Origin: a virus | Taxonomy: Duplodnaviria; Caudoviricetes | DNA: 46,092 bases | IMG/VR virus record: IMGVR_UViG_3300020045_010465 | Span: 1-46,092 of that record | Direction: 5' to 3' (one strand) | Shown here: piece by piece, positions 1-46,092 of the stretch | Layout of the letters: each line of letters begins with the position of its first letter | How positions within the stretch are numbered: the stretch's first letter is position 1 | Notes under the pieces: generated by a model | The model's input: only the letters and a program-made list of their open reading frames with translations | Told to the model about the DNA's origin: nothing | Databases searched by the model: none | Translations under genes and position numbers: made by a program

Positions 1-86
1 TCGTTATTAAATGGGTAAAACATTAATGTTAAAATGAACCCGAAATACATTCCTCCTAATAAGCATTGAAATTCTGTTAACGTCAT
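1..86 (-). CDS. partial small hypothetical membrane protein (runs off window start)
   Basis: ATG at 86 on minus strand gives MTLTEFQCLLGGMYFGFILTLMFYPFNN..., downstream of the terminator and an AT-rich promoter-like gap. Confidence 0.4.
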   Translation of the reverse strand, partial: MTLTEFQCLLGGMYFGFILTLMFYPFNN

Positions 87-171
87 AATTTCTATTTATT
101 TTTAAATTCTTTGTAAAGATAATTAATTTATTAATACAAACAATTAAAAAATCAATTTATTTTTCACCCCA

Positions 172-206
172 CAAAAAAGCCCCTCATTTTACTGAGAGGC
201 AAAAAA
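172..206 (-). terminator. rho-independent terminator after the lysin
   Basis: aaaaaaGCCCTCA-tttac-TGAGAGGC imperfect stem, A-tract on the left = U-tract on the minus strand. Confidence 0.55.
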
Positions 207-395
207 TAACCAATTATGAAAGAAAGCTTTATTTTGCTTTGTGAGCGACTAATTTTATTAAAGTATCCAAAGTTACGAATCTTGCAACAAATCTCAATAT
301 ACGTCCTGCATTTGTTGTCGCAGGGCTTTCTGAGTACTTCTTTGCTAATTCATCTACGACTTTCCCGATTATTGGGGGTAATTTTTGTGATTCTT

Positions 396-914
396 TCATG
401 TTATTGAGTTGTAAAATTTATTGTATAATTCAGTTATTAGATGAGCGCAATCAGTTCCGTTAATTATTCGTCTTGCGTTTACCGGATCAGTTTTTTCATT
501 ATTAAAATAATCACTCAACTTTTTCCCCGTAAACCATCCATGTTTCATGCCTTCAAAACACACCCATATTGCACACTCCGGCTTAAGCATTAATTCTGGA
601 TGCAGTATAAAATTCCATCCTTTATTGTTTTTTGCAGTAGCTTTTTTGTAGTTTTCTAACCATGTCAACTGCACATATCCTCGACCATAATATAAGCCCT
701 CGTATTTCTTTCCTTTACCTTTTCCATATTCTTCAATAGGTAACATAGTTTTAGCTGTTTCATGCCATACGGTGGCTAAAATATATGCTAAATGCCTTTT
801 ATCAACTCCGTCCCATTCATCAAAAAACAAATTAAACGAATCAACTTGACTTTGGCTTAATTTTCCAAAGTATGACTTTATAAGCCCGAATGTTTCAGTT
901 TTGTTTAGCTTCAT
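396..914 (-). CDS. endolysin, glycoside hydrolase family 19 / chitinase-like
   Basis: AYILATVWHET...PIEE, YYGRGYVQLTWLENY and ARRIINGTD motifs; last gene of the late operon; ATG at 914 preferred over TTG at 920. Confidence 0.85.
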   Translation of the reverse strand: MKLNKTETFGLIKSYFGKLSQSQVDSFNLFFDEWDGVDKRHLAYILATVWHETAKTMLPIEEYGKGKGKKYEGLYYGRGYVQLTWLENYKKATAKNNKGWNFILHPELMLKPECAIWVCFEGMKHGWFTGKKLSDYFNNEKTDPVNARRIINGTDCAHLITELYNKFYNSIT

Positions 915-1034
915 TCTCAATATCTTTTGTTATTTTCTCAATATTCTTGCGCATTTTTTTAACCTCTTTTAAATAGTGCGACCTATCAAAAGAAAAACAT
1001 ATTGGCTTTATTTTTTCTATTGGAAAACACATAA

Positions 1035-1349
1035 TCATTTTTTTTGCAGTTCAACTAAACTTCTTATTGAATCATAATATTGATTATTAATTTTCATTAA
1101 CAAGTCATTGAAAGATTTTATTTCGGTTAAATGCTCTTTGTATAGCCTATCTCTTTCAGCCGTAAACTCCTGATATAACCTTTCTCTTTCTGCAGAACTT
1201 GATTTATATAGTTCCTGATTTGTTTTAAATAGGTAATATATAACTGATCCGAAAGCAAAAACAAAAGCTATTAGTACGCCTGTGATTGTAGCGTCATTCC
1301 AACTTATAACATCATGTATCTGCTCAGAGGCTATTTGCAGTGAAATCAT
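1035..1349 (-). CDS. single-TM membrane protein, possible holin/lysis accessory
   Basis: hydrophobic segment ITGVLIAFVFAFGSVIYYLF followed by a coiled coil; upstream of lysin. Confidence 0.5.
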   Translation of the reverse strand: MISLQIASEQIHDVISWNDATITGVLIAFVFAFGSVIYYLFKTNQELYKSSSAERERLYQEFTAERDRLYKEHLTEIKSFNDLLMKINNQYYDSIRSLVELQKK

Positions 1350-1717
1350 TTAAACGTTCTTTTTGTTAAAAATACTATCAAAGATACGAATAAAGTTATA
1401 GATAAGATTATTACTTCAAAAAATTGTTCGTACATTTTAAACCTGCCAGGGAAAAATGATGCAAACATATTTACAAAAGAAACAAACATCATTGAAACAG
1501 GTAATGCTCTAGTTGTAAAGCAATAATTTTTATTTAAAGTTAAAATGTATACAAACATAATATTTGTAAAAAAAGAATAACCTCCAAGATTACACCAAAA
1601 ATTTTTATCGAAATTCCAACCTATCCATCCAAACAATACAGACAAAAAACTTACTGCCATTAATAGATAAGGCAGTAAGAAAATTGTTTCTGATAATATA
1701 TGTTTTATATATTTCAT
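1346..1717 (-). CDS. multi-TM membrane protein
   Basis: about 4 hydrophobic segments; overlaps its neighbours' start/stop codons. Confidence 0.5.
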   Translation of the reverse strand: MKYIKHILSETIFLLPYLLMAVSFLSVLFGWIGWNFDKNFWCNLGGYSFFTNIMFVYILTLNKNYCFTTRALPVSMMFVSFVNMFASFFPGRFKMYEQFFEVIILSITLFVSLIVFLTKRTFK

Positions 1718-1968
1718 TATGGATTTTTAGGAGGATCGTTTTTAGTGCCACCACCCTGTATAGGTGCTTCGGCTGTAGTTTGTTTTGGTATAGGAACTAA
1801 AGACCTAGAAAAGGCAGTCCACAATACGCTAAGTAATAGTAAAATCTTTGTGGCTTTTGGCGAAACTCCTAATTCAGATAATAGTCCCGAGTTTTCCGCT
1901 AATACCCCGTATAGAGTGTCCATTAAAGCGCCAAGCATAACGACCCATGTAATAATCCTTGTTTTCAT
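1717..1968 (-). CDS. small 2-TM protein, holin candidate
   Basis: two hydrophobic helices with Pro/Lys-rich tail; lysis region. Confidence 0.45.
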   Translation of the reverse strand: MKTRIITWVVMLGALMDTLYGVLAENSGLLSELGVSPKATKILLLLSVLWTAFSRSLVPIPKQTTAEAPIQGGGTKNDPPKNP

Positions 1969-1987
1969 ATTTATTTGTGTTTGTTAA

Positions 1988-4567
1988 TTAATTTGTAGTA
2001 TAAATCAAATTTATATTAATTGTAGCAGACGTATCTATAGGTATAGTAGCTGAACTTATAGTACCCGTAGGCGTTTGCCTTAAATTCACGTCTGTAGAAC
2101 CTACAGAACTAAAAGCACTTATGTAATTATTAGCGGACAAAGTAAGAGTATTACCTCCTATTGAAGCCTGAGCGATGGCATTTGATATTTGAAACGGAAG
2201 TCCTTTTACAATCATATCTCCTGTACCTGTATGTGCTGTCCACGCTAGATTTATTTGAACAGAAACTAATCTTCCTATTTTAGTGTAATAGCCACTTTGT
2301 ATGGAATAGGTACCTGCGCCAGCAACAGTTAATCCATCTATTCTAGGAGTAAATATACCCTCCTCGTAGTCGTCCAACGTATTTACATCCGAATTGCTAA
2401 CCTGTGTCGATGGAAATTTTACAGATGTAGCCGTAACGTCTCCATTAACATCAGCATTGAATTTTTTAGTAGTTCCTATAGTTGGATTATAAAAGTAAGT
2501 ATTGAAATTTGAACCAGCCACATTAGCCACTACCCACCTTAATTCCCCGTTAACTATTTCTAACCCCTCAGCTCTGTGTAATGTAGGTGCGTTTGGCGCT
2601 TCCATTATTAGGGTAGTGGTAGACCCGTCCAAACTTATTGTATATAAATTCTCTTGGTCGCTAATATAAAATACACCTTTGTAATAACTAGCCCCTTGGA
2701 TAAATGGCAAAGGTGTCGCTATCGTAATACTACCTAAATATGTTCCTGTCAAACTATATTTTAAAATTCTGTTTCCTGTACTGTAATACTCAAATACGTA
2801 TAATATTGTTCCGTCTGTTGCAATAGCGTCTGCACCTATCGGATTTTGCGCTGATATATCATAAGTAGTTATTAGAGCTAATGTTACAGGATTGAAAACC
2901 GCTATTTTTTGAGCTGTTATAGTTGTAGGAGCTGCCGTTCCGTTGTACATCGGTACATACAACAAGCCGTTTAAATAACAACTATCACCTATATGATCTA
3001 CGCCTCCGCTTATACCTGTAAACGGACTTGTATTATTAGCTATTAAAGTTCCATATGCGTAATCGTACTTAGCTATTCTACTGGTACCAAATTGATAATG
3101 ATACACCCCGTCCGATGTGTACCCCTGTGGTAGTGTCACTCCTAAATCAGGAGAAGTGTAAGTAAGAGACCATATATTTTGAGATACCGAAAAACCCGTA
3201 TTTGAATTAATTACTCCGCTACTCCTTGTATCTCCTATAATATCTAGTGCTACTCTAGGATTATTATTTTTTATACCTACATTGCTATTTCCGTTAACGG
3301 ATAATCCGCTATGCCATATTGCTCCAGAATCTAACGAATTACTAATACCAAAAACATTGGTATTTGCGCTTCCGTCCCCAAAATAAAAAGCCTGATAGGC
3401 TACCCCTTCATTATTTTTTAAGAATAGTGAATTAGAATTATTAGGATCAATATTAAAATCATACAATAAGCCCCCAACATCATCATATGTAAGTTTGTTT
3501 AATCCCGGTAAATCAATTAAATCTTGAGTCCCAGAGCTTTCGCCTAAAATTAATTTATCAGACAAAGTTTTAACCCCTGTTACAGTTTCTGCAATAGATC
3601 CTGTCTTGTGAACTACGTCAGAATCATTTGCTTTTAAAGTATTCAAATTATTCAAAGCATCCGTAGTAGTAGCTCCTACAACCGTAGAAAGATTCTGAAC
3701 TCCTGAAGTATTTAATGTGACAGGAACGTCTAAATATGAATTATAAGAAGTTCCGTAATAGACACTTTGAGTTATATTGGCTCCTGCCGTGCCTACTTTC
3801 TCCGCTGATACATGATACCTTACTCTTTCGCCTATTGCCATTGATAAAGGCGAAGCTAAATTTCCTGACACCTGTACATTTGTCACGTTTCCGTCGACTA
3901 AAGTAAGAAGACCACTATCTAAAATAGTGATTACCGTAACTCCTAAATCACCAACTGGTGCGCCTGATATTCCAGAAGATATTGGAGTACCGTTATTGTC
4001 GCATTTATATAGTTCAACTGTCCATCGTTGCTGTGCTGAGTTTGGCGAGGTACTAGCTGATAAGTTACCCGCATAAACTCCAATTGGGAATATCGTGGCG
4101 GTTGCAAATGGATTGCCTATTAAATCCTGTGCAAAATACGTCTTAATATTGTCATTATTTACAACGTTTTGTATTGCACTTGCAACCGTTCCTTTGTTCG
4201 TTGCATTGGTTAAATAGAATGTCCCTGCCGTAATAGTTGTTGGGTCCGCGGTAAACCAAACCCTAGTTGTTACTCCTGCCGTTGTAGCTACAATTGCGCC
4301 TAATTTATTATCAATTCCCGTTAGGTGACTGCCTAACTTTGTATCGGTTATAGTGTAATTTAAAGGCAAAGGCGATAAATCAACGGGCAAATCTTTCAAT
4401 AAAGACTTTCCTATTGTACCATCTGTTCCCATTGTAGCGACATGAGTTCCGTTTGTTACGGTTTGGCTACTTGTTGTTTTTAATGCCTCAAATTCCGTTT
4501 CAGTTCCGTTGCTAACTTGCCCGAAACAAAATATAGGAAGTAATAGTAAAAAAAGTAATTTTTTCAT
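1988..4567 (-). CDS. tail fibre / receptor-binding-like protein with N-terminal signal-peptide-like leader
   Basis: 859 aa, T/G/S/N-rich; KANDSDVVHKTG..ETVTGVKT fibre repeat, NVGI..NNP..ALDI motif, propeller-like middle, C-terminal LDDYEEG.FTP...YTKIGRLV fibre domain. Confidence 0.7.
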   Translation of the reverse strand: MKKLLFLLLLPIFCFGQVSNGTETEFEALKTTSSQTVTNGTHVATMGTDGTIGKSLLKDLPVDLSPLPLNYTITDTKLGSHLTGIDNKLGAIVATTAGVTTRVWFTADPTTITAGTFYLTNATNKGTVASAIQNVVNNDNIKTYFAQDLIGNPFATATIFPIGVYAGNLSASTSPNSAQQRWTVELYKCDNNGTPISSGISGAPVGDLGVTVITILDSGLLTLVDGNVTNVQVSGNLASPLSMAIGERVRYHVSAEKVGTAGANITQSVYYGTSYNSYLDVPVTLNTSGVQNLSTVVGATTTDALNNLNTLKANDSDVVHKTGSIAETVTGVKTLSDKLILGESSGTQDLIDLPGLNKLTYDDVGGLLYDFNIDPNNSNSLFLKNNEGVAYQAFYFGDGSANTNVFGISNSLDSGAIWHSGLSVNGNSNVGIKNNNPRVALDIIGDTRSSGVINSNTGFSVSQNIWSLTYTSPDLGVTLPQGYTSDGVYHYQFGTSRIAKYDYAYGTLIANNTSPFTGISGGVDHIGDSCYLNGLLYVPMYNGTAAPTTITAQKIAVFNPVTLALITTYDISAQNPIGADAIATDGTILYVFEYYSTGNRILKYSLTGTYLGSITIATPLPFIQGASYYKGVFYISDQENLYTISLDGSTTTLIMEAPNAPTLHRAEGLEIVNGELRWVVANVAGSNFNTYFYNPTIGTTKKFNADVNGDVTATSVKFPSTQVSNSDVNTLDDYEEGIFTPRIDGLTVAGAGTYSIQSGYYTKIGRLVSVQINLAWTAHTGTGDMIVKGLPFQISNAIAQASIGGNTLTLSANNYISAFSSVGSTDVNLRQTPTGTISSATIPIDTSATININLIYTTN

Positions 4568-4582
4568 TTTTGTTATTGTTTT

Positions 4583-5197
4583 TTATTCGTAATCTATTGA
4601 AACTAATGCCCCAGTTGGAGCTCCTGGGGATTTTAATGTAACTACATTGTCTACAACTGTGTATGTGTAATTCTTTGTAGTGTTGTTTGCTGACAAAATA
4701 AACCATCTAGCTTGATTAACATAAACTTTTTTAGGTTTTCTCCCAGGTACTAATGTGAATGTTGTTGTTGGTATTGCTAGTAATGGGAAATCTTGCGTTC
4801 CACTATCTATGGGCACTATCATATTAGTAGTCCATTCTATACCGTTATATTGCCATAAATAAACAGGCGAATCATCTCCAGAATCTAATTGCATATAAAA
4901 ATCAGCATATTTATAAGTAAGAGGCGGGGTGATGTTAGGGTCTGAGTATCCGGTATATAATTGAACACCATTATTTAATAAATCATCAAAGTTTATTTTT
5001 AATGAATTTATAGCTTCAACAATGCTATTTGTTTCATCTGTAGTTAAAGTGCTTAAATCACCAATGTTATTATTGGCAAAATCAAGTATAAACGATAAAA
5101 CAGGATTTAAAACGTTGGCTGTAATTTCATTATTGCCATTGGCTACAATGTACGTATTTATTTGAGTTAATACTTCTGCGTATGTTGGTGTAGCCAT
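4583..5197 (-). CDS. putative virion structural protein
   Basis: 204 aa in structural operon; N-terminal INTYIVANGNNEITANVLN helix. Confidence 0.55.
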   Translation of the reverse strand: MATPTYAEVLTQINTYIVANGNNEITANVLNPVLSFILDFANNNIGDLSTLTTDETNSIVEAINSLKINFDDLLNNGVQLYTGYSDPNITPPLTYKYADFYMQLDSGDDSPVYLWQYNGIEWTTNMIVPIDSGTQDFPLLAIPTTTFTLVPGRKPKKVYVNQARWFILSANNTTKNYTYTVVDNVVTLKSPGAPTGALVSIDYE

Positions 5198-5199
5198 TA

Positions 5200-5823
5200 C
5201 TAATAATTATTAAAGTCATTGTTAAAATCATCATTGAAATCTCCGTGAGGCACAAAAGGTAAATTTAAAAACAAGTTATCAAAATCATCAGAACCGCCCT
5301 CGTAAATAAATGGCAATTCATCCTCTAAAGCTTCTTGTAAAGATGTTAGTTTTATAATTGCACCCCCTCCTGAGTTTTGCGGGTCGTAAGTATAATTATC
5401 GGTGCTCATACCAAACTCAAACCCATATATTTCTACTGTTCCATCATACATTTGCAAAGCACAAAAATAATCCGCATAATCCAATTGTTGCAAAGTACAT
5501 TTAACCGCCTGTGTAACGCCTAAAACGTTTATAGTTACTGAATGTTTATATTGCGGAATGCTTTGTGATGTTGATTTTTCTACAACTCCAAAAATAGTAG
5601 TGCCAGTTTCTGAACTAGAAAACCTAAACCCTGACAAATCAGGCTTTAAATTAAACAAAACTTTGTATCTACATTCGTAAACATCTTCTATAGAAACCGT
5701 ACTCGTTAAAATCTGTTTATTCAAAACATCATCACGATTAATTAAAACAGCCTGCTGATAATAGTTTTTAACTATTCCACCGCATTCTAATTGCAATCCG
5801 TTTCTTAATTTTTCACAACTCAT
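5200..5823 (-). CDS. structural protein, paralog of 8066-8671 (tail-tube-like)
   Basis: shares QQAV.IN, LK....GFRF, QYKH and DGTVE.YG...G..T..TYD.Q..GGG with 8066-8671. Confidence 0.6.
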   Translation of the reverse strand: MSCEKLRNGLQLECGGIVKNYYQQAVLINRDDVLNKQILTSTVSIEDVYECRYKVLFNLKPDLSGFRFSSSETGTTIFGVVEKSTSQSIPQYKHSVTINVLGVTQAVKCTLQQLDYADYFCALQMYDGTVEIYGFEFGMSTDNYTYDPQNSGGGAIIKLTSLQEALEDELPFIYEGGSDDFDNLFLNLPFVPHGDFNDDFNNDFNNY

Positions 5824-6419
5824 TTCGTAACGTTTCTACTTTTAAAACCGTATCCTTTTGCTTTTGTGCCTCCACATTTATCAGAACCGCATCCACACTT
5901 ATCTATTGGACAATGCTTATAATTAAATATAGAGTTATTTTGGCAAATATATCTAACAGTTCTGTCAAATGATATTTTTGCCATATTACGGTATTTATCC
6001 GCAAACTGTTCTAATTCTTTTAAACTTTTTGGAATTGAAAACTCATTTGTTTTTTGAACCATTCCCGTAGCTGTATCCGAAAAACCATTTAAAATAATGT
6101 AACGAGAATAAGAATATCTAGCCAATATTGCATAAATGCCCTCAAACGGTCTTTGTTTTTCTGAACAATCCGTATAAGTTCCACCATCTAATAAAGCTTT
6201 CTTTTCTGTGTAATTTTCTGGAACTGGCGGCTTTGGTTCTGGAGCATCATCATAGGCACGAATTTCTATATCTATCGCTTCTATATCTATCCAAAAATCA
6301 CAAAACAATTCAGCTAAATCAAAATCAGAAGCTTCATTTTCCGCAATGCAAAGTTTTAATAAATCGCAATGTTTTGCGACTATTCCGATACAATTATATT
6401 GGGATTGTTGTAGGGTCAT
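5820..6419 (-). CDS. putative head-tail adaptor
   Basis: directly after portal; LLDGG.Y and G....LA.Y.YSRY pattern typical of Bacteroidota phage adaptors (inference). Confidence 0.5.
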   Translation of the reverse strand: MTLQQSQYNCIGIVAKHCDLLKLCIAENEASDFDLAELFCDFWIDIEAIDIEIRAYDDAPEPKPPVPENYTEKKALLDGGTYTDCSEKQRPFEGIYAILARYSYSRYIILNGFSDTATGMVQKTNEFSIPKSLKELEQFADKYRNMAKISFDRTVRYICQNNSIFNYKHCPIDKCGCGSDKCGGTKAKGYGFKSRNVTK

Positions 6420-7590
6420 TTTCTATATTTATGTCGATTATTGGAATTATTTTACACGGAAACCCTAAGTAAGTCAATACGTCCTCAATTTCTTTACGCT
6501 CGTCTTGAGTTTGTTCTGTATAGAATTTTTTCATTTCTATATAAGTTTCAGACTGAGTGCCAAAAATAGATGTATCAGACTTTACAAGTTGAGCAGGGAT
6601 ATTATTTGCTGCTGCATAAATATTATCTTTTATGGTAGATTTTGTCTCTGTAAATAGTTTTTCGTCAATTTCTGCTTTAACTTGACCTACTTTAAAAACC
6701 TTATCAATATCTTCTGTTTTTTCAACATGAAGTGTAAACACGCCTCCCACCTGTTCAGCACCTAACCAACTTTTAGCGTCTGCCTCTACTTGTTCTATAT
6801 CTTCATCATCAAGACCCGAAGTGACAAGATATGTTTTACCTAAAAATCCAGTTCTTACTTGCCTGTTTGTGTACATTGAAATTCTACATTCAGAATCAAG
6901 ATCATTATAAACAGCATCAAAAGGAGAAAGAGCATATTTAAACTCAGGCGTCATGTTTAAATAATACACCTGACCTCTGTAAAATGGCAACATTACTGCT
7001 AAATCAGCTTCTTCTTTAGTGTCGTTTGCTTCTTGATAGTCGGATATAATTTGAGCCAACGTAACAGATTCATCATCTGAATAAGGATAATACCAAATAG
7101 CTTTAGTGTTTACTTTATTCAACCATGATTTTTCTATACAATAATCGTTAAACCAATACTTTGAAACATATTCGTTATCATCTTCTTTTCCTTTTCTTGT
7201 TTTAGTATATTCAAGTATATCTAAAGATTTTTTCATCTTTAAATCATCTCCAATATAACGTCCAATATGAAACCAAACTCCGTTTTGCCTTGCAACATCA
7301 GAAGCAGCCATTTTAGTAATCTTAGATAAACTATAATTCTTATCAGGATTAACAATATAATCTTTTTCAACACCTTTGCCAGATGTGTATTTAGACATCA
7401 TTTTAGAAGCGTTCTTTCCTGAGGGGCTATTAAGTATAGCTAACTCAATTTCATTTGGGTAAAGGTTGTTTTCTCCATTGTAATAAATAGACTCATCCTT
7501 ATTCTCGTTAATCTTAATAACACGAGAATAAAGTTCAACAAATTTTGCACGCCATTTACCGACAAAGCTTTTTTTGTTATTGTTGTCCAT
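6394..7590 (-). CDS. portal protein (putative)
   Basis: 398 aa; N-terminal NGENNLYP...S motif and C-terminal I..A.NIP..L...FG helix as in Bacteroidota siphovirus portals; no other portal candidate in phage A. Confidence 0.65.
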   Translation of the reverse strand: MDNNNKKSFVGKWRAKFVELYSRVIKINENKDESIYYNGENNLYPNEIELAILNSPSGKNASKMMSKYTSGKGVEKDYIVNPDKNYSLSKITKMAASDVARQNGVWFHIGRYIGDDLKMKKSLDILEYTKTRKGKEDDNEYVSKYWFNDYCIEKSWLNKVNTKAIWYYPYSDDESVTLAQIISDYQEANDTKEEADLAVMLPFYRGQVYYLNMTPEFKYALSPFDAVYNDLDSECRISMYTNRQVRTGFLGKTYLVTSGLDDEDIEQVEADAKSWLGAEQVGGVFTLHVEKTEDIDKVFKVGQVKAEIDEKLFTETKSTIKDNIYAAANNIPAQLVKSDTSIFGTQSETYIEMKKFYTEQTQDERKEIEDVLTYLGFPCKIIPIIDINIENDPTTIPI

Positions 7591-8059
7591 TTTTACGTTT
7601 TCTTGTTTTTTTTACTTTTGGAGTTTCTTCAACAGCGACTAAAGATTCTTTTTTCTCTTCCACTAACGAAGTTTTTTCAACAGGAAAATTGAACATTTTT
7701 AAACGTTCCGCATTTTCTTCTGTAGTTCCGTTAGAAACATACTCTTTAATAAATGCATCTGTCAAAATATTATCATATTGACGAAAAGTTTTTCCATCTT
7801 TTTTATATGTCAATATTTTACCTTGTATTTTTTTAATTGACATTGTATTCATAACTTTTTGTTTTTGTAAAGTTACCGATTTTTCTTTATTACCCGTATG
7901 AAAATTTATTAATTTTTGCCAATCAGTACCAAACGAACACCCCACGCAATTTGGAATTCGATTAAAAGCTTGTTTAAAAAATTCTAGGTATAAAGACATA
8001 AGGTCAGGATTGCTCCTAACCTTACGTTTATCTAATAATATAAATTCTTGAATTGTCAT
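7577..8059 (-). CDS. hypothetical protein (CxxC motif, basic tail)
   Basis: 160 aa, coupled to portal. Confidence 0.55.
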   Translation of the reverse strand: MTIQEFILLDKRKVRSNPDLMSLYLEFFKQAFNRIPNCVGCSFGTDWQKLINFHTGNKEKSVTLQKQKVMNTMSIKKIQGKILTYKKDGKTFRQYDNILTDAFIKEYVSNGTTEENAERLKMFNFPVEKTSLVEEKKESLVAVEETPKVKKTRKRKNGQQ

Positions 8060-8065
8060 AAGACA

Positions 8066-8671
8066 TTACACGCTAGGTGCACCGTTATCAAAGTTAGCGT
8101 CAAAATCAGCAGTTTCAGAACCAGGAGGTGTTGAAACATAAACAAGAGGCACAAAATTTTCAGGCGCTGTGTCTAATGAAGATAATACAATTGCAGTACC
8201 TCCACCACCTTCTTGTACATCATAAGTAAAGTCTCCAGTAGTTAATCCATATTGCATTCCGTAAACCTCTACAGTTCCATCCGTAAATTGATAAACAACA
8301 ACATATTTACCTTTACTCAAAGAATCCAAAATACATTTTGCTTCTTCTGTAGAGCCAACAATCAATAATTGAGCATTGTGTTTGTATTGAACAAATCCTA
8401 AATCAGAAACTGTTTTATCGAAATACCCTTTATAAGAACTACCTGCTTCTGGACCAGTAAAACGAAATCCTGTTTTACCATCCTTTAAAGAGAATGCAAC
8501 TGTGTAAACACAATCAGGGCTTTCTTCCGTTGGCGTGGAAATAACTACGCTGTCTTGGTCAATGTCTCCTATGTTAATTACAACCGCTTGTTGAAAAAAT
8601 CTACGGGCAGGAGCTACACATGACGCATCCTGACCGTTTTTTAAATTACCGCATATACTAAATACTGCCAT
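8066..8671 (-). CDS. major tail tube-like structural protein
   Basis: 201 aa acidic, beta-rich protein right after the capsid gene. Confidence 0.55.
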   Translation of the reverse strand: MAVFSICGNLKNGQDASCVAPARRFFQQAVVINIGDIDQDSVVISTPTEESPDCVYTVAFSLKDGKTGFRFTGPEAGSSYKGYFDKTVSDLGFVQYKHNAQLLIVGSTEEAKCILDSLSKGKYVVVYQFTDGTVEVYGMQYGLTTGDFTYDVQEGGGGTAIVLSSLDTAPENFVPLVYVSTPPGSETADFDANFDNGAPSV

Positions 8672-8689
8672 TGTTATTTTGTTTTAAGA

Positions 8690-9760
8690 TTAAACACTTG
8701 GCGAAGCAGTCTCTGCACCAATATAAACGTATTGATTAGTAACTAACGCAGCTCCAATATTTGCGCCCCCTTTGATGTAAATTTGGTCATCATCTTTAGA
8801 GTACCAAATATCAAATGCAGGCAATTGATCTAATTCAGTTGTTCCGATTAAGATGTTAGTATCATTTGTTAAGATAGCTCTGTAAGGATTACCTAATGCA
8901 AATGCATTAATAACCCCGTCAAACTCTCTGTGAACATGAACAGTAATTCCAAAGATTTTCAACATACCATCTACTGAATAAGTTCTTTGAGCGGTTAATC
9001 CGTCAGCAGAATAACATTCGCAGTTGATTCCTGTTCTGTCTCCTAAAGAGTTTAACCAAGAAACTAAAACAGCTGCCATTGCCTGAGTCATTTCAAAACG
9101 AGCTGTTGCAGGATTCCACCAAGGCTGTAAAGAAGCATATTCGTAAGCTTCAGTTAAGTAAGCGTACAATGCTGCGCCTGTTAATCCAGTTCCCGCTACG
9201 TTCTCATCAACTTCAATTTTAAATCCGTCCATTGCTTCGGCTTGTGTAAAAATACCGTCTGCTCCTTCAAGATAATCATTTGTACTTGCTGAATCAGCAA
9301 ACCAAACTCTACGCCAAATCGCAGCTTGTAAATTCTTTTGAAACAAATCAATGATGTATTGAAGTAATGCAGAATTTAAATCAGCATCGTCAAAAATACG
9401 TTTGTGTTGATTCCAAAAAAGCAAAAAGTTTTCATCAAAAGAATTTATACAAATAGGAATTTTACAAGCAATCATAGCTGTTTGCCAAGCTTTTGTCGAA
9501 AATCCTAAATCCAAATCACAGGCAGGAATAACACAGTTATTTGTTGCTTTTACAGGAAATGCTCCGTAATTTGGTGCATTATCCAAAATAGGAATCAATG
9601 CACCAGGACGAATACCTGTTACTATTTGATGACCTTCCGCAATATCCCCTACTTCGAAAGTACTGGTATAAATTGCGTTTGATATATCTACTCTGTCAGC
9701 AGTTACAAGGTCATCAACCAAGGCTAAAACCGCTGTATTAAAATTTGTTGTAATTGCCAT
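8690..9760 (-). CDS. major capsid protein (phage A)
   Basis: 356 aa directly after protease/scaffold gene; size, position and composition. Confidence 0.7.
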   Translation of the reverse strand: MAITTNFNTAVLALVDDLVTADRVDISNAIYTSTFEVGDIAEGHQIVTGIRPGALIPILDNAPNYGAFPVKATNNCVIPACDLDLGFSTKAWQTAMIACKIPICINSFDENFLLFWNQHKRIFDDADLNSALLQYIIDLFQKNLQAAIWRRVWFADSASTNDYLEGADGIFTQAEAMDGFKIEVDENVAGTGLTGAALYAYLTEAYEYASLQPWWNPATARFEMTQAMAAVLVSWLNSLGDRTGINCECYSADGLTAQRTYSVDGMLKIFGITVHVHREFDGVINAFALGNPYRAILTNDTNILIGTTELDQLPAFDIWYSKDDDQIYIKGGANIGAALVTNQYVYIGAETASPSV

Positions 9761-9763
9761 GTT

Positions 9764-10867
9764 TTATTTTTTGTTTAAGTTTTTGTTTAAGTTTGCAACT
9801 GCTAGAGAAGCTTTTGACGGTTCTATCGCAGGTTCTTTTGCTTTTGGGGCGTCTTTACCAACAACAGGAGCAGGTTTAGAACTTGCTTTGTATCCTGCAA
9901 TTAAAGCGTCTTTAGTACTATTACTAGCAGTTAGTTCTTCAACTTTGTTCGAAAGCTCTGTTACTTTTTCCATCAATGCGGTAATTGTTGTTTCTGCTTC
10001 TGCCAAATCTTCCGCACTTGCATTAGTATCTGTTTGGTCTGCTGATTGAATTTCTGTAAGTTCTCCAGAGATAAAAACGTAAGTTTCTCCGCTAGGCATA
10101 ATAAAACTGCCATCTGCATCCATACCATCATAGTATGCTTTGTCTCCAACTGCTACTACTGCGTCATCTGCTAATTCGTAAAAATCCAAATCTTTACCGT
10201 CAGCAGTTGATACCACTTTATTAGAAACCATCCCAAGCGTTTTTTTAGCGTAGAATGTTAGTCTTTTTGTTTTGTTACTCATTTTGTTGTTATTTGTGTT
10301 AGTATTAAATCTTTTTAATGCTACTGGTCTAAAAACTTCCTCAATATCAGTTGCAAAACGTATTCTTTTTGCCTCTTCTGGTTCAATTGAAGTGTCATTA
10401 TTCATTAGTCCTAACGCCTCTTCTTTTGTCAAGTCGGTATGTATAGCGTAATGTTCTGCAATTCTGCTATCGCAACTCGCTAAATCATCAGCTAATCTTT
10501 GAAACTTTTTAGAATCCATACCGTCCCAAGTATAAGTCCATGCATTATGTACGAAGGGGTAAGTACTGTCTGTTAATGTTCTTTTGTCTCCCGCTAAAAA
10601 AATTACTGTAGCAATTGAACAAACAAAACCCTCCCCTAATGTTTCAACTTTTGCGTTGTTGTCTTTGGCATAACGTCTTAATTCGTTGTAGATATCAAAG
10701 CCTGTTTGAACATCTCCACCCATAGAACGAATACGCACTTTAATGTCTTTGCCCCCTGCTTTTGATAGTTGCTCTTGAACTACAGATAGATTAATATATC
10801 CGCCTTGGTCAATAATCCATTGCTCTTCAAATGGTACAATTTCACCGTATATTTTAATTTCGTGCAT
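9764..10867 (-). CDS. ClpP-like (S14) head maturation protease with C-terminal scaffold
   Basis: IRSMGGDV, CSIATVIFLAGD (catalytic Ser), FVHNAW (His); coiled-coil C-terminus. Confidence 0.85.
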   Translation of the reverse strand: MHEIKIYGEIVPFEEQWIIDQGGYINLSVVQEQLSKAGGKDIKVRIRSMGGDVQTGFDIYNELRRYAKDNNAKVETLGEGFVCSIATVIFLAGDKRTLTDSTYPFVHNAWTYTWDGMDSKKFQRLADDLASCDSRIAEHYAIHTDLTKEEALGLMNNDTSIEPEEAKRIRFATDIEEVFRPVALKRFNTNTNNNKMSNKTKRLTFYAKKTLGMVSNKVVSTADGKDLDFYELADDAVVAVGDKAYYDGMDADGSFIMPSGETYVFISGELTEIQSADQTDTNASAEDLAEAETTITALMEKVTELSNKVEELTASNSTKDALIAGYKASSKPAPVVGKDAPKAKEPAIEPSKASLAVANLNKNLNKK

Positions 10868-10945
10868 ATCTGAATTAAATTTGTTATAAAATTACGTCAG
10901 AAATGCAATGACAAATACATTTTGTATTGTCTAAATATTTAGACA

Positions 10946-10978
10946 CAAAAAAACCGACACACTACTGCATCGGTTTTA
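10946..10978 (-). terminator. probable terminator
   Basis: aaaaaaACCGA...TCGGTTTT inverted repeat with minus-strand U-tract. Confidence 0.45.
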
Positions 10979-11021
10979 ATCTCCTTTCTTTTTAAATTAC
11001 GAAAAAATTATTTACTCAAAG

Positions 11022-11210
11022 TTAGTAATTATTTTTATTTCTTTTCTCAAATTCAATAAAATTTTTAAAATCTGAATGATGCGCTTTTGAGAATCTTTCT
11101 TCTAATGTACCAATAGGTTCTGGGTGTAGTTTGAACAACTCTCGTATTTCTTCTGATAATAAGTAATTACCAAAATTAATTAAATCTTTTTTGTTAAAAT
11201 AAGTTACCAT
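11022..11210 (-). CDS. hypothetical protein
   Basis: 62 aa ORF co-oriented in operon. Confidence 0.55.
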   Translation of the reverse strand: MVTYFNKKDLINFGNYLLSEEIRELFKLHPEPIGTLEERFSKAHHSDFKNFIEFEKRNKNNY

Positions 11211-11262
11211 TTTCTTTATATTTCATGGTTTCGCCTACTCTATAAGATTTTCGGCATCCTCT

Positions 11263-11496
11263 TTAATTTACATTTTTTTTCATTTCTCTTACTGCTGTTC
11301 TAACTGTAGTTACTGAAACCTTAGATCTTTTTGAAACAATATCGTATTTTTTCATCGGTGCAGTTTCATAATCAATTGATTGATACATCAAATAAATATC
11401 ATAGTCGGTCATTAAAGACAATGGTATTCTACCAATCTTTACAAGCTGTTTTATAACAGACATATTTTTTTCAATCAAATCTACTACTCTTGCCAT
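11263..11496 (-). CDS. small basic protein, possible HTH
   Basis: C-terminal VSVTTVRTAVREM resembles a recognition helix. Confidence 0.45.
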   Translation of the reverse strand: MARVVDLIEKNMSVIKQLVKIGRIPLSLMTDYDIYLMYQSIDYETAPMKKYDIVSKRSKVSVTTVRTAVREMKKNVN

Positions 11497-11798
11497 TTAA
11501 CACACTTTGTTTGTGATTGTCTTAATTTATAACTTAAAATACAAAAACAATCCCCGCACATCTTATTAGTTAGCTCTGGAATGTTCTTGTCCGTGACTTG
11601 ACACGACTCTATAGGCTCGTCCTCGTAATCATTGCAAGTTAAGCAAATTTCTTTTCTCTCAGAAGCTAATAATTCAATATCTAAATTTTCATTTTCAAAA
11701 TTAAATTTACCTTCTAAAAAAGGATCTATGCCATCTTCTATTAAAGTTTCAGCTTTTCCTTTTGCGCTTTTTATTTTCTTTTTAAAACTTCGCATCAC
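11484..11798 (-). CDS. Cys-rich hypothetical protein
   Basis: CLTC and CGDCFC...C motifs. Confidence 0.55.
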   Translation of the reverse strand: MMRSFKKKIKSAKGKAETLIEDGIDPFLEGKFNFENENLDIELLASERKEICLTCNDYEDEPIESCQVTDKNIPELTNKMCGDCFCILSYKLRQSQTKCVKWQE

Positions 11799-14607
11799 TC
11801 ATAACTTTACGGTCGTTAGACAATGACTTTATACCTGACTGAGAACCTTTATTAGTCCCTGCCTCTGCTCCAATTGCTACAGCTTCGGCAATCATAGTAA
11901 CCAACTGTGAATTATTGGCGTTTTGCTGTACATTATTTTGATTTAATATATTTGAAGCCCCATTTAATCCAACTCCACCACCCGCCTGGTTAATTGCCGC
12001 TAATTCATTAGCAAACATAGAAGTGCTTTTTGCATTTATAACACTTTCACCTACCGAAGCATTGATAGCTACATTATCACTCGTTCCCGTACCTGCGCCA
12101 CGCAATCCAATTACTCCACTTGCATAATTAGGCTTTTTAATTGTAGGTTCTTTTGTTGCTGTAATTTGTTTCACGGCTTTGAATCCAGAGGCAATTGCCG
12201 CACCTGCGGCAATACCTCCTAATACTGGTCCTACTATTGGAATACCCGCTAAAGATTTAAATGCAGATACAGCACTTTGATAAGTGTCTATTGTTGTTTG
12301 AGCAATTGCTGCAGCCTTTCCAGCTTTGCTCTCTTCCCCAAATATAGCAGCTAAACTACCAAATGCATCGCTAGCAAGTTTTACTTTGTTAGTTTGTTTT
12401 GCATCCTCAATATCCTGCTGTATTTGCGCATACTTAGCGTTAATTAAAGAAATGTCTGCGCCTGTTTTTTCAGCGTTTTCAACTTCTTGCTGTCTTTTTA
12501 TTTCATTTTGCTGTTTATCAATTTCAGCCTGTAATAAAAAGTTTTCTTCATTGATAATTTTTTGATTTTCTAAATCAATTAATTGTTTTTCTTGTTCTGC
12601 CGCCTTTCTATCTTCTGCAAGTTTTTCATTAGCTAAACGATTTTCTTCGTTTATTCTGTTTATTTCAGCATTATATTCCTGTTGGTTTATAGCACCTTGT
12701 TCTAAACGTATTTTTTGAAATTCAGTTTCGGCTTTTAAGTCATTGGCTAATGCTTCTTTTTTTAACTCGGCTTGTGAATCAGATAAAAACTTATCGCTAT
12801 CAAGTATTCTTTGATTCTTTTCTATTTCTGCATTAACTTCTAATTCAGCATTAGCAATAACCAGTTCCGCATTCTTTTGCGCAAAGTCTGTAGCTATTTG
12901 AGCCTTGCCAACTTCATATTCTTTTGCAGAAATTTTCTTTTTGTCGTACTGTAATTTTAAATCTGCAAGTTCTTTATCTGCTAATTGTTTATTAAATGCA
13001 AATTCATCTTCTAAAGATTTTTTCTTAAACCCTTGGTTAGCTACAAACAAATCTATTTCAGCACGTGATCTTGTTAACGCTCTTTCAATTGCTTGTTCGT
13101 CAAGTTCTTTTTGTTTGTCTGCGGCTTCTTTTCTAAGTGAATTTAAATTAGCTAATTGTTCAGATTCCTGTCCGGCAATACGTTCTTGAATATCAGATAT
13201 GTTTGTTTGAGCTTCTGCACGTGCATTTAATGCGTCTGTAGTTTCTCCTTCTGCTTTAATTTTTAAATTAGCAACCTGTAGCTGTTTGTTTGCAATAGCA
13301 AGTTCAGAAGCTGATTGTTTTTGCAAGACAATGCCTAATTGATTGTTTATTTGAATACGCTTTGAAATAGAATTAGTTTCATCGTCTCTTTGTTGTCTTA
13401 GTCTTTCAGCTTGCTTTTGATAGTCTAATTGTAATTTTCTTGCGTTTCTTTGTTGTGATGCAAGTTCACCCTCCGCCTTTGCTAAATTAGCGGAAGCAAT
13501 TGCGCTTTTCTTAACTTCCTCAGTAAAGTTGCGTAATCCTTTTGCAGTCTCTTCTGCGCCTACAAATTCCAGAGCATCGGCAATGAGTCCTAGTGTTTTT
13601 TCCGCAACCTTTCCAACGCCTTCTAAATACTTTATAAACGAATTAGCTAAAAACAATCCTAAAGGCTTTATAACTTTGAATAGTCCTGTGAATACTCCTG
13701 TTATTGCACCAGTAACTACAGCTAACTTTTGTGTTCCTTGCTCTGTGCTTTGTAATGATGCTTTGGCTAATTTAAAAGCTCCCACAACCAACCCAACGGC
13801 AACAGCCAAGGCAGCCACTACTGCACCAATAGGAGTGGCTATAAAAGCGAGTCCGGCTTGTAAAGCCCCTAATATTCCAACGCGAATAGCAGAAAAAGCA
13901 CCAGTTAATAAACTGCCTGCTCCCCCTGCATCTTTTGATCGTTGCAAGAAAGAAACCAGTCCACCGTTAAACGGATTCAATTCCGTTAAAGCTTCTTTTA
14001 TAGACTCAGCATAATTACCAACGTTTATTTTTAACTTTCCAATTTCAGAAGTATTTTCTTTTATGAAGTCTGTATTTTTATCAATCTGAGCATTAACCTT
14101 AATCAATAATTCCGCCTCTTCAGCTATATTTGGATTTAACTGATTGGATACTGCATTTAAAGCAATATTAGTAGCTCTTGCTTCGTTCTTATTGGTTATT
14201 TGTCTGTCTAATGCTTTAGTTCCTAAGTCTATTAACGTTGTTGTTTTTCCTTCTGCATCTTGATAGGCTCTTAATTGTGTAGTGGTTTGATTTATTTCTT
14301 TTCTAACCGTGCCCATTTGAATGCCTAAATTCTGCTCAGACTTGTACAAATCTTTTTGAGTCTTTAACAAATCTTGCAACTCCTTATCGTTCTTTTCGAT
14401 AGCCTCGGTATTATCACCAGAAGCAGATTCTAAAGCTTTTTGAGATTTAACCAGTAAATCAATTTGCTTTGTAGTTTCTTTTGATTGGTCAGCATATTCT
14501 TTTTGAGCTTTCTTTAAATCAAAATAAGTGTCCTGCAAATCATTCAAATTACTTTGAAGTTTGTTTGTGTCTAATTGAAACGATGCTAAATTTATAACCT
14601 CTGCCAT
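11782..14607 (-). CDS. tail tape measure protein
   Basis: 941 aa, Ala/Gln/Lys/Glu-rich helical; NVGNY motif, hydrophobic central segment, C-terminal GTGTSD.V....S.GESVIN. Confidence 0.85.
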   Translation of the reverse strand: MAEVINLASFQLDTNKLQSNLNDLQDTYFDLKKAQKEYADQSKETTKQIDLLVKSQKALESASGDNTEAIEKNDKELQDLLKTQKDLYKSEQNLGIQMGTVRKEINQTTTQLRAYQDAEGKTTTLIDLGTKALDRQITNKNEARATNIALNAVSNQLNPNIAEEAELLIKVNAQIDKNTDFIKENTSEIGKLKINVGNYAESIKEALTELNPFNGGLVSFLQRSKDAGGAGSLLTGAFSAIRVGILGALQAGLAFIATPIGAVVAALAVAVGLVVGAFKLAKASLQSTEQGTQKLAVVTGAITGVFTGLFKVIKPLGLFLANSFIKYLEGVGKVAEKTLGLIADALEFVGAEETAKGLRNFTEEVKKSAIASANLAKAEGELASQQRNARKLQLDYQKQAERLRQQRDDETNSISKRIQINNQLGIVLQKQSASELAIANKQLQVANLKIKAEGETTDALNARAEAQTNISDIQERIAGQESEQLANLNSLRKEAADKQKELDEQAIERALTRSRAEIDLFVANQGFKKKSLEDEFAFNKQLADKELADLKLQYDKKKISAKEYEVGKAQIATDFAQKNAELVIANAELEVNAEIEKNQRILDSDKFLSDSQAELKKEALANDLKAETEFQKIRLEQGAINQQEYNAEINRINEENRLANEKLAEDRKAAEQEKQLIDLENQKIINEENFLLQAEIDKQQNEIKRQQEVENAEKTGADISLINAKYAQIQQDIEDAKQTNKVKLASDAFGSLAAIFGEESKAGKAAAIAQTTIDTYQSAVSAFKSLAGIPIVGPVLGGIAAGAAIASGFKAVKQITATKEPTIKKPNYASGVIGLRGAGTGTSDNVAINASVGESVINAKSTSMFANELAAINQAGGGVGLNGASNILNQNNVQQNANNSQLVTMIAEAVAIGAEAGTNKGSQSGIKSLSNDRKVMSDAKF

Positions 14608-14609
14608 CT

Positions 14610-16523
14610 TTATACTTTATTTATTTTTATAAATTCACCTACACTATTCTTCCCATCTTCATAAGGTGATTTGTTGCAAATGTAAAACGCGTTTTCCTGT
14701 TTAAAAAATACTGGCTTTGTCAAGTCCAATCCTATAAAATCATTAATTGTCAATGCCATTTCAATATTATGAATCCTAAAATTAATAAAAATCTTTTGGT
14801 ATTCAGTATAGTTATTATAAACAGCTTCCTCAAACAATGTATTTGTGTTTATTCCTATTGGTATTTCATAAACTACTGTTTCGTTTTCCAATTTCTCAGA
14901 AATAATCTTAAATGTTCCTATTATGTTTTGTTTTCTAATAAAATAAAAACGCCCAGACAATCCTTTATAATTTACTTCAATACCTGTATCGGTTTCTTTT
15001 GCCTCTGTTTCCCAAATCTTATATTGGTTTGTTGTGAACCCAATAAATGGAGTAACTATTTTTTTATCCGGTGCATATATTTTTGACTGAGCAATTATTT
15101 TAGAATCATCCAAATTTCGATTATACATATATAAATATCCGTCTCCTGTTGTATCTGTGTCAAAATTGTTTTTTAACTTGAATATATTTTTTTGAGCATA
15201 ATCATTTGTATATGTTTCGCCTGTTCTTTTTACAAATGTATGAGACAGGTCTTGTGCATTATCGAAATCAATCCTACTGTCCAATGTATTAAACTCAACC
15301 GTATTGGTTTCTTTATTTAAAACAGGAGTTAATCCAGTTCTCCAAATTTGTTCTTTAATAAAATCTTTTATTGGAAAATCTTTTAATTCGTTTTCTAAAA
15401 GCGTAGTTCCTAGGTTTGTTTTAGAAATTATAAATTCAGTATGATTATGTCTCCATTCGTAATTCCTATAGTTGTGTCCGTTTATATTTAAATTAGACGG
15501 TGCAGATATAAACATTTCAATTATATCCCCAGTATCACAACTTAAATTAAATTCTAAATTTCTTTCATCACCTACTCCTGGAACATCTGTAACAAAATCA
15601 CTTAGTATGGCTCCAACTTCTATTCCGTTTTTCAAAATTGAAACCTTAGGGTTTGTATTTCTGTTGGCTCTTGATGGAAACCTATAGATTACATACATTT
15701 CACTAGACAAAGAAAAGTTATAAGAAGTAGTTTCTGGAATAACATATTTCCAACTATCAATTAAAGAACCTTCAATCAATATTGAACTGTCCCAAAATCT
15801 ATACTCTGGTCTTATTGTTGAAACTCCTGCTGTGGTGACTCTTCCTGGATCAGCAAAAAAATTACGAATAAGTGTAGCAACCACTTCATTAGTTTGTCCT
15901 TCTGAAACATCTTTAGGGTATGTTATATAAAGACCATCTAAATATGAAAGATTGGTATAATCACAATTAAACCCAAATGTAGAAAATATCAATTCCCAAA
16001 GCTTTCTAATAGAAAAACAGGGCGCTAAATAATCAATGTTTATTCCGTCTTCAAATAAATTCTTACCTCCGTAATCAGCAATTATATATTGATAATAATC
16101 ATTAGTAAAAGAATCAATGACAGTTTCCAATAATTTTTCGTGGTTGAAATTTGATAAATCCAAATCATTGCCCATTGTTTTATTTTCAATGGCTTTGAAA
16201 AAGTCCACCATTCCATTTAAAATAGAACCTTTGTAATTATCTTCTGTAGATTGGATATTAAACCATCCTTTAGAGATCAAATCAAATCCATCATTTTTTA
16301 ACTGAGCTGTATTTTTTTGATAAGGTATTTGTGAATTATCTCCCGATATTCCTAAATATTGCATTGTTTGAGTATTGGCAGGTGTTTTTTCGAACTCAAA
16401 AGAATTAGTGTAAGAGCAAGCTACCTGAGACAAATCAAATATATCTGAAATCTGTTTAGTATATTTTATCGATGTATTTTTAGGTAATTCAATTTCATTA
16501 CCATTTACAATTAATTCGACCAT
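14610..16523 (-). CDS. minor tail / tail-tip hub protein
   Basis: 637 aa adjacent to tape measure; N-terminal DIFD...SYTNSF...KT..N pattern. Confidence 0.65.
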   Translation of the reverse strand: MVELIVNGNEIELPKNTSIKYTKQISDIFDLSQVACSYTNSFEFEKTPANTQTMQYLGISGDNSQIPYQKNTAQLKNDGFDLISKGWFNIQSTEDNYKGSILNGMVDFFKAIENKTMGNDLDLSNFNHEKLLETVIDSFTNDYYQYIIADYGGKNLFEDGINIDYLAPCFSIRKLWELIFSTFGFNCDYTNLSYLDGLYITYPKDVSEGQTNEVVATLIRNFFADPGRVTTAGVSTIRPEYRFWDSSILIEGSLIDSWKYVIPETTSYNFSLSSEMYVIYRFPSRANRNTNPKVSILKNGIEVGAILSDFVTDVPGVGDERNLEFNLSCDTGDIIEMFISAPSNLNINGHNYRNYEWRHNHTEFIISKTNLGTTLLENELKDFPIKDFIKEQIWRTGLTPVLNKETNTVEFNTLDSRIDFDNAQDLSHTFVKRTGETYTNDYAQKNIFKLKNNFDTDTTGDGYLYMYNRNLDDSKIIAQSKIYAPDKKIVTPFIGFTTNQYKIWETEAKETDTGIEVNYKGLSGRFYFIRKQNIIGTFKIISEKLENETVVYEIPIGINTNTLFEEAVYNNYTEYQKIFINFRIHNIEMALTINDFIGLDLTKPVFFKQENAFYICNKSPYEDGKNSVGEFIKINKV

Positions 16524-17371
16524 AGTAAAGAAGGATTAAAACGGTATTGCAAATCAATTCCCAAAGTAACTGTATAAACTTTTTTAATATTATCTCTTTC
16601 GATATTATTAGATTTCATAAATAATTTTTTCCAACCTCCGTTTTGATAAGCATAAACATCAGGAGAAACTATTAAATCAAACGCATATTGTCTGTATTCT
16701 TTTGGTATTTTAGAATAAATTTGAAGGTCGCTTTTACTTTCTTGTCCCAAATCTAAAAGGTTATTGTTTGCGCTTACCAATGAGCCTATTGGAGTATTTG
16801 TTTCTTTTTCTGAATAGCTTTCGAATAGCCAATAAGAATACCCCCCCTTTTGATTTAGGAATTTTAAATAAATATTATTGCAGCCTTTAATTCTTTTGTA
16901 ATCTATATTTGAAACGTCGGCTAAGTTTTGTTGTTGGATAACGTAACCGCTAGACAAGAAGTAATCGTAAATAGGGAATCCAGGCCATACAGGAAGTTTT
17001 TCTGTTAATCGTAATGTTTGGTTTGGTGATATTGTTTGGTTAGTATCATTTACTCTATTGCCACCTCTAACAAAGTCTTTTATAAAAGTAATGTTAGTTC
17101 CTTCGTTTGCGGTTATTGAAATTTGAATCTTTGTTGAATTATTTATTGATCCATTTGGAGTATTAAAAAGGCTCTTAACAATTGATTGAATATTTACAAA
17201 AGCATTTCTATTAATATCGGCATAACTAATAAACTGAGTGCTTATTTTTGAGTTAGCTAAATTCATAAAAATTAGTTTAAAATAAATAACATCGGTATCT
17301 GTATTTATATTAAACCAAATTTCGTTATTAATTAAATAACCGTTACTATTTAAGTCATGTGAAATTATCAT
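16511..17371 (-). CDS. putative distal tail / minor tail protein
   Basis: YLKFLNQKGGYSYWLF motif; position in tail block. Confidence 0.55.
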   Translation of the reverse strand: MIISHDLNSNGYLINNEIWFNINTDTDVIYFKLIFMNLANSKISTQFISYADINRNAFVNIQSIVKSLFNTPNGSINNSTKIQISITANEGTNITFIKDFVRGGNRVNDTNQTISPNQTLRLTEKLPVWPGFPIYDYFLSSGYVIQQQNLADVSNIDYKRIKGCNNIYLKFLNQKGGYSYWLFESYSEKETNTPIGSLVSANNNLLDLGQESKSDLQIYSKIPKEYRQYAFDLIVSPDVYAYQNGGWKKLFMKSNNIERDNIKKVYTVTLGIDLQYRFNPSLLWSN

Positions 17372-17825
17372 GCAATTGCTTTATTAGTATTTTATTTATT
17401 TCAACTGTAAACCCTTCTTGTAATTGCGAGTAAATATAGTTAATTACTTCTTGTGAGTGTAATATTTCTAATAAATCCGTTCCTTGTGGGTAGTATTCTG
17501 TTCCTTCGTTCTCTATTTTTTTTGCTACTGCCCACGCAATCGAAACAGCTTCTTTGCCTCCTATTCCAAACTTTGCGTTTACCCACGGAATCAATGCGGA
17601 TACAGGAGGTCTTTTGCCTGGTTTTCTTCCGTTGGCAAGGAAGTATGTGTAGTCCATACCCCATATTTCACCGTTGCCTTGATTTACTCTTGGCTCTAAC
17701 GTGTTTAACCATTGCCCAGTTGCCTGCATACCTAAACTAATAAACTTTGGTTTAAGGAAGTTGTCAATAACGCCTTGCATAGTTTCAATTATTAGTTCGT
17801 CTGGTATTCGGATTTCAATTGCCAT
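17355..17825 (-). CDS. putative tail completion / neck protein
   Basis: ATG.W...L, GRKPGKRPP...L..W and A.KI..EGT motifs. Confidence 0.55.
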   Translation of the reverse strand: MAIEIRIPDELIIETMQGVIDNFLKPKFISLGMQATGQWLNTLEPRVNQGNGEIWGMDYTYFLANGRKPGKRPPVSALIPWVNAKFGIGGKEAVSIAWAVAKKIENEGTEYYPQGTDLLEILHSQEVINYIYSQLQEGFTVEINKILIKQLHDNFT

Positions 17826-17896
17826 CTTCTTCCGACAAATACCATATAAACAATAAGTATGATATAATTAAAATAAGAATTAAAAACCCCATAATA

Positions 17897-18397
17897 CTAA
17901 GTTATTTGAGTGAATGTATAATTTACTTTCCAACCATTATAATTGTCATCTAAATAATTATGAATTAATGTAGCGTCACCAAACATATCAACATTCACGT
18001 TTGTAACACCTAACAACTCGCAAGTATCTAAAATGTTATCGCATCCTAAACAATTTATAATTGGATAAAACACTTCATTCCATTTGCTCTCATCAACTGG
18101 ATGCCCTTTAATTTCGTTGTAGTTGTTAACGCCTAAATTAACAGGAACCATGCACCATAATGAAAAAGTCCAAACACAAGTTTTACCAGTAATTAAATTG
18201 GTTACTGAGTTTCTAACTTTGTTCTCTTTGAATTTAATATCAGTTAAAAAAACTTGAACACAACAATCTTCTTTTTGAACAATGTTTATTTGTGACGAAA
18301 CTAAAGGCGCTGAAAAAGACCAACACAAACCGCATTTGTTTTGTTCGTTCCATAGTTCGGTTTGCTTCTTCCAAAAGTCAACAATATCTAATGCCAT
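17897..18397 (-). CDS. putative tail terminator-like protein
   Basis: 166 aa, position in operon; C-terminal GW...TF strand. Confidence 0.4.
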   Translation of the reverse strand: MALDIVDFWKKQTELWNEQNKCGLCWSFSAPLVSSQINIVQKEDCCVQVFLTDIKFKENKVRNSVTNLITGKTCVWTFSLWCMVPVNLGVNNYNEIKGHPVDESKWNEVFYPIINCLGCDNILDTCELLGVTNVNVDMFGDATLIHNYLDDNYNGWKVNYTFTQIT

Positions 18398-18922
18398 TTA
18401 TTTCAATTTTGCTAATTTCTTTTCTATTTCTGATTTTGTTACTTCTAAATATTGTTTGTCGAATATCACATTATAAGGCGTATTTCGTATTAAGTCGTAT
18501 TTTAATATATCTCCTTTTGCTAAATTATCTAATGTGTTTAATAAACCGAACTGATCTAATTTATTTATTCCGGCTTGTAATAGTTTAACATCAGGGTCGC
18601 TTCTTAGATACATGCTTTCTAATTCTCTTATTGTTTTTAATTCGTCAATAATCCAAAGAATAAAACTCATTGCTTCATTGACTGAAATTCTTTGTATGTC
18701 AATTAAAAAAGGATGCAACCCCCTATCTTTTAACATTAAAAAAAACAATTGTTCAAAATCATTCTTAACAAATAAATCTGGCAAAGTCTCTTTTAATAAA
18801 CCCCATTTCAAATAGATAAGCGATTCAAAGTCAAAGTTAAGTAAAATAGATGAACGTTTACCGTTTTTGATTAAGAAATTAAAATCATCCTGTGATATTT
18901 GTGATAGTTCTTGGTTTAACAT
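18398..18922 (-). CDS. hypothetical protein (possible tail chaperone)
   Basis: AGI.KL..FG...TLD.LA.GDI motif; follows terL. Confidence 0.5.
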   Translation of the reverse strand: MLNQELSQISQDDFNFLIKNGKRSSILLNFDFESLIYLKWGLLKETLPDLFVKNDFEQLFFLMLKDRGLHPFLIDIQRISVNEAMSFILWIIDELKTIRELESMYLRSDPDVKLLQAGINKLDQFGLLNTLDNLAKGDILKYDLIRNTPYNVIFDKQYLEVTKSEIEKKLAKLK

Positions 18923-18926
18923 ATTT

Positions 18927-20165
18927 TTAATTTATAACGCCTCCGCCTTTACGTTTTACTTTAGGTTTAAGTGTTTCTTCTTCTTCAATGTATCTTATTG
19001 GGTCAATACAATGATTATGATTATCAATTGGCACATTTAATGAATTGCCGTTTCTATCCTTCGCCCATATATATTTTCGCAATTCTAATATTAAATTAAC
19101 ACTTCTTCTAGTAACGTAAAACTTTTCATAAGACTGAATATTTTGAACTCCAAAAGAAATACTATCTTTTCCTTTTTCAGCTCCTGAAATTAAAATTCCA
19201 TAGTTACCTATCTCGGTAATTGATTTAGGTTCTGCGCTATCAGCAACAACCTTACGTTTAAATGATTTTAATTCTTTCGCAATAGCAGAATTGACTAATC
19301 CTTTTTGATATAAAGCCTCATCGTAAATTGGAATACCGTTAAAAGTATATTTGTCAATTATAGTAGTCGGGTCATTTGTATATCCAAAATCTACACCGGT
19401 TTTATTATATTTTGCTTCAGGCGGAATTGATTCAATTATTTCCCAGTTTGTAAAAACAACTCCTTCTAAAGCCCCGACTAAGCCAAGTCCGTAAACTTTC
19501 CATTTATTAGCCCAATATTTATTTTTAATATTGGAATCTTTAAATAATTCCTCTGTTGATAAATTAATATTATGAAATCCTTTTGTTTTATAATCTAAAA
19601 TAGACCTAACTTCGCTTTTAGATAAGTATTCGTTATCCTCGAATGTAAGTCTTAAAAAATTATTTTCGTTAATATAATCATCACCCCAAAATAAAGCATC
19701 AGGGTTGTAATCTATTATAGTTAATTTAGCGCGGGATATAAACTGAACAGCAGTATCAATATCCATCTTGTCAGCTTCGTTAATATAAAGTAAGTCTCTT
19801 CTAAATCCTTTCCCAACATCATTAACGTCCGCTCCTAAGAAATCTAAATAACTGCCGTTAAAATATTCGTGTTTTGATTCTGATTTATTAAAATCACTTT
19901 CATCTTGAATAACCCCCCAATCTTTACAAATCTTTTTGTAATCACGAATAACCGTGCGTTTCATTTTTGAAAGTTCAGAAGATAAAACAGTAGCTTCTTT
20001 ATCTGAATTTAAGAGTGATTGAATAACTAACTCTAAAATAGACACTGTCTTGCTCGCTCCTTGCCCCCCGCAAATAACAAAAACGTCTTCTTCAGGATTT
20101 GACATAATTAAGTCAAGTATCTTGAAATATGCTTTTGTATATTTAAATTTATTTTCGACTGCCAA
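18927..20165 (-). CDS. terL: terminase large subunit, PBSX-like (phage A)
   Basis: Walker A GGQGASKT, Walker B LYINEAD, DYNP, nuclease motifs GVDFGYTNDPT, ADSAEPKSI, NHCIDPIRY. Confidence 0.92.
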   Translation of the reverse strand: MAVENKFKYTKAYFKILDLIMSNPEEDVFVICGGQGASKTVSILELVIQSLLNSDKEATVLSSELSKMKRTVIRDYKKICKDWGVIQDESDFNKSESKHEYFNGSYLDFLGADVNDVGKGFRRDLLYINEADKMDIDTAVQFISRAKLTIIDYNPDALFWGDDYINENNFLRLTFEDNEYLSKSEVRSILDYKTKGFHNINLSTEELFKDSNIKNKYWANKWKVYGLGLVGALEGVVFTNWEIIESIPPEAKYNKTGVDFGYTNDPTTIIDKYTFNGIPIYDEALYQKGLVNSAIAKELKSFKRKVVADSAEPKSITEIGNYGILISGAEKGKDSISFGVQNIQSYEKFYVTRRSVNLILELRKYIWAKDRNGNSLNVPIDNHNHCIDPIRYIEEEETLKPKVKRKGGGVIN

Positions 20166-20574
20166 TGTCTGGAATATTTGGGACGTTTAGTTCTCCTTTA
20201 AGGTCAATTTCTTTCTTGTCTGATAATCCGTTAAGCCTTTGTGTTATTGAAGTATTAAACACACCTAAAAGACCTCCTGTAATCTGATTATCTCTAATTA
20301 CTTTTCTAATATACGAACAGATAGGTACGAAGTCATCATAATAACCATCTTTATTTTTAAAATATTGCTCTACTGTACCGTAATTTTCATAACAAAAAAC
20401 CTCAAATCCATCCATCGTATAAGGCAATTTAAAAGAATCTTCTTTCCTATCTCCTTCTTTGCCTACATATTGAATTTTAACCCATTCATCTGCTTGTTGC
20501 TTTAAGTGTTCTTTATAAGAACTCCAAGCAATTTCTAATTCATCAGGACTTTTAAAAATTCTTGTAGGATGCAT
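20149..20574 (-). CDS. terS: terminase small subunit (gp3 packaging family)
   Basis: F.SP.EL...W..Y, PYT.DGF, I.R.NGL.DK motifs; overlaps terL start. Confidence 0.8.
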   Translation of the reverse strand: MHPTRIFKSPDELEIAWSSYKEHLKQQADEWVKIQYVGKEGDRKEDSFKLPYTMDGFEVFCYENYGTVEQYFKNKDGYYDDFVPICSYIRKVIRDNQITGGLLGVFNTSITQRLNGLSDKKEIDLKGELNVPNIPDIGSRK

Positions 20575-20715
20575 TTTACTTTATTTCAATTAATTCACAA
20601 ACTTGCGGGACATTATTAATTAACTCTACCGATCTTAGCAAAGATACATTTAATTCTTCGGTACGCATTACTAAACGATCAATCTCAATATCGTAATATT
20701 TCATTATACATTTAA

Positions 20716-21622
20716 CTAAAGCAGTTTTTTCCATTGTTCGAATCCTGATTTATGTTCGTGTTTGAATTCTTTTTTAACTAATAGTTCTGGTGTAAAATCA
20801 GATAAATCTTTTTTAATTATATAACCGTTAGTATCGTTTATCATTTCGGATGCGCTAGAATAATCCGTTGTTATTACTGTTGTGCCTAAAACCAATGCTT
20901 CTAACAAAACAAAACCGAATGCTTCATAATCTGATAACTGTAATAGAAAATCAGCATTTTTAATAAATGGAAATGGATTTTCTAATTTACCATGGAACAG
21001 CCAATTATTAGGGGCTTGTTTTTTTATTTGCTCTTCATATTTTTTATCATACCCTGATCCTACAATATTCCAAACGTAATCTAAATGTTTTATTTTTTCG
21101 TGAATTTTAAGCATCCTTTCAAATCCTTTTTCACGTGATATTCTAGAAACTGTAACTAAAGTTAGTTTTTTGTTTTTCTTTTCTTTACCCGCTAACTTAA
21201 AAATATCTGAATTTAATTCGTTATAGATTAAAGTTGATTCCTGGTTAATAAGTTGTGAATCTAACTGTTCTTTACAAATCTTTCCAACTGCAATATAATC
21301 ATCAATTTTTTCTTTAGGTAACCTAACCTTCATATCTGTTAGGCATCCGTGCAACCATCTTAATTCTCTAGTTGCTTTTATTTTATCTTTTTGGCAATAA
21401 ATCGAGCAGTAAACAACTGTATCAACTTCTAATGTTCTGTGATTAAGATTAACAATATTGGCATATTTTGACATACGAATCAGCATCTCAATATCAGAAT
21501 CTTTAGCCGTGTAAGCTATTGTAACATGATATTCTGATTGCAATTTTTCTATAAGATTTAGAATTGCAATCTCAACACCTCCTATGCTATTTATATGATG
21601 ATAGTAAAAACAAATTTTCTTC
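20716..21622 (-). CDS. glycosyltransferase, GT-B fold (GT4-like)
   Basis: GGVE N-terminal motif, VSRISREKG, ENPFPFIK.AD, SDYEAFGFVLLEAL; start likely MKKICFYY at 21622. Confidence 0.85.
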
Positions 21623-21639
21623 ATAGCCACAAAATTACA

Positions 21640-21677
21640 AAAAAAAGTATCGCAAAACACGTGGCGCGATACTTTTT
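21640..21677 (-). terminator. hairpin / terminator
   Basis: AAAAAGTATCGC...GCGATACTTTTT 12-bp inverted repeat. Confidence 0.55.
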
Positions 21678-21720
21678 CCAATTTCCCCAAATCTAATCAC
21701 TAACCTACTAGCGATGTTTT

Positions 21721-22353
21721 TTAATCTACAATTTTAATTTTATATCCTAATTCTGTTTCAATTTCTGGTTGTGTCATTGGTTTAACTTCAAACGGCTTTG
21801 CCCATATTCCTTTTAAAAATATACACCAACCATTCATTAGTAACTTATTCTCATAATCATCATATATAAATTTTGGGACACAAAATATATTGACAACACC
21901 TTTATTCCCGTTTAAAATATTGAAACAGCATCCTTGATTAAACTCTCTTCTAACCGCCTCATTTCTCAAAGCTTCTTCGATTTCTTGGTGGGTGGCCTTC
22001 CTATCCATTGTGCAAATGCCGTGGAAAGAAAAATTTTCTGTATTATCAATATGTTTGCATTTTACAGTGCCGCCGTGGCATTTTGTTACTCCTAATACTA
22101 AAACTAGACTGCCAGTAGAATGTAACCAATATTCTCCTTCTTTCGGCAACTCAACCTTATCCTGTTCAAATGCTTTTGGGAACATTTTTTTTAAATCAGA
22201 TACAATATAACTTCTTAACCTTGTCTCGCTATCGTTCCCAAATGTATTAGCTAAATGAAGTATCTGCTCTTTGGTGATTTTATAAGTTTCTTCAACTTCA
22301 ATAAACGGAACATACTTAACTCCGTCAATGCAAACTTCTAGTTTATTTTTCAT
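21721..22353 (-). CDS. hypothetical protein
   Basis: 210 aa; C-terminal MT..EIE.ELGYKIKIV tail common in phage proteins. Confidence 0.6.
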   Translation of the reverse strand: MKNKLEVCIDGVKYVPFIEVEETYKITKEQILHLANTFGNDSETRLRSYIVSDLKKMFPKAFEQDKVELPKEGEYWLHSTGSLVLVLGVTKCHGGTVKCKHIDNTENFSFHGICTMDRKATHQEIEEALRNEAVRREFNQGCCFNILNGNKGVVNIFCVPKFIYDDYENKLLMNGWCIFLKGIWAKPFEVKPMTQPEIETELGYKIKIVD

Positions 22354-22355
22354 AA

Positions 22356-22853
22356 TTATATTTTATTTAATTTGGTTAATTCTTTTTGATATGCTTGACT
22401 TGCTTCTAACTCACTATCGAAAACGCCTAAATGTTTTGATAATTTGCCTATTCTAATTCTGGAACGCCATTTATTTGTCTTTTTATGCCATCCTACGCCC
22501 ACGTATTTAGATGTTGAAAACGGACTATTTAGTTCTGTATTTTTTCTATTAGTTACTATTTCTAAGTTTTCTGAATTATTATTTGTTTTAATTCCGTCAA
22601 TATGATTAACAACCAAAGTCATTCCGCATGGGTTATGGTTTAAAAATTCAATAGCCACTAATTGATGAATGGTTTTACTTTTACTAATCTTGTTTTTAGT
22701 TAAAATAACACAATAATAACCGTACTTATTTAACCCCGCTTTAAGGATTTTTTCTTTCCCAAATCTACAGCTTTTTACACGCCCAATATTAGAAACCATA
22801 TACTCAGGATATTCTATAATTGTTTTCCATATCTCCGACTCTATTGCTTTCAT
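22356..22853 (-). CDS. NUMOD4-HNH-AP2 homing endonuclease
   Basis: EIWK.I..Y..YMVSN.GRVKS (NUMOD4), VNHIDG.KTNN...NLE (HNH), SKYVGV.W...KW..RI...HLG.F.SE.EA..AY (AP2). Confidence 0.9.
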   Translation of the reverse strand: MKAIESEIWKTIIEYPEYMVSNIGRVKSCRFGKEKILKAGLNKYGYYCVILTKNKISKSKTIHQLVAIEFLNHNPCGMTLVVNHIDGIKTNNNSENLEIVTNRKNTELNSPFSTSKYVGVGWHKKTNKWRSRIRIGKLSKHLGVFDSELEASQAYQKELTKLNKI

Positions 22854-22864
22854 AATAATTGATT

Positions 22865-23170
22865 TTAGCTTAGTTTTTTTGTTTGTGATATGTTGATAGG
22901 TAAATTTTGTTTTTGTGCTTGTATCGAGCGTTTTTTACTATATTCTCGCACTTCTTTGATTATTTCGTTATTAGGATAACATTGTACGCTAATTTGAATC
23001 TTATTTGAGTTTGATTTTTTGATAACTTCTTCAAAGTAGTCTTTGTAATTATCACCCAAACTGCATTCTGTTCTTGTATCATCTATAAAAGTCCCATCTG
23101 ATTTAATATTATATACTTTCCCTTTAGTGGTCATTTCGTCTGTTTCTCCTATGTATTTTAATTTTATCAT
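22865..23170 (-). CDS. hypothetical protein
   Basis: ORF; ATG start MIKLKYIG at 23170 more plausible than the annotated upstream start. Confidence 0.45.
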   Translation of the reverse strand: MIKLKYIGETDEMTTKGKVYNIKSDGTFIDDTRTECSLGDNYKDYFEEVIKKSNSNKIQISVQCYPNNEIIKEVREYSKKRSIQAQKQNLPINISQTKKLS

Positions 23171-23356
23171 AATTATTGATTTTTTTATTATTACATCACA
23201 AACGTACGAAATACTTTTGATATAATCGTACGTTTTTCTATTTATTTTCAAACATTCGACAAATGAACTCAAACGATACTACTTTAACCCCGTGTTTTAT
23301 CTTGAGTTCTGCTTTCTGTTCTTTTGAAAGTGAACGCCAGTATTTTAGTTGTTATT

Positions 23357-24394
23357 TCATAATTCAATAAATGAAAAGATATGTTCTATTATAGGCAAAG
23401 TCCATCCGTCTCCAAGTAATGAAGCGGCTTTGTTTCTTGAAAGTATATCACAATAATTATCTGGAAATCCTTGGAGTCTGCAGAGTTCTGTTTTTGTAAA
23501 GTATCTTAAATCTTCATTTTCAAAAACAAAGTATTCATTGTTACGTAATAGACAATTACTTTTTTCTATCATAGAACGCCCCCTTCTTGTTTTACTTTCA
23601 GGATAACTTAAATCAACACATTTTCTGTTTTCAATATCTACAAACCCAATCTTTGTCGCTTCTTTAACTCTTAAATAAGTTTTTTCATTTTTAAATATAA
23701 TTGTTGTAAATCCTCTAGTTAAAAAGCGGTGTGCCATTTTATGTTGATTTTCTGTATCGTTTGGTCTTGAATCAGATTGTAATAATACTCTAGACTTTTC
23801 TAAGTTTGTAAATCCTTTCTCAATAACGTCAGACAGCATTATTTTTCTGTCTTTCGGTTCTGGTATATCTACAACAACATCAAAAAAAGTTTGTTTAGTT
23901 TTTATGTTAGTCCAGTAATAACGGTCACGCAATTGAGCCGTCAATAAACTTGAATTGAATCTAACTGGATAGACTCCTAATGCACGGCTCATAATTCCAA
24001 TATCTAATTTATTCGCACTTCCCACATTTTCTTGAAAAAATATAACGTTTGAATTTAGTTTTTTAATATGCTCTAATATTTCAATGAACACAAAAAACAA
24101 ACTTGACTTTTTACCATTTATTCCTGCTCGTTTTCCGGCAGCACTTAAATCTTGGCAGGGGCTTCCAGATAAAACTATATTAATACTTTTCCAATCAATA
24201 TCCCATTCACGCCAATTTAATATATTTCCGACTTGAATAGTATCAGGAAAATGATGTTGAGTTAATTCAATTGCATAAGGTTTAATTTCTGAACTGTAAT
24301 ATTTATCTATTTTAAAACCTTTATTTTCTAATGCCTGTCGTCCAGTATTCATACCGTTGAACAATGATAACACTCTGATTGGTTTTTCTCTCAT
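23357..24394 (-). CDS. DNA cytosine-C5 methyltransferase
   Basis: VLSLFNG (motif I), GSPCQDLS (IV), ENV (VI), Q.R.R (VIII), RLQGFPD and LGDGW (IX/X). Confidence 0.92.
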   Translation of the reverse strand: MREKPIRVLSLFNGMNTGRQALENKGFKIDKYYSSEIKPYAIELTQHHFPDTIQVGNILNWREWDIDWKSINIVLSGSPCQDLSAAGKRAGINGKKSSLFFVFIEILEHIKKLNSNVIFFQENVGSANKLDIGIMSRALGVYPVRFNSSLLTAQLRDRYYWTNIKTKQTFFDVVVDIPEPKDRKIMLSDVIEKGFTNLEKSRVLLQSDSRPNDTENQHKMAHRFLTRGFTTIIFKNEKTYLRVKEATKIGFVDIENRKCVDLSYPESKTRRGRSMIEKSNCLLRNNEYFVFENEDLRYFTKTELCRLQGFPDNYCDILSRNKAASLLGDGWTLPIIEHIFSFIEL

Positions 24395-24439
24395 AATCTT
24401 TTAATTTTTAATTTACTCCAAACGTGGAGGGGGTTAGTA

Positions 24440-24664
24440 TTAAACCGTTTTAAAATTTAATTTACTTTGCTTTGTTTCGTATTGAAAAAAAACTTGCTTA
24501 TGTAATTGCTCATCATCTATTGTTTTTAATTGCTCGATCCTTTCGTAAATTTTAATCATTTCAGCTGACAACTTCAAAAATGAACCTCTAGGGCAGTAAG
24601 CCATGAAATACATATATCTCTGTAATTGCATTTCTAATCGGTTTCTTTGGCTTATGTGATTCAT
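24440..24664 (-). CDS. hypothetical protein
   Basis: 74 aa, coupled in operon. Confidence 0.5.
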   Translation of the reverse strand: MNHISQRNRLEMQLQRYMYFMAYCPRGSFLKLSAEMIKIYERIEQLKTIDDEQLHKQVFFQYETKQSKLNFKTV

Positions 24665-24666
24665 AA

Positions 24667-24996
24667 CTATTCTATTTTAAATTTTATAAATTCATCTCCT
24701 TTTTTAACAATAGTTTTAAGAGCATGCAGCTCATAAATATTTCTATCGTCCACTCCAAACTTTTTAACTAAACAATCAACAAAAGTCTTAATACAGTTAT
24801 CTATATCTGAACTTTTAGAACTAAAACCGAATATTAAACCTATCACAATATGATCTTTATTTGGAAATACAATTGATTTTGGCAATAAATACATGATATG
24901 GCTTATAAAAGCATCATATTTTTTAGTTCTAAATCTTTTACCTTGATAAGCTTCATTTATGCTTAGTGGTTTAATGTTAATTTTGGTGAATGACAT
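24667..24996 (-). CDS. RusA-like Holliday junction resolvase
   Basis: PLSIN.AY, DIDN..K...D.L and DDR.I motifs. Confidence 0.8.
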   Translation of the reverse strand: MSFTKINIKPLSINEAYQGKRFRTKKYDAFISHIMYLLPKSIVFPNKDHIVIGLIFGFSSKSSDIDNCIKTFVDCLVKKFGVDDRNIYELHALKTIVKKGDEFIKFKIE

Positions 24997-25005
24997 ATTT
25001 TTTTA

Positions 25006-25734
25006 TTAAAATTTATAATCTCCTTTAATGTCTAATCTTTTTTTTCTTAAAACGTGCATAAATTTAGCTTTACTTTCGTCTTTTTCCCATACTAAAATTA
25101 AATCTTCTAGCTGTTGCCTATCAAATCCATTAGTAATTTCATCAATTCGCTCCTGAACTTTATCCCAATATTTTTGACCTGAGTTCTTTTGTTTTTCGTA
25201 CGCCTTATGAACTTCATCAATTGTTAATACAGGGTTTTGTTCTGTTTTTTGTTTATAATATTCTCTTTCTCTAACTTCCGCTTTCATTTCCAAATAAATT
25301 GGATGCCACTCACCAAAAATTAAATTTGAATCTACACCCCGCATAGTACTTCCAAACTTGCCTGTACGTGCCATTTTAAAGAATAAAATAACGTCCTCTA
25401 ATGTTTCAAAACTGAATTTTTCCAAAGTATCAACAGTTAAAACTTCAATTTGGGTATCGCTCATTTTGGTTGCAAACCCGAAAGAATCCATGAATCTTTT
25501 TACCAGAATATTAACAACACTATACCCAATTTGTCCATTTTCGCCTTTAAAAACACTTCTGATTGTAGGGCTTTCAAATGTTTTAGACATACTTAAATTT
25601 ATTTCCATAACGGCTAAACTTGCAGTTCCTGAAATTATATTTTTACTTAAATCTAAAGTTTTTAGCTGTTTCAGATTGCATTGCGGTTGCAAAGATTTCT
25701 GCGTTTGATTGTTCTTGTCGTTGTTGTTTTCCAT
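25006..25734 (-). CDS. hypothetical protein, possible helicase loader
   Basis: follows the replication initiator; L.D..LFFK.AR.GKFG motif. Confidence 0.5.
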   Translation of the reverse strand: MENNNDKNNQTQKSLQPQCNLKQLKTLDLSKNIISGTASLAVMEINLSMSKTFESPTIRSVFKGENGQIGYSVVNILVKRFMDSFGFATKMSDTQIEVLTVDTLEKFSFETLEDVILFFKMARTGKFGSTMRGVDSNLIFGEWHPIYLEMKAEVREREYYKQKTEQNPVLTIDEVHKAYEKQKNSGQKYWDKVQERIDEITNGFDRQQLEDLILVWEKDESKAKFMHVLRKKRLDIKGDYKF

Positions 25735-26518
25735 TTTGTGCATTATTTAGATTGTCTACCCATTTAAATTTAAAACCGCTCCAACTATTTGTTACGCATA
25801 TTTGAAGCATATCATTTATATTACAACTTCGGCTTTCTATTTCTTTTATAAAAGAATCAAAAGCGGTTTCGGTATTGGTTGCTTTTTTTGTTTTTCTCAC
25901 CGCCATCCAATCGGAAACTAATTTTTCATCAAATCCGTAATCAACTAATTTTTTTTTGAAATTAAAAGAAGTAGTTTTTAATGGTTTTTGTTTTGGTTCT
26001 TTTTCTAAAAGAATATTGTTTAGTTTATTTTCTTCTAATTTAGTTTCTTCTACTTTACTATACTCTACTATACTTTGTGTATTATCGGGTGCTGTAGTTT
26101 TACTTTTACCCTGTTTACGTACCCCTAAACTTATTAAAAGGAGTAATAAACCATCGTAAGTGATACATTTATTTTTTCTCTTAATATAAGCATCTTGAAT
26201 ATTATCAATAAAATATTGGCACCAAATAACTTTATTTTCATCCCAAAGCATTTTATCAAATTTACCAACTTCTACCAAATCATTAACAATCGATAAAAGA
26301 ACATCTTTACTTACTTTGCATTTTGCGCTTAAAAACATCAAGGTAGTAGGCTTGGATAAATCTAAATAATGGTAGTTTGTTTTAGCTAACTCCCGAAGTA
26401 ATTTTACAAAAGTTGCAAATCCATCGTTTCCGTATGTTTCTTCAATATAAAACATCTTATTACCCTCTTCACAAATAAATGGGAAATAGTCTATATTATT
26501 TCGTTCAGGTCTAGCCAT
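25643..26518 (-). CDS. replication initiator-like protein (DUF4373/Lin1244-like N-terminus)
   Basis: MARP....IDYFP N-terminus, low-complexity linker, C-terminal W..VRK.KKA.NT.TA...W.GF domain. Confidence 0.7.
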   Translation of the reverse strand: MARPERNNIDYFPFICEEGNKMFYIEETYGNDGFATFVKLLRELAKTNYHYLDLSKPTTLMFLSAKCKVSKDVLLSIVNDLVEVGKFDKMLWDENKVIWCQYFIDNIQDAYIKRKNKCITYDGLLLLLISLGVRKQGKSKTTAPDNTQSIVEYSKVEETKLEENKLNNILLEKEPKQKPLKTTSFNFKKKLVDYGFDEKLVSDWMAVRKTKKATNTETAFDSFIKEIESRSCNINDMLQICVTNSWSGFKFKWVDNLNNAQNGKQQRQEQSNAEIFATAMQSETAKNFRFK

Positions 26519-26720
26519 TATTAACCTCGCTTTCTGTAATTTTATTAATTTCAGTTCGAAGTGTTTTAGCGAATTTAATTGCGGTTGATTTATCTAAATC
26601 AATTTCAAAATAAGTTTCTCCATGATTCCCGTAAATACCAATTATATTGTTACAAACTTCTACTTGAATATTGTCGGTTTCAACGTAACAATCCTTAAAT
26701 TTAAGCTCAAATTTTGCCAT
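26511..26720 (-). CDS. hypothetical protein
   Basis: LDKSTAIKFAKTLRTEINKI; coupled to initiator. Confidence 0.6.
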   Translation of the reverse strand: MAKFELKFKDCYVETDNIQVEVCNNIIGIYGNHGETYFEIDLDKSTAIKFAKTLRTEINKITESEVNNG

Positions 26721-26767
26721 AATAATAACCGTTTTAAGCTACGGATAAACTGTTTAGTTATAAATGC

Positions 26768-26853
26768 AAAAGTCCCACAAATCCACCGCTTCTCACTTCG
26801 GTTTCATTGTAGGACAATGTATAATATTAGCGTTGGTATAGTGTGAGAAGCCA
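26768..26853 (-). ncRNA. candidate structured cis-regulatory RNA (possible pseudoknot)
   Basis: minus strand GTCCTACAA...ACCG-aaGTGAGAAG-CGGT...TTGTGGGAC stem-loop whose loop is complementary to upstream CTTCTCAC. Confidence 0.4.
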
Positions 26854-26875
26854 ACAACGATGTAAACTTACAAAT

Positions 26876-27133
26876 TTACTTTTGATTACGCAATTGATTT
26901 TGTGTTAAAGTTAAGAACTTGTCAAACTTCTTTTTAGCTAATTTTTCAGAAGTAGCGATACATTCAAAAAAACTACCATCTGTACCAAAATAAAATTTAT
27001 ATTCTTTACACCCTTTTGGAATTATTTTTTTAGGCGGTTTGGGCGGTTCAATTTTTCTTGCTAATGGTTCGTTTGTTTGAGCAAAACTCATCATTGCCCC
27101 CATCATTGCTAATGCGATATACTTTGATTTCAT
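26876..27133 (-). CDS. hypothetical protein
   Basis: 85 aa ORF; IPKGCKEY motif. Confidence 0.55.
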   Translation of the reverse strand: MKSKYIALAMMGAMMSFAQTNEPLARKIEPPKPPKKIIPKGCKEYKFYFGTDGSFFECIATSEKLAKKKFDKFLTLTQNQLRNQK

Positions 27134-27136
27134 ACC

Positions 27137-27325
27137 CTACAATTTTTTAAGTTCTTCAAAGTCTCCTATTTCTCCCGATTTAATGCATCGTTGTTGTAGT
27201 TTTAAACCGTATAAGACAATGTTAATTGCTTCGGTAAGTTTCTTTGGTTCTGTTGGTTTCGTATCAGCTCCCAAACGCCATTGTTGGTGCTTTTTAAGTG
27301 TTTTAATGGCACGTTTTAGTTTCAT
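27137..27325 (-). CDS. hypothetical protein
   Basis: likely real start MKLKRAIKTLKKHQQWRLG at 27325. Confidence 0.55.
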   Translation of the reverse strand: MKLKRAIKTLKKHQQWRLGADTKPTEPKKLTEAINIVLYGLKLQQRCIKSGEIGDFEELKKL

Positions 27326-27521
27326 AAGTTTCTTTATAGTATTGTTCTGCTGTTTCTGGATTATAGCCCGATTTATTCCATTGTTGCCCTTTAGAATGTG
27401 CATTAATAATCTGCTGTTTTTCTTTTTCTTTCCAATAAGCTTTATCAATAGCGTTTCCATTTTTAACCTCTGGAATTGTACGTTCCAATTGTTCTATCAA
27501 TTCATCTATAACTGTCTTCAT
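27303..27521 (-). CDS. hypothetical protein
   Basis: MKTVIDELIEQL...KEKQQIINAH...AEQYYKETY pattern. Confidence 0.55.
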   Translation of the reverse strand: MKTVIDELIEQLERTIPEVKNGNAIDKAYWKEKEKQQIINAHSKGQQWNKSGYNPETAEQYYKETYETKTCH

Positions 27522-27594
27522 AATCAACAAGGTTTAAATATTACTAGCATTACAGCGATTATAATGCAAATTACTGATGTTATGGTTAAGGTTT

Positions 27595-27981
27595 TCATTT
27601 GGTATTGTTTAAGGTTAATTCTTCCCCAGTTAATGCAAAGTATAAGTTTTGTAGTTTATGGATATGTTTAAAATCTCCCTTTATAAAATTTTGCCCATTA
27701 CCAAAACATATTTCATATCCAGATAGATGTATAGATAATTCAGTCCCATGAATTATTATAAAATACCACTCATTAGAATGCTTAAGTTCATCAAAGCCAA
27801 ACTTTAATAACAAATTAGCATCTATTGTAATTGGTTTAATTGCGTTTAAATCATATCTACCACTGGGTAAGTGGTTTTCTTTCTTACAATCAACTAAATC
27901 GGTGCTTATTTGGTGTATAATCATATTGCCACCGTAATCATCCCATACATAATTCCCTATTCTTAATTCGTTTGCTTTCAT
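27595..27981 (-). CDS. hypothetical protein (ELRIGN...HxLQNLY family)
   Basis: paralogous to cassette ORF 33138-33608. Confidence 0.65.
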   Translation of the reverse strand: MKANELRIGNYVWDDYGGNMIIHQISTDLVDCKKENHLPSGRYDLNAIKPITIDANLLLKFGFDELKHSNEWYFIIIHGTELSIHLSGYEICFGNGQNFIKGDFKHIHKLQNLYFALTGEELTLNNTK

Positions 27982-28224
27982 GGTTTATAATGTTTAGTTC
28001 CGTTAAATGCTAAAATAACCGCTATTACTATTGATATGATGAATATGATAATCATTTTACGTTTATTTTAGATTCATAAATTTCAAACTTTTCTTCTGGT
28101 TCTTTAATCGGATAATGACTATCTATCATTTCTTGCAATGCTTGTTGTTTAGGCTCTTTTTGAAATGGTCTAAAATTAAGCATTTGATGCTCGTATAAAA
28201 TTGCTTTTTGTTCTGGAGTGTATT

Positions 28225-28464
28225 TCATAACTTTTTATTTAGGTTTAAAAGATAATACATTGATGTAATAACAGTAAGCCATAATGCAAAATTCCACATT
28301 CCACTAACTATTTTATCTAAAGATATTTCAACTGGATGACTCGCTTTAATGTGCCATCCTTCAATTATCAAGAATATAACAGTTTCTAATATCCATAATA
28401 CAAATCCTCCAATCCAAAATCTTTTAGCTAATTTCCAAAGTGTTTTTAATTCTTTATTTTTCAT
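28225..28464 (-). CDS. 2-TM membrane protein
   Basis: two hydrophobic helices. Confidence 0.55.
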   Translation of the reverse strand: MKNKELKTLWKLAKRFWIGGFVLWILETVIFLIIEGWHIKASHPVEISLDKIVSGMWNFALWLTVITSMYYLLNLNKKL

Positions 28465-28476
28465 AATTTATTTATT

Positions 28477-28512
28477 TAAAAGCCACCCGTTTTAATTGAT
28501 GGCTTTTGGTTT
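28477..28512 (-). terminator. probable terminator
   Basis: AAAAGCCA...TGGCTTTT inverted repeat. Confidence 0.4.
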
Positions 28513-28515
28513 TAT

Positions 28516-28878
28516 TTACCCAGCACAAATTCCTAACATTTCATTGAATAATCCCATAACTTCGCCATCGCCAGTAATTGCGTGAATTTTACTTTGAAGT
28601 TGTTGGATTTGATTTTCAGTAAAAGTTGGTTGTGCTGTCATTTCTTCTCTCATTTCGGTAATGAATCTATCAGCTCTTAATCCTATAACTTTTACGCTAT
28701 TTTCATAGGCATTTTGGTTTCTTGCTACATAAACAATATCCTTGGTTAGTTTTTCAACTAAATCAATTGTATCTTCCAAATTTGCAAGTCTTGTTATGTC
28801 GGTGTTGGACTCTCCAGTCGGTTCAATCATTCCGCATAATATTTTTGTAATGTCGTAAAGATTTTCTAATCTTTTCAT
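28516..28878 (-). CDS. hypothetical protein
   Basis: 120 aa ORF in operon. Confidence 0.55.
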   Translation of the reverse strand: MKRLENLYDITKILCGMIEPTGESNTDITRLANLEDTIDLVEKLTKDIVYVARNQNAYENSVKVIGLRADRFITEMREEMTAQPTFTENQIQQLQSKIHAITGDGEVMGLFNEMLGICAG

Positions 28879-28900
28879 AATTATATTTATTTAGATTATT

Positions 28901-29152
28901 TTAAATTCTGTTTGTTGGTATCGGAAAAAGCATAAAAGATTTTACGTTTATCTTTTGATTTTTAGTATGCTTTTCTAATTCTGGTTTTTCATCGTAAACT
29001 GAAACAAAAGACTTATCTATTTTTAAAGCTACTATTCCAGTTTTTTTAACCTCAACCGCAATACCTAATTTTATCATGTTTAAACCGCTTTTGTTTCTTG
29101 AATAACCGTAAGTACTACCTACGGTTATTTCGTTGCCTAGTGCGTCTGTCAT
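28901..29152 (-). CDS. hypothetical protein (SH3-like)
   Basis: MTDALGNEI.VG N-terminus. Confidence 0.55.
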   Translation of the reverse strand: MTDALGNEITVGSTYGYSRNKSGLNMIKLGIAVEVKKTGIVALKIDKSFVSVYDEKPELEKHTKNQKINVKSFMLFPIPTNRI

Positions 29153-29155
29153 TGA

Positions 29156-30001
29156 TTAAAAAGTTAACATTGGTATTAACTCATTTTCAATATATTTTCG
29201 AGAAGCTAAAACCATTTTTTCAGCTTTTTTAATATAGCTTTCATTGTATTCAAATTCGAAAACTTTTTTTCTTAAGTTCTCTGGCAAGTGGTCATAACTA
29301 AGTTCCTCTACAGCCATATCCCAATCTTCAATATCAGGTTCGTCTTTTCCTAAATCTCTTGAAATGTCCCAAGATAATTTATTTATTTGTTCTTCGCTCC
29401 CGTTTTCTAAACAATAACAAAGACTACCTTTTTTTAATCCTTTCAATTCTTGATAAACCTGTAGTTGTCCATAATAATTTTTATCAGGTTCAGTTTCAAA
29501 AAATGGAAAAGTAAAAGCATCAAACGGAACTTTGGCATCAATAACGATATCAGGTGTGTTAGTGTCATATTCCCCAGTGAAATATTCATTTTCTAATCCA
29601 TTTTCATTCTTTACCAACTCAACACCGTAATGTTTAGCAATCCTTTTAATTGCGCTTTCTTCCATCGCTTTACCTCTAGCAAGGTATTTAGACCTAATAT
29701 CTTTTTTCTTGCCTGTAATCTCAGATATAAGCCATTCTTTGCAGTATGATTTTGCACTTTCACTTAATATTATTTCATTAATCAAAGGCTTTAATCTTTC
29801 GATTTCTTTTTCGTTTTCGGGAATCTTTATGTTTTCAATTTCAAGTGCTGATTTACACTCTTTGTTTTTGAAACCATTAAGACGCTCATTTAATGATTCT
29901 TTTTTTAATAAAGCATCATCGTACTGCTCTTTATATGATTTTCCCGCGTGATTAGTCATTAATAAACCAATCTTTGAAGCCCTACATTTAAACTGTTTCA
30001 T
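29156..30001 (-). CDS. YqaJ/lambda-exonuclease-like recombination nuclease
   Basis: RAS, RG..ME..A, TGE.D, D.K and Y..QLQ.Y motifs. Confidence 0.75.
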   Translation of the reverse strand: MKQFKCRASKIGLLMTNHAGKSYKEQYDDALLKKESLNERLNGFKNKECKSALEIENIKIPENEKEIERLKPLINEIILSESAKSYCKEWLISEITGKKKDIRSKYLARGKAMEESAIKRIAKHYGVELVKNENGLENEYFTGEYDTNTPDIVIDAKVPFDAFTFPFFETEPDKNYYGQLQVYQELKGLKKGSLCYCLENGSEEQINKLSWDISRDLGKDEPDIEDWDMAVEELSYDHLPENLRKKVFEFEYNESYIKKAEKMVLASRKYIENELIPMLTF

Positions 30002-30506
30002 CTTGTAAAGTTTTTAATTGTTCTTCTGTTAAATCGTATTTTTCCAAAATAGCCTCAATAGTAGCTTTTTTATCTGTAATAGCTTTTTTTGCTCCTGCTA
30101 AGTCTTTTAATTCCACCAATGGTAAAATATCAATAGTCATTGGCACACGTTTGTTTTTTGAGGCTGTTACCAAAACACGGGTTGATTCTGGTATATGTGA
30201 AGCGTGGCTAATTCTTATCCCTCCAGTTTCTACACCCGCCCATTTAACAGAATCATCACGATAAATCGTTAATCTTCTACCGTGAAATACTAAGCTGTCT
30301 GCGCCCCATAATTGAACCAAAACTCTACGCATAGACTTACACGGCTTGAACGGCTTGTTATTATCTCCGTAAAAGTAAATAGATACGGGTTGTGCATCAT
30401 CTTCACCGCCTTTAATGTTTCTGATTTTAATTGTTTTTGAACCAGAAATTAAATCGTCTGCGTTTAATTGGTCAGACTTTGGTATAATTGTTTTTGATAA
30501 ATCCAT
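29988..30506 (-). CDS. putative ssDNA-annealing/recombination partner of the exonuclease
   Basis: PKSDQLNADDL...KPCKSMRRVL...GGIRISH; coupled to the exonuclease; function inferred from position. Confidence 0.5.
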   Translation of the reverse strand: MDLSKTIIPKSDQLNADDLISGSKTIKIRNIKGGEDDAQPVSIYFYGDNNKPFKPCKSMRRVLVQLWGADSLVFHGRRLTIYRDDSVKWAGVETGGIRISHASHIPESTRVLVTASKNKRVPMTIDILPLVELKDLAGAKKAITDKKATIEAILEKYDLTEEQLKTLQDETV

Positions 30507-30510
30507 AATC

Positions 30511-30708
30511 TTAATTTTTAATTGGTTCTACTAATTCATAATCTACATTGATACTCGATAATGGTTTGTCGAAATTTGGGTCGCTTAAACGTATTTTAAA
30601 AGCACGTTCTTTTACCTTTCGCAATTCCTTATTCAAACGTTTATTTTCTTTCTGTAAAGCCTCGATTTGATGCCTGTACATTTCTTGTAGTTGTTCTTGT
30701 GCGCTCAT
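30511..30708 (-). CDS. hypothetical coiled-coil protein
   Basis: 65 aa ORF. Confidence 0.5.
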   Translation of the reverse strand: MSAQEQLQEMYRHQIEALQKENKRLNKELRKVKERAFKIRLSDPNFDKPLSSINVDYELVEPIKN

Positions 30709-30710
30709 AA

Positions 30711-31313
30711 TTATGATTTTAAATGATTCAAATAAGCTTTATAAGATTCGAAAATAGCCTGTATTTGTTTAAATTCATCAGTACCTCTTTTTGTTGAGTA
30801 TTCTTCTGTTGAGTTAAAAAAATACTGCCACTCTTCAATAGTTTTCTTTTTACACCCTATTTGTATTTTATCTCCTAGAATAGAATGACTCCATTTGCAA
30901 AATTGGGGCATACAAGCTAATTCTTTATTTTCTGCATTACTCAGGTCTGCGCCACTCAGGTCTGCATTACTCAGGTCTGCATTACTCAGGTTTGCGTATC
31001 TCAGGTTTGCGTATCTCAGGTCTGCATTACTCAGGTCTGCATTACTCAGGTTTGCGTATCTCAGGTTTGCGTATCTCAGGTTTGCGTATCTCAGGTCTGC
31101 ATTACTCAGGTCTGCATTACTCAGGTTTGCGTATCTCAGGTTTGCGTATCTCAGGTCTGCATTACTCAGGTCTGCATTACTCAGGTTTGCGTATCTCAGG
31201 TCTGCGTCGACTTCAATAGCCTCTTTTAATGTTGTTAAAATTGAATTATTATCCGATTCGTATTCAAATAATAAATTTCCAAAAATTGATTTAATCTGTA
31301 GCTTTGTTTTCAT
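30711..31313 (-). CDS. pentapeptide repeat protein
   Basis: A(D/N)L(S/R)x repeats; C-terminal IQIGC....EEW domain. Confidence 0.9.
   Translation of the reverse strand: MKTKLQIKSIFGNLLFEYESDNNSILTTLKEAIEVDADLRYANLSNADLSNADLRYANLRYANLSNADLSNADLRYANLRYANLRYANLSNADLSNADLRYANLRYANLSNADLSNADLSGADLSNAENKELACMPQFCKWSHSILGDKIQIGCKKKTIEEWQYFFNSTEEYSTKRGTDEFKQIQAIFESYKAYLNHLKS
30931..31200. repeat. 18 x 15-bp tandem repeat (two unit types) encoding the pentapeptides
   Basis: units tctgcattactcagg and tttgcgtatctcagg, plus one variant tctgcgccactcagg. Confidence 0.95.
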
Positions 31314-31367
31314 AATTGTTATTGTTGGTTAAATTCCAAATTTTTGATTAACTTATTTTATTTTTGA

Positions 31368-31586
31368 TTAAATTAATGCTTCGTAATGCTTCTTTTCTAT
31401 TTCTTGAAATTTCAATTGCTTGTCGAAAACTTCATTTACATATTTTTCAATGTCAGGATCGATTTTGTCCTTCATTATGGTAGTTCTTAGGTACCTTCCT
31501 GTTTTAGTTCCGTTAATCTTAAAGGCTATTTTATCGGTTATAGCCTCTTTGTGGTTCAGTTTTTCGTACTTTTCTTTGATTGTCAT
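31368..31586 (-). CDS. hypothetical protein
   Basis: 72 aa ORF. Confidence 0.5.
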   Translation of the reverse strand: MTIKEKYEKLNHKEAITDKIAFKINGTKTGRYLRTTIMKDKIDPDIEKYVNEVFDKQLKFQEIEKKHYEALI

Positions 31587-31589
31587 AGG

Positions 31590-31787
31590 TTAATAATTTT
31601 CTTCTGTTACTATTTCGGTTATTCTCTCAATTACGTTAGACTTAAGCATCCAGTAAATATCAACATCGTTAACTTTTATTAATTCAGTTGACCATCCGCC
31701 TGCATAATTAGTATCTGTTTCTGGTTTATCGTAATTTCCAAAAACTTCAAAATCCACCCCCTCGTAAGTTATTCTATGTGATTCCAT
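31590..31787 (-). CDS. hypothetical protein
   Basis: 65 aa ORF, first gene after the promoter. Confidence 0.55.
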   Translation of the reverse strand: MESHRITYEGVDFEVFGNYDKPETDTNYAGGWSTELIKVNDVDIYWMLKSNVIERITEIVTEENY

Positions 31788-31809
31788 ATTTATTGTTATT
31801 TTGTTTTAG

Positions 31810-31837
31810 CAAATGTATGTATTAATTATTACATACA
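31810..31837 (-). promoter_or_regulatory. Bacteroidota -7 promoter element with overlapping palindromic operator
   Basis: minus-strand TACATTTG (TAnnTTTG) at 31810-31817; TGTATGTA-N8-TACATACA inverted repeat at 31814-31837. Confidence 0.55.
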
Positions 31838-31859
31838 CAAAATAAAAAACGTTAAATTT

Positions 31860-32042
31860 TTAAAATGGACAATATTCTTTTTTAGGCTTGGGGAGTAAAT
31901 CGCTATACTCCCTTTTTATTTTCTCCTTTATTGCATCACGAATAAATTTACCGACGTCAATGTTATAAGACTTCATTTTTTGTAAAGTACTCAACTGAAT
32001 TTCTGAAATACGAATAACCTTTGTTTTAGTGTATTTTTTCAT
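31860..32042 (-). CDS. ribbon-helix-helix-like small DNA-binding protein
   Basis: KVIRIS strand, helix, then VGKFIRDAIKEKI helix; sits at the end of the left cassette array. Confidence 0.6.
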   Translation of the reverse strand: MKKYTKTKVIRISEIQLSTLQKMKSYNIDVGKFIRDAIKEKIKREYSDLLPKPKKEYCPF

Positions 32043-32084
32043 AATTGTAATACATTTGTAGCGTGTAGCCGATAGTTAGTGGCA
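32043..32084. other. terminal hairpin-less (attI-like) site of left array
   Basis: GTTAGTGGCA at 32075 matches TGCCACTAAC at 32674; no hairpin beyond it. Confidence 0.55.
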
Positions 32085-32089
32085 ACCGC

Positions 32090-32422
32090 CTAGTTTGTGG
32101 TTAACTTTTCTATTTCATTTTTTACTTCTTTGAAAAATGCTTTTTTATCGTGATTTAAGCATCTTGCATTATAAGAATCAGTCCCTTGTTTATCATAAAG
32201 TTCTTCTCCTAATTTTTTTAAAGTTGAAATAATTTCTTCCACCGCAATTAAAGCACATTCTTTAGCTACTTTCATTTTTGATAATTCATTAAAAGCTCTT
32301 TGAGGATATATAAATTTAGATATCAACTCTTCTGCTTTCTCTTTAATTATATTATCATATTGGTGTTGTGATGCTTCAATTTGTTCATCCATTTTATTAG
32401 CCATATAATTTCCTGTATCCAT
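32090..32422 (-). CDS. cassette L1 hypothetical protein
   Basis: KEKA.EL..KF...AKECALIAVEEII...EVK.EIEKL; paralog of 35995-36255. Confidence 0.65.
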   Translation of the reverse strand: MDTGNYMANKMDEQIEASQHQYDNIIKEKAEELISKFIYPQRAFNELSKMKVAKECALIAVEEIISTLKKLGEELYDKQGTDSYNARCLNHDKKAFFKEVKNEIEKLTTN

Positions 32423-32424
32423 AA

Positions 32425-32652
32425 TTATTTTTGATTTGTTGGTTTAGGAATATTTGTCCATTGCAAGTCGTTTTCATATTCAGGAGTAAATATTATATCT
32501 GAATCAGTAACTTGCCAGAACAAATTTTTAAAATCATAATATCCTATAAATAATTCTCCGTCAAAAAGAATCAATACATCAATGCTAAATGCTCCATTGC
32601 ATTCAATATCTTTAAGTGGATATTCTAATGCTGTTTTTAATTTTAAACTCAT
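32425..32652 (-). CDS. cassette L1 hypothetical protein (DUF551-like)
   Basis: ATG start MSLKLK at 32652; S.DVLI...IGYY...W...W..IP pattern. Confidence 0.55.
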   Translation of the reverse strand: MSLKLKTALEYPLKDIECNGAFSIDVLILFDGELFIGYYDFKNLFWQVTDSDIIFTPEYENDLQWTNIPKPTNQK

Positions 32653-32673
32653 AATTTCTTGTTTTACATGGTA

Positions 32674-32813
32674 TGCCACTAACAATCGCTATATTTCAGC
32701 GTTGTGATTTGGCTTAATTTAATGTTTTGTTTCTTTTTTTTTAATTTGTCCTTATCCGAAGAACGGTTTTGTGTCAGTCCACGCCGAAATTATAGCGATG
32801 GGCGTTATAAGCC
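32674..32813. repeat. attC-like hairpin site L1
   Basis: AAC-a-ATCGCTATATTTCAGCGT...ACGCCGAAATTATAGCGAT-gggc-GTT; 120-nt spacer. Confidence 0.85.
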
Positions 32814-33002
32814 ATTTACCAAGCCTGCGTAAACAGACCACCAATACACCTGAAAAAAGAAACTTGGATAAAAAAGCCACCATTGAGTAGGCGAAATCCA
32901 TTTGTAGCTTGGTAACGAAAGTGTGTTTTTACCAAACAAGGTTGCAATTTTTAGTAAATTAAGGATTACTATTCCTGACGTGAAAATGAATAAATACTGC
33001 AT
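32805..33002 (-). CDS. cassette L2 small membrane protein
   Basis: 2 hydrophobic segments; TAA stop is part of the TAAC core; arms GTTATAAGCC/GGCTTATAAC. Confidence 0.6.
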   Translation of the reverse strand: MQYLFIFTSGIVILNLLKIATLFGKNTLSLPSYKWISPTQWWLFYPSFFFQVYWWSVYAGLVNGL

Positions 33003-33044
33003 TGTTTTTTTAATTAAATTTTTAAGCCAAACACGAATAAAAAC

Positions 33045-33146
33045 GGCTTATAACAGTGGTTTGGCAAAATACCGCCACAAGCCTTTGTGCTAAATTTTAA
33101 CATTATGCAAGGCGGTACTTCGCCAAGCCAGATAACGTTAGTGTTC
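33045..33146. repeat. attC-like hairpin site L2
   Basis: TGGTTTGGCAAAATACCGCC...GGCGGTACTTCGCCAAGCCA; 82-nt spacer. Confidence 0.85.
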
Positions 33147-33608
33147 AGTTAAACACGTATTCGTTAAACTACAATTTTCAAAAAAATAATAGACGTTTTG
33201 TAATTCATGTACGTATTTTATCTCTTTAAATTCATTAACTTCAATAATGAATTCTTGAATATCTTCGTTAGGCATGTGAATTTTAAAATCGCCTTTTTTA
33301 AAAACTTTACTAGCTTGTTGTTCTTGAGGGTCACTGGTGAAATTGCTTGAAAATTTAAATTTATAAAACCATTCCTGCATTAATGGAATAGGCATAATTT
33401 CATTAATTGAATAAAAAATATCAATTCTATTATTCAACCCTATTTTGATATTATTTGAAAGGTCTGTTATTATAGAACTAATTGTTCCTACTTCTCTATG
33501 ATTTCCGTTGTAATGTATAAAATTTCCAATGCGTAAATTAGCAACCGAAACACTAACAACCGTTTGTAGTGATTGAGCATCGTATTGAATTTTGTTATCT
33601 GTTTTCAT
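33138..33608 (-). CDS. cassette L3 protein (LRIGN family), start codon inside hairpin loop
   Basis: ANLRIGN...HELQNVYY; the GTT core encodes Val18. Confidence 0.65.
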   Translation of the reverse strand: MKTDNKIQYDAQSLQTVVSVSVANLRIGNFIHYNGNHREVGTISSIITDLSNNIKIGLNNRIDIFYSINEIMPIPLMQEWFYKFKFSSNFTSDPQEQQASKVFKKGDFKIHMPNEDIQEFIIEVNEFKEIKYVHELQNVYYFFENCSLTNTCLTEH

Positions 33609-33682
33609 CTGTTTTTATTTGTGTTTAATTTATAAAATTAGCTTATTTTTTCAACCACTACAAGCGGCAAGCGTTAGCATCA
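33548..33682. repeat. attC-like hairpin site L3
   Basis: CCGTTTGTAGTGATTGA...TCAACCACTACAAGCGG; 115-nt spacer. Confidence 0.85.
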
Positions 33683-33691
33683 ATGCTACGT

Positions 33692-34039
33692 TTACTGGTA
33701 ATCGATGATTTCTGCTATTAACTCAGCTTTTGTGAAAATCACTTTTCTATCACTTGGATACCATAATTTTGGTAATAGCGAATTAATCTTTTTAAAATCA
33801 ATGTTTGCATCAAGAATTTTTGCTATTCTTTCTTGGTCTTCATCCATATTTTCAGAAAATCTATCTTCATCAAATACTCTTTCTGCAATAGTTTCTCCGT
33901 TTAGAAATCCAATATTTTCTAAATCACATTCGTAGGCTTCAACTGTAAAATCATCAGTTTGTTCTACTAAAAATTCATATTCAAGATGTTCTGCTATATC
34001 TTGAACTTCGCTAAAAAATCTGTCGTCAATTGCGTACAT
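33692..34039 (-). CDS. cassette L4 acidic hypothetical protein
   Basis: 115 aa, Asp/Glu-rich. Confidence 0.65.
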   Translation of the reverse strand: MYAIDDRFFSEVQDIAEHLEYEFLVEQTDDFTVEAYECDLENIGFLNGETIAERVFDEDRFSENMDEDQERIAKILDANIDFKKINSLLPKLWYPSDRKVIFTKAELIAEIIDYQ

Positions 34040-34064
34040 AAAAATCTGTTTTTAAGAACCGCAC

Positions 34065-34202
34065 TAATACTAACACAGGTTTGCAAAAATGGCAAGTTCA
34101 GGTTTAATTTATAGTTTGTTTTGTGTCTGTAATGTTTTGGCAAAATCGAAAATTAAGGCTTGCTTTTTTGCCACTTCTGCAAGCCACGAACCGTTAAGCA
34201 CA
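34065..34202. repeat. attC-like hairpin site L4
   Basis: GGTTTGCAAAAATGGCAA...TTGCCACTTCTGCAAGCC; 118-nt spacer. Confidence 0.85.
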
Positions 34203-34205
34203 AGT

Positions 34206-34655
34206 TTAAGAGCGACCGTCAAAAACGACAATCATACTATCTTTCGTGCCACTTTGTTCTTTTCCTTTTGCGTTTAATGGTATGTAGAAATTTCCATTTT
34301 TATCTAACTTACCAAATTTTATTCTGCCTTTTAAAAATTCAATTTCAGTTGCGTTTGGTTTGATCCATTCATGAAATAATTTTGTACTTGTAGATACTGG
34401 AATAAGGAAAACACAAACTTTTCCTTTTTTCATTTCTTCAACTCCTTTTTTTACAAATTCCTCTTTTAGTTTTTGGCTATAAGGTGGATTTACAAAATTT
34501 GAGTTTCCCCATTCAATTTTTAATCCATCGTTTAAAATTTCACCTTCATTATAAGGGCAAGGATCAAAATCGAAATTAAAACGTTTATTCAATTCCTCGT
34601 ATAATTTTGGAGGAGTTGCATAATTATCATCGTTATTTATGTGAATTTTTTTCAT
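34206..34655 (-). CDS. cassette L5 phage DNA N6-adenine methyltransferase (Dam-like, short type)
   Basis: ATP, F.FDFDPCP, FVNPPYS, LIP..T.T..FH and GRIKF motifs. Confidence 0.85.
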   Translation of the reverse strand: MKKIHINNDDNYATPPKLYEELNKRFNFDFDPCPYNEGEILNDGLKIEWGNSNFVNPPYSQKLKEEFVKKGVEEMKKGKVCVFLIPVSTSTKLFHEWIKPNATEIEFLKGRIKFGKLDKNGNFYIPLNAKGKEQSGTKDSMIVVFDGRS

Positions 34656-34677
34656 ACTAAATTTTAAATTAAAAACC

Positions 34678-34764
34678 TGTGCTTAACAAGTGTTTTGCTC
34701 AATTGTGCCGAAATTAGTTTGCGGTTAGGCACAACTGAAGCAAAGCACTCGAACGTTATCAGGA
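34678..34764. repeat. attC-like hairpin site L5
   Basis: AGTGTTTTGCTCAATTGTGCC...GGCACAACTGAAGCAAAGCACT; 67-nt spacer. Confidence 0.85.
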
Positions 34765-34778
34765 ATACTAAGATTCCG

Positions 34779-35015
34779 TTATTTATGAAATTTAGATTTT
34801 GGCTTGTCGAATATTTGCTCCTGAATAGGTTCGGGTTCATTAAAGCATTTTAATTTTAACGCTTCATTTTTGAAGTAATCGTTTTCTCGTTTTTCTTTCA
34901 TTTCTTCTGGAGTTACAATAATAATTCCTCTTTCTTTTTCAAGAACGCTATCAATTGCACTTTGTAAACAAGTTCTTCCGTGATCTACGTGACCAATTAT
35001 CATTATTTTTTTCAT
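34779..35015 (-). CDS. cassette L6 small protein with EF-Tu-like G1 motif
   Basis: IIGHVDHGRT at N-terminus; arms GTTATCAGGA/TCCTGATAAC. Confidence 0.6.
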   Translation of the reverse strand: MKKIMIIGHVDHGRTCLQSAIDSVLEKERGIIIVTPEEMKEKRENDYFKNEALKLKCFNEPEPIQEQIFDKPKSKFHK

Positions 35016-35044
35016 AACATATTTGTTTTTTAATTAATTCGTAC

Positions 35045-35182
35045 TCCTGATAACAGCGTGTTGTTTTCAGGCTTGGATTATTTTTTGTTTTTTTAATTGG
35101 GGCGAATTCGCCATAATTAGAATCCTTGTTGTTATAAGTGATAATTCACGCCCGAAAAGCAACACGCGAACCGTTATGCATC
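35045..35182. repeat. attC-like hairpin site L6
   Basis: GCGTGTTGTTTTCAGGC...GCCCGAAAAGCAACACGC; 118-nt spacer. Confidence 0.85.
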
Positions 35183-35350
35183 AGCTTGGTTGGAACGGCT
35201 AAATATTTCCTTAATACCATTTTGAACTTTACAAAATGTGCATTTTACTACCTGAATACTTCTACTGTATTTTGATTGTTTAGTAATAACAGTCACGGTA
35301 TTTTTAGAACCGCAATAACTACAATCTACTTGTTGTTTAATTTCTGCCAT
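35174..35350 (-). CDS. cassette L7 58-aa zinc-ribbon protein (below ORF-track cutoff)
   Basis: MAEIKQQVDCSYCGSK...KCTFCKVQNG...NQADA*, TAA stop in TAAC core. Confidence 0.65.
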   Translation of the reverse strand: MAEIKQQVDCSYCGSKNTVTVITKQSKYSRSIQVVKCTFCKVQNGIKEIFSRSNQADA

Positions 35351-35371
35351 AATTTGTGATTTAAAAAGCCG

Positions 35372-35510
35372 AACGGCTAACAGCGTGTTGTTTTCAGGCT
35401 TGGATTAGTTGTTTTTTGAATAGTCAAGGATTTCTTGACAGTTGGTTTTGTACTCGTTGTTATCGGTGATTATTAACGCCCGAAAAGCAACACGCAAAAC
35501 GTTACCCATG
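35372..35510. repeat. attC-like hairpin site L7
   Basis: same stem as L6; 119-nt spacer; abuts the terS stop codon. Confidence 0.85.
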
Positions 35511-35842
35511 ACTAGCTTCCAAGAACTGCTTAAAAATATCTTGCTGACCGGAATCAGTTTCTTTTTGTTCAACTAATTTGCCTCGGTCCTTGAAACTAAA
35601 TCCGAAATGTTTAGAAAGCTCATTGATTTCCTTTATCATTTTTTCTCGAATAGTAACGTAACCGGATACATTTGTGGCACCGCCTTTGAAAGTTTGTATC
35701 AAACCACCATGAAATCCTTTATTTCTAATTTCATTTTCGGATTTAGTTTCAAGGACCGAGGCAAATTAGTTGAACAAAAAGAAACTGATTCCAGTCAGCA
35801 AGATATTTTTAAGCAGTTCTTAGAAGCTAGTCATGGGTAACG
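35500..35842. repeat. 108-bp inverted repeat (35500-35607 / 35735-35842), 2 mismatches, 127-nt spacer
   Basis: direct comparison; both copies encode FGFSFKDRGKL...FLEASHG*. Confidence 0.95.
35502..35740 (-). pseudogene. 5'-truncated terminase small subunit, P27-family-like (C-terminal ~78 aa)
   Basis: ENEIRNKGFHGGLIQTFKGGATNVSGY...LSKHFGFSFKDRGKL; the terS-like frame is interrupted at the fold-back junction; context upstream of HK97-type terL. Confidence 0.6.
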
Positions 35843-35972
35843 GTTCGCTAGTATGATTTCGGCTTGATAAAATGCAAGACCTTATTTCGGATTAAAAAAA
35901 GTAAAAACAAATACAAAAATTAATAACCTAAAGACCGATACAAAAGCTGAAATATACTAGCTGTTAGGGAAT
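35832..35972. repeat. attC-like hairpin site R1
   Basis: GCTAGTATGATTTCGGCTT...AAGCTGAAATATACTAGC; 121-nt spacer. Confidence 0.85.
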
Positions 35973-35994
35973 CGGCTTTATAACACCAAATATC

Positions 35995-36255
35995 ATGGAC
36001 GTAAGGAAAAAAGCAGTTGATTTAATAAAGAAATTTGACGTAAAGTATTACTACAAATTAACTAAAGGACAATTACCAGTATCAATGCATAATTCAGTTA
36101 TCAAAGAATGTATTTTAAATTCTATTAACGAAATAATAACTGAATTATCAAAAGTGCATTATAGAACTGATGTGACTGATATTTTAGAAAATTGGCAAGA
36201 AGTAAAAGTAATAATTGAGCAGGATTTTGACCAGTTATACCAAGCTGTTCCCTAA
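35995..36255 (+). CDS. cassette R1 hypothetical protein
   Basis: paralog of 32090-32422; TAA stop in TAAC core. Confidence 0.65.
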   Translation: MDVRKKAVDLIKKFDVKYYYKLTKGQLPVSMHNSVIKECILNSINEIITELSKVHYRTDVTDILENWQEVKVIIEQDFDQLYQAVP

Positions 36256-36384
36256 CGGCGGATGCTACACGATGGCTGGGACAAGCACACATCCAGACTT
36301 CGGATAATGACAGATTATAAAAGTGCAAAACCAACTTTAAATTTAACCCGAAACCCAGCTATTGTGTAGCATATGTTACCAGTA
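36247..36384. repeat. attC-like hairpin site R2
   Basis: ATGCTACACGATGGCTGGG...CCCAGCTATTGTGTAGCAT; 118-nt spacer. Confidence 0.85.
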
Positions 36385-36403
36385 GTGTTTTATACTAAAT
36401 ATT

Positions 36404-36592
36404 ATGAAAGAAGTAAGAGCAAATTGTTATGTAGAAGTTTTATGTACTTGCCCTAATTGTGGCTATGGATTAGACGTTTTGGATGAAGTAAGAGAGGTTA
36501 TGGATGACGACCACAGAGCAAGCGGAATAGATGTAGAAGTTACTTGTGAAGATTGCAAAGAAACGTTTTTAGTTACCGATGTCGATTTTTAA
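36404..36592 (+). CDS. cassette R2 zinc-ribbon protein
   Basis: CPNC...CEDC. Confidence 0.7.
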   Translation: MKEVRANCYVEVLCTCPNCGYGLDVLDEVREVMDDDHRASGIDVEVTCEDCKETFLVTDVDF

Positions 36593-36595
36593 CAT

Positions 36596-36734
36596 TACTG
36601 GTAACGGTCTTTTGCTAGTGGAAGTGGCTTGAATTAAGCACCGATGCCAGCAAGAAAAGACCAGTACTTAAGTAATCCTTGATAGTTCAAACACAAAACC
36701 ATCTAGCCATTTTTACTAGCAAATGTTAGTAGCT
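36596..36734. repeat. attC-like hairpin site R3
   Basis: TTTGCTAGTGGAAGTGGCT...AGCCATTTTTACTAGCAAA; 119-nt spacer. Confidence 0.85.
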
Positions 36735-36779
36735 GGACGGATTAATTAAACAAAAATTAACTTATAAAAATTAAATATT

Positions 36780-37031
36780 ATGTTTTGGAATAGAAAAGAA
36801 AAAGTAGTTATAGGGAGTCTTGGTCCGTTATTGATTCCTCCAATTCCCGCAAAAAGAGAATTTGAAACAATGTTGGAGATATTGAAAGATGCTGAAAAGT
36901 ATGATAATGGAAATGATATTGAAGTTAGAAATGCTTTACTTACAACTTTATGTGAACACATAGAAGTTTTTAAAGCCAAAAAACAAGAAGCACACAGGGA
37001 TGGAAGTATTTCTCTAAAAGCAGATTCGTAG
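36780..37031 (+). CDS. cassette R3 hypothetical protein
   Basis: fills the cassette between arms GTTAGTAGC/GCTACTAAC. Confidence 0.6.
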   Translation: MFWNRKEKVVIGSLGPLLIPPIPAKREFETMLEILKDAEKYDNGNDIEVRNALLTTLCEHIEVFKAKKQEAHRDGSISLKADS

Positions 37032-37034
37032 TCT

Positions 37035-37176
37035 TGCTACTAACGTTCCCTTGCTAAACGAGGTTAGGGATAAAATAAAAAACAGATTTTCGATTAATAA
37101 CTAATACCAACAAAAATGAAACAGACCACAGATAATGCCCAAATGCCCGAATCTTGTTTAGCAAGTGTTGGCAGTA
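37035..37176. repeat. attC-like hairpin site R4
   Basis: CTTGCTAAACGAGGTT...AATCTTGTTTAGCAAG; 122-nt spacer. Confidence 0.85.
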
Positions 37177-37388
37177 GTTATTCTCTTTATCAGGGTACTG
37201 AATGGAACGATGAAAAATTTGATTTATTAATAGTAGTTAATTTTGAATTAAAAAAGATAAACAGGATTGACCTTGAAAATAAAGTAACTAAAATAATTGA
37301 TATTCCTGAAACAGGTATTCCAGTTCATTTTAAAAAAATAAGTAAATCAAAATTTAACAAATTGGTTGAGAAGTACCTATTTGTATAA
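37116..37388 (+). CDS. cassette R4 hypothetical protein, start codon inside hairpin loop
   Basis: GTT core at 37167 encodes Val18. Confidence 0.6.
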   Translation: MKQTTDNAQMPESCLASVGSSYSLYQGTEWNDEKFDLLIVVNFELKKINRIDLENKVTKIIDIPETGIPVHFKKISKSKFNKLVEKYLFV

Positions 37389-37389
37389 T

Positions 37390-37530
37390 TACTGCCAACG
37401 CTCCCGTGCTTGTGTACAGTAGCGTACAAGTACAAGACAGTCTTAAACTTCGGCAAACAGTTTAAAAAATTGCCAAAACTTAAAATTAATCACCAAGCAA
37501 AGCTATTGACACAAACACGTGTTATAAGAA
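37390..37530. repeat. attC-like hairpin site R5
   Basis: CGTGCTTGTGTACAGTAGC...GCTATTGACACAAACACG; 121-nt spacer. Confidence 0.85.
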
Positions 37531-37553
37531 GTAGCGGGTTTTAAAACAAAAAT

Positions 37554-37763
37554 ATGATAGAAATTGTAAACGTAAAAGACAGATTACCAAATGTAGAATG
37601 TGGTAGTTATTTAGTTTATGCTCCTGAAAGTTTCCCTAAAAATAGTAGGTGGTTAGTTGCGGAGTATTATGATGATGTTAAAGGTTTTTATAGCGAAAGT
37701 TCTGAAAACTTTTTAGAAGATGTTACGCATTGGTGCGAATTGCCTAAAGAACCGCTAACGTAG
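37554..37763 (+). CDS. cassette R5 DUF551-like protein
   Basis: VKDRLP...YLV...VTHWCELP.EP. Confidence 0.7.
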   Translation: MIEIVNVKDRLPNVECGSYLVYAPESFPKNSRWLVAEYYDDVKGFYSESSENFLEDVTHWCELPKEPLT

Positions 37764-37767
37764 CTAT

Positions 37768-37909
37768 TTCTTATAACGTTTTGCGGCTATACGAGGTTGT
37801 TGCCGAATTAAAAACAGACCTCACAAATACAAACTAATACTTAAAATTATGACTGATATTTCAAAAAATACCGAATTGCAACAATCTTGTATAACCGCTG
37901 TTATAGGCA
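37768..37909. repeat. attC-like hairpin site R6
   Basis: GCGGCTATACGAGGTTGTTGC...GCAACAATCTTGTATAACCGC; 122-nt spacer. Confidence 0.85.
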
Positions 37910-38085
37910 GTCCTAATGAGTTAGAGCCTGTTTTAGCATTTATAAATCACATTGGTGAATTAGGGTTATCTGAATGGTACGAGGTGGTTTATTATGCCGA
38001 TAAATGGTATTCTTATGCAGGAAGTAAAACATTTGAAGATGGCGAAAAAGTCATTAGATGGAAGTACGCTAAGGATTGCCTATAA
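37849..38085 (+). CDS. cassette R6 hypothetical protein, start codon inside hairpin loop
   Basis: GTT core at 37900 encodes Val18; TAA stop in TAAC core. Confidence 0.65.
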   Translation: MTDISKNTELQQSCITAVIGSPNELEPVLAFINHIGELGLSEWYEVVYYADKWYSYAGSKTFEDGEKVIRWKYAKDCL

Positions 38086-38138
38086 CGTTCCCATTTATTC
38101 AACCCACAAAACCACCAACAAAACTAACACTTAAGCTT
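38072..38138. other. attI-like terminal site between last cassette and integrase
   Basis: AGGATTGCCTATAAC arm followed by non-palindromic sequence up to the integrase ATG. Confidence 0.6.
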
Positions 38139-38939
38139 ATGAATTCCGCAAAGTACATCCAAGACTATGAGAGAGATTTGAGATTCATTCACTTCTCTAT
38201 TGAAACGATAAAAAACTACAGTAGTCAAATAAAGTTATTCCTGGCATATTTTAAAGAAAAAGACAGTCCTAAACATATTTCTGCAGATGAAATCAAGGAT
38301 TATCTGTTGAATGCTAAAGAAGTCAATTCGCAAAATGCAATGCATTCTGCAATTAAAAAGTTTTACATTTTGACGATCAAGCAAAACAGGAAATTCGAAT
38401 ACATAACGTATGCCAAAAAAGAAAAGAAAATTCCACTTGTAATTGATATGGATGAGTTGGTTTTGATGATTGATAAAATCGAAAACAAAAAACACAAAGC
38501 GATAATTGCTTTAACATCTTCGGTTGGATTGCGAGTTTCTGAAGTTTTGAATTTAAAGTTGGAGCATATTAGCACACCGCTGATGCAAATTAGAATCATT
38601 GGTGCCAAAGGCAAAAAAGACCGTATAGTGCCACTAACTGAAAAGGTCAGAGAAATTATTCGCATTTACTATGTGGAATATCTGCCAAAAGAATATTTAT
38701 TTAATGGTCAAGATAAGCCACAATATTCACGTGGAAGCTGTAATCAGGTGGTTAAAAAATGCCTTGGAAAAAAATACCACATGCACACGTTACGGCATAG
38801 TGCAGCAACCGGTTTATTTGAAAAAGGAACAGATCTTAAATTAATAGGTGATTTATTAGGGCAAACATCATTAAAAACGACTTCAATTTATGCGCATACG
38901 TCGAGCAAAAAATTAAAAAGTTTGCCTTTTGGTATTTAA
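38139..38939 (+). CDS. tyrosine recombinase (integron-integrase-like N-terminal SAM domain, no I2 insertion)
   Basis: S..TIKNY...IK.FL.YF N-terminus; GLRVSE, KG.KDR, HTLRHS, LLGQ, TT.IYAH; ATG at 38139 (MNSAKY) preferred over TTG at 38076. Confidence 0.9.
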   Translation: MNSAKYIQDYERDLRFIHFSIETIKNYSSQIKLFLAYFKEKDSPKHISADEIKDYLLNAKEVNSQNAMHSAIKKFYILTIKQNRKFEYITYAKKEKKIPLVIDMDELVLMIDKIENKKHKAIIALTSSVGLRVSEVLNLKLEHISTPLMQIRIIGAKGKKDRIVPLTEKVREIIRIYYVEYLPKEYLFNGQDKPQYSRGSCNQVVKKCLGKKYHMHTLRHSAATGLFEKGTDLKLIGDLLGQTSLKTTSIYAHTSSKKLKSLPFGI

Positions 38940-38999
38940 ATTACAAAATGAGGTTTCCCGTAAAGAAATAAAAAAACAAAGAAATAGGTTTGGGCGCTT

Positions 39000-39221
39000 T
39001 CAAGGCAATAATTCTGAAACATCAATATTTAAAGCTTTACAAATTTTAAAAAGGGATCCAATAGTAGTATTGATTTCGCCACGTTCAATTCTTCCTATTT
39101 GGTTTATTGGAATGTTGGCATCATGAGAAAGTGTGGCTTGCGAAAGATGCTTAGACAATCGTTTTTCTCTAAGTTTTTGCCCAACATTTTTGATAAATAT
39201 TTTTTCGCCTTTTTCTAACAC
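39000..39221 (-). CDS. XRE-family HTH regulator
   Basis: G.KLREKR....LSQ..L.....I....IGRIERGE.N.T...L..I..AL. Confidence 0.85.
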   Translation of the reverse strand: MLEKGEKIFIKNVGQKLREKRLSKHLSQATLSHDANIPINQIGRIERGEINTTIGSLFKICKALNIDVSELLP

Positions 39222-39235
39222 GCATCAAAAGTGCA

Positions 39236-39271
39236 GTTATATTTTAAAATAACATAACACAAATATGTGTT
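39236..39271. promoter_or_regulatory. two adjacent palindromes in the divergent XRE/terL gap (operator candidates)
   Basis: GTTAT-N8-ATAAC (39236-39253) and AACACA-N4-TGTGTT (39256-39271). Confidence 0.4.
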
Positions 39272-39311
39272 TTTTGTAATCGTTTTACCGCATTAAAAAC
39301 AAAATCAATCA

Positions 39312-41042
39312 ATGAAACCAACACAAAAACAGCTTGAATCCGTTCCTTTTCAGTATGCAAATGACGTGCGTACTGGTAAAATTATAGTTGGAAAACGCAT
39401 CAAGCAAGCCGTGAAGCGTTTTTACTCCTGGGTAGAAAATGCTGAAATAGATGGTTTTATTTTGGACCATGAAAAAGGAATGCGCATCCTGAGCTTCTTC
39501 CCTACTTTTTTAAACCACACCATAGGTAAACTAGCGGGAAAACCTTTCGTTTTGGCACCATTCCAGCAATTCACCATGTATAATATTTTTGGTTGGATAA
39601 ATGCAAAAACAGGATTCCGCAGAATCAACACTGTTTACGATAAAAGAGCTAAAAAAAACGGGAAAACCGCTGAAATGGCGGGACTTGCATTATACGCCCT
39701 TTCTTTCGATTTAGAAATGGAAGCGCAAGTGTATGTTGGGGCCACAAAGGAAGAGCAAGCGCGTATTTGCTGGAAACAGGCGAAAATGTACATTGAAAGT
39801 CCGGTGGCGAATCCTGCCTTGCGTAAAATGGGGTTTTACTGCCTTCAAAAGATAATCGGATTCAAAAATACAGGATCTACCATGATGCCATTGGGTGGTG
39901 ATTCAAAAACACAGGATGGTATCAACTGCCATGTGGGAATAATAGACGAATACCACGCCCATAAAGATGATTCGGTAAAAGAAAACCTTGAATCATCTAC
40001 CGTACAAAGAGCGCAGCCGTTAATTTACCAAATCACAACCGCAGGTGCAAATGTGCAATCTGCCTGCAAAAACTATGAAGATTCAGTTATTGAAGTTTTG
40101 GAAGGTCGAAATATAGATCACTCGCTTTGGATAATGATTCACGACATAGACCAGGAAGATTTAGAAACGCCTGAAAGTTGGGAAAACAAGGATTTATGGA
40201 TAAAAGCAAATCCGCTTTTGGGAAATGGTTTGGCTTTAGAAGGAATCGAAAAGGAATTTGTAAAAGCATTAAATCAGCCTTCTAAAATTCGAAATTTCAA
40301 GACTAAAAACTTGAATATGTGGGTAGATCAGCAGTTCGACTGGATTCAAACAGAGATTTGGAATAAAAACAAAGTCGATGCAATCCCGATGGAAAAATTC
40401 AAAACATTAGGTTCTTATGCGGGTTTAGATTTATCAAAAACACGAGATTTAACAGCTTTTGGAGCGTTGTCAGAGCCGGATGAAAATGATGATCGATTTG
40501 TTAAAATTTGGTTTTTTATGCCAAAAGATACAATTATAGTTCGATCTAAAGAGGATAGAATACCATATCAATATTGGGCTGATAAAGGGTATATAATCGC
40601 TACACCTGGAAATGTAGTTGATTATAATATTGTAGAAGATACGATAAGAAAAGAATGGCCGTCGCTAAACATTATTAGAATGGGTTATGACACATATAAT
40701 GCGACACAAATCACTCAAAACCTTCATGAAGATGGCTATGTAGTATCAGAATTTAGTCAAGCAATAGGAACGATTTCAACGCCTACAAAAGAGTTTGAAA
40801 GATTAGTACTTAAAGGCAATATAAAACACGATGGAAATCCGGTGTTGTCATGGATGCTAGCTTCATGTGATATTTATACTGATGCTAATTTAAATATCAA
40901 AGTTCACAAAGGTCGTTCCTCAATCAATGGTCGCCGTGTCGATGGTATCATTGCTCTAATAATAGCTTTAGGCGAATCTATGTCAACGCCTGAATCAAAC
41001 GAAAGTATCTACAACCGGGAAGGTACAGAATTCACTTGCTAA
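39312..41042 (+). CDS. terL: terminase large subunit, Terminase_1/HK97-like (phage B)
   Basis: AKKNGKT Walker A, IIDEYH Walker B, ITTAG, GLDLS...DLTA, RVDGIIA. Confidence 0.95.
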   Translation: MKPTQKQLESVPFQYANDVRTGKIIVGKRIKQAVKRFYSWVENAEIDGFILDHEKGMRILSFFPTFLNHTIGKLAGKPFVLAPFQQFTMYNIFGWINAKTGFRRINTVYDKRAKKNGKTAEMAGLALYALSFDLEMEAQVYVGATKEEQARICWKQAKMYIESPVANPALRKMGFYCLQKIIGFKNTGSTMMPLGGDSKTQDGINCHVGIIDEYHAHKDDSVKENLESSTVQRAQPLIYQITTAGANVQSACKNYEDSVIEVLEGRNIDHSLWIMIHDIDQEDLETPESWENKDLWIKANPLLGNGLALEGIEKEFVKALNQPSKIRNFKTKNLNMWVDQQFDWIQTEIWNKNKVDAIPMEKFKTLGSYAGLDLSKTRDLTAFGALSEPDENDDRFVKIWFFMPKDTIIVRSKEDRIPYQYWADKGYIIATPGNVVDYNIVEDTIRKEWPSLNIIRMGYDTYNATQITQNLHEDGYVVSEFSQAIGTISTPTKEFERLVLKGNIKHDGNPVLSWMLASCDIYTDANLNIKVHKGRSSINGRRVDGIIALIIALGESMSTPESNESIYNREGTEFTC

Positions 41043-41061
41043 CTAAAATTGATTAATAATT

Positions 41062-41322
41062 ATGAACGCAGTCGAAGAAAATGCCCTTAGAATTTACATT
41101 GCTAAAATTGAAAAACAAAATGAGCAAATGCGACAGCTCTCTTCTCGAAAAGGTTTTTATGCCGCCTATTTTATAGAACTGAAAACCGCAAAATCCAACA
41201 AAGAAGCTTTTGACACCGTCAATGAAATCTATCATGAGCTATTTGGGAATTATCGCTACTCAGATTGGAATTCCTTCAAAGTCATGACAAATTATTACAA
41301 CCATCAAAAACAATCAAAATGA
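41062..41322 (+). CDS. hypothetical protein
   Basis: 86 aa; FG..RYS...SF motif. Confidence 0.6.
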   Translation: MNAVEENALRIYIAKIEKQNEQMRQLSSRKGFYAAYFIELKTAKSNKEAFDTVNEIYHELFGNYRYSDWNSFKVMTNYYNHQKQSK

Positions 41323-41492
41323 AAATAGCAATTATTATTCTCTTTACATTCTTACTCGCATTTGCCACCAGTGCGTTATTCGAATTTAATTTTATAACTA
41401 CAAATCCTGTGCGTTATGCGCTCGTGGTTTTTTTAATCAGCATCGAATTACTAACTGGATTTTTTTATATAAAATCTGAAATAAAAAATTAA
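41319..41492 (+). CDS. small 2-TM membrane protein
   Basis: MKIAIIILFTFLLAF start overlapping the previous stop (ATGA). Confidence 0.55.
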   Translation: MKIAIIILFTFLLAFATSALFEFNFITTNPVRYALVVFLISIELLTGFFYIKSEIKN

Positions 41493-41493
41493 A

Positions 41494-41646
41494 ATGTCAG
41501 AAAATCTTAAAGTAGAAAATATTGCAAAAGCAATAAGGCTGTTGCCAAAACCTAAAACTTACCAAGCTACAACTGTCACAGTAGCAGTAGGAAAACTAAA
41601 ATACACCTTCGAAAAAATAAAAGACGAATGGTATTATAAGTTCTAG
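41494..41646 (+). CDS. 50-aa hypothetical protein
   Basis: MSENLKVENIAKAIRLLPKP...EWYYKF*, starts 1 nt after the previous stop. Confidence 0.45.
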   Translation: MSENLKVENIAKAIRLLPKPKTYQATTVTVAVGKLKYTFEKIKDEWYYKF

Positions 41647-41669
41647 TCATTGCGAGGTACGAAGCAATC
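41646..41669. repeat. REP-like small palindromic element
   Basis: GTCATTGCGAGGTACGAAGCAATC resembles the gtcattgcgag...gaagcaatc interspersed repeat family (recalled, not searched). Confidence 0.5.
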
Positions 41670-41699
41670 GCATAATGTTAAACTAATAAAAATATAAAA

Positions 41700-41891
41700 A
41701 TGCAGAAATCAGAAATTATAAAAAAACTTCTTAGTATAAAACAGGAAGTAATAAAATTAGGTATTATAGCCGTGTCGGATATACAAGTTCCTGTAGACAG
41801 TCAAATTATTGAATTGCAGTTGTTTTCGAATCTTGAAGATGCATTTACTGAAGCTATTGAATCTGTTAATAATAATCATAAATTTAAATAA
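41700..41891 (+). CDS. hypothetical protein
   Basis: 63 aa ORF. Confidence 0.5.
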   Translation: MQKSEIIKKLLSIKQEVIKLGIIAVSDIQVPVDSQIIELQLFSNLEDAFTEAIESVNNNHKFK

Positions 41892-41893
41892 TA

Positions 41894-42130
41894 GTGAAAA
41901 TATTCCTTCAATCATTTTTCCAAATTGGATTAGTAGCCATAAACACGATGTTAATCTCGAAAGGGATTTACATCGGTGTTTTTATAGTGTCATTTTTAAT
42001 TAGCTTGCTTTGGGCGTTCAATGTTTCTAAAGTGGCAATATCAACAATAAAACAAAAATTAATCTACGCATTTGGCGCTGGATGTGGAGCGGTGATTGGA
42101 TTAGTTTTAATATCTTTAATCTTTAAATAA
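41894..42130 (+). CDS. small 3-TM membrane protein
   Basis: hydrophobic; W.FNV.K...YA.GA..G motif. Confidence 0.6.
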   Translation: MKIFLQSFFQIGLVAINTMLISKGIYIGVFIVSFLISLLWAFNVSKVAISTIKQKLIYAFGAGCGAVIGLVLISLIFK

Positions 42131-42133
42131 AAA

Positions 42134-42427
42134 ATGATGAAACCAAAATTAATAAATATAGACCTTTCTGAAATTACAAAAAAACTTGAATTGATTCAAG
42201 GCGAAATGTCAGAAGATATTATTTCAAAATTAAAAGAAGCGTCTATTTTTTTGCCTGATTTTGATACTTTTGAACGTGAGATGGTTCAGGTTCCTATTAT
42301 AGAACAGCCAGAAGTTTTGGTTAACAATTCTGTTTATCCTTCATTAAATACTTTTTTTACTAAAGTAATTACTTTTAGAAAAAACCATAAAAGTAAAACG
42401 TGGGTATTCTATTCAAAAAACTTTTAA
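42134..42427 (+). CDS. hypothetical protein
   Basis: 97 aa ORF. Confidence 0.5.
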   Translation: MMKPKLINIDLSEITKKLELIQGEMSEDIISKLKEASIFLPDFDTFEREMVQVPIIEQPEVLVNNSVYPSLNTFFTKVITFRKNHKSKTWVFYSKNF

Positions 42428-42547
42428 AACAAAAAATCCGAGCTAATCCGCTTAATCCGTAAAATCCACGGACCGCTAACAAAGTTAAATACTTTAACCA
42501 CTTAAAAAGCATCGTTCAAATACTTTTACACCTAAATCGATGGTGTA

Positions 42548-43774
42548 ATGAGTTTGAACGGTGCTTTTAGCGAAATGTTTGCTTCTCAAAAAAGAAGTAT
42601 AAATACTGATAATTCCTATTTCTCAGGATTTGGCGGTATTTTCTCGCAGGGAACTGCGGGAACAAATATGAGCGCTTCGCGAGCATTAAAGCTTTCTGCA
42701 TTTTACAATGGTGTTGATCAGATATCAAATGACATTGCAAAAATCCCTTTTTCGATATATCAAAAAGACGGTAAAAACCGTATTTCAAGAACAAATCACC
42801 CTGCTTATAATGTAATTGCTGTTGAGCCAAACTCACTAATGACCTCCTTTGTTTTTCGCAAAACAATGGTAGTTTCATTTTTGATTAAAGGAAATGCTTT
42901 GGCAAAAATCAATTCTAATAAAGCGGGAAAGCCTATAGCTACAGATTATATTAGTTGGGATAGAGTTCGTGACATTCGAATAAAAGATGGTGTATTGTTG
43001 TATGATGTCACCGGTTATAAATATCCATTATTGTCTTCTGAAGTATTGCATTTCAAAAACTTCTCTCACAACGGAATAAATGGTATGGGTGTGATTACAA
43101 ATGCAGCACAACAATTAAACCTAGCTATTGAAGTACAGGAATTTTCTGCAACAAATTTCGAAAATAAAGGCGTTCGTCAAGGGGTTGTTGAAAGTGATAA
43201 AACAATCACAAGTGGGAAGGCAGGAATAATTGCAGGTATTAAAGCCGCTTTCTCTGAAAAAGACGCAACGCGTGTAGCGGTTCTTGATGAGGGTATGAAA
43301 TGGAAAGCCATTACCGTAACGCCACAAGAAGCACAAATTATTGAGCAAGCACGTTTTAGCATCGAAGATATCGCCCGTTGGTTGAATATCGCACCTCACA
43401 AAATCAAGTCTTTACAGCAATCTACCAATAATAATATCGAGCAACAGTCTTTGGACCATGTAAGTGACACGATACAACCGCATATCACAAACTGGGAACA
43501 GGAATACGCAAAAAAACTATTCCTTCCTTCTGAAATTCAAGAAGGGTATTATGTCCGTGGTAATATGAATGTATTGCTTCGTGCGGATATTAAATCTCGT
43601 GGGGAATATTACGGAAAAGCGGTTAACGGTGGCTGGATGAATAGAAATGAAGTGCGACAATTAGAAGATATGAATGTGGGACCTGACTTATTAGAGGAAT
43701 TTTTGACGCCTGTTAATACGTATACAGAATCTCAAATTAAAAACAATTTAAAAATGCCGAAAGATGGGAACTAA
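42548..43774 (+). CDS. portal protein, HK97 family
   Basis: ALKLSA.Y..V..IS.DIA.IP, PN..MT, GNA, EVLHFK, IARW.NI.PH, NNIEQQ, NEVR..E. Confidence 0.95.
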   Translation: MSLNGAFSEMFASQKRSINTDNSYFSGFGGIFSQGTAGTNMSASRALKLSAFYNGVDQISNDIAKIPFSIYQKDGKNRISRTNHPAYNVIAVEPNSLMTSFVFRKTMVVSFLIKGNALAKINSNKAGKPIATDYISWDRVRDIRIKDGVLLYDVTGYKYPLLSSEVLHFKNFSHNGINGMGVITNAAQQLNLAIEVQEFSATNFENKGVRQGVVESDKTITSGKAGIIAGIKAAFSEKDATRVAVLDEGMKWKAITVTPQEAQIIEQARFSIEDIARWLNIAPHKIKSLQQSTNNNIEQQSLDHVSDTIQPHITNWEQEYAKKLFLPSEIQEGYYVRGNMNVLLRADIKSRGEYYGKAVNGGWMNRNEVRQLEDMNVGPDLLEEFLTPVNTYTESQIKNNLKMPKDGN

Positions 43775-44426
43775 AGATTATATAAAAAGCCTTAGCGACA
43801 CGGCAGAACGTCGTTTCTTTTCGTCTGAAGTTCGTGCTGAAAAGCGGGAAGATGCAGTTGAAGGAACATCTTCTGTAATTGAAGGGTATGCGGCTAAATT
43901 CAATTCGGATACTGTAATTGGTAATTATTACCAGTTCAGAGAAAAGATTAGTCCAGGTGCATTTGATGATGTGTTGAATGATGATGTACGCTGTCTTTTT
44001 AATCATAATCCAAACTACGTTTTGGCACGTTCTAAAGAAGGAAAAGGAACCTTGACATTATCAGTTGATGAAATAGGGTTGAAATATTCTTACGTAACTC
44101 CCGAGCGTTCTTTTGCAAAGGATTTAGAGGATGCAATCGCTTTGGGCGATGTTTCCCAATCTTCTTTTGCTTTTGATATTGAAGAACAAACCTGGACCGA
44201 AGTAGAAGGCGAAATCCCGATGCGTACCATTGTACGATTCAAAAAACTATATGATGTGGCTCCGGTGACTTATCCTGCGTATGCAGATACGGAAGTGGCA
44301 AAAAGAAGCTTAGATGCTTTTATCGAAAAAACACATCTTAAAGACGATTCTAAAGAGACTCGTTCGGATAACAATAAAGAGCTCAACGCTTTTGAAGCTC
44401 AATTAATTATTAATTCATATTTATAA
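43764..44426 (+). CDS. HK97-family prohead protease
   Basis: IEGYAAKFN, E.I..GAF, LFNHN, SSFAF, L.DV.PVTYPAY. Confidence 0.93.
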   Translation: MGTKDYIKSLSDTAERRFFSSEVRAEKREDAVEGTSSVIEGYAAKFNSDTVIGNYYQFREKISPGAFDDVLNDDVRCLFNHNPNYVLARSKEGKGTLTLSVDEIGLKYSYVTPERSFAKDLEDAIALGDVSQSSFAFDIEEQTWTEVEGEIPMRTIVRFKKLYDVAPVTYPAYADTEVAKRSLDAFIEKTHLKDDSKETRSDNNKELNAFEAQLIINSYL

Positions 44427-44433
44427 CAAGCAA

Positions 44434-45735
44434 ATGAAAAAATCTGCTATTATTTTACAACAACGAGCTCAAAAGATTGAAGCTCAAAAGGCGCTTCATG
44501 CTACAGCTGAAGGCGAAAAAAGAAGCTTGAATGAGACTGAAACAGCAACGTTTCGTTCTCTTCAAACAGAAATCGAAGGCTTAACGGGTCAATACAATGA
44601 TGCGTTAGCTTATGAAGAAAATCTACGTTCAATGGAGGGATCTGAAGGAACTGGATTTGAAGGAGAAGGGGAATCTGTAAATAAAAAAAAGACTGCACAA
44701 CGTGCTTACTCGCTTGCGGCGCACATTCGCGGTGCAATGGGCGGGAAGTTAACAGGTGCTGAGAAAGAAGCGCAGGAAAAAGGAATTGCTGAACGTGAAG
44801 CGCGTGGTTTAGAAATAAACGAAAAAGCGGTTTACATCCCGGAAGCTTTGATGTCTCGTGCTACTCAGCAAACTGTTACGCAGGATGCAGGTGAATATGG
44901 TGGTCAATTGGTTTCTGATGCTGCGCCAAGATTAATTGATGGCTTTATGCCAAAATTATTTTTGGAAGATATGGGTGCAAATGTTTGGACTGGTTTATCC
45001 GGTGGTGACATTCCTTTGCCGGTATCTTCAAACTATACGTTTGAGTGGTTGGAAGAAGGTGAAAGTATTACAGGACAAAAACAAAAGTTTGTTGGTCCTA
45101 AATTGTCTCCAAAACGTGCAGGTGCTTTAGTGTCAATCACTAAAAAACTGTTGATGCAAACATCTATTGATGTAGAAGCTACAATTAGAAAAAGATTGCA
45201 AGATGGAATCCGTAGAACATTGGAAGGTGTTGCTATTCAAGGATTAGCGGTTAACAATGAGCCGGTTGGTATTTTAAACACTGTAGGTGTTACGGCTTCA
45301 GTAAATCAAACTGCGGCGGGTGTTGCAACTTATGCTAATGTAGTGGAATTGCAAGGGTTGGTTGAAGATGCTGATGCAACTGAAATATCTTTAGGATACT
45401 TATGTAATCCTAAATTACGTGCCAAAATGAAAACAATTTCAAAAGGTACTGATATGGGTGGTGCCATCTGTCAAAATGGATTAATCGATGGTATGCCAAC
45501 GGTTTCAACTTCATTAGTGAAGAAAATCGCAGGAACTCCTGACACATATCCATTGATTTACGGTGACTTCTCTCAACTTTATGTTGGTGTTTGGGGTGGA
45601 ATCGAAATTATTGTTGATGCAGTATCTACAGAAGCGGCTTCTAAAGCGTCTGTGAATTTAATCATCAACATGGAAGCTGATGTTCAAATCGCGCATCCGG
45701 CAGCATTTGCAAAAAACAATTTCATGACTGCGTAA
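44434..45735 (+). CDS. major capsid protein, HK97 family (phage B)
   Basis: N-terminal delta-domain coiled coil, GG.LV, W..EG, LSPKR, P.GILN, GDFS. Confidence 0.93.
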   Translation: MKKSAIILQQRAQKIEAQKALHATAEGEKRSLNETETATFRSLQTEIEGLTGQYNDALAYEENLRSMEGSEGTGFEGEGESVNKKKTAQRAYSLAAHIRGAMGGKLTGAEKEAQEKGIAEREARGLEINEKAVYIPEALMSRATQQTVTQDAGEYGGQLVSDAAPRLIDGFMPKLFLEDMGANVWTGLSGGDIPLPVSSNYTFEWLEEGESITGQKQKFVGPKLSPKRAGALVSITKKLLMQTSIDVEATIRKRLQDGIRRTLEGVAIQGLAVNNEPVGILNTVGVTASVNQTAAGVATYANVVELQGLVEDADATEISLGYLCNPKLRAKMKTISKGTDMGGAICQNGLIDGMPTVSTSLVKKIAGTPDTYPLIYGDFSQLYVGVWGGIEIIVDAVSTEAASKASVNLIINMEADVQIAHPAAFAKNNFMTA

Positions 45736-45747
45736 GCAGTTTAATAT

Positions 45748-45776
45748 AAAGAAAAGAGTTTCGGCTCTTTTCTTTT
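45748..45776 (+). terminator. terminator after capsid gene
   Basis: AAAGAAAAGAG-tttcgg-CTCTTTTCTTT. Confidence 0.65.
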
Positions 45777-45789
45777 AATATTTTACAAA

Positions 45790-45990
45790 ATGGCAAAAAA
45801 AATAAAGATTGTAGCCTTATTGCCTTTATTGGCGTATGGGTTACCACAAAGCGAAGGTCAGAGTGTTTCTGTTGAAAAGAAACAAGCGGATGAAATTATA
45901 GAAGCCGGTTATGCTAAACTATACGTAGCGGTTAAAGGCGAAGTTGTTGCTGAAGAAGAAGCCGGTGAAGAAGAAACAACTGAAGAGTAA
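45790..45990 (+). CDS. small hypothetical head-associated protein
   Basis: A..II.AGYA motif and acidic tail; follows the capsid gene. Confidence 0.6.
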   Translation: MAKKIKIVALLPLLAYGLPQSEGQSVSVEKKQADEIIEAGYAKLYVAVKGEVVAEEEAGEEETTEE

Positions 45991-46011
45991 GTAATAATAA
46001 AAAAATAAGGT

Positions 46012-46092
46012 ATGATAACTCATTTTTATACAGCCACTACGGCCGAAGCTCCGATTCTTTCTTTGGAAAAAGCAAAGAAGCAACTGAAAGCT
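46012..46092 (+). CDS. partial head-tail connector (gp6-like)
   Basis: MITHFY...PILSLEKAKKQLK matches the usual ..SL.EAK..L. start; truncated by window end. Confidence 0.55.
   Translation, partial: MITHFYTATTAEAPILSLEKAKKQLKA

Follow-up and report, generated by a model that had tools for sequence, protein, structure and literature searches.

Whether a run of small genes in a phage, each held between its own pair of inverted arms, is a set of mobile cassettes, and whether the tyrosine recombinase beside them moves them, is the question raised by this locus. The window, that is the whole stretch of DNA analysed, comprises 46,092 nt (Caudoviricetes, IMG/VR record IMGVR_UViG_3300020045_010465). 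It likely derives from viruses of Flavobacterium-type bacteria and contains two sets of terminase, portal and protease genes. The first-pass annotation read positions 32043 to 38939 as a cassette platform resembling an integron, whose hairpins are non-canonical, a reading that gain and loss among relatives and the link with the recombinase support. We put at about 0.8 the probability that these are arrays with wholesale differences in content, whose units the adjoining recombinase likely excises and inserts by cutting a folded single strand at AAC, a judgement drawn from sequence comparison.

All 13 units that had been claimed were confirmed: the minus strand carries seven (32075-35503), the plus strand six (35839-38086), and 12 are bounded by self-complementary GTT.../...AAC arms. 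Each reads AAC, 5 nt, inner stem, long loop, inner stem, T, GTT-arm, gene and arm-AAC, and AAC occurs at both start and end of the arrays. On the minus strand, cassette L1 (35173..35503) combines a hairpin (35379-35503) that is a near copy of that of L2 with a body (35173-35381) encoding a 58-aa Zn-ribbon-like ORF. It is followed by L2 (34755..35175; hairpin 35052-35175; body 34755-35054, 78-aa ORF) and L3 (34193..34757), which has a short hairpin (34685-34757) and a body (34193-34687) with an N6-adenine DNA methyltransferase as cargo (Pfam PF05869, E 3.5e-18). L4 (33673..34195; hairpin 34072-34195; body 33673-34074, 115-aa ORF) includes extra G.T wobbles in its arm pairing, and in L5 (33137..33675; hairpin 33555-33675, a 4-nt variant; body 33137-33557) the 156-aa ORF (phrog_10066) starts inside the hairpin loop. 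The hairpin of L6 (32804..33139; hairpin 33052-33139; body 32804-33054, with an uncertain 65-aa ORF) is 94% like one in locus L022, and L7 (32075..32806; hairpin 32681-32806; body 32075-32683) carries two ORFs of 75 and 110 aa. On the plus strand, R1 (35839..36256; hairpin 35839-35965; body 35963-36256, 86-aa ORF) precedes R2 (36254..36605; hairpin 36254-36377; body 36375-36605, 62-aa Cys-rich ORF), whose hairpin and arm are 90% like locus L092, and R3 (36603..37044; hairpin 36603-36727; body 36725-37044, 83-aa ORF). The 90-aa ORF of R4 (37042..37399; hairpin 37042-37169; body 37167-37399) and the 78-aa ORF (phrog_23756) of R6 (37775..38086; hairpin 37775-37902; body 37900-38086) both start in the loop. 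For R5 (37397..37777; hairpin 37397-37523; body 37521-37777), which encodes a DUF551 protein (PF04448, E 1e-6), homologous cassettes were found with other arm pairs. A sigma-70 promoter scan remained at background, with 38 found and 32 expected.

The arms are specific to their unit. The three arm pairs quoted at first pass are all exact, and the sole exception is L1, the Zn-ribbon unit (35173-35381), with 3/7 pairs. At arm positions 4-10 an arm forms a mean of 6.3/7 pairs with its own other end versus 2.9/7 with other units, and at least six pairs were reached in only 1/156 non-self combinations. Between 31.9 and 38.2 kb, 12 of 2235 GTT/AAC pairs match 10/10, whereas 200 dinucleotide shuffles gave 0.3 such pairs on average and 2 at most; eight of the 12 are cassette arms, three stem from an inverted duplication of terS and one is a T/A-rich chance pair. 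The spacers, 73-128 nt from AAC to GTT, fold, as had been proposed. A typical arm has 10 Watson-Crick pairs, then one G.T, then 3-4 pairs. In the hairpin predicted to be rebuilt at a circle junction, the supposed 5 versus 1 nt internal loop folds mostly as a G.T pair plus a 4-nt bulge. G.T occurs at arm position 11 in 137/162 perfect arms and at stem position 14 in 103/123 sites. When the sites were examined for extrahelical bases on the arm opposite AAC, the commonest features were this G.T at position 14 and a C.A mismatch at stem position 5 (59/123 sites), with single bulges in some sites. The rebuilt junction is more stable on the site strand in 12/13 units. Classical R boxes (GTTRRRY / RYYYAAC) are present in 1/13 units. 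What the sites conserve is pairing, not sequence. The sites gave no match in Rfam, in line with the expectation that standard attC models would miss them, but HattCI did catch an apparent family site in Polaribacter phage P12002L, hence the family is not wholly unseen.

Comparison of cassette order among related phages, the check suggested at first pass, revealed gain and loss at AAC boundaries and no fixed order. Within the same terS-recombinase frame unrelated cassettes are found, six in the window, two in L002, four in L003, one in L004 and three each in L009 and L010, and only hairpin stretches are common to the arrays of the window and these five relatives. The variable content is bordered on the right by AAC in 5/5 relatives and on the left by the TAAC of terS in 4/5. 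An empty state is seen in 3/12 terS loci, where terL starts 5-6 nt after terS. Contigs of runs X1, X2 and X3 carry a near-identical L7 body, and each match stops at AAC, 32075. No circle junction was seen in the contigs, to which the search was confined.

The right array was described as ending beside a tyrosine recombinase, and across viral loci this link proved tight. The arm before the last AAC is variable and the leader after it conserved (38084..38138, plus strand; AAC 52 nt before the recombinase ATG), and we infer that an attI-like docking site adjoins the recombinase gene at the array end. An AAC lies 50-53 nt before the recombinase start in 65/67 viral loci, and the arm before it pairs at least 9/10 with an upstream GTT arm in 52/67, versus 11% for swapped arms. 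By our home-made site detector, which has a background of 9 hits in 38 kb of the window, and with some loci being duplicates, 79 viral recombinase loci hold 134 sites upstream on the same strand versus 14, 20 and 23 in the other quadrants; at least two upstream sites occur in 36/56 loci versus 2/56, 2/75 and 4/75. Bacteroidota chromosomes, too, contain arrays of the same sites, next to longer homologues of the recombinase, such that the system is borne by phages, as first described, but not by phages alone. At least two sites were found at only 8/45 chromosomal homologues, and many show no array.

The recombinase (38139..38939, plus strand, 266 aa) is real, as annotated (Pfam PF00589, E 3e-27; also PF13495). 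XerA, XerC and XerD are its best HMM, sequence and fold matches, with scores below the family cut-offs (XerA 155 < 220, XerC 138 < 335, XerD 137 < 330), and it also falls below that of IntI (TIGR02249, 115.9 vs 265). The match with IntI4 (2a3v) splits into query 16-170 / 15-173 and 210-256 / 261-307, leaving 39 residues where IntI4 has 87; the IntI-specific I2 insertion is absent, and the structure model has only helices H168-181 and H198-209 in the equivalent stretch. Because the enzyme lacks this insert the system is not an integron proper. Catalytic residues R132, K157, H216, R219 and Y251 are present. Gln242 replaces the conserved second catalytic His, found in the other 34 aligned proteins and at that position in 75/79 viral loci (1 Gln, 3 unparsed), and this substitution may impair the window's copy. 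An XRE-type HTH gene (39000..39221, minus strand) lies between recombinase and terL, and only some of the relatives have it.

The first reading had also overlooked the centre of the locus (35501..35841), where, with no cassette, two terS 3' ends (phrog_83) lie head to head, joined in inversion at about 35735-35740. They differ at 2/106 nt and the stop codon of each (TAA-C) provides the AAC with which an array begins; loci L004, L009 and L010 have intact terS of 155-156 aa. Probably two divergent arrays from different genomes were joined at a broken terS, the two-sided layout being chimeric. Among the genes of the left phage is a recombination-type exonuclease. At the end of the left array stands a different kind of leader (32043..32077, minus strand), which starts at AAC and is a putative second attI-like end with no adjoining recombinase. 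The left array is closed by a 60-aa gene (31860..32042, minus strand; phrog_25647, unknown function; Pfam DUF6290, E 0.007, below cut-off), the product of which we take to be ribbon-helix-helix-like. In the loci retrieved, 8/8 of its homologues come with a variable arm, TAAC and a leader like this one. The recombinase is encoded in 0/5 related records (0/3 near-complete ones); left-type arrays lack a recombinase in cis, which counts against our explanation.

Strand and orientation further characterize the exchanged unit. The gene lies on the AAC (site) strand in 113/114 phage cassettes, and opposite to it, as in the classical layout, in 23/28 host cassettes. The conserved G.T wobbles track the site strand in phages and hosts alike while gene orientation flips, which points to a single-stranded DNA substrate and mirror-oriented phage genes. 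The exchanged unit, first defined as a gene between its arms, is corrected to mainly a hairpin together with the gene that follows, in mirror image to classical cassettes: hairpins recurring almost unchanged in different contexts have the downstream arm in common in 13/40 pairs and the upstream arm in 0/40 (random 3%), and loci L134 and L042 have body and upstream hairpin in common but not the flanks. Against this definition, downstream arms differ in 27/40 such pairs. Bodies also recur with different hairpins (L040/L051, L267/L270, and X1, X2 and X9 versus L7), hence the upstream hairpin does not always move with its gene, and exchanges are seen at the GTT side too.

These observations also bear on whether the hairpins act in RNA, as terminator, processing or ribosome-loading signals, with genes swapped by phage homologous recombination and the recombinase a bystander. 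That 52/114 phage ORFs begin inside the upstream hairpin, that hairpins and arms fall into families giving 20-150 nt of homology, the exonuclease of the left phage and the recurrence of bodies with different hairpins would all fit. We nevertheless hold it improbable, since the wobbles track the site rather than the coding strand, the coding strand folds better (RNA energies) in only 2/12 hairpins, borders fall on a 3-4 nt core, arms pair unit-specifically over the full length of a gene, and the spacing between AAC and the recombinase start is constant. It is very unlikely that these are ordinary attC cassettes (CALINs) run by a host IntI, with the adjoining gene as the phage's own integration enzyme. 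The AAC/GTT core and self-matching ends are indeed as in integrons, CALINs occur in phages, where 5/6 tested sites worked with IntI1 (PMC9892861), and Bacteroidota are among the phyla listed with integrons (PMC8618304). However, the scarcity of classical boxes, the genes on the cut strand and a recombinase clade tied to the array end argue against it, and P12002L_attC1, which has this layout on the coding strand, is the only one of the six sites on which IntI1 failed (PMC9892861). Conventional double-strand, two-cut Xer/Cre-type action on short AAC/GTT cores, with folding incidental or only site-selecting, would suit the Xer matches, the missing I2 and the exchanges at the GTT side, but we give it little credence given that pairing rather than sequence is conserved, that strand-specific G.T pairs are meaningless in duplex DNA and that none of the 114 phage units is inverted, although inverted arms would invite inversion.

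Under the preferred reading, exchange by the recombinase on folded single strands, the two arms of a unit would pair on single-stranded DNA. After circularisation, arms and inner stem would form a single hairpin of 10 bp, G.T, 4-nt bulge and an inner stem with G.T at 14. With two of these sites, or with one of them and the attI-like leader in double-stranded form, the enzyme would exchange a single strand at AA|C; in integrons cleavage occurs in the AAC triplet of the folded strand (PMC5027507). Replication would finish the exchange, as in integrons, and the entry point of new cassettes would lie beside the recombinase. Since phage genes lie on the cut strand, in mirror of host and classical cassettes, inserted cassettes would be read from upstream phage promoters. 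Occasional cutting of the other strand could re-pair a hairpin with a different gene. A difficulty is how an abortive second cut would be avoided without I2.

By this reasoning from sequence the arrays would represent a second kind of integron-like gene-swapping system. The full form, which we give an even chance, is that Bacteroidota and their phages share a second integron-like system in which an I2-less enzyme acts on folded single-stranded sites with G.T wobbles and the 4-nt bulge as strand marks, the phages maintaining a recombinase clade of their own and a pool of cassettes in mirror orientation, with hairpin-plus-arm "vehicles" reloaded with different genes. Reloading is envisaged as the same arms with another gene, or the same gene with new, still complementary arms. 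If true, reloaded vehicles would make cassette genesis, and perhaps a pre-I2 stage in integron evolution, open to direct test, concerted arm changes being a handle on how cassettes arise. It has been proposed that integrons have a viral, Xer-like origin, to our knowledge without an example so far; a widespread phage I2-less recombinase with attI-like site and hairpin cassettes would be such an example or an independent invention. It would also account for the mosaicism of small genes and the turnover of methyltransferases in phages of Bacteroidota, may account for homology-independent gene uptake reported in a Bacteroidota host, and would provide a compact 266-aa recombinase with structure-defined sites.

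A literature search returned partial detections and no description of this system. Classical integrons (IntI, attI, attC; class 1 and Vibrio sedentary) are alike in their single-gene units with self-matching ends and AAC/GTT core, a hairpin site conserved in structure, a simple tyrosine recombinase with an attI-like site next to it, single-strand exchange at AAC (here putative) and cassette content that varies between close relatives. They differ in the I2 insert, the acquisition of whose helix is credited with single-strand cassette recombination (PMC7790495; PMC4792948), in a 7-bp RYYYAAC box where arms here have 10 bp + G.T + 3-4 bp, and in a roughly symmetric central spacer instead of a 4-nt bulge; moreover, in the phages the hairpin precedes the gene and often holds its start codon. 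Among the phage CALINs of Qi et al. 2023 (PMC9892861), P12002L has bodies with the same arm layout, one arm pair the same as that of R4, and methyltransferase cargo. There the sites were taken as ordinary attC without integrase, in "divergent" directions, and neither a dedicated recombinase nor an attI-like site or a family is named in that paper. In Riemerella anatipestifer, homology-independent uptake of aph(3')-IVb involves a 140-bp attC-like 3' hairpin (PMC13148043); a Bacteroidota gene that moves together with a short leader and, downstream, a hairpin about as long as those here is what host-type arrays would predict, the likeness being one of layout, and no recombinase was named there. 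Arrays starting at a plain TAAC, the terS stop, recall off-target attG insertion, there shown for IntI only (Loot et al., 10.1101/2022.09.11.507474). As for the enzyme, XerCD recombine the folded single-stranded site of CTXphi without an I2 domain (IMEX; PMC4792948); in that case the host XerCD is borrowed and the whole phage is integrated at dif, whereas here a phage-encoded enzyme stands beside a multi-gene array of variable sites.

The array region of the window contains 13 units, seven on the minus strand (L1-L7, 32075-35503) and six on the plus strand (R1-R6, 35839-38086), each reading in coding direction AAC, 5 nt (4 nt in L5), inner stem, A-rich long loop, inner stem, T, GTT-arm, gene and arm-AAC. 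The first-pass annotation had described 13 small-ORF units, 12 of them with their own inverted arms, and this was borne out: self-matching arms were found in 12 of 13 units, pairing at arm positions 4-10 averaged 6.3/7 with a unit's own end versus 2.9/7 with other units, and a single non-self arm pair out of 156 reached 6 matches over these positions. Perfect 10/10 GTT/AAC pairs numbered 12 of 2235 between 31.9 and 38.2 kb, compared with 0.3 (maximum 2) over 200 shuffles; eight stem from cassette arms, three from a terS duplication and one from chance. The T/A-rich pair 32729-32863 was rejected as arms, being a chance match. An adenine methyltransferase is among the cargo, as is a DUF551 protein, the majority being of unknown kind, and three ORFs start within the loop of the preceding hairpin. 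An Rfam screen at E<=5 across 31000-40000 gave zero matches; promoter and terminator scans gave background levels only. The L3 methyltransferase (34206-34655) has 76-84% identical copies in three loci of related phages (L113, L120 and L122); the match is limited to the gene, and the L120 copy has no detected hairpin site alongside. A match to phrog_10066 is shared by the L5 cargo (33138-33608) and a gene outside the arrays (27595-27981).

Cassettes were expected from the first-pass annotation to come and go at AAC/GTT boundaries among related phages, and this is what five related contigs display. All retain the terS end and the leader, the attI-like stretch before the recombinase, with differing sets of 2, 4, 1, 3 and 3 cassettes versus 6 in the window, and the only sequence common to window and relatives within the arrays consists of hairpin stretches. 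The right border is AAC in 5/5; on the left, four of the five are bordered by TAA-C at the stop of terS, and the remaining contig (L002) has TAA-T and an ordinary gene first. In 3 of 12 terS loci from metagenomes terL lies 5-6 nt past the terS stop, which is the empty state. L7 occurs near-identically in three sequencing runs, where every match stops at the L7 AAC, and its homologues in viral contigs (32-46% identical) are too distant for context comparison. The contig depth of L7 is higher in run X2, which was not counted as evidence. No circle junction was present in the matched run contigs, the search covering contigs only.

The link between arrays and recombinase was studied in 79 viral loci, made up of the best 80 of 567 recombinase matches minus three truncated loci plus L002 and L004, with some duplicates. 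Upstream of the recombinase (193 kb) 134 sites lie on the same strand versus 14 on the other, and downstream (257 kb) the two strands have 20 and 23; at least two upstream sites are found in 36 of 56 loci. An AAC is located 50-53 nt ahead of the recombinase start in 65 of the 67 loci with an ATG and sufficient flank, with a variable arm on its 5' side and the conserved leader on its 3' side. In 52/67 loci this arm matches a GTT arm further upstream at 9 or more of 10 positions; with arms exchanged among loci the share is 11%. The pairing count is slightly biased, since the AAC was picked for best pairing in an 18-nt window. The genome set comprised 78 of 80 loci, two truncated ones being left out, and most of its enzymes are longer and 33-44% identical to the query. 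Here the opposite strand downstream of the recombinase has 42 sites versus 5, 11 and 9 elsewhere, with at least two such sites in just 8/45 loci; in five genome arrays followed over their full length the closing AAC is close to the stop codon of the recombinase, one with an additional gene in between. The short phage-type enzymes form a single clade (24 of 57 tree rows, support 100/100, two MAG contigs included) in a tree that, as it was built without an IntI or XerCD outgroup, is uninformative on ancestry; neither the row for Ingeline, which was dropped, nor that for Leef, a very long branch that was probably mis-extracted, was taken into account. No convincing site was seen in Cellulophaga phage Ingeline (recombinase 37% identical). 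In Polaribacter phage Leef_1 (L254, 5455-6995) an AAC lies about 55 nt ahead of the recombinase, which is 33% identical, and one or more clear cassettes are present; this cultured phage is a possible experimental model. Recombinase homologues also occur on plasmids (matches H41-H46 and H64-H65), namely on those of Bacteroidota and, at 44% identity over 76% of the length, on two from Acinetobacter baumannii.

The left array terminates at an AAC preceding a 60-aa gene (phrog_25647), as in 8/8 homologues, and none of the five records with this left-type array end encodes the recombinase. The phrog_25647 gene with its conserved AAC-initial leader closes recombinase-less arrays at 31860-32077 and in L092, L103, L108, L115, L119, L120, L123 and L142; a short palindrome-like motif in this leader, directly ahead of the start codon, could be an operator.

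Of 209 parsed cassettes, a few being alternative parses, 142 pass a stricter filter. G.T occurs at arm position 11 in 137/162 perfect arms and at stem position 14 in 103/123 ungapped stems, and C.A at stem position 5 in 59/123. Among the filtered cassettes the AAC-first strand bears these marks alike in phages and in hosts, although this strand carries the gene in 113/114 phage cassettes and the opposite strand does so in 23/28 host cassettes, which suggests that the structure belongs to one DNA strand of the site and not to the mRNA. An 80% or better match in another phage exists for 41/114 phage hairpins, while 0/28 host hairpins reach 80% identity to any phage hairpin. Where near-identical hairpins occur in different contexts, the downstream arm is common to 13/40 pairs and the upstream arm to 0/40 (one syntenic pair dropped), which points to the hairpin and the gene after it as the main mobile unit in phages.

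A simple model does not cover everything. Downstream arms differ in 27 of the 40 hairpin pairs, and identical bodies follow differing upstream hairpins in L040/L051, in L267/L270 and for L7 in runs X1, X2 and X9. Cutting of the opposite strand within the array would explain both observations, as would homologous recombination in common arms; an inner-box crossover on the right strand was dropped for the same-body pairs because identity stops at the T ahead of GTT. Arm changes are moreover concerted and outpace gene change in the DUF551 cassettes (L264-L275 and window 37521-37777), which have at least five arm pairs, all self-complementary, on 74-96% identical cores, clear arms being absent in 4 or 5 of 12 loci. 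L266 and L273 have 90% identical cores and share 1/6 and 2/6 arm positions, both being self-complementary. In one X9 contig the L7 arms surround a different 247 nt. Concerted change and reuse of arms around other sequence bear on cassette genesis.

The recombinase (38139-38939, plus strand, 266 aa) has Pfam domains SAM_4 and Phage_integrase and scores under every Xer and IntI cut-off. XerA is its top sequence and fold match, followed by IntI4 (model pLDDT 87.7). A stretch of 87 residues in IntI4 corresponds to only 39 here, hence the IntI-specific insert I2 is absent. At the family's conserved second catalytic His it has Gln242 (38862-38864), so this copy may be weakened; Gln is found there in one further viral locus among the 79, and X1 and X2 contigs read a His codon. 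Its named homologues are mostly from Bacteroidota, Flavobacterium among them, which suggests a Bacteroidota-type host.

The window is an entire IMG/VR record of 46,092 bp, with two phage halves arranged back to back. The left (1 to about 32 kb, minus strand) carries early, replication, terS/terL, portal, protease and lysis genes, the right (39.3-46 kb, plus strand) another terL along with further portal and protease genes and the capsid gene. Rated 100% complete, the record appears to represent two different phages with doubled terminase, portal and protease sets. At 35501-35841 two terS 3' ends, differing at 2/106 nt, meet in an inverted join with a few bases of microhomology, and relatives have an unbroken terS of 155-156 aa. 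This stretch was rejected as a cassette since both its arms are the terS end and a matching upstream arm is absent in the related loci L004, L009 and L010. Contigs of three runs (X1, X2 and X4) match as far as 35740 and none beyond, and a listed X1 loose end runs on into sequence resembling the absent part of terS. Coverage of the region by any one run stayed below one half, the highest share being 0.17. Inverted fold-back joins are a typical product of whole-genome amplification. The join may be a genuine single recombination event; the centre of the window is probably a chimera. Besides this probable chimeric centre there is a second join inside the left array, since that array begins at a terS end of the kind belonging to the right-hand phage and finishes in the left phage's early region. 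Immediately outside the left array, 30711-31313 encodes a pentapeptide-repeat protein from a 15-nt tandem repeat. A small-gene run from terL to portal (41053-42427) is variable among relatives, with no hairpin sites detected.

We put the probability that the proposed cassette-recombination mechanism holds at roughly 0.8. The integron-like platform of the first-pass annotation is real and probably integron-like in operation; it misses the defining IntI, R-box and orientation features of integrons, as drawn from PMC5027507, PMC4792948, PMC8138268 and PMC7790495. An integron-like subgroup with an incompletely conserved insertion is described in PMC8138268. Bacteroidota are among the integron-bearing phyla in PMC8618304; Bacteroidetes are unmentioned in the main text of PMC4889954. 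No description of the system was found in the full-text literature, subscription papers being mostly beyond reach of the search, and it is apparently not yet in print. In Riemerella, homology-independent uptake of a gene bearing a 140-bp attC-like 3' hairpin is reported in PMC13148043. The nearest published match is the set of phage sites of Qi et al. 2023 (PMC9892861), where P12002L_attC1 was the sole site of six that IntI1 failed to recombine. This short site of a Polaribacter phage, missed by our site detector and found by motif, lies on the coding strand ahead of a methyltransferase body bounded by arms that match each other, and appears to belong to the site family of the window.

Follow-up and report, generated by a model that had tools for sequence, protein, structure and literature searches.

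The window analysed here is a 46,092-nt stretch of DNA from a virus of the Caudoviricetes. It contains 13 attC-like hairpins in 46 kb, compared with one in 277 kb of shuffled window sequence. The hairpins form two arrays, joined by an inverted duplicate (Table 1). The window is probably a chimera of two phages, with an assembly junction near 35740; none of the contig pieces listed crosses that point. Folded as isolated DNA, two of the three hairpins of genes A, B and C did no better than shuffles (z −1.4 and −1.6). Rfam gave no match to a known RNA family up to E = 1 within 26000–42500.

Table 1. Features of the window discussed in the text
Feature	Position	Strand	Remarks
Non-cassette paralog of gene A	27595–27981	−	phrog_10066, as gene A; own Met directly before domain
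Left array	32680–35504	−	7 hairpins and small genes including a Dam-family methylase (34206–34655)
Left-array hairpins	32680–32807, 33051–33140, 33554–33676, 34071–34196, 34684–34758, 35051–35176, 35378–35504	−	
Gene A	33138–33608	−	156 aa; from residue 23 on, phrog_10066 body; TAA of the next site serves as stop
AttC-like hairpin of gene A	33554–33676	−	Carries ATG (33608) and codons 1–18
Inverted duplicate	35480–35862		3′ end of small-terminase gene; joins left and right arrays
Right array	35838–38086	+	6 hairpins and small genes including DUF551 (37554–37763)
Right-array hairpins	35838–35966, 36253–36378, 36602–36728, 37041–37170, 37396–37524, 37774–37903	+	
AttC-like hairpin of gene B	37041–37170	+	ATGs 51 and 24 nt before GTTG; gene B front end
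Gene B	37116–37388	+	90 aa; no family
AttC-like hairpin of gene C	37774–37903	+	Carries ATG (37849)
Gene C	37849–38085	+	78 aa; phrog_23756
AttI-like half site	38083–38138	−	AAC 56 nt before recombinase start; minus strand G|TTATAGG
Tyrosine recombinase	38139–38939	+	266 aa; PF00589 and PF13495; XerA/D-like, without IntI insertion

We focused on genes A, B and C. The initial annotation had described these as starting within hairpins, and its translations were reproduced. All three ATGs sit in the loop of a TAAC...GTTR hairpin, each 51 nt before the GTT core. Nucleotides 52–54 are that GTT (GTTA, GTTG and GTTA, respectively) and encode Val18, flanked in all three proteins by Ser13 and Ser21. 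After the core, the first in-frame ATG, GTG or TTG is at codon 58 of 156 in gene A, 83 of 90 in gene B and 46 of 78 in gene C. The loop ATG contexts rank in the 89th–96th percentile among ATGs of the window; their scores (1.4–4.0) fall short of the mean for the other genes of the window (4.25, in-sample). Gene A has C at −3, and the second loop ATG of gene B has a weaker context. The paralog of gene A lies in a region with no called hairpin (between 9933 and 32680). It begins MKANELRIGN, with no hairpin leader, as had been stated, and shows that the gene A domain begins right at the core.

Searches of Pfam and NCBIfam gave no match for the three proteins. For gene A, a protein search returned only three matches, one being gene A itself, and none of six candidates in other viral loci was confirmed; in the homolog P0100, the gene A body is on a different leader. 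The gene B body (37166–37400) has inverted ends, GTTGGCAGTAGTTAT and ATAATTACTGCCAAC. One viral locus was found for gene B, and in locus L028 the body is 92% the same with both flanking hairpins different. AlphaFold predicts a small beta domain in gene C from about residue 28. Residues 1–16 have low confidence and the alignment is mixed there, which is weak evidence that they are disordered. Among gene C homologs, 72 of 98 join their leader at Val, with 30 leader groups.

Related loci were surveyed with a hairpin detector that requires AAC/GTT and stops at 150 nt, so that long-loop sites are missed. From 347 called sites we removed 47 with a spacer offset outside 2–5, 19 duplicates, 68 isolated sites and 9 of opposite type; removing 2 further near-duplicates left 202. 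The spacer offset was +3 or +4 in 225 of the 347. The sites are imperfect hairpins with the strand asymmetry of attC, favouring the bottom strand: the coding strand pairs better in 160 of 204 sites, versus 26. It shows the TAACG...TGTTA form of published bottom strands. Cores fit RYYYAAC/GTTRRRY, of which AAC/GTT itself is required by the detector. Independently of that requirement, body ends are mutually complementary, at 6.5 of 9 nt versus 3.6 (n = 159). The genes are not on the top strand with attC at their 3′ end. Rather, they occupy the bottom-form strand and, hence, each hairpin stands before its gene. As judged from these sequences, polarity is inverted relative to bacterial arrays.

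Start-less bodies were preceded by an in-frame loop ATG in 35 of 37 cases (permutation means 11.1 and 13.9, maximum 26). Outside the window the count was 32 of 34, against a mean of 16.2 and a maximum of 25 when only ATG-bearing hairpins were used for the null. The hairpins of the window and their in-frame loop ATGs exceed chance. Because random pairing under this null, the hardest one used, would give about 16 of the 34, the hairpin likely supplies the start. Read-through in frame 0 occurs at 52 of 204 sites (about one in four), and in frame +1 at 17 of 204. Alternatively, the loop ORFs could be untranslated, the genes being pseudogenes or using rare downstream starts, and merely extended upstream by gene callers. 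AT-rich loops do often hold a chance open ATG; hairpins before genes with their own start (n = 150) have one in 39, 23 and 30 cases, by frame. Against this reading stand the excess of frame matches and the frame compensation between relatives. Within one hairpin family, a 1-nt difference between L001 and L008 switches the frame, matching each body. In L073 and L184, one body has leaders of different frames (frame 1 and frame 0, respectively). Furthermore, the methylase-like body of L001 starts right at the core, and the first Met of its own is inside a conserved N-terminal stretch, which we take to be a methylase-type motif. We consider untranslated loop ORFs highly unlikely.

The three window genes had suggested a fixed 51-nt spacing and a conserved S-x4-V-x2-S leader. 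Neither generalises. In the larger set, ATG-to-GTT distances range from 33 to 108 nt, with 3 of 47 at 51. The leader pattern occurs at 3 of the 47 sites with read-through outside the window and in 7 of 72 Val-junction homologs of gene C. Under the wider distribution, three draws agree on one distance with a chance of 0.9–2.3%, for a pattern noticed post hoc. The identical spacing and motif in the window are not special. At residue −5 (position 13), 31 of 47 read-through sites have Leu. Ser at +3 is also frequent at sites without read-through (64 of 142) and, hence, the leader motif is best read as translated DNA boxes. Val18 and Ser21 would be dictated by these conserved boxes, not by a protein motif.

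What moves was assessed from shared gene bodies. Groups sharing the downstream body kept the hairpin in 8 of 16 cases and those sharing the upstream body in 0 of 8; these counts are small, and come from assemblies where repeats can create false joins. The latter result led us to reject the canonical polarity, in which the hairpin would go with the upstream gene. By pairs, the hairpin was kept in 12 of 21 with a shared downstream body, while all 13 with a shared upstream body lost identity 4–9 nt into the site. The hairpin and gene A recur as a single block (33136–33676, 1 difference) with other flanks in a 1578-nt contig of run X6. Of the 24 runs listed, 7 were covered by this comparison, through their DNA contigs, and the listing included no RNA run. 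Such a unit, with breakpoints at the core, is that of a cassette. The usual mobile unit appears to be a hairpin with its own downstream gene, with crossover at AAC.

Less regularly, bodies change hairpin. This was seen at GTT in 8 of 16 shared-body groups, and one body has 30 leader types. Similar copies of the gene B hairpin have other flanks in runs X2, X6 and X13, and L027 has a copy of 37783–37904 with 100% identity, flanked by other bodies on either side. Such mosaic joins might be assembly artefacts at repeats, given that the window itself is probably chimeric and that the arms of hairpins form branch points of high depth in metagenome graphs. However, only 5–14 nt are shared at joins, below assembly word size, and 72 proteins from several sources keep the fusion in frame. 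Moreover, in the cultured phage P12002L the annotated gene gp37 has its start within a long hairpin and reads across the core as Val-Gly-Ser-Ser. We give the artefact explanation almost no credence.

The exchanges also bear on the role first assigned to the site, a portable initiation region for captured coding sequence. That hairpins give start-less bodies a start and first residues is upheld by the frame counts, and front ends do recur on unrelated bodies. The capture part has to be revised, since the hairpin normally moves with its own downstream gene. A standard socket, offering a start region of fixed length and a functional S-x4-V-x2-S tag, would explain the shared spacing and S13/V18/S21 of genes A, B and C, with leaders on unrelated bodies. 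It conflicts with the variable distances, the rarity of the motif, the reading of the same hairpin in two frames and the linkage of hairpins to their own genes; we find it scarcely credible. To judge from these sequences, each cassette has the hairpin as a leader of its own that is occasionally re-paired, and the hairpin is not a socket for the next capture.

The loop starts could be real and re-pairing at GTT due to short-homology recombination at the arms (by a phage recombinase or template switching), or to repeated de novo creation of cassettes, instead of a site-specific recombinase acting on the second strand. Identity of shared bodies extends 5–14 nt into the arm, which is enough for microhomology, and integron integrases have a preference of orders of magnitude for the bottom strand (Nivina et al. 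2016, PMC5027507, on strand selectivity of attC recombination). Conversely, breakpoints cluster at the core, and the fourth base of GTTR follows the body (GTTG/CAAC, in the window and L028). Recent exchanges involve hairpins that are 96–100% identical with both flanks different. The same paper reports top-strand recombination at some natural attC sites (PMC5027507). Short homology or de novo creation is a serious contender, though we would not bet on it.

The recombinase beside the right array is a candidate for catalysis at these sites. Against TIGR02249 it scored 115.9 bits in two stretches (cut-off 265). Residues 170 to 210 aligned across IntI4 173 to 261, with about 48 IntI4 residues missing. 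By these two comparisons, it is not an IntI with the specific additional domain that marks a complete integron. Position 242 is Gln in the window copy and His in nine aligned relatives. Similarity among relatives begins at 38076–38093 and the DNA upstream differs. In close relatives, a fixed AAC stands 56 nt ahead of the recombinase ATG and the DNA upstream of it varies; an L box and direct repeats were not identified there. Of 36 recombinase loci, 34 have sites in the 5 kb upstream (122 following gene polarity and 1 reversed), versus 3 downstream.

The hairpins, their polarity, the start-less bodies, the in-frame loop ATGs and the breakpoints at both cores are read directly from sequence; from these we infer loop translation and hairpin recombination. 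We think it probable that the locus is an integron-like cassette array of a Bacteroidota-type phage, in which the hairpin precedes the gene and likely supplies its start. The genes lie on the strand with the attC bottom-strand form, which places each hairpin before its gene. The A-rich loop likely gives start-less bodies a translation start and a linker of 14–26 residues through the right arm. In this scheme, folded hairpins would be substrates for the small tyrosine recombinase next to the array, which would cleave them at AA|C; hairpin and downstream gene would then move together and enter the half site that precedes the recombinase gene. A rarer exchange at G|TT, in which the other strand is likely recombined, would place a body behind a new hairpin. 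Selection would retain the joins in which the frame is restored, and the sequence of the leader peptide likely matters little. More tentatively, and with rather less than even confidence, we suggest a two-ended machine: a minimal recombinase without the IntI insertion acts at both cores, and start-bearing front modules of 14 to over 70 residues, some of them domain-sized, and start-less bodies are separate mobile parts of Bacteroidota phages, assembled in frame and switched on or off by the preceding hairpin.

If our interpretation is correct, a single DNA element serves both as an attC-type recombination site and as the 5′ end of a gene, and phages obtain in-frame protein fusions through site-specific recombination. 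Joining gene bodies in frame to many hairpin front ends would let phages make new proteins by shuffling parts. AttC-like hairpins would then also be substrates of a recombinase that lacks the domain considered essential for integron activity, a point relevant to the evolution of integrons from Xer-like enzymes and to the origin of cassettes. A common class of N-termini in small Bacteroidota phage proteins would be explained as translated DNA boxes and not as a protein motif.

Integron cassette arrays (IntI, attI, attC) share with the phage arrays AAC/GTT cores, an imperfect hairpin with an unpaired spacer, complementary cassette ends, a better-folding bottom strand, crossover at AAC and a tyrosine recombinase beside attI or an attI-like half site (PMC5027507). 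Unlike integrons, the phage arrays have genes on the bottom-form strand, a site that precedes the gene and can encode its start, joins at both cores, and a recombinase without the roughly 48 IntI4 residues between aligned blocks. The literature searched, mostly outside subscription papers, gave no description of a hairpin-before-gene layout. Phage CALINs (Qi et al. 2023, PMC9892861) likewise have attC sites in phage genomes and methyltransferase cargo. As in the CALIN definition, the window has no IntI, yet a non-IntI recombinase adjoins its right array. The CALIN paper's main text does not use the term 'start codon', and the parts seen describe no dedicated recombinase, inverted polarity or in-site starts. 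P12002L_attC1 shares the form of the window sites and, like them, is on the coding strand; the one published test of this form found it the sole site of six without IntI1 recombinants (PMC9892861). P12002L_attC2 was excluded as a member, being without AAC and on the other strand, though IntI1 recombined it. ORF-11 and ORF-17 of attI1, short attC ORFs and the fused gcuF1-blaOXA-28 (PMC8876359) are alike in that the start of a recombination site serves a start-less cassette. Those cases, as described in that source, mostly involve coupling via a short ORF, or attC loss, whereas the intact phage hairpin itself encodes the protein N-terminus. Finally, cellular Bacteroidota-type arrays (L233 and L234 on a Bacteroidales MAG chromosome; L089, L091 and L118 on metagenome contigs) have 123–127-nt hairpins and related recombinases. 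In these arrays most genes have canonical polarity and are followed by their site, and a recombinase of the same orientation has the array on its downstream side.

The window contains three genes whose ATG lies in the loop of a hairpin: gene A (33138–33608, minus strand), gene B (37116–37388, plus strand) and gene C (37849–38085, plus strand). Each hairpin is an attC-like TAAC…GTTR site with AAC and GTT core ends. As the initial annotation claimed, GTT is codon 18 in all three, with the ATG 51 nt before it. Our hairpin detector called 13 TAAC/CAAC…GTTR sites, seven on the minus and six on the plus strand, all within 32680–37903. With the window shuffled, there was one call in 276,552 nt. Among the window's remaining hairpins, 0 of 10 have a frame-0 loop ATG open to the core. 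Downstream of the core, no in-frame ATG, GTG or TTG occurs before codon 58 of 156 (A), 83 of 90 (B) or 46 of 78 (C). Phrog_10066 is common to gene A and a paralog at 27595–27981. The paralog begins directly at the domain and, as described previously, has no hairpin-encoded leader. Hence, gene A requires an upstream start. We conclude that the loop ATGs are a real feature of the three genes and likely serve as their starts.

Hairpins whose loops hold the likely start codons of genes A, B and C
Feature	Hairpin	Strand	Source
Loop holding ATG of gene A	33554–33676	-	Hairpin detector
Loop holding ATG of gene B	37041–37170	+	Hairpin detector
Loop holding ATG of gene C	37774–37903	+	Hairpin detector

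We extended the analysis to 235 related loci plus the window. This gave 347 called sites, of which 202–204 non-redundant array sites in gene polarity were kept. For 204 sites, loop-ATG ORFs of at least 35 codons cross the core in frame 0 (52), frame +1 (17) or frame +2 (2). We also defined, without reference to the hairpin, 37 bodies (the gene part after the GTT core) that have no start of their own. An in-frame loop ATG is present for 35 of these. Random pairing gave 11.1 with all hairpins, or 13.9 with long hairpins, and a maximum of 26 in 5000 trials. With the window left out, the count was 32 of 34, against a null of 16.2 and a maximum of 25 for ATG-bearing hairpins only. The 35 of 37 support a hairpin-borne start; translation itself we infer from sequence. 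In one hairpin family (91% identical) the ATG is 41 nt from the core in locus L001 and 42 nt in L008. Each distance fits the frame of its body, and the leader peptides differ. Similarly, one body (93%) is read from a frame +1 leader in L073 and a frame 0 leader in L184. Among all window ATGs, the three in the loops reach the 91st, 89th and 96th percentile for start context, though they stay below the in-sample mean of the window's other genes. Shine-Dalgarno-like words are scarce (2 of 35 window genes). Both observations are consistent with the A-rich translation initiation that PMC6847099 describes in Bacteroidetes.

Two further proposals, a fixed 51-nt spacing and a conserved S-x4-V-x2-S tag, did not hold. 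Outside the window, frame-0 distances are 33–108 nt, and 3 of 47 equal 51; from this distribution, the chance of three equal distances is 0.9–2.3%. The junction Val is the GTT core by definition. In the 47 read-through sites residue -5 is mostly Leu (31; Phe 6, Ser 5), because 96% of sites have T at base -15. Ser is encoded at +3 in 30 of 47 read-through sites and likewise in 64 of 142 others, which mirrors the outer GCAGT box of the DNA. Of 98 protein C homologs, 95 were anchorable and 72 have the junction Val. Leaders of the 72 are 12–73 residues long and form 30 groups, and ten of these leaders are 17 residues long; seven of the 72 proteins carry S-x4-V-x2-S.

To follow hairpin mobility we compared 469 pre-filtered site pairs. 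The hairpin was kept in 0 of 13 pairs with a common upstream flank and 12 of 21 with a common downstream flank. Counted as independent groups, this is 0 of 8 versus 8 of 16. The remaining pairs had the hairpin alone (105) or nothing (330) in common. At the AAC end identity stops within the first 4–9 nt of the site; at the GTT end it reaches 5–14 nt back. As for the window's own cassettes, hairpin plus gene A (33136–33676, one difference) form a single block in a 1578-nt contig of sequencing run X6. Body B (37166–37400, 92%) has different hairpins either side in L028. The gene C hairpin is 100% identical over 37783–37904 in L027, where the bodies on both sides differ. The left spacer of this L027 copy (2880–3017) is 8 nt longer, and a contig of run X2 likewise breaks at 37783. 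Together, the retention with downstream rather than upstream flank and the window cases suggest that a cassette usually consists of a hairpin and the gene that follows it, with the GTT joint exchanged as well.

Most likely, coding-strand hairpins fold and are cut at AA|C by the adjacent recombinase, so that hairpin and gene move together. The loop would supply a start to bodies lacking one. Occasional G|TT exchange would re-pair front ends with bodies, and selection would keep in-frame joins; this exchange may be the work of that recombinase acting on the opposite strand, or of short-homology recombination. According to PMC5027507, top-strand recombination occurs in some natural attC sites at far lower rates.

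A TAAC at 38083 closes the right array; 56 nt further on, the gene of a 266-aa tyrosine recombinase begins (38139–38939). Close relatives share sequence from the AAC onward and differ upstream, as would be expected for an insertion site. A site lies within 5 kb upstream of a related recombinase in 34 of 36 such loci. Across these loci, 122 of the sites lying upstream follow gene polarity and one is reversed; three sites are downstream. The window recombinase scores 115.9 with the integron integrase model (cut-off 265), and its closest structures are archaeal XerA. It has 40 residues where IntI4 has 88 (alignment span). Position 242, a catalytic position, is Gln, and His in all nine aligned relatives; this copy may be impaired. 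Polaribacter phages Freya_10 and Danklef_5 have same-type sites upstream of recombinase genes. The Danklef_5 recombinase is annotated in pieces, and record lengths differ between isolates of the series.

The window is a complete 46,092-nt contig. Its terminase and head genes come in two sets, oriented outward from the centre. The phage arms, which hold one set each, meet at an inverted duplicate of the small-terminase gene 3' end (35480–35862). Small-terminase matches in L003, L008, L009 and two contigs (runs X1, X3) end at 35738–35740, then diverge. This suggests that the window is probably chimeric, made up of two phages, one contributing gene A and the other genes B and C. The junction is probably a fold-back assembly chimera. 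The small-terminase gene ends on the TAA (35502–35504) in the core of the first site. In L003 (9150–9620) the array is flanked by the small-terminase gene on one side and by the recombinase and the large terminase on the other. The cassette cargo includes a Dam-family methylase (34206–34655); a C5 cytosine methylase (23357–24394) is outside the array. A pentapeptide-repeat protein (30711–31313) has a 15-nt tandem repeat. Cellulophaga and Polaribacter phages give the top matches among cultured ones, and the nearest genome match is a Bacteroidota MAG (85%); from these we infer the host group.

The ends of a body are complementary to each other at 6.5 of 9 nt, compared with 3.6 for a body end and the flank on the other side of its hairpin (n=159), which is the signature of integron-type cassettes. 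On the coding strand the sites read TAACG…TGTTA, and the longer spacer comes first; of 204 sites, 160 pair better on this strand and 26 on the opposite one. Published attC bottom strands share this form (PMC9892861 supplement), and integrases are described as cutting the bottom strand at AAC (PMC5027507). Read on the opposite strand, the right arm shows a divergent recombinase, a G|TT half site and then cassettes, which is the canonical order, with the genes inverted. Five cellular-type arrays near related recombinases have ordinary polarity for most genes. A near-identical cassette with a 66-aa reverse-strand ORF (L233 10209–10409 and 10623–10823; L234 11139–11339) recurs in two arrays on the chromosome of a Bacteroidales MAG, where other genes are in ordinary polarity.

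The system works like an integron array but differs in two respects: there is no IntI insertion and gene polarity is inverted. Qi et al. 2023 (PMC9892861) reported clusters of attC sites in phages. Among their sites, attC1 of a Polaribacter phage lies on the coding strand, has the same form as the window sites and is described as the sole site of six not recombined by IntI1. In the same cultured phage, P12002L, annotated gp37 (30965–31330) starts in a hairpin of about 200 nt and crosses the core, with about 45 residues ahead of the Val junction. Long-loop sites may carry domain-sized front ends. Starts within attI1 and short ORFs within attC are known from PMC8876359, where, unlike the window hairpins, they appear as coupling devices. 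We found no description of this layout in the literature searched, and regard the hairpin-started cassette array as a variation on the integron-type theme.

Follow-up and report, generated by a model that had tools for sequence, protein, structure and literature searches.

The window analysed here is an entire contig of 46,092 nt, on which the genes of two unrelated phages lie side by side. Bases 1–32 kb, read on the minus strand, carry the terS, terL, portal, protease and endolysin genes of one phage (here called phage A); 35.7–46 kb, read on the plus strand, carry the recombinase, terL (39312..41042, plus strand), portal and capsid genes of another (phage B). The two meet at a fold-back within the terS gene of phage B, on either side of which stands an array of hairpins and small genes. 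The left one, on the minus strand, continues into phage A; the right one, on the plus strand, lies together with a tyrosine recombinase gene between terS and terL of phage B, an order (terS–array–recombinase–terL) also found in loci L001, L002, L259, L261, L262 and L272. A small helix-turn-helix gene (39000-39221, minus strand) sits between recombinase and terL; L001 and L002 also contain this DNA. In the phage A part, a 15-nt tandem repeat at 30873-31262 encodes a pentapeptide-repeat protein (30711-31313).

A hairpin detector reported 12 hairpins with scores of 29–36, the best score elsewhere in the window being 22.8; a thirteenth (34071..34196), unlisted at the listing cut-off of 18, was located by eye. 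None of 100 Markov shuffles of the region 31.9–38.25 kb reached 28 (maximum 27.4). The first-pass annotation had stated that all hairpins start with AACG on the coding strand, and all 13 indeed read YAACG there. Seven belong to the left array and six to the right, each array starting with a hairpin and ending with a gene plus a bare TAAC. Reading the minus strand away from terS, the first left hairpin (35378..35504) heads an ORF of 58 aa (35350-35174) with a weak zinc-ribbon match, the second (35051..35176) an ORF at 35015-34779, the third (34684..34758) a Dam-type DNA methyltransferase gene (34655-34206; PF05869, E 3.5e-18), the fourth, which is the one located by eye, an ORF at 34039-33692, the sixth (33051..33140) an ORF at 33002-32805, and the seventh (32680..32807) two ORFs (32685-32425 and 32422-32090); the ORF of the fifth unit (33608-33138) begins within its hairpin (33554..33676). 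The terminal TAAC of this array (32075..32078, minus strand) is followed by phage A early genes, without hairpin or recombinase, and has the same position in a phage A relative (L279). On the plus strand, the first three right hairpins (35838..35966, 36253..36378 and 36602..36728) head ORFs at 35995-36255, 36404-36592 and 36780-37031, respectively, and the fifth (37396..37524) heads an ORF with a DUF551 domain (37554-37763). The fourth (37041..37170) and the sixth (37774..37903) each contain the start of their ORF (37116-37388 and 37849-38085), and the ORF of the sixth ends at the TAA of the junction that follows. Throughout 32–38 kb the GC content is 29–34%. The genes are flanked by inverted repeats (4.9 of 6 positions matching, as opposed to 2.1 after shuffling); those of the first left cassette (35378-35504, 35176) do not match, unlike most others. 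Rfam gave no match within 31.5–39 kb at E up to 1, and a sigma-70 promoter scan of L017 returned 11 hits where 10.6 are expected by chance, with a consensus that does not cover promoters of Bacteroidota. A wider survey gave 558 hairpins in 177 of 359 sequences.

Together the terS copies make up an inverted repeat whose arms, of 128 nt each (35480-35607 and 35735-35862), are separated by 127 nt. The minus arm holds the 3′ half of terS (35502..35738; phrog_83, E 1.6e-7; 93% to the intact terS of L003/L017), whose stop codon supplies the TAA of the TAAC junction; the plus arm, joined to it via the fold-back, holds the last 106 nt (35735..35840); the 5′ half is missing from the contig. Two G>A differences set the right copy apart from the left one; among five aligned sequences both occur in the right copy only, and none of the three aligned relatives has them. 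As claimed in the first-pass annotation, the two ends diverge into different hairpins. Both read ...GGGTAACG and then run into unlike hairpins, the left one on the minus strand at 35504 (...CATGGGTAACG followed by TTTTGCGTG), the right one on the plus strand at 35838 (...CATGGGTAACG followed by GTTCGCTAG).

Whether this doubling is biological is another matter. The contig is probably a chimera joining phages A and B, because it combines two unrelated packaging modules, lacks the 5′ half of the phage B terS, and because relatives of phage A (L279, L280 and L318) have a small array of their own 3′ of the lysis genes, with neither terS nor recombinase in the stretches examined. The doubled terS end is probably a fold-back assembly join between two phage B alleles, the left of which runs into phage A; the first left cassette, with its non-matching repeats, may be the place where the phage B head of the left array switches to a phage A tail. 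At the joint, an inversion is combined with a deletion and an overlap of a few bases. More than 85% of the chimeras arising in multiple displacement amplification (MDA; PMC1855051) are of this form, which would be relevant here if the sample had been amplified. The alternative is a real contig, in which phages A and B had formed a cointegrate by array recombination, with an inversion in terS. It would account for the presence of the same hairpin family in both phage types and for the two differences among the 106 positions shared by the terS arms, which are not expected from the folding back of a single molecule alone. Against it stand the absence of a whole phage B terS, the head-to-head arrangement of two packaging modules, a joint of the form typical of MDA chimeras (PMC1855051), and the 58 identical bases past the joint, over which an assembler could have crossed between alleles. 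A cointegrate is therefore considered unlikely.

Reads of the source sample were sought in 24 runs, none of which contained more than 0.13 of the window's words; the source reads were not among them. Mapping of four runs, none of them the contig's source, gave no cover over 35584-35727 and no piece across the fold-back. Contigs of four wastewater runs cover, within 34000-38300, hairpins and single cassettes at high summed depth but not the phage backbone, which suggests a shared cassette pool. The left end of the contig terminates in TAACG and had been considered as the head of phage A's own array; this was dropped, as its relative L279 continues there without a hairpin, and a pattern scan following up this end gave 18 stretches, one of which matched the window.

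The first-pass annotation had also taken the two terS ends as evidence within the window that array content varies at one site. With the contig probably chimeric, this evidence is weak; the variation behind terS is nonetheless real in other genomes. Among 22 terS loci, TAACG follows the gene in 5 (4 distinct sequences; 3 scored as hairpins there) and is absent in 17, so that the window's two continuations and the four of its relatives make six distinct ones. In L259, on the same contig as L003/L017, terS and recombinase are separated by just one unit, in which the hairpin precedes the gene. The 16-nt probe proposed for checking this claim in other sequences found six stretches in viral contigs, one of which was terS.

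Regarding the question which gene a hairpin belongs to, other genomes speak plainly. The hairpins of the window match 63 deposited phage records, 60 of which are Flavobacterium phages. The cultured, virulent Mumin and Lillamy phages (L247-L258) have arrays of 7–13 detected hairpins, several of which head DNA methyltransferase genes; 12 regions were retrieved and 9 analysed, three being omitted since their gene tables duplicated another. Compared to Mumin6-1, Mumin6-3 lacks 506 nt; the loss begins at the TAAC of the hairpin preceding gp008 and reaches the next TAAC, which stays; gp008 is thus lost together with its 5′ hairpin while the following hairpin is kept. Six genes occur in more than one context in the nine cultured genomes: five keep the 5′ hairpin while the 3′ one has changed, one has changed both, and none keeps only the 3′ hairpin. 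In these genomes one hairpin type heads two unrelated genes. L001 and L037, whose recombinases are 94% and 50% identical to that of the window, have in common a 324-nt block (99.7% identity) which extends from one hairpin start to the next.

A wider comparison of 447 distinct hairpin contexts gave 106 pairs of hairpins at least 90% identical, of which 32 share only the flank on the GTT side, none only that on the AAC side, 6 both and 68 neither. The 32 pairs include 8 of the phage type (6 independent units) and 22 which were set aside because their hairpin is the end of one type of IS91-like element. In a first test of co-segregation, conducted on gene bodies, most matches were distant homologs or duplicates, and a single phage case was clear. 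The overlap of ORFs and hairpins was counted in 174 distinct units from loci not on a manually compiled chromosomal list: 48 of 173 ORFs start in the 5′ hairpin, none runs into the 3′ hairpin, and 28 have the junction TAA as stop codon. The assignment of each hairpin to the gene downstream, as the first-pass annotation had it, is thus borne out by the Mumin deletion, the Mumin genes, the L001/L037 block and the flank pairs, and its test in other genomes came out in favour of the downstream ORF. A cassette in these phages consists of the hairpin's AAC, the hairpin and the gene, up to the next YAAC. The linkage is not permanent, because 68 of the 106 pairs share neither flank and one of the six Mumin genes has changed both hairpins.

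The classical arrangement, with the hairpin belonging to the upstream gene and exchange taking place at the GTT end of the coding strand, is very hard to reconcile with these data: linkage to the upstream gene only was seen in none of the 106 pairs and none of the six Mumin genes, the downstream hairpin survives the 506-nt deletion, and both arrays of the window open with a hairpin and close with a gene. What can be said for it is that some chromosomal arrays with these hairpins are classical and that the gene-flanking inverted repeats fit both models.

The first-pass annotation had placed the exchange at AAC and had taken the divergence behind TAACG to mark the crossover. A position within AAC holds; the G does not take part, being the hairpin's own first base, conserved in 537 of 558, rather than one shared at junctions. 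In four pairs of loci (L070/L106, L135/L153, L041/L057 and L088/L089) a shared gene end continues with a base other than G at the recombinase-side site of one and with the G of a hairpin in the other, from which it follows that the exchange lies within AAC. The Y of YAAC belongs to the upstream unit, because it can pair with the R of GTTR on the other side of the gene in 210 of 218 units, as against 180 for pairing within the hairpin; where only one of the two pairings fits, it is the one across the gene in 35 units and the one within the hairpin in 5. The junctions fit cleavage at AA/C (G/TT on the other strand), the alignments bracketing the AAC triplet rather than the exact bond.

The strand with AACG folds better in 344 of 437 hairpins (the opposite strand in 84) and closes the terminal box in 179 cases, as compared to 18. 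On the top strand, T is found in 92% of the hairpins at the spacing which canonical attC sites would predict for an L″-like position. In integrons the recombining strand is the bottom strand (PMC8946536, PMC5371416), and the published bottom strands of the aadA7 and PH101 attC sites start with TAACG and end with TGTTA (PMC9892861, Table S3). As the coding strand of the phage arrays has this terminal signature of attC bottom strands and the better fold, the phage genes are inverted compared with those of classical cassettes and run in the direction of the phage operon, towards the recombinase. The inversion surmised from the window alone recurs in the viral units surveyed: 152 of 153 clear ones have their ORF on the strand equivalent to an attC bottom strand, 132 of 133 in IMG/VR and 20 of 20 in cultured phages. 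The count is 38 of 38 in metagenome contigs and 16 of 26 in contigs of bacterial genomes (all counts refer to clear units, 12 unclear ones having been excluded overall), and some chromosomal arrays with the same hairpin type have classical orientation. Phage structural matches among the long ORFs scanned were found at none of the six loci with classical orientation and at two of eight with phage orientation (L173 and L180), the other six being at most candidate prophages.

At the recombinase end of the right array, a TAAC is followed by sequence which does not form a hairpin (38083..38100, plus strand), 56 nt before the ATG of the recombinase gene (38139). A YAAC is present 44–57 nt before the recombinase ATG in all of 67 recombinase loci, hand-picked for having upstream sequence, and at 55–57 nt in 63 of them, and is followed by a conserved non-hairpin motif; this constant site would be attI-like in function. 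Nothing constant lies 3′ of the TAAC of terS, unlike at the recombinase end. In the four pairs of loci named above, the gene end which adjoins the constant site in one phage precedes extra cassettes in the other; in L088/L089 two cassettes are in swapped order and a third is added beside the constant site. The extra cassettes are taken to be gains, although losses in the partner would produce the same picture. As a constant attI-like site adjoins the recombinase, the terS junction probably represents the older, distal end of the array and not, as had been proposed, its site of insertion.

It could still be argued that new cassettes are inserted directly behind the stop codon of terS, close to the upstream promoter. 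Six different TAACG continuations have been seen at this place, in the window and its relatives, promoter-proximal entry would suit expression, and any hairpin could serve as target, as attC x attC reactions occur in integrons. Yet the conserved site with its fixed spacing is found at the recombinase end, two phages with terS, array and recombinase (L002 and L272) show no hairpin immediately 3′ of terS, the four pairs of loci differ in what lies between a gene end and the constant site, and all nine Mumin and Lillamy genomes have identical first and second units at the upstream end and vary downstream of them. Entry behind terS is accordingly regarded as improbable.

Some chromosomal hairpin arrays contain IS91-like elements, which encode a tyrosine recombinase and a Y2 transposase (L190, L193-L196, L233, in L195 after the Y2 transposase, L224 and L246); those of L190-L196 and L233 end in a constant 87-nt hairpin-like site. 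This constant hairpin was considered as a chromosomal attI and rejected, as it follows the IS91-like transposase; the arrangement suggests that the elements mimic or target the hairpin sites of arrays.

The recombinase (38139..38939, plus strand; 266 aa) consists of a Phage_int_SAM_4 and a Phage_integrase domain, without the insertion typical of IntI. It is Xer-like; the best NCBIfam model is that of archaeal XerA, every match being below cut-off, and with the TIGR02249 model it scores 115.8 where the cut-off is 265. Its catalytic domain is shorter by about 48 residues, with 40 residues where VchIntI4 (PDB 2A3V) has 88. A glutamine (38862-38864) replaces the second catalytic histidine, which is kept in 31 of 32 aligned sequences; the copy in the window may be impaired, unless the substitution is a sequencing error rather than a real loss. 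A search found 1,822 homologs, and among deposited phages 11 records match at E <1e-30, all from Cellulophaga or Polaribacter. At this threshold no close homolog was found in the records of the Mumin and Lillamy phages; because matches are limited to those 11 records, the arrays of Mumin vary without a close homolog on board.

Alternatively, the recombinase might be a bystander, with similar hairpins serving as substrates for homologous or illegitimate recombination that shuffles the units. Variation in phages with no close homolog found, the 68 of 106 hairpin pairs without a common flank and the catalytic substitution in the window would agree with this. It is nevertheless quite improbable, since unlike hairpins are joined via no more than 3–7 shared bases, at one fixed end, the polarity of the hairpins relative to the recombinase is constant in phage loci, as is the spacing of the constant site, and folding is biased to one strand. 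It appears likely that the adjacent recombinase performs cassette exchange. The explanation given good, if not overwhelming, confidence is a phage cassette array of genes with a preceding attC-like hairpin and AAC junctions, on which the recombinase would act on the folded single strand, cassettes entering at the constant site. The folded strand would be cleaved at AA/C, new cassettes would be inserted at the attI-like site upstream of the recombinase gene, and excision would take place between adjacent hairpins; the loss of a far-end cassette would leave differing hairpins behind terS, and phages without the enzyme would borrow a recombinase in trans.

The array resembles integrons in its single-gene units between imperfect palindromes with YAAC…GTTR ends, in the inverted repeats flanking the genes, in the better folding of one strand, in exchange within AAC (G/TT on the other strand) and in having, at the edge of the array, a constant site from which the recombinase gene points away. 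It differs from them in that the recombinase has 266 aa, falls below the TIGR02249 cut-off and lacks about 48 residues present in the catalytic domain of IntI4, that the phage genes occupy the bottom strand and are preceded by their hairpin, that the hairpin stem has a 5-against-1 asymmetric loop beside the R box, and that the array lies in a terS–terL operon. By these features it would be integron-like while failing two defining ones, the IntI insertion and the gene orientation.

Clusters of attC sites without integrase (CALINs) have been described in phages, including Polaribacter phage P12002L (Qi et al. 2023, PMC9892861). This phage of Flavobacteriaceae is similar in having attC-like sites and DNA methyltransferase cassettes; its attC1 is a short hairpin of the type found in the window, its published bottom strand is the coding strand, and it gave no verified recombinant with IntI1 (our detector scores it at 22, below the usual cut-off). 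In contrast to the present arrays, the CALINs as presented in the main account of Qi et al. have no cognate recombinase named and no systematic inversion, “divergent” attC directions being put down to mosaicism. The left array, which ends in phage A without a recombinase, might be taken for a CALIN, but its head is a probable misjoin. In Bacteroidales, the rAID-1 clusters (Ross et al., bioRxiv 10.1101/471110) consist of a XerD-like recombinase and a low-GC gene array with integron-like intergenic repeats; they are defined by a recombinase >44% identical to BF9343_RS08045 and at least two co-directional genes 3′ of it. Compared by description, both systems are combinations of recombinase and repeat-containing array in Bacteroidota, the chromosomal loci L207 and L212 have a recombinase followed by co-oriented cassettes with the present hairpin type, and the GC content of the window's arrays is within the 41% limit of rAID-1 cargo. 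The rAID recombinase, however, is 5′ of its cargo of immunity genes, while the array of the window is upstream of the recombinase, lies in a phage and carries methylases and small unknown genes. Nilsson et al. (PMC7077304) noted methyltransferase differences in these phages and associated the absence of one such enzyme with reduced plating efficiency on one host, their account making no use of the word integron, and Cury et al. described inverted integrases, not inverted genes. A literature search with most subscription journals outside its coverage found no paper on inverted cassettes with such a recombinase.

If the enzyme is active, single-strand recombination of cassettes would not need the IntI insertion, and tools requiring IntI or a canonical attC would miss a widespread gene-exchange system of phages. 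That phage and chromosomal arrays are oriented in opposite ways is also relevant to how cassettes come into being, a question still open. The cultured Mumin and Lillamy phages, with their precise gains and losses of cassettes, make the system directly testable. As a tentative view, held as conceivable rather than probable, phages of Bacteroidota may run an integron class of their own, in which a Xer-like enzyme without the IntI insertion acts on folded single strands and a hairpin family common to phages and hosts is used with opposite cassette orientation, a cassette from a host thus being antisense once in a phage array, and the reverse; virulent phages lacking the enzyme may, with the enzyme provided in trans, tune their host range by gain and loss of methylase cassettes.
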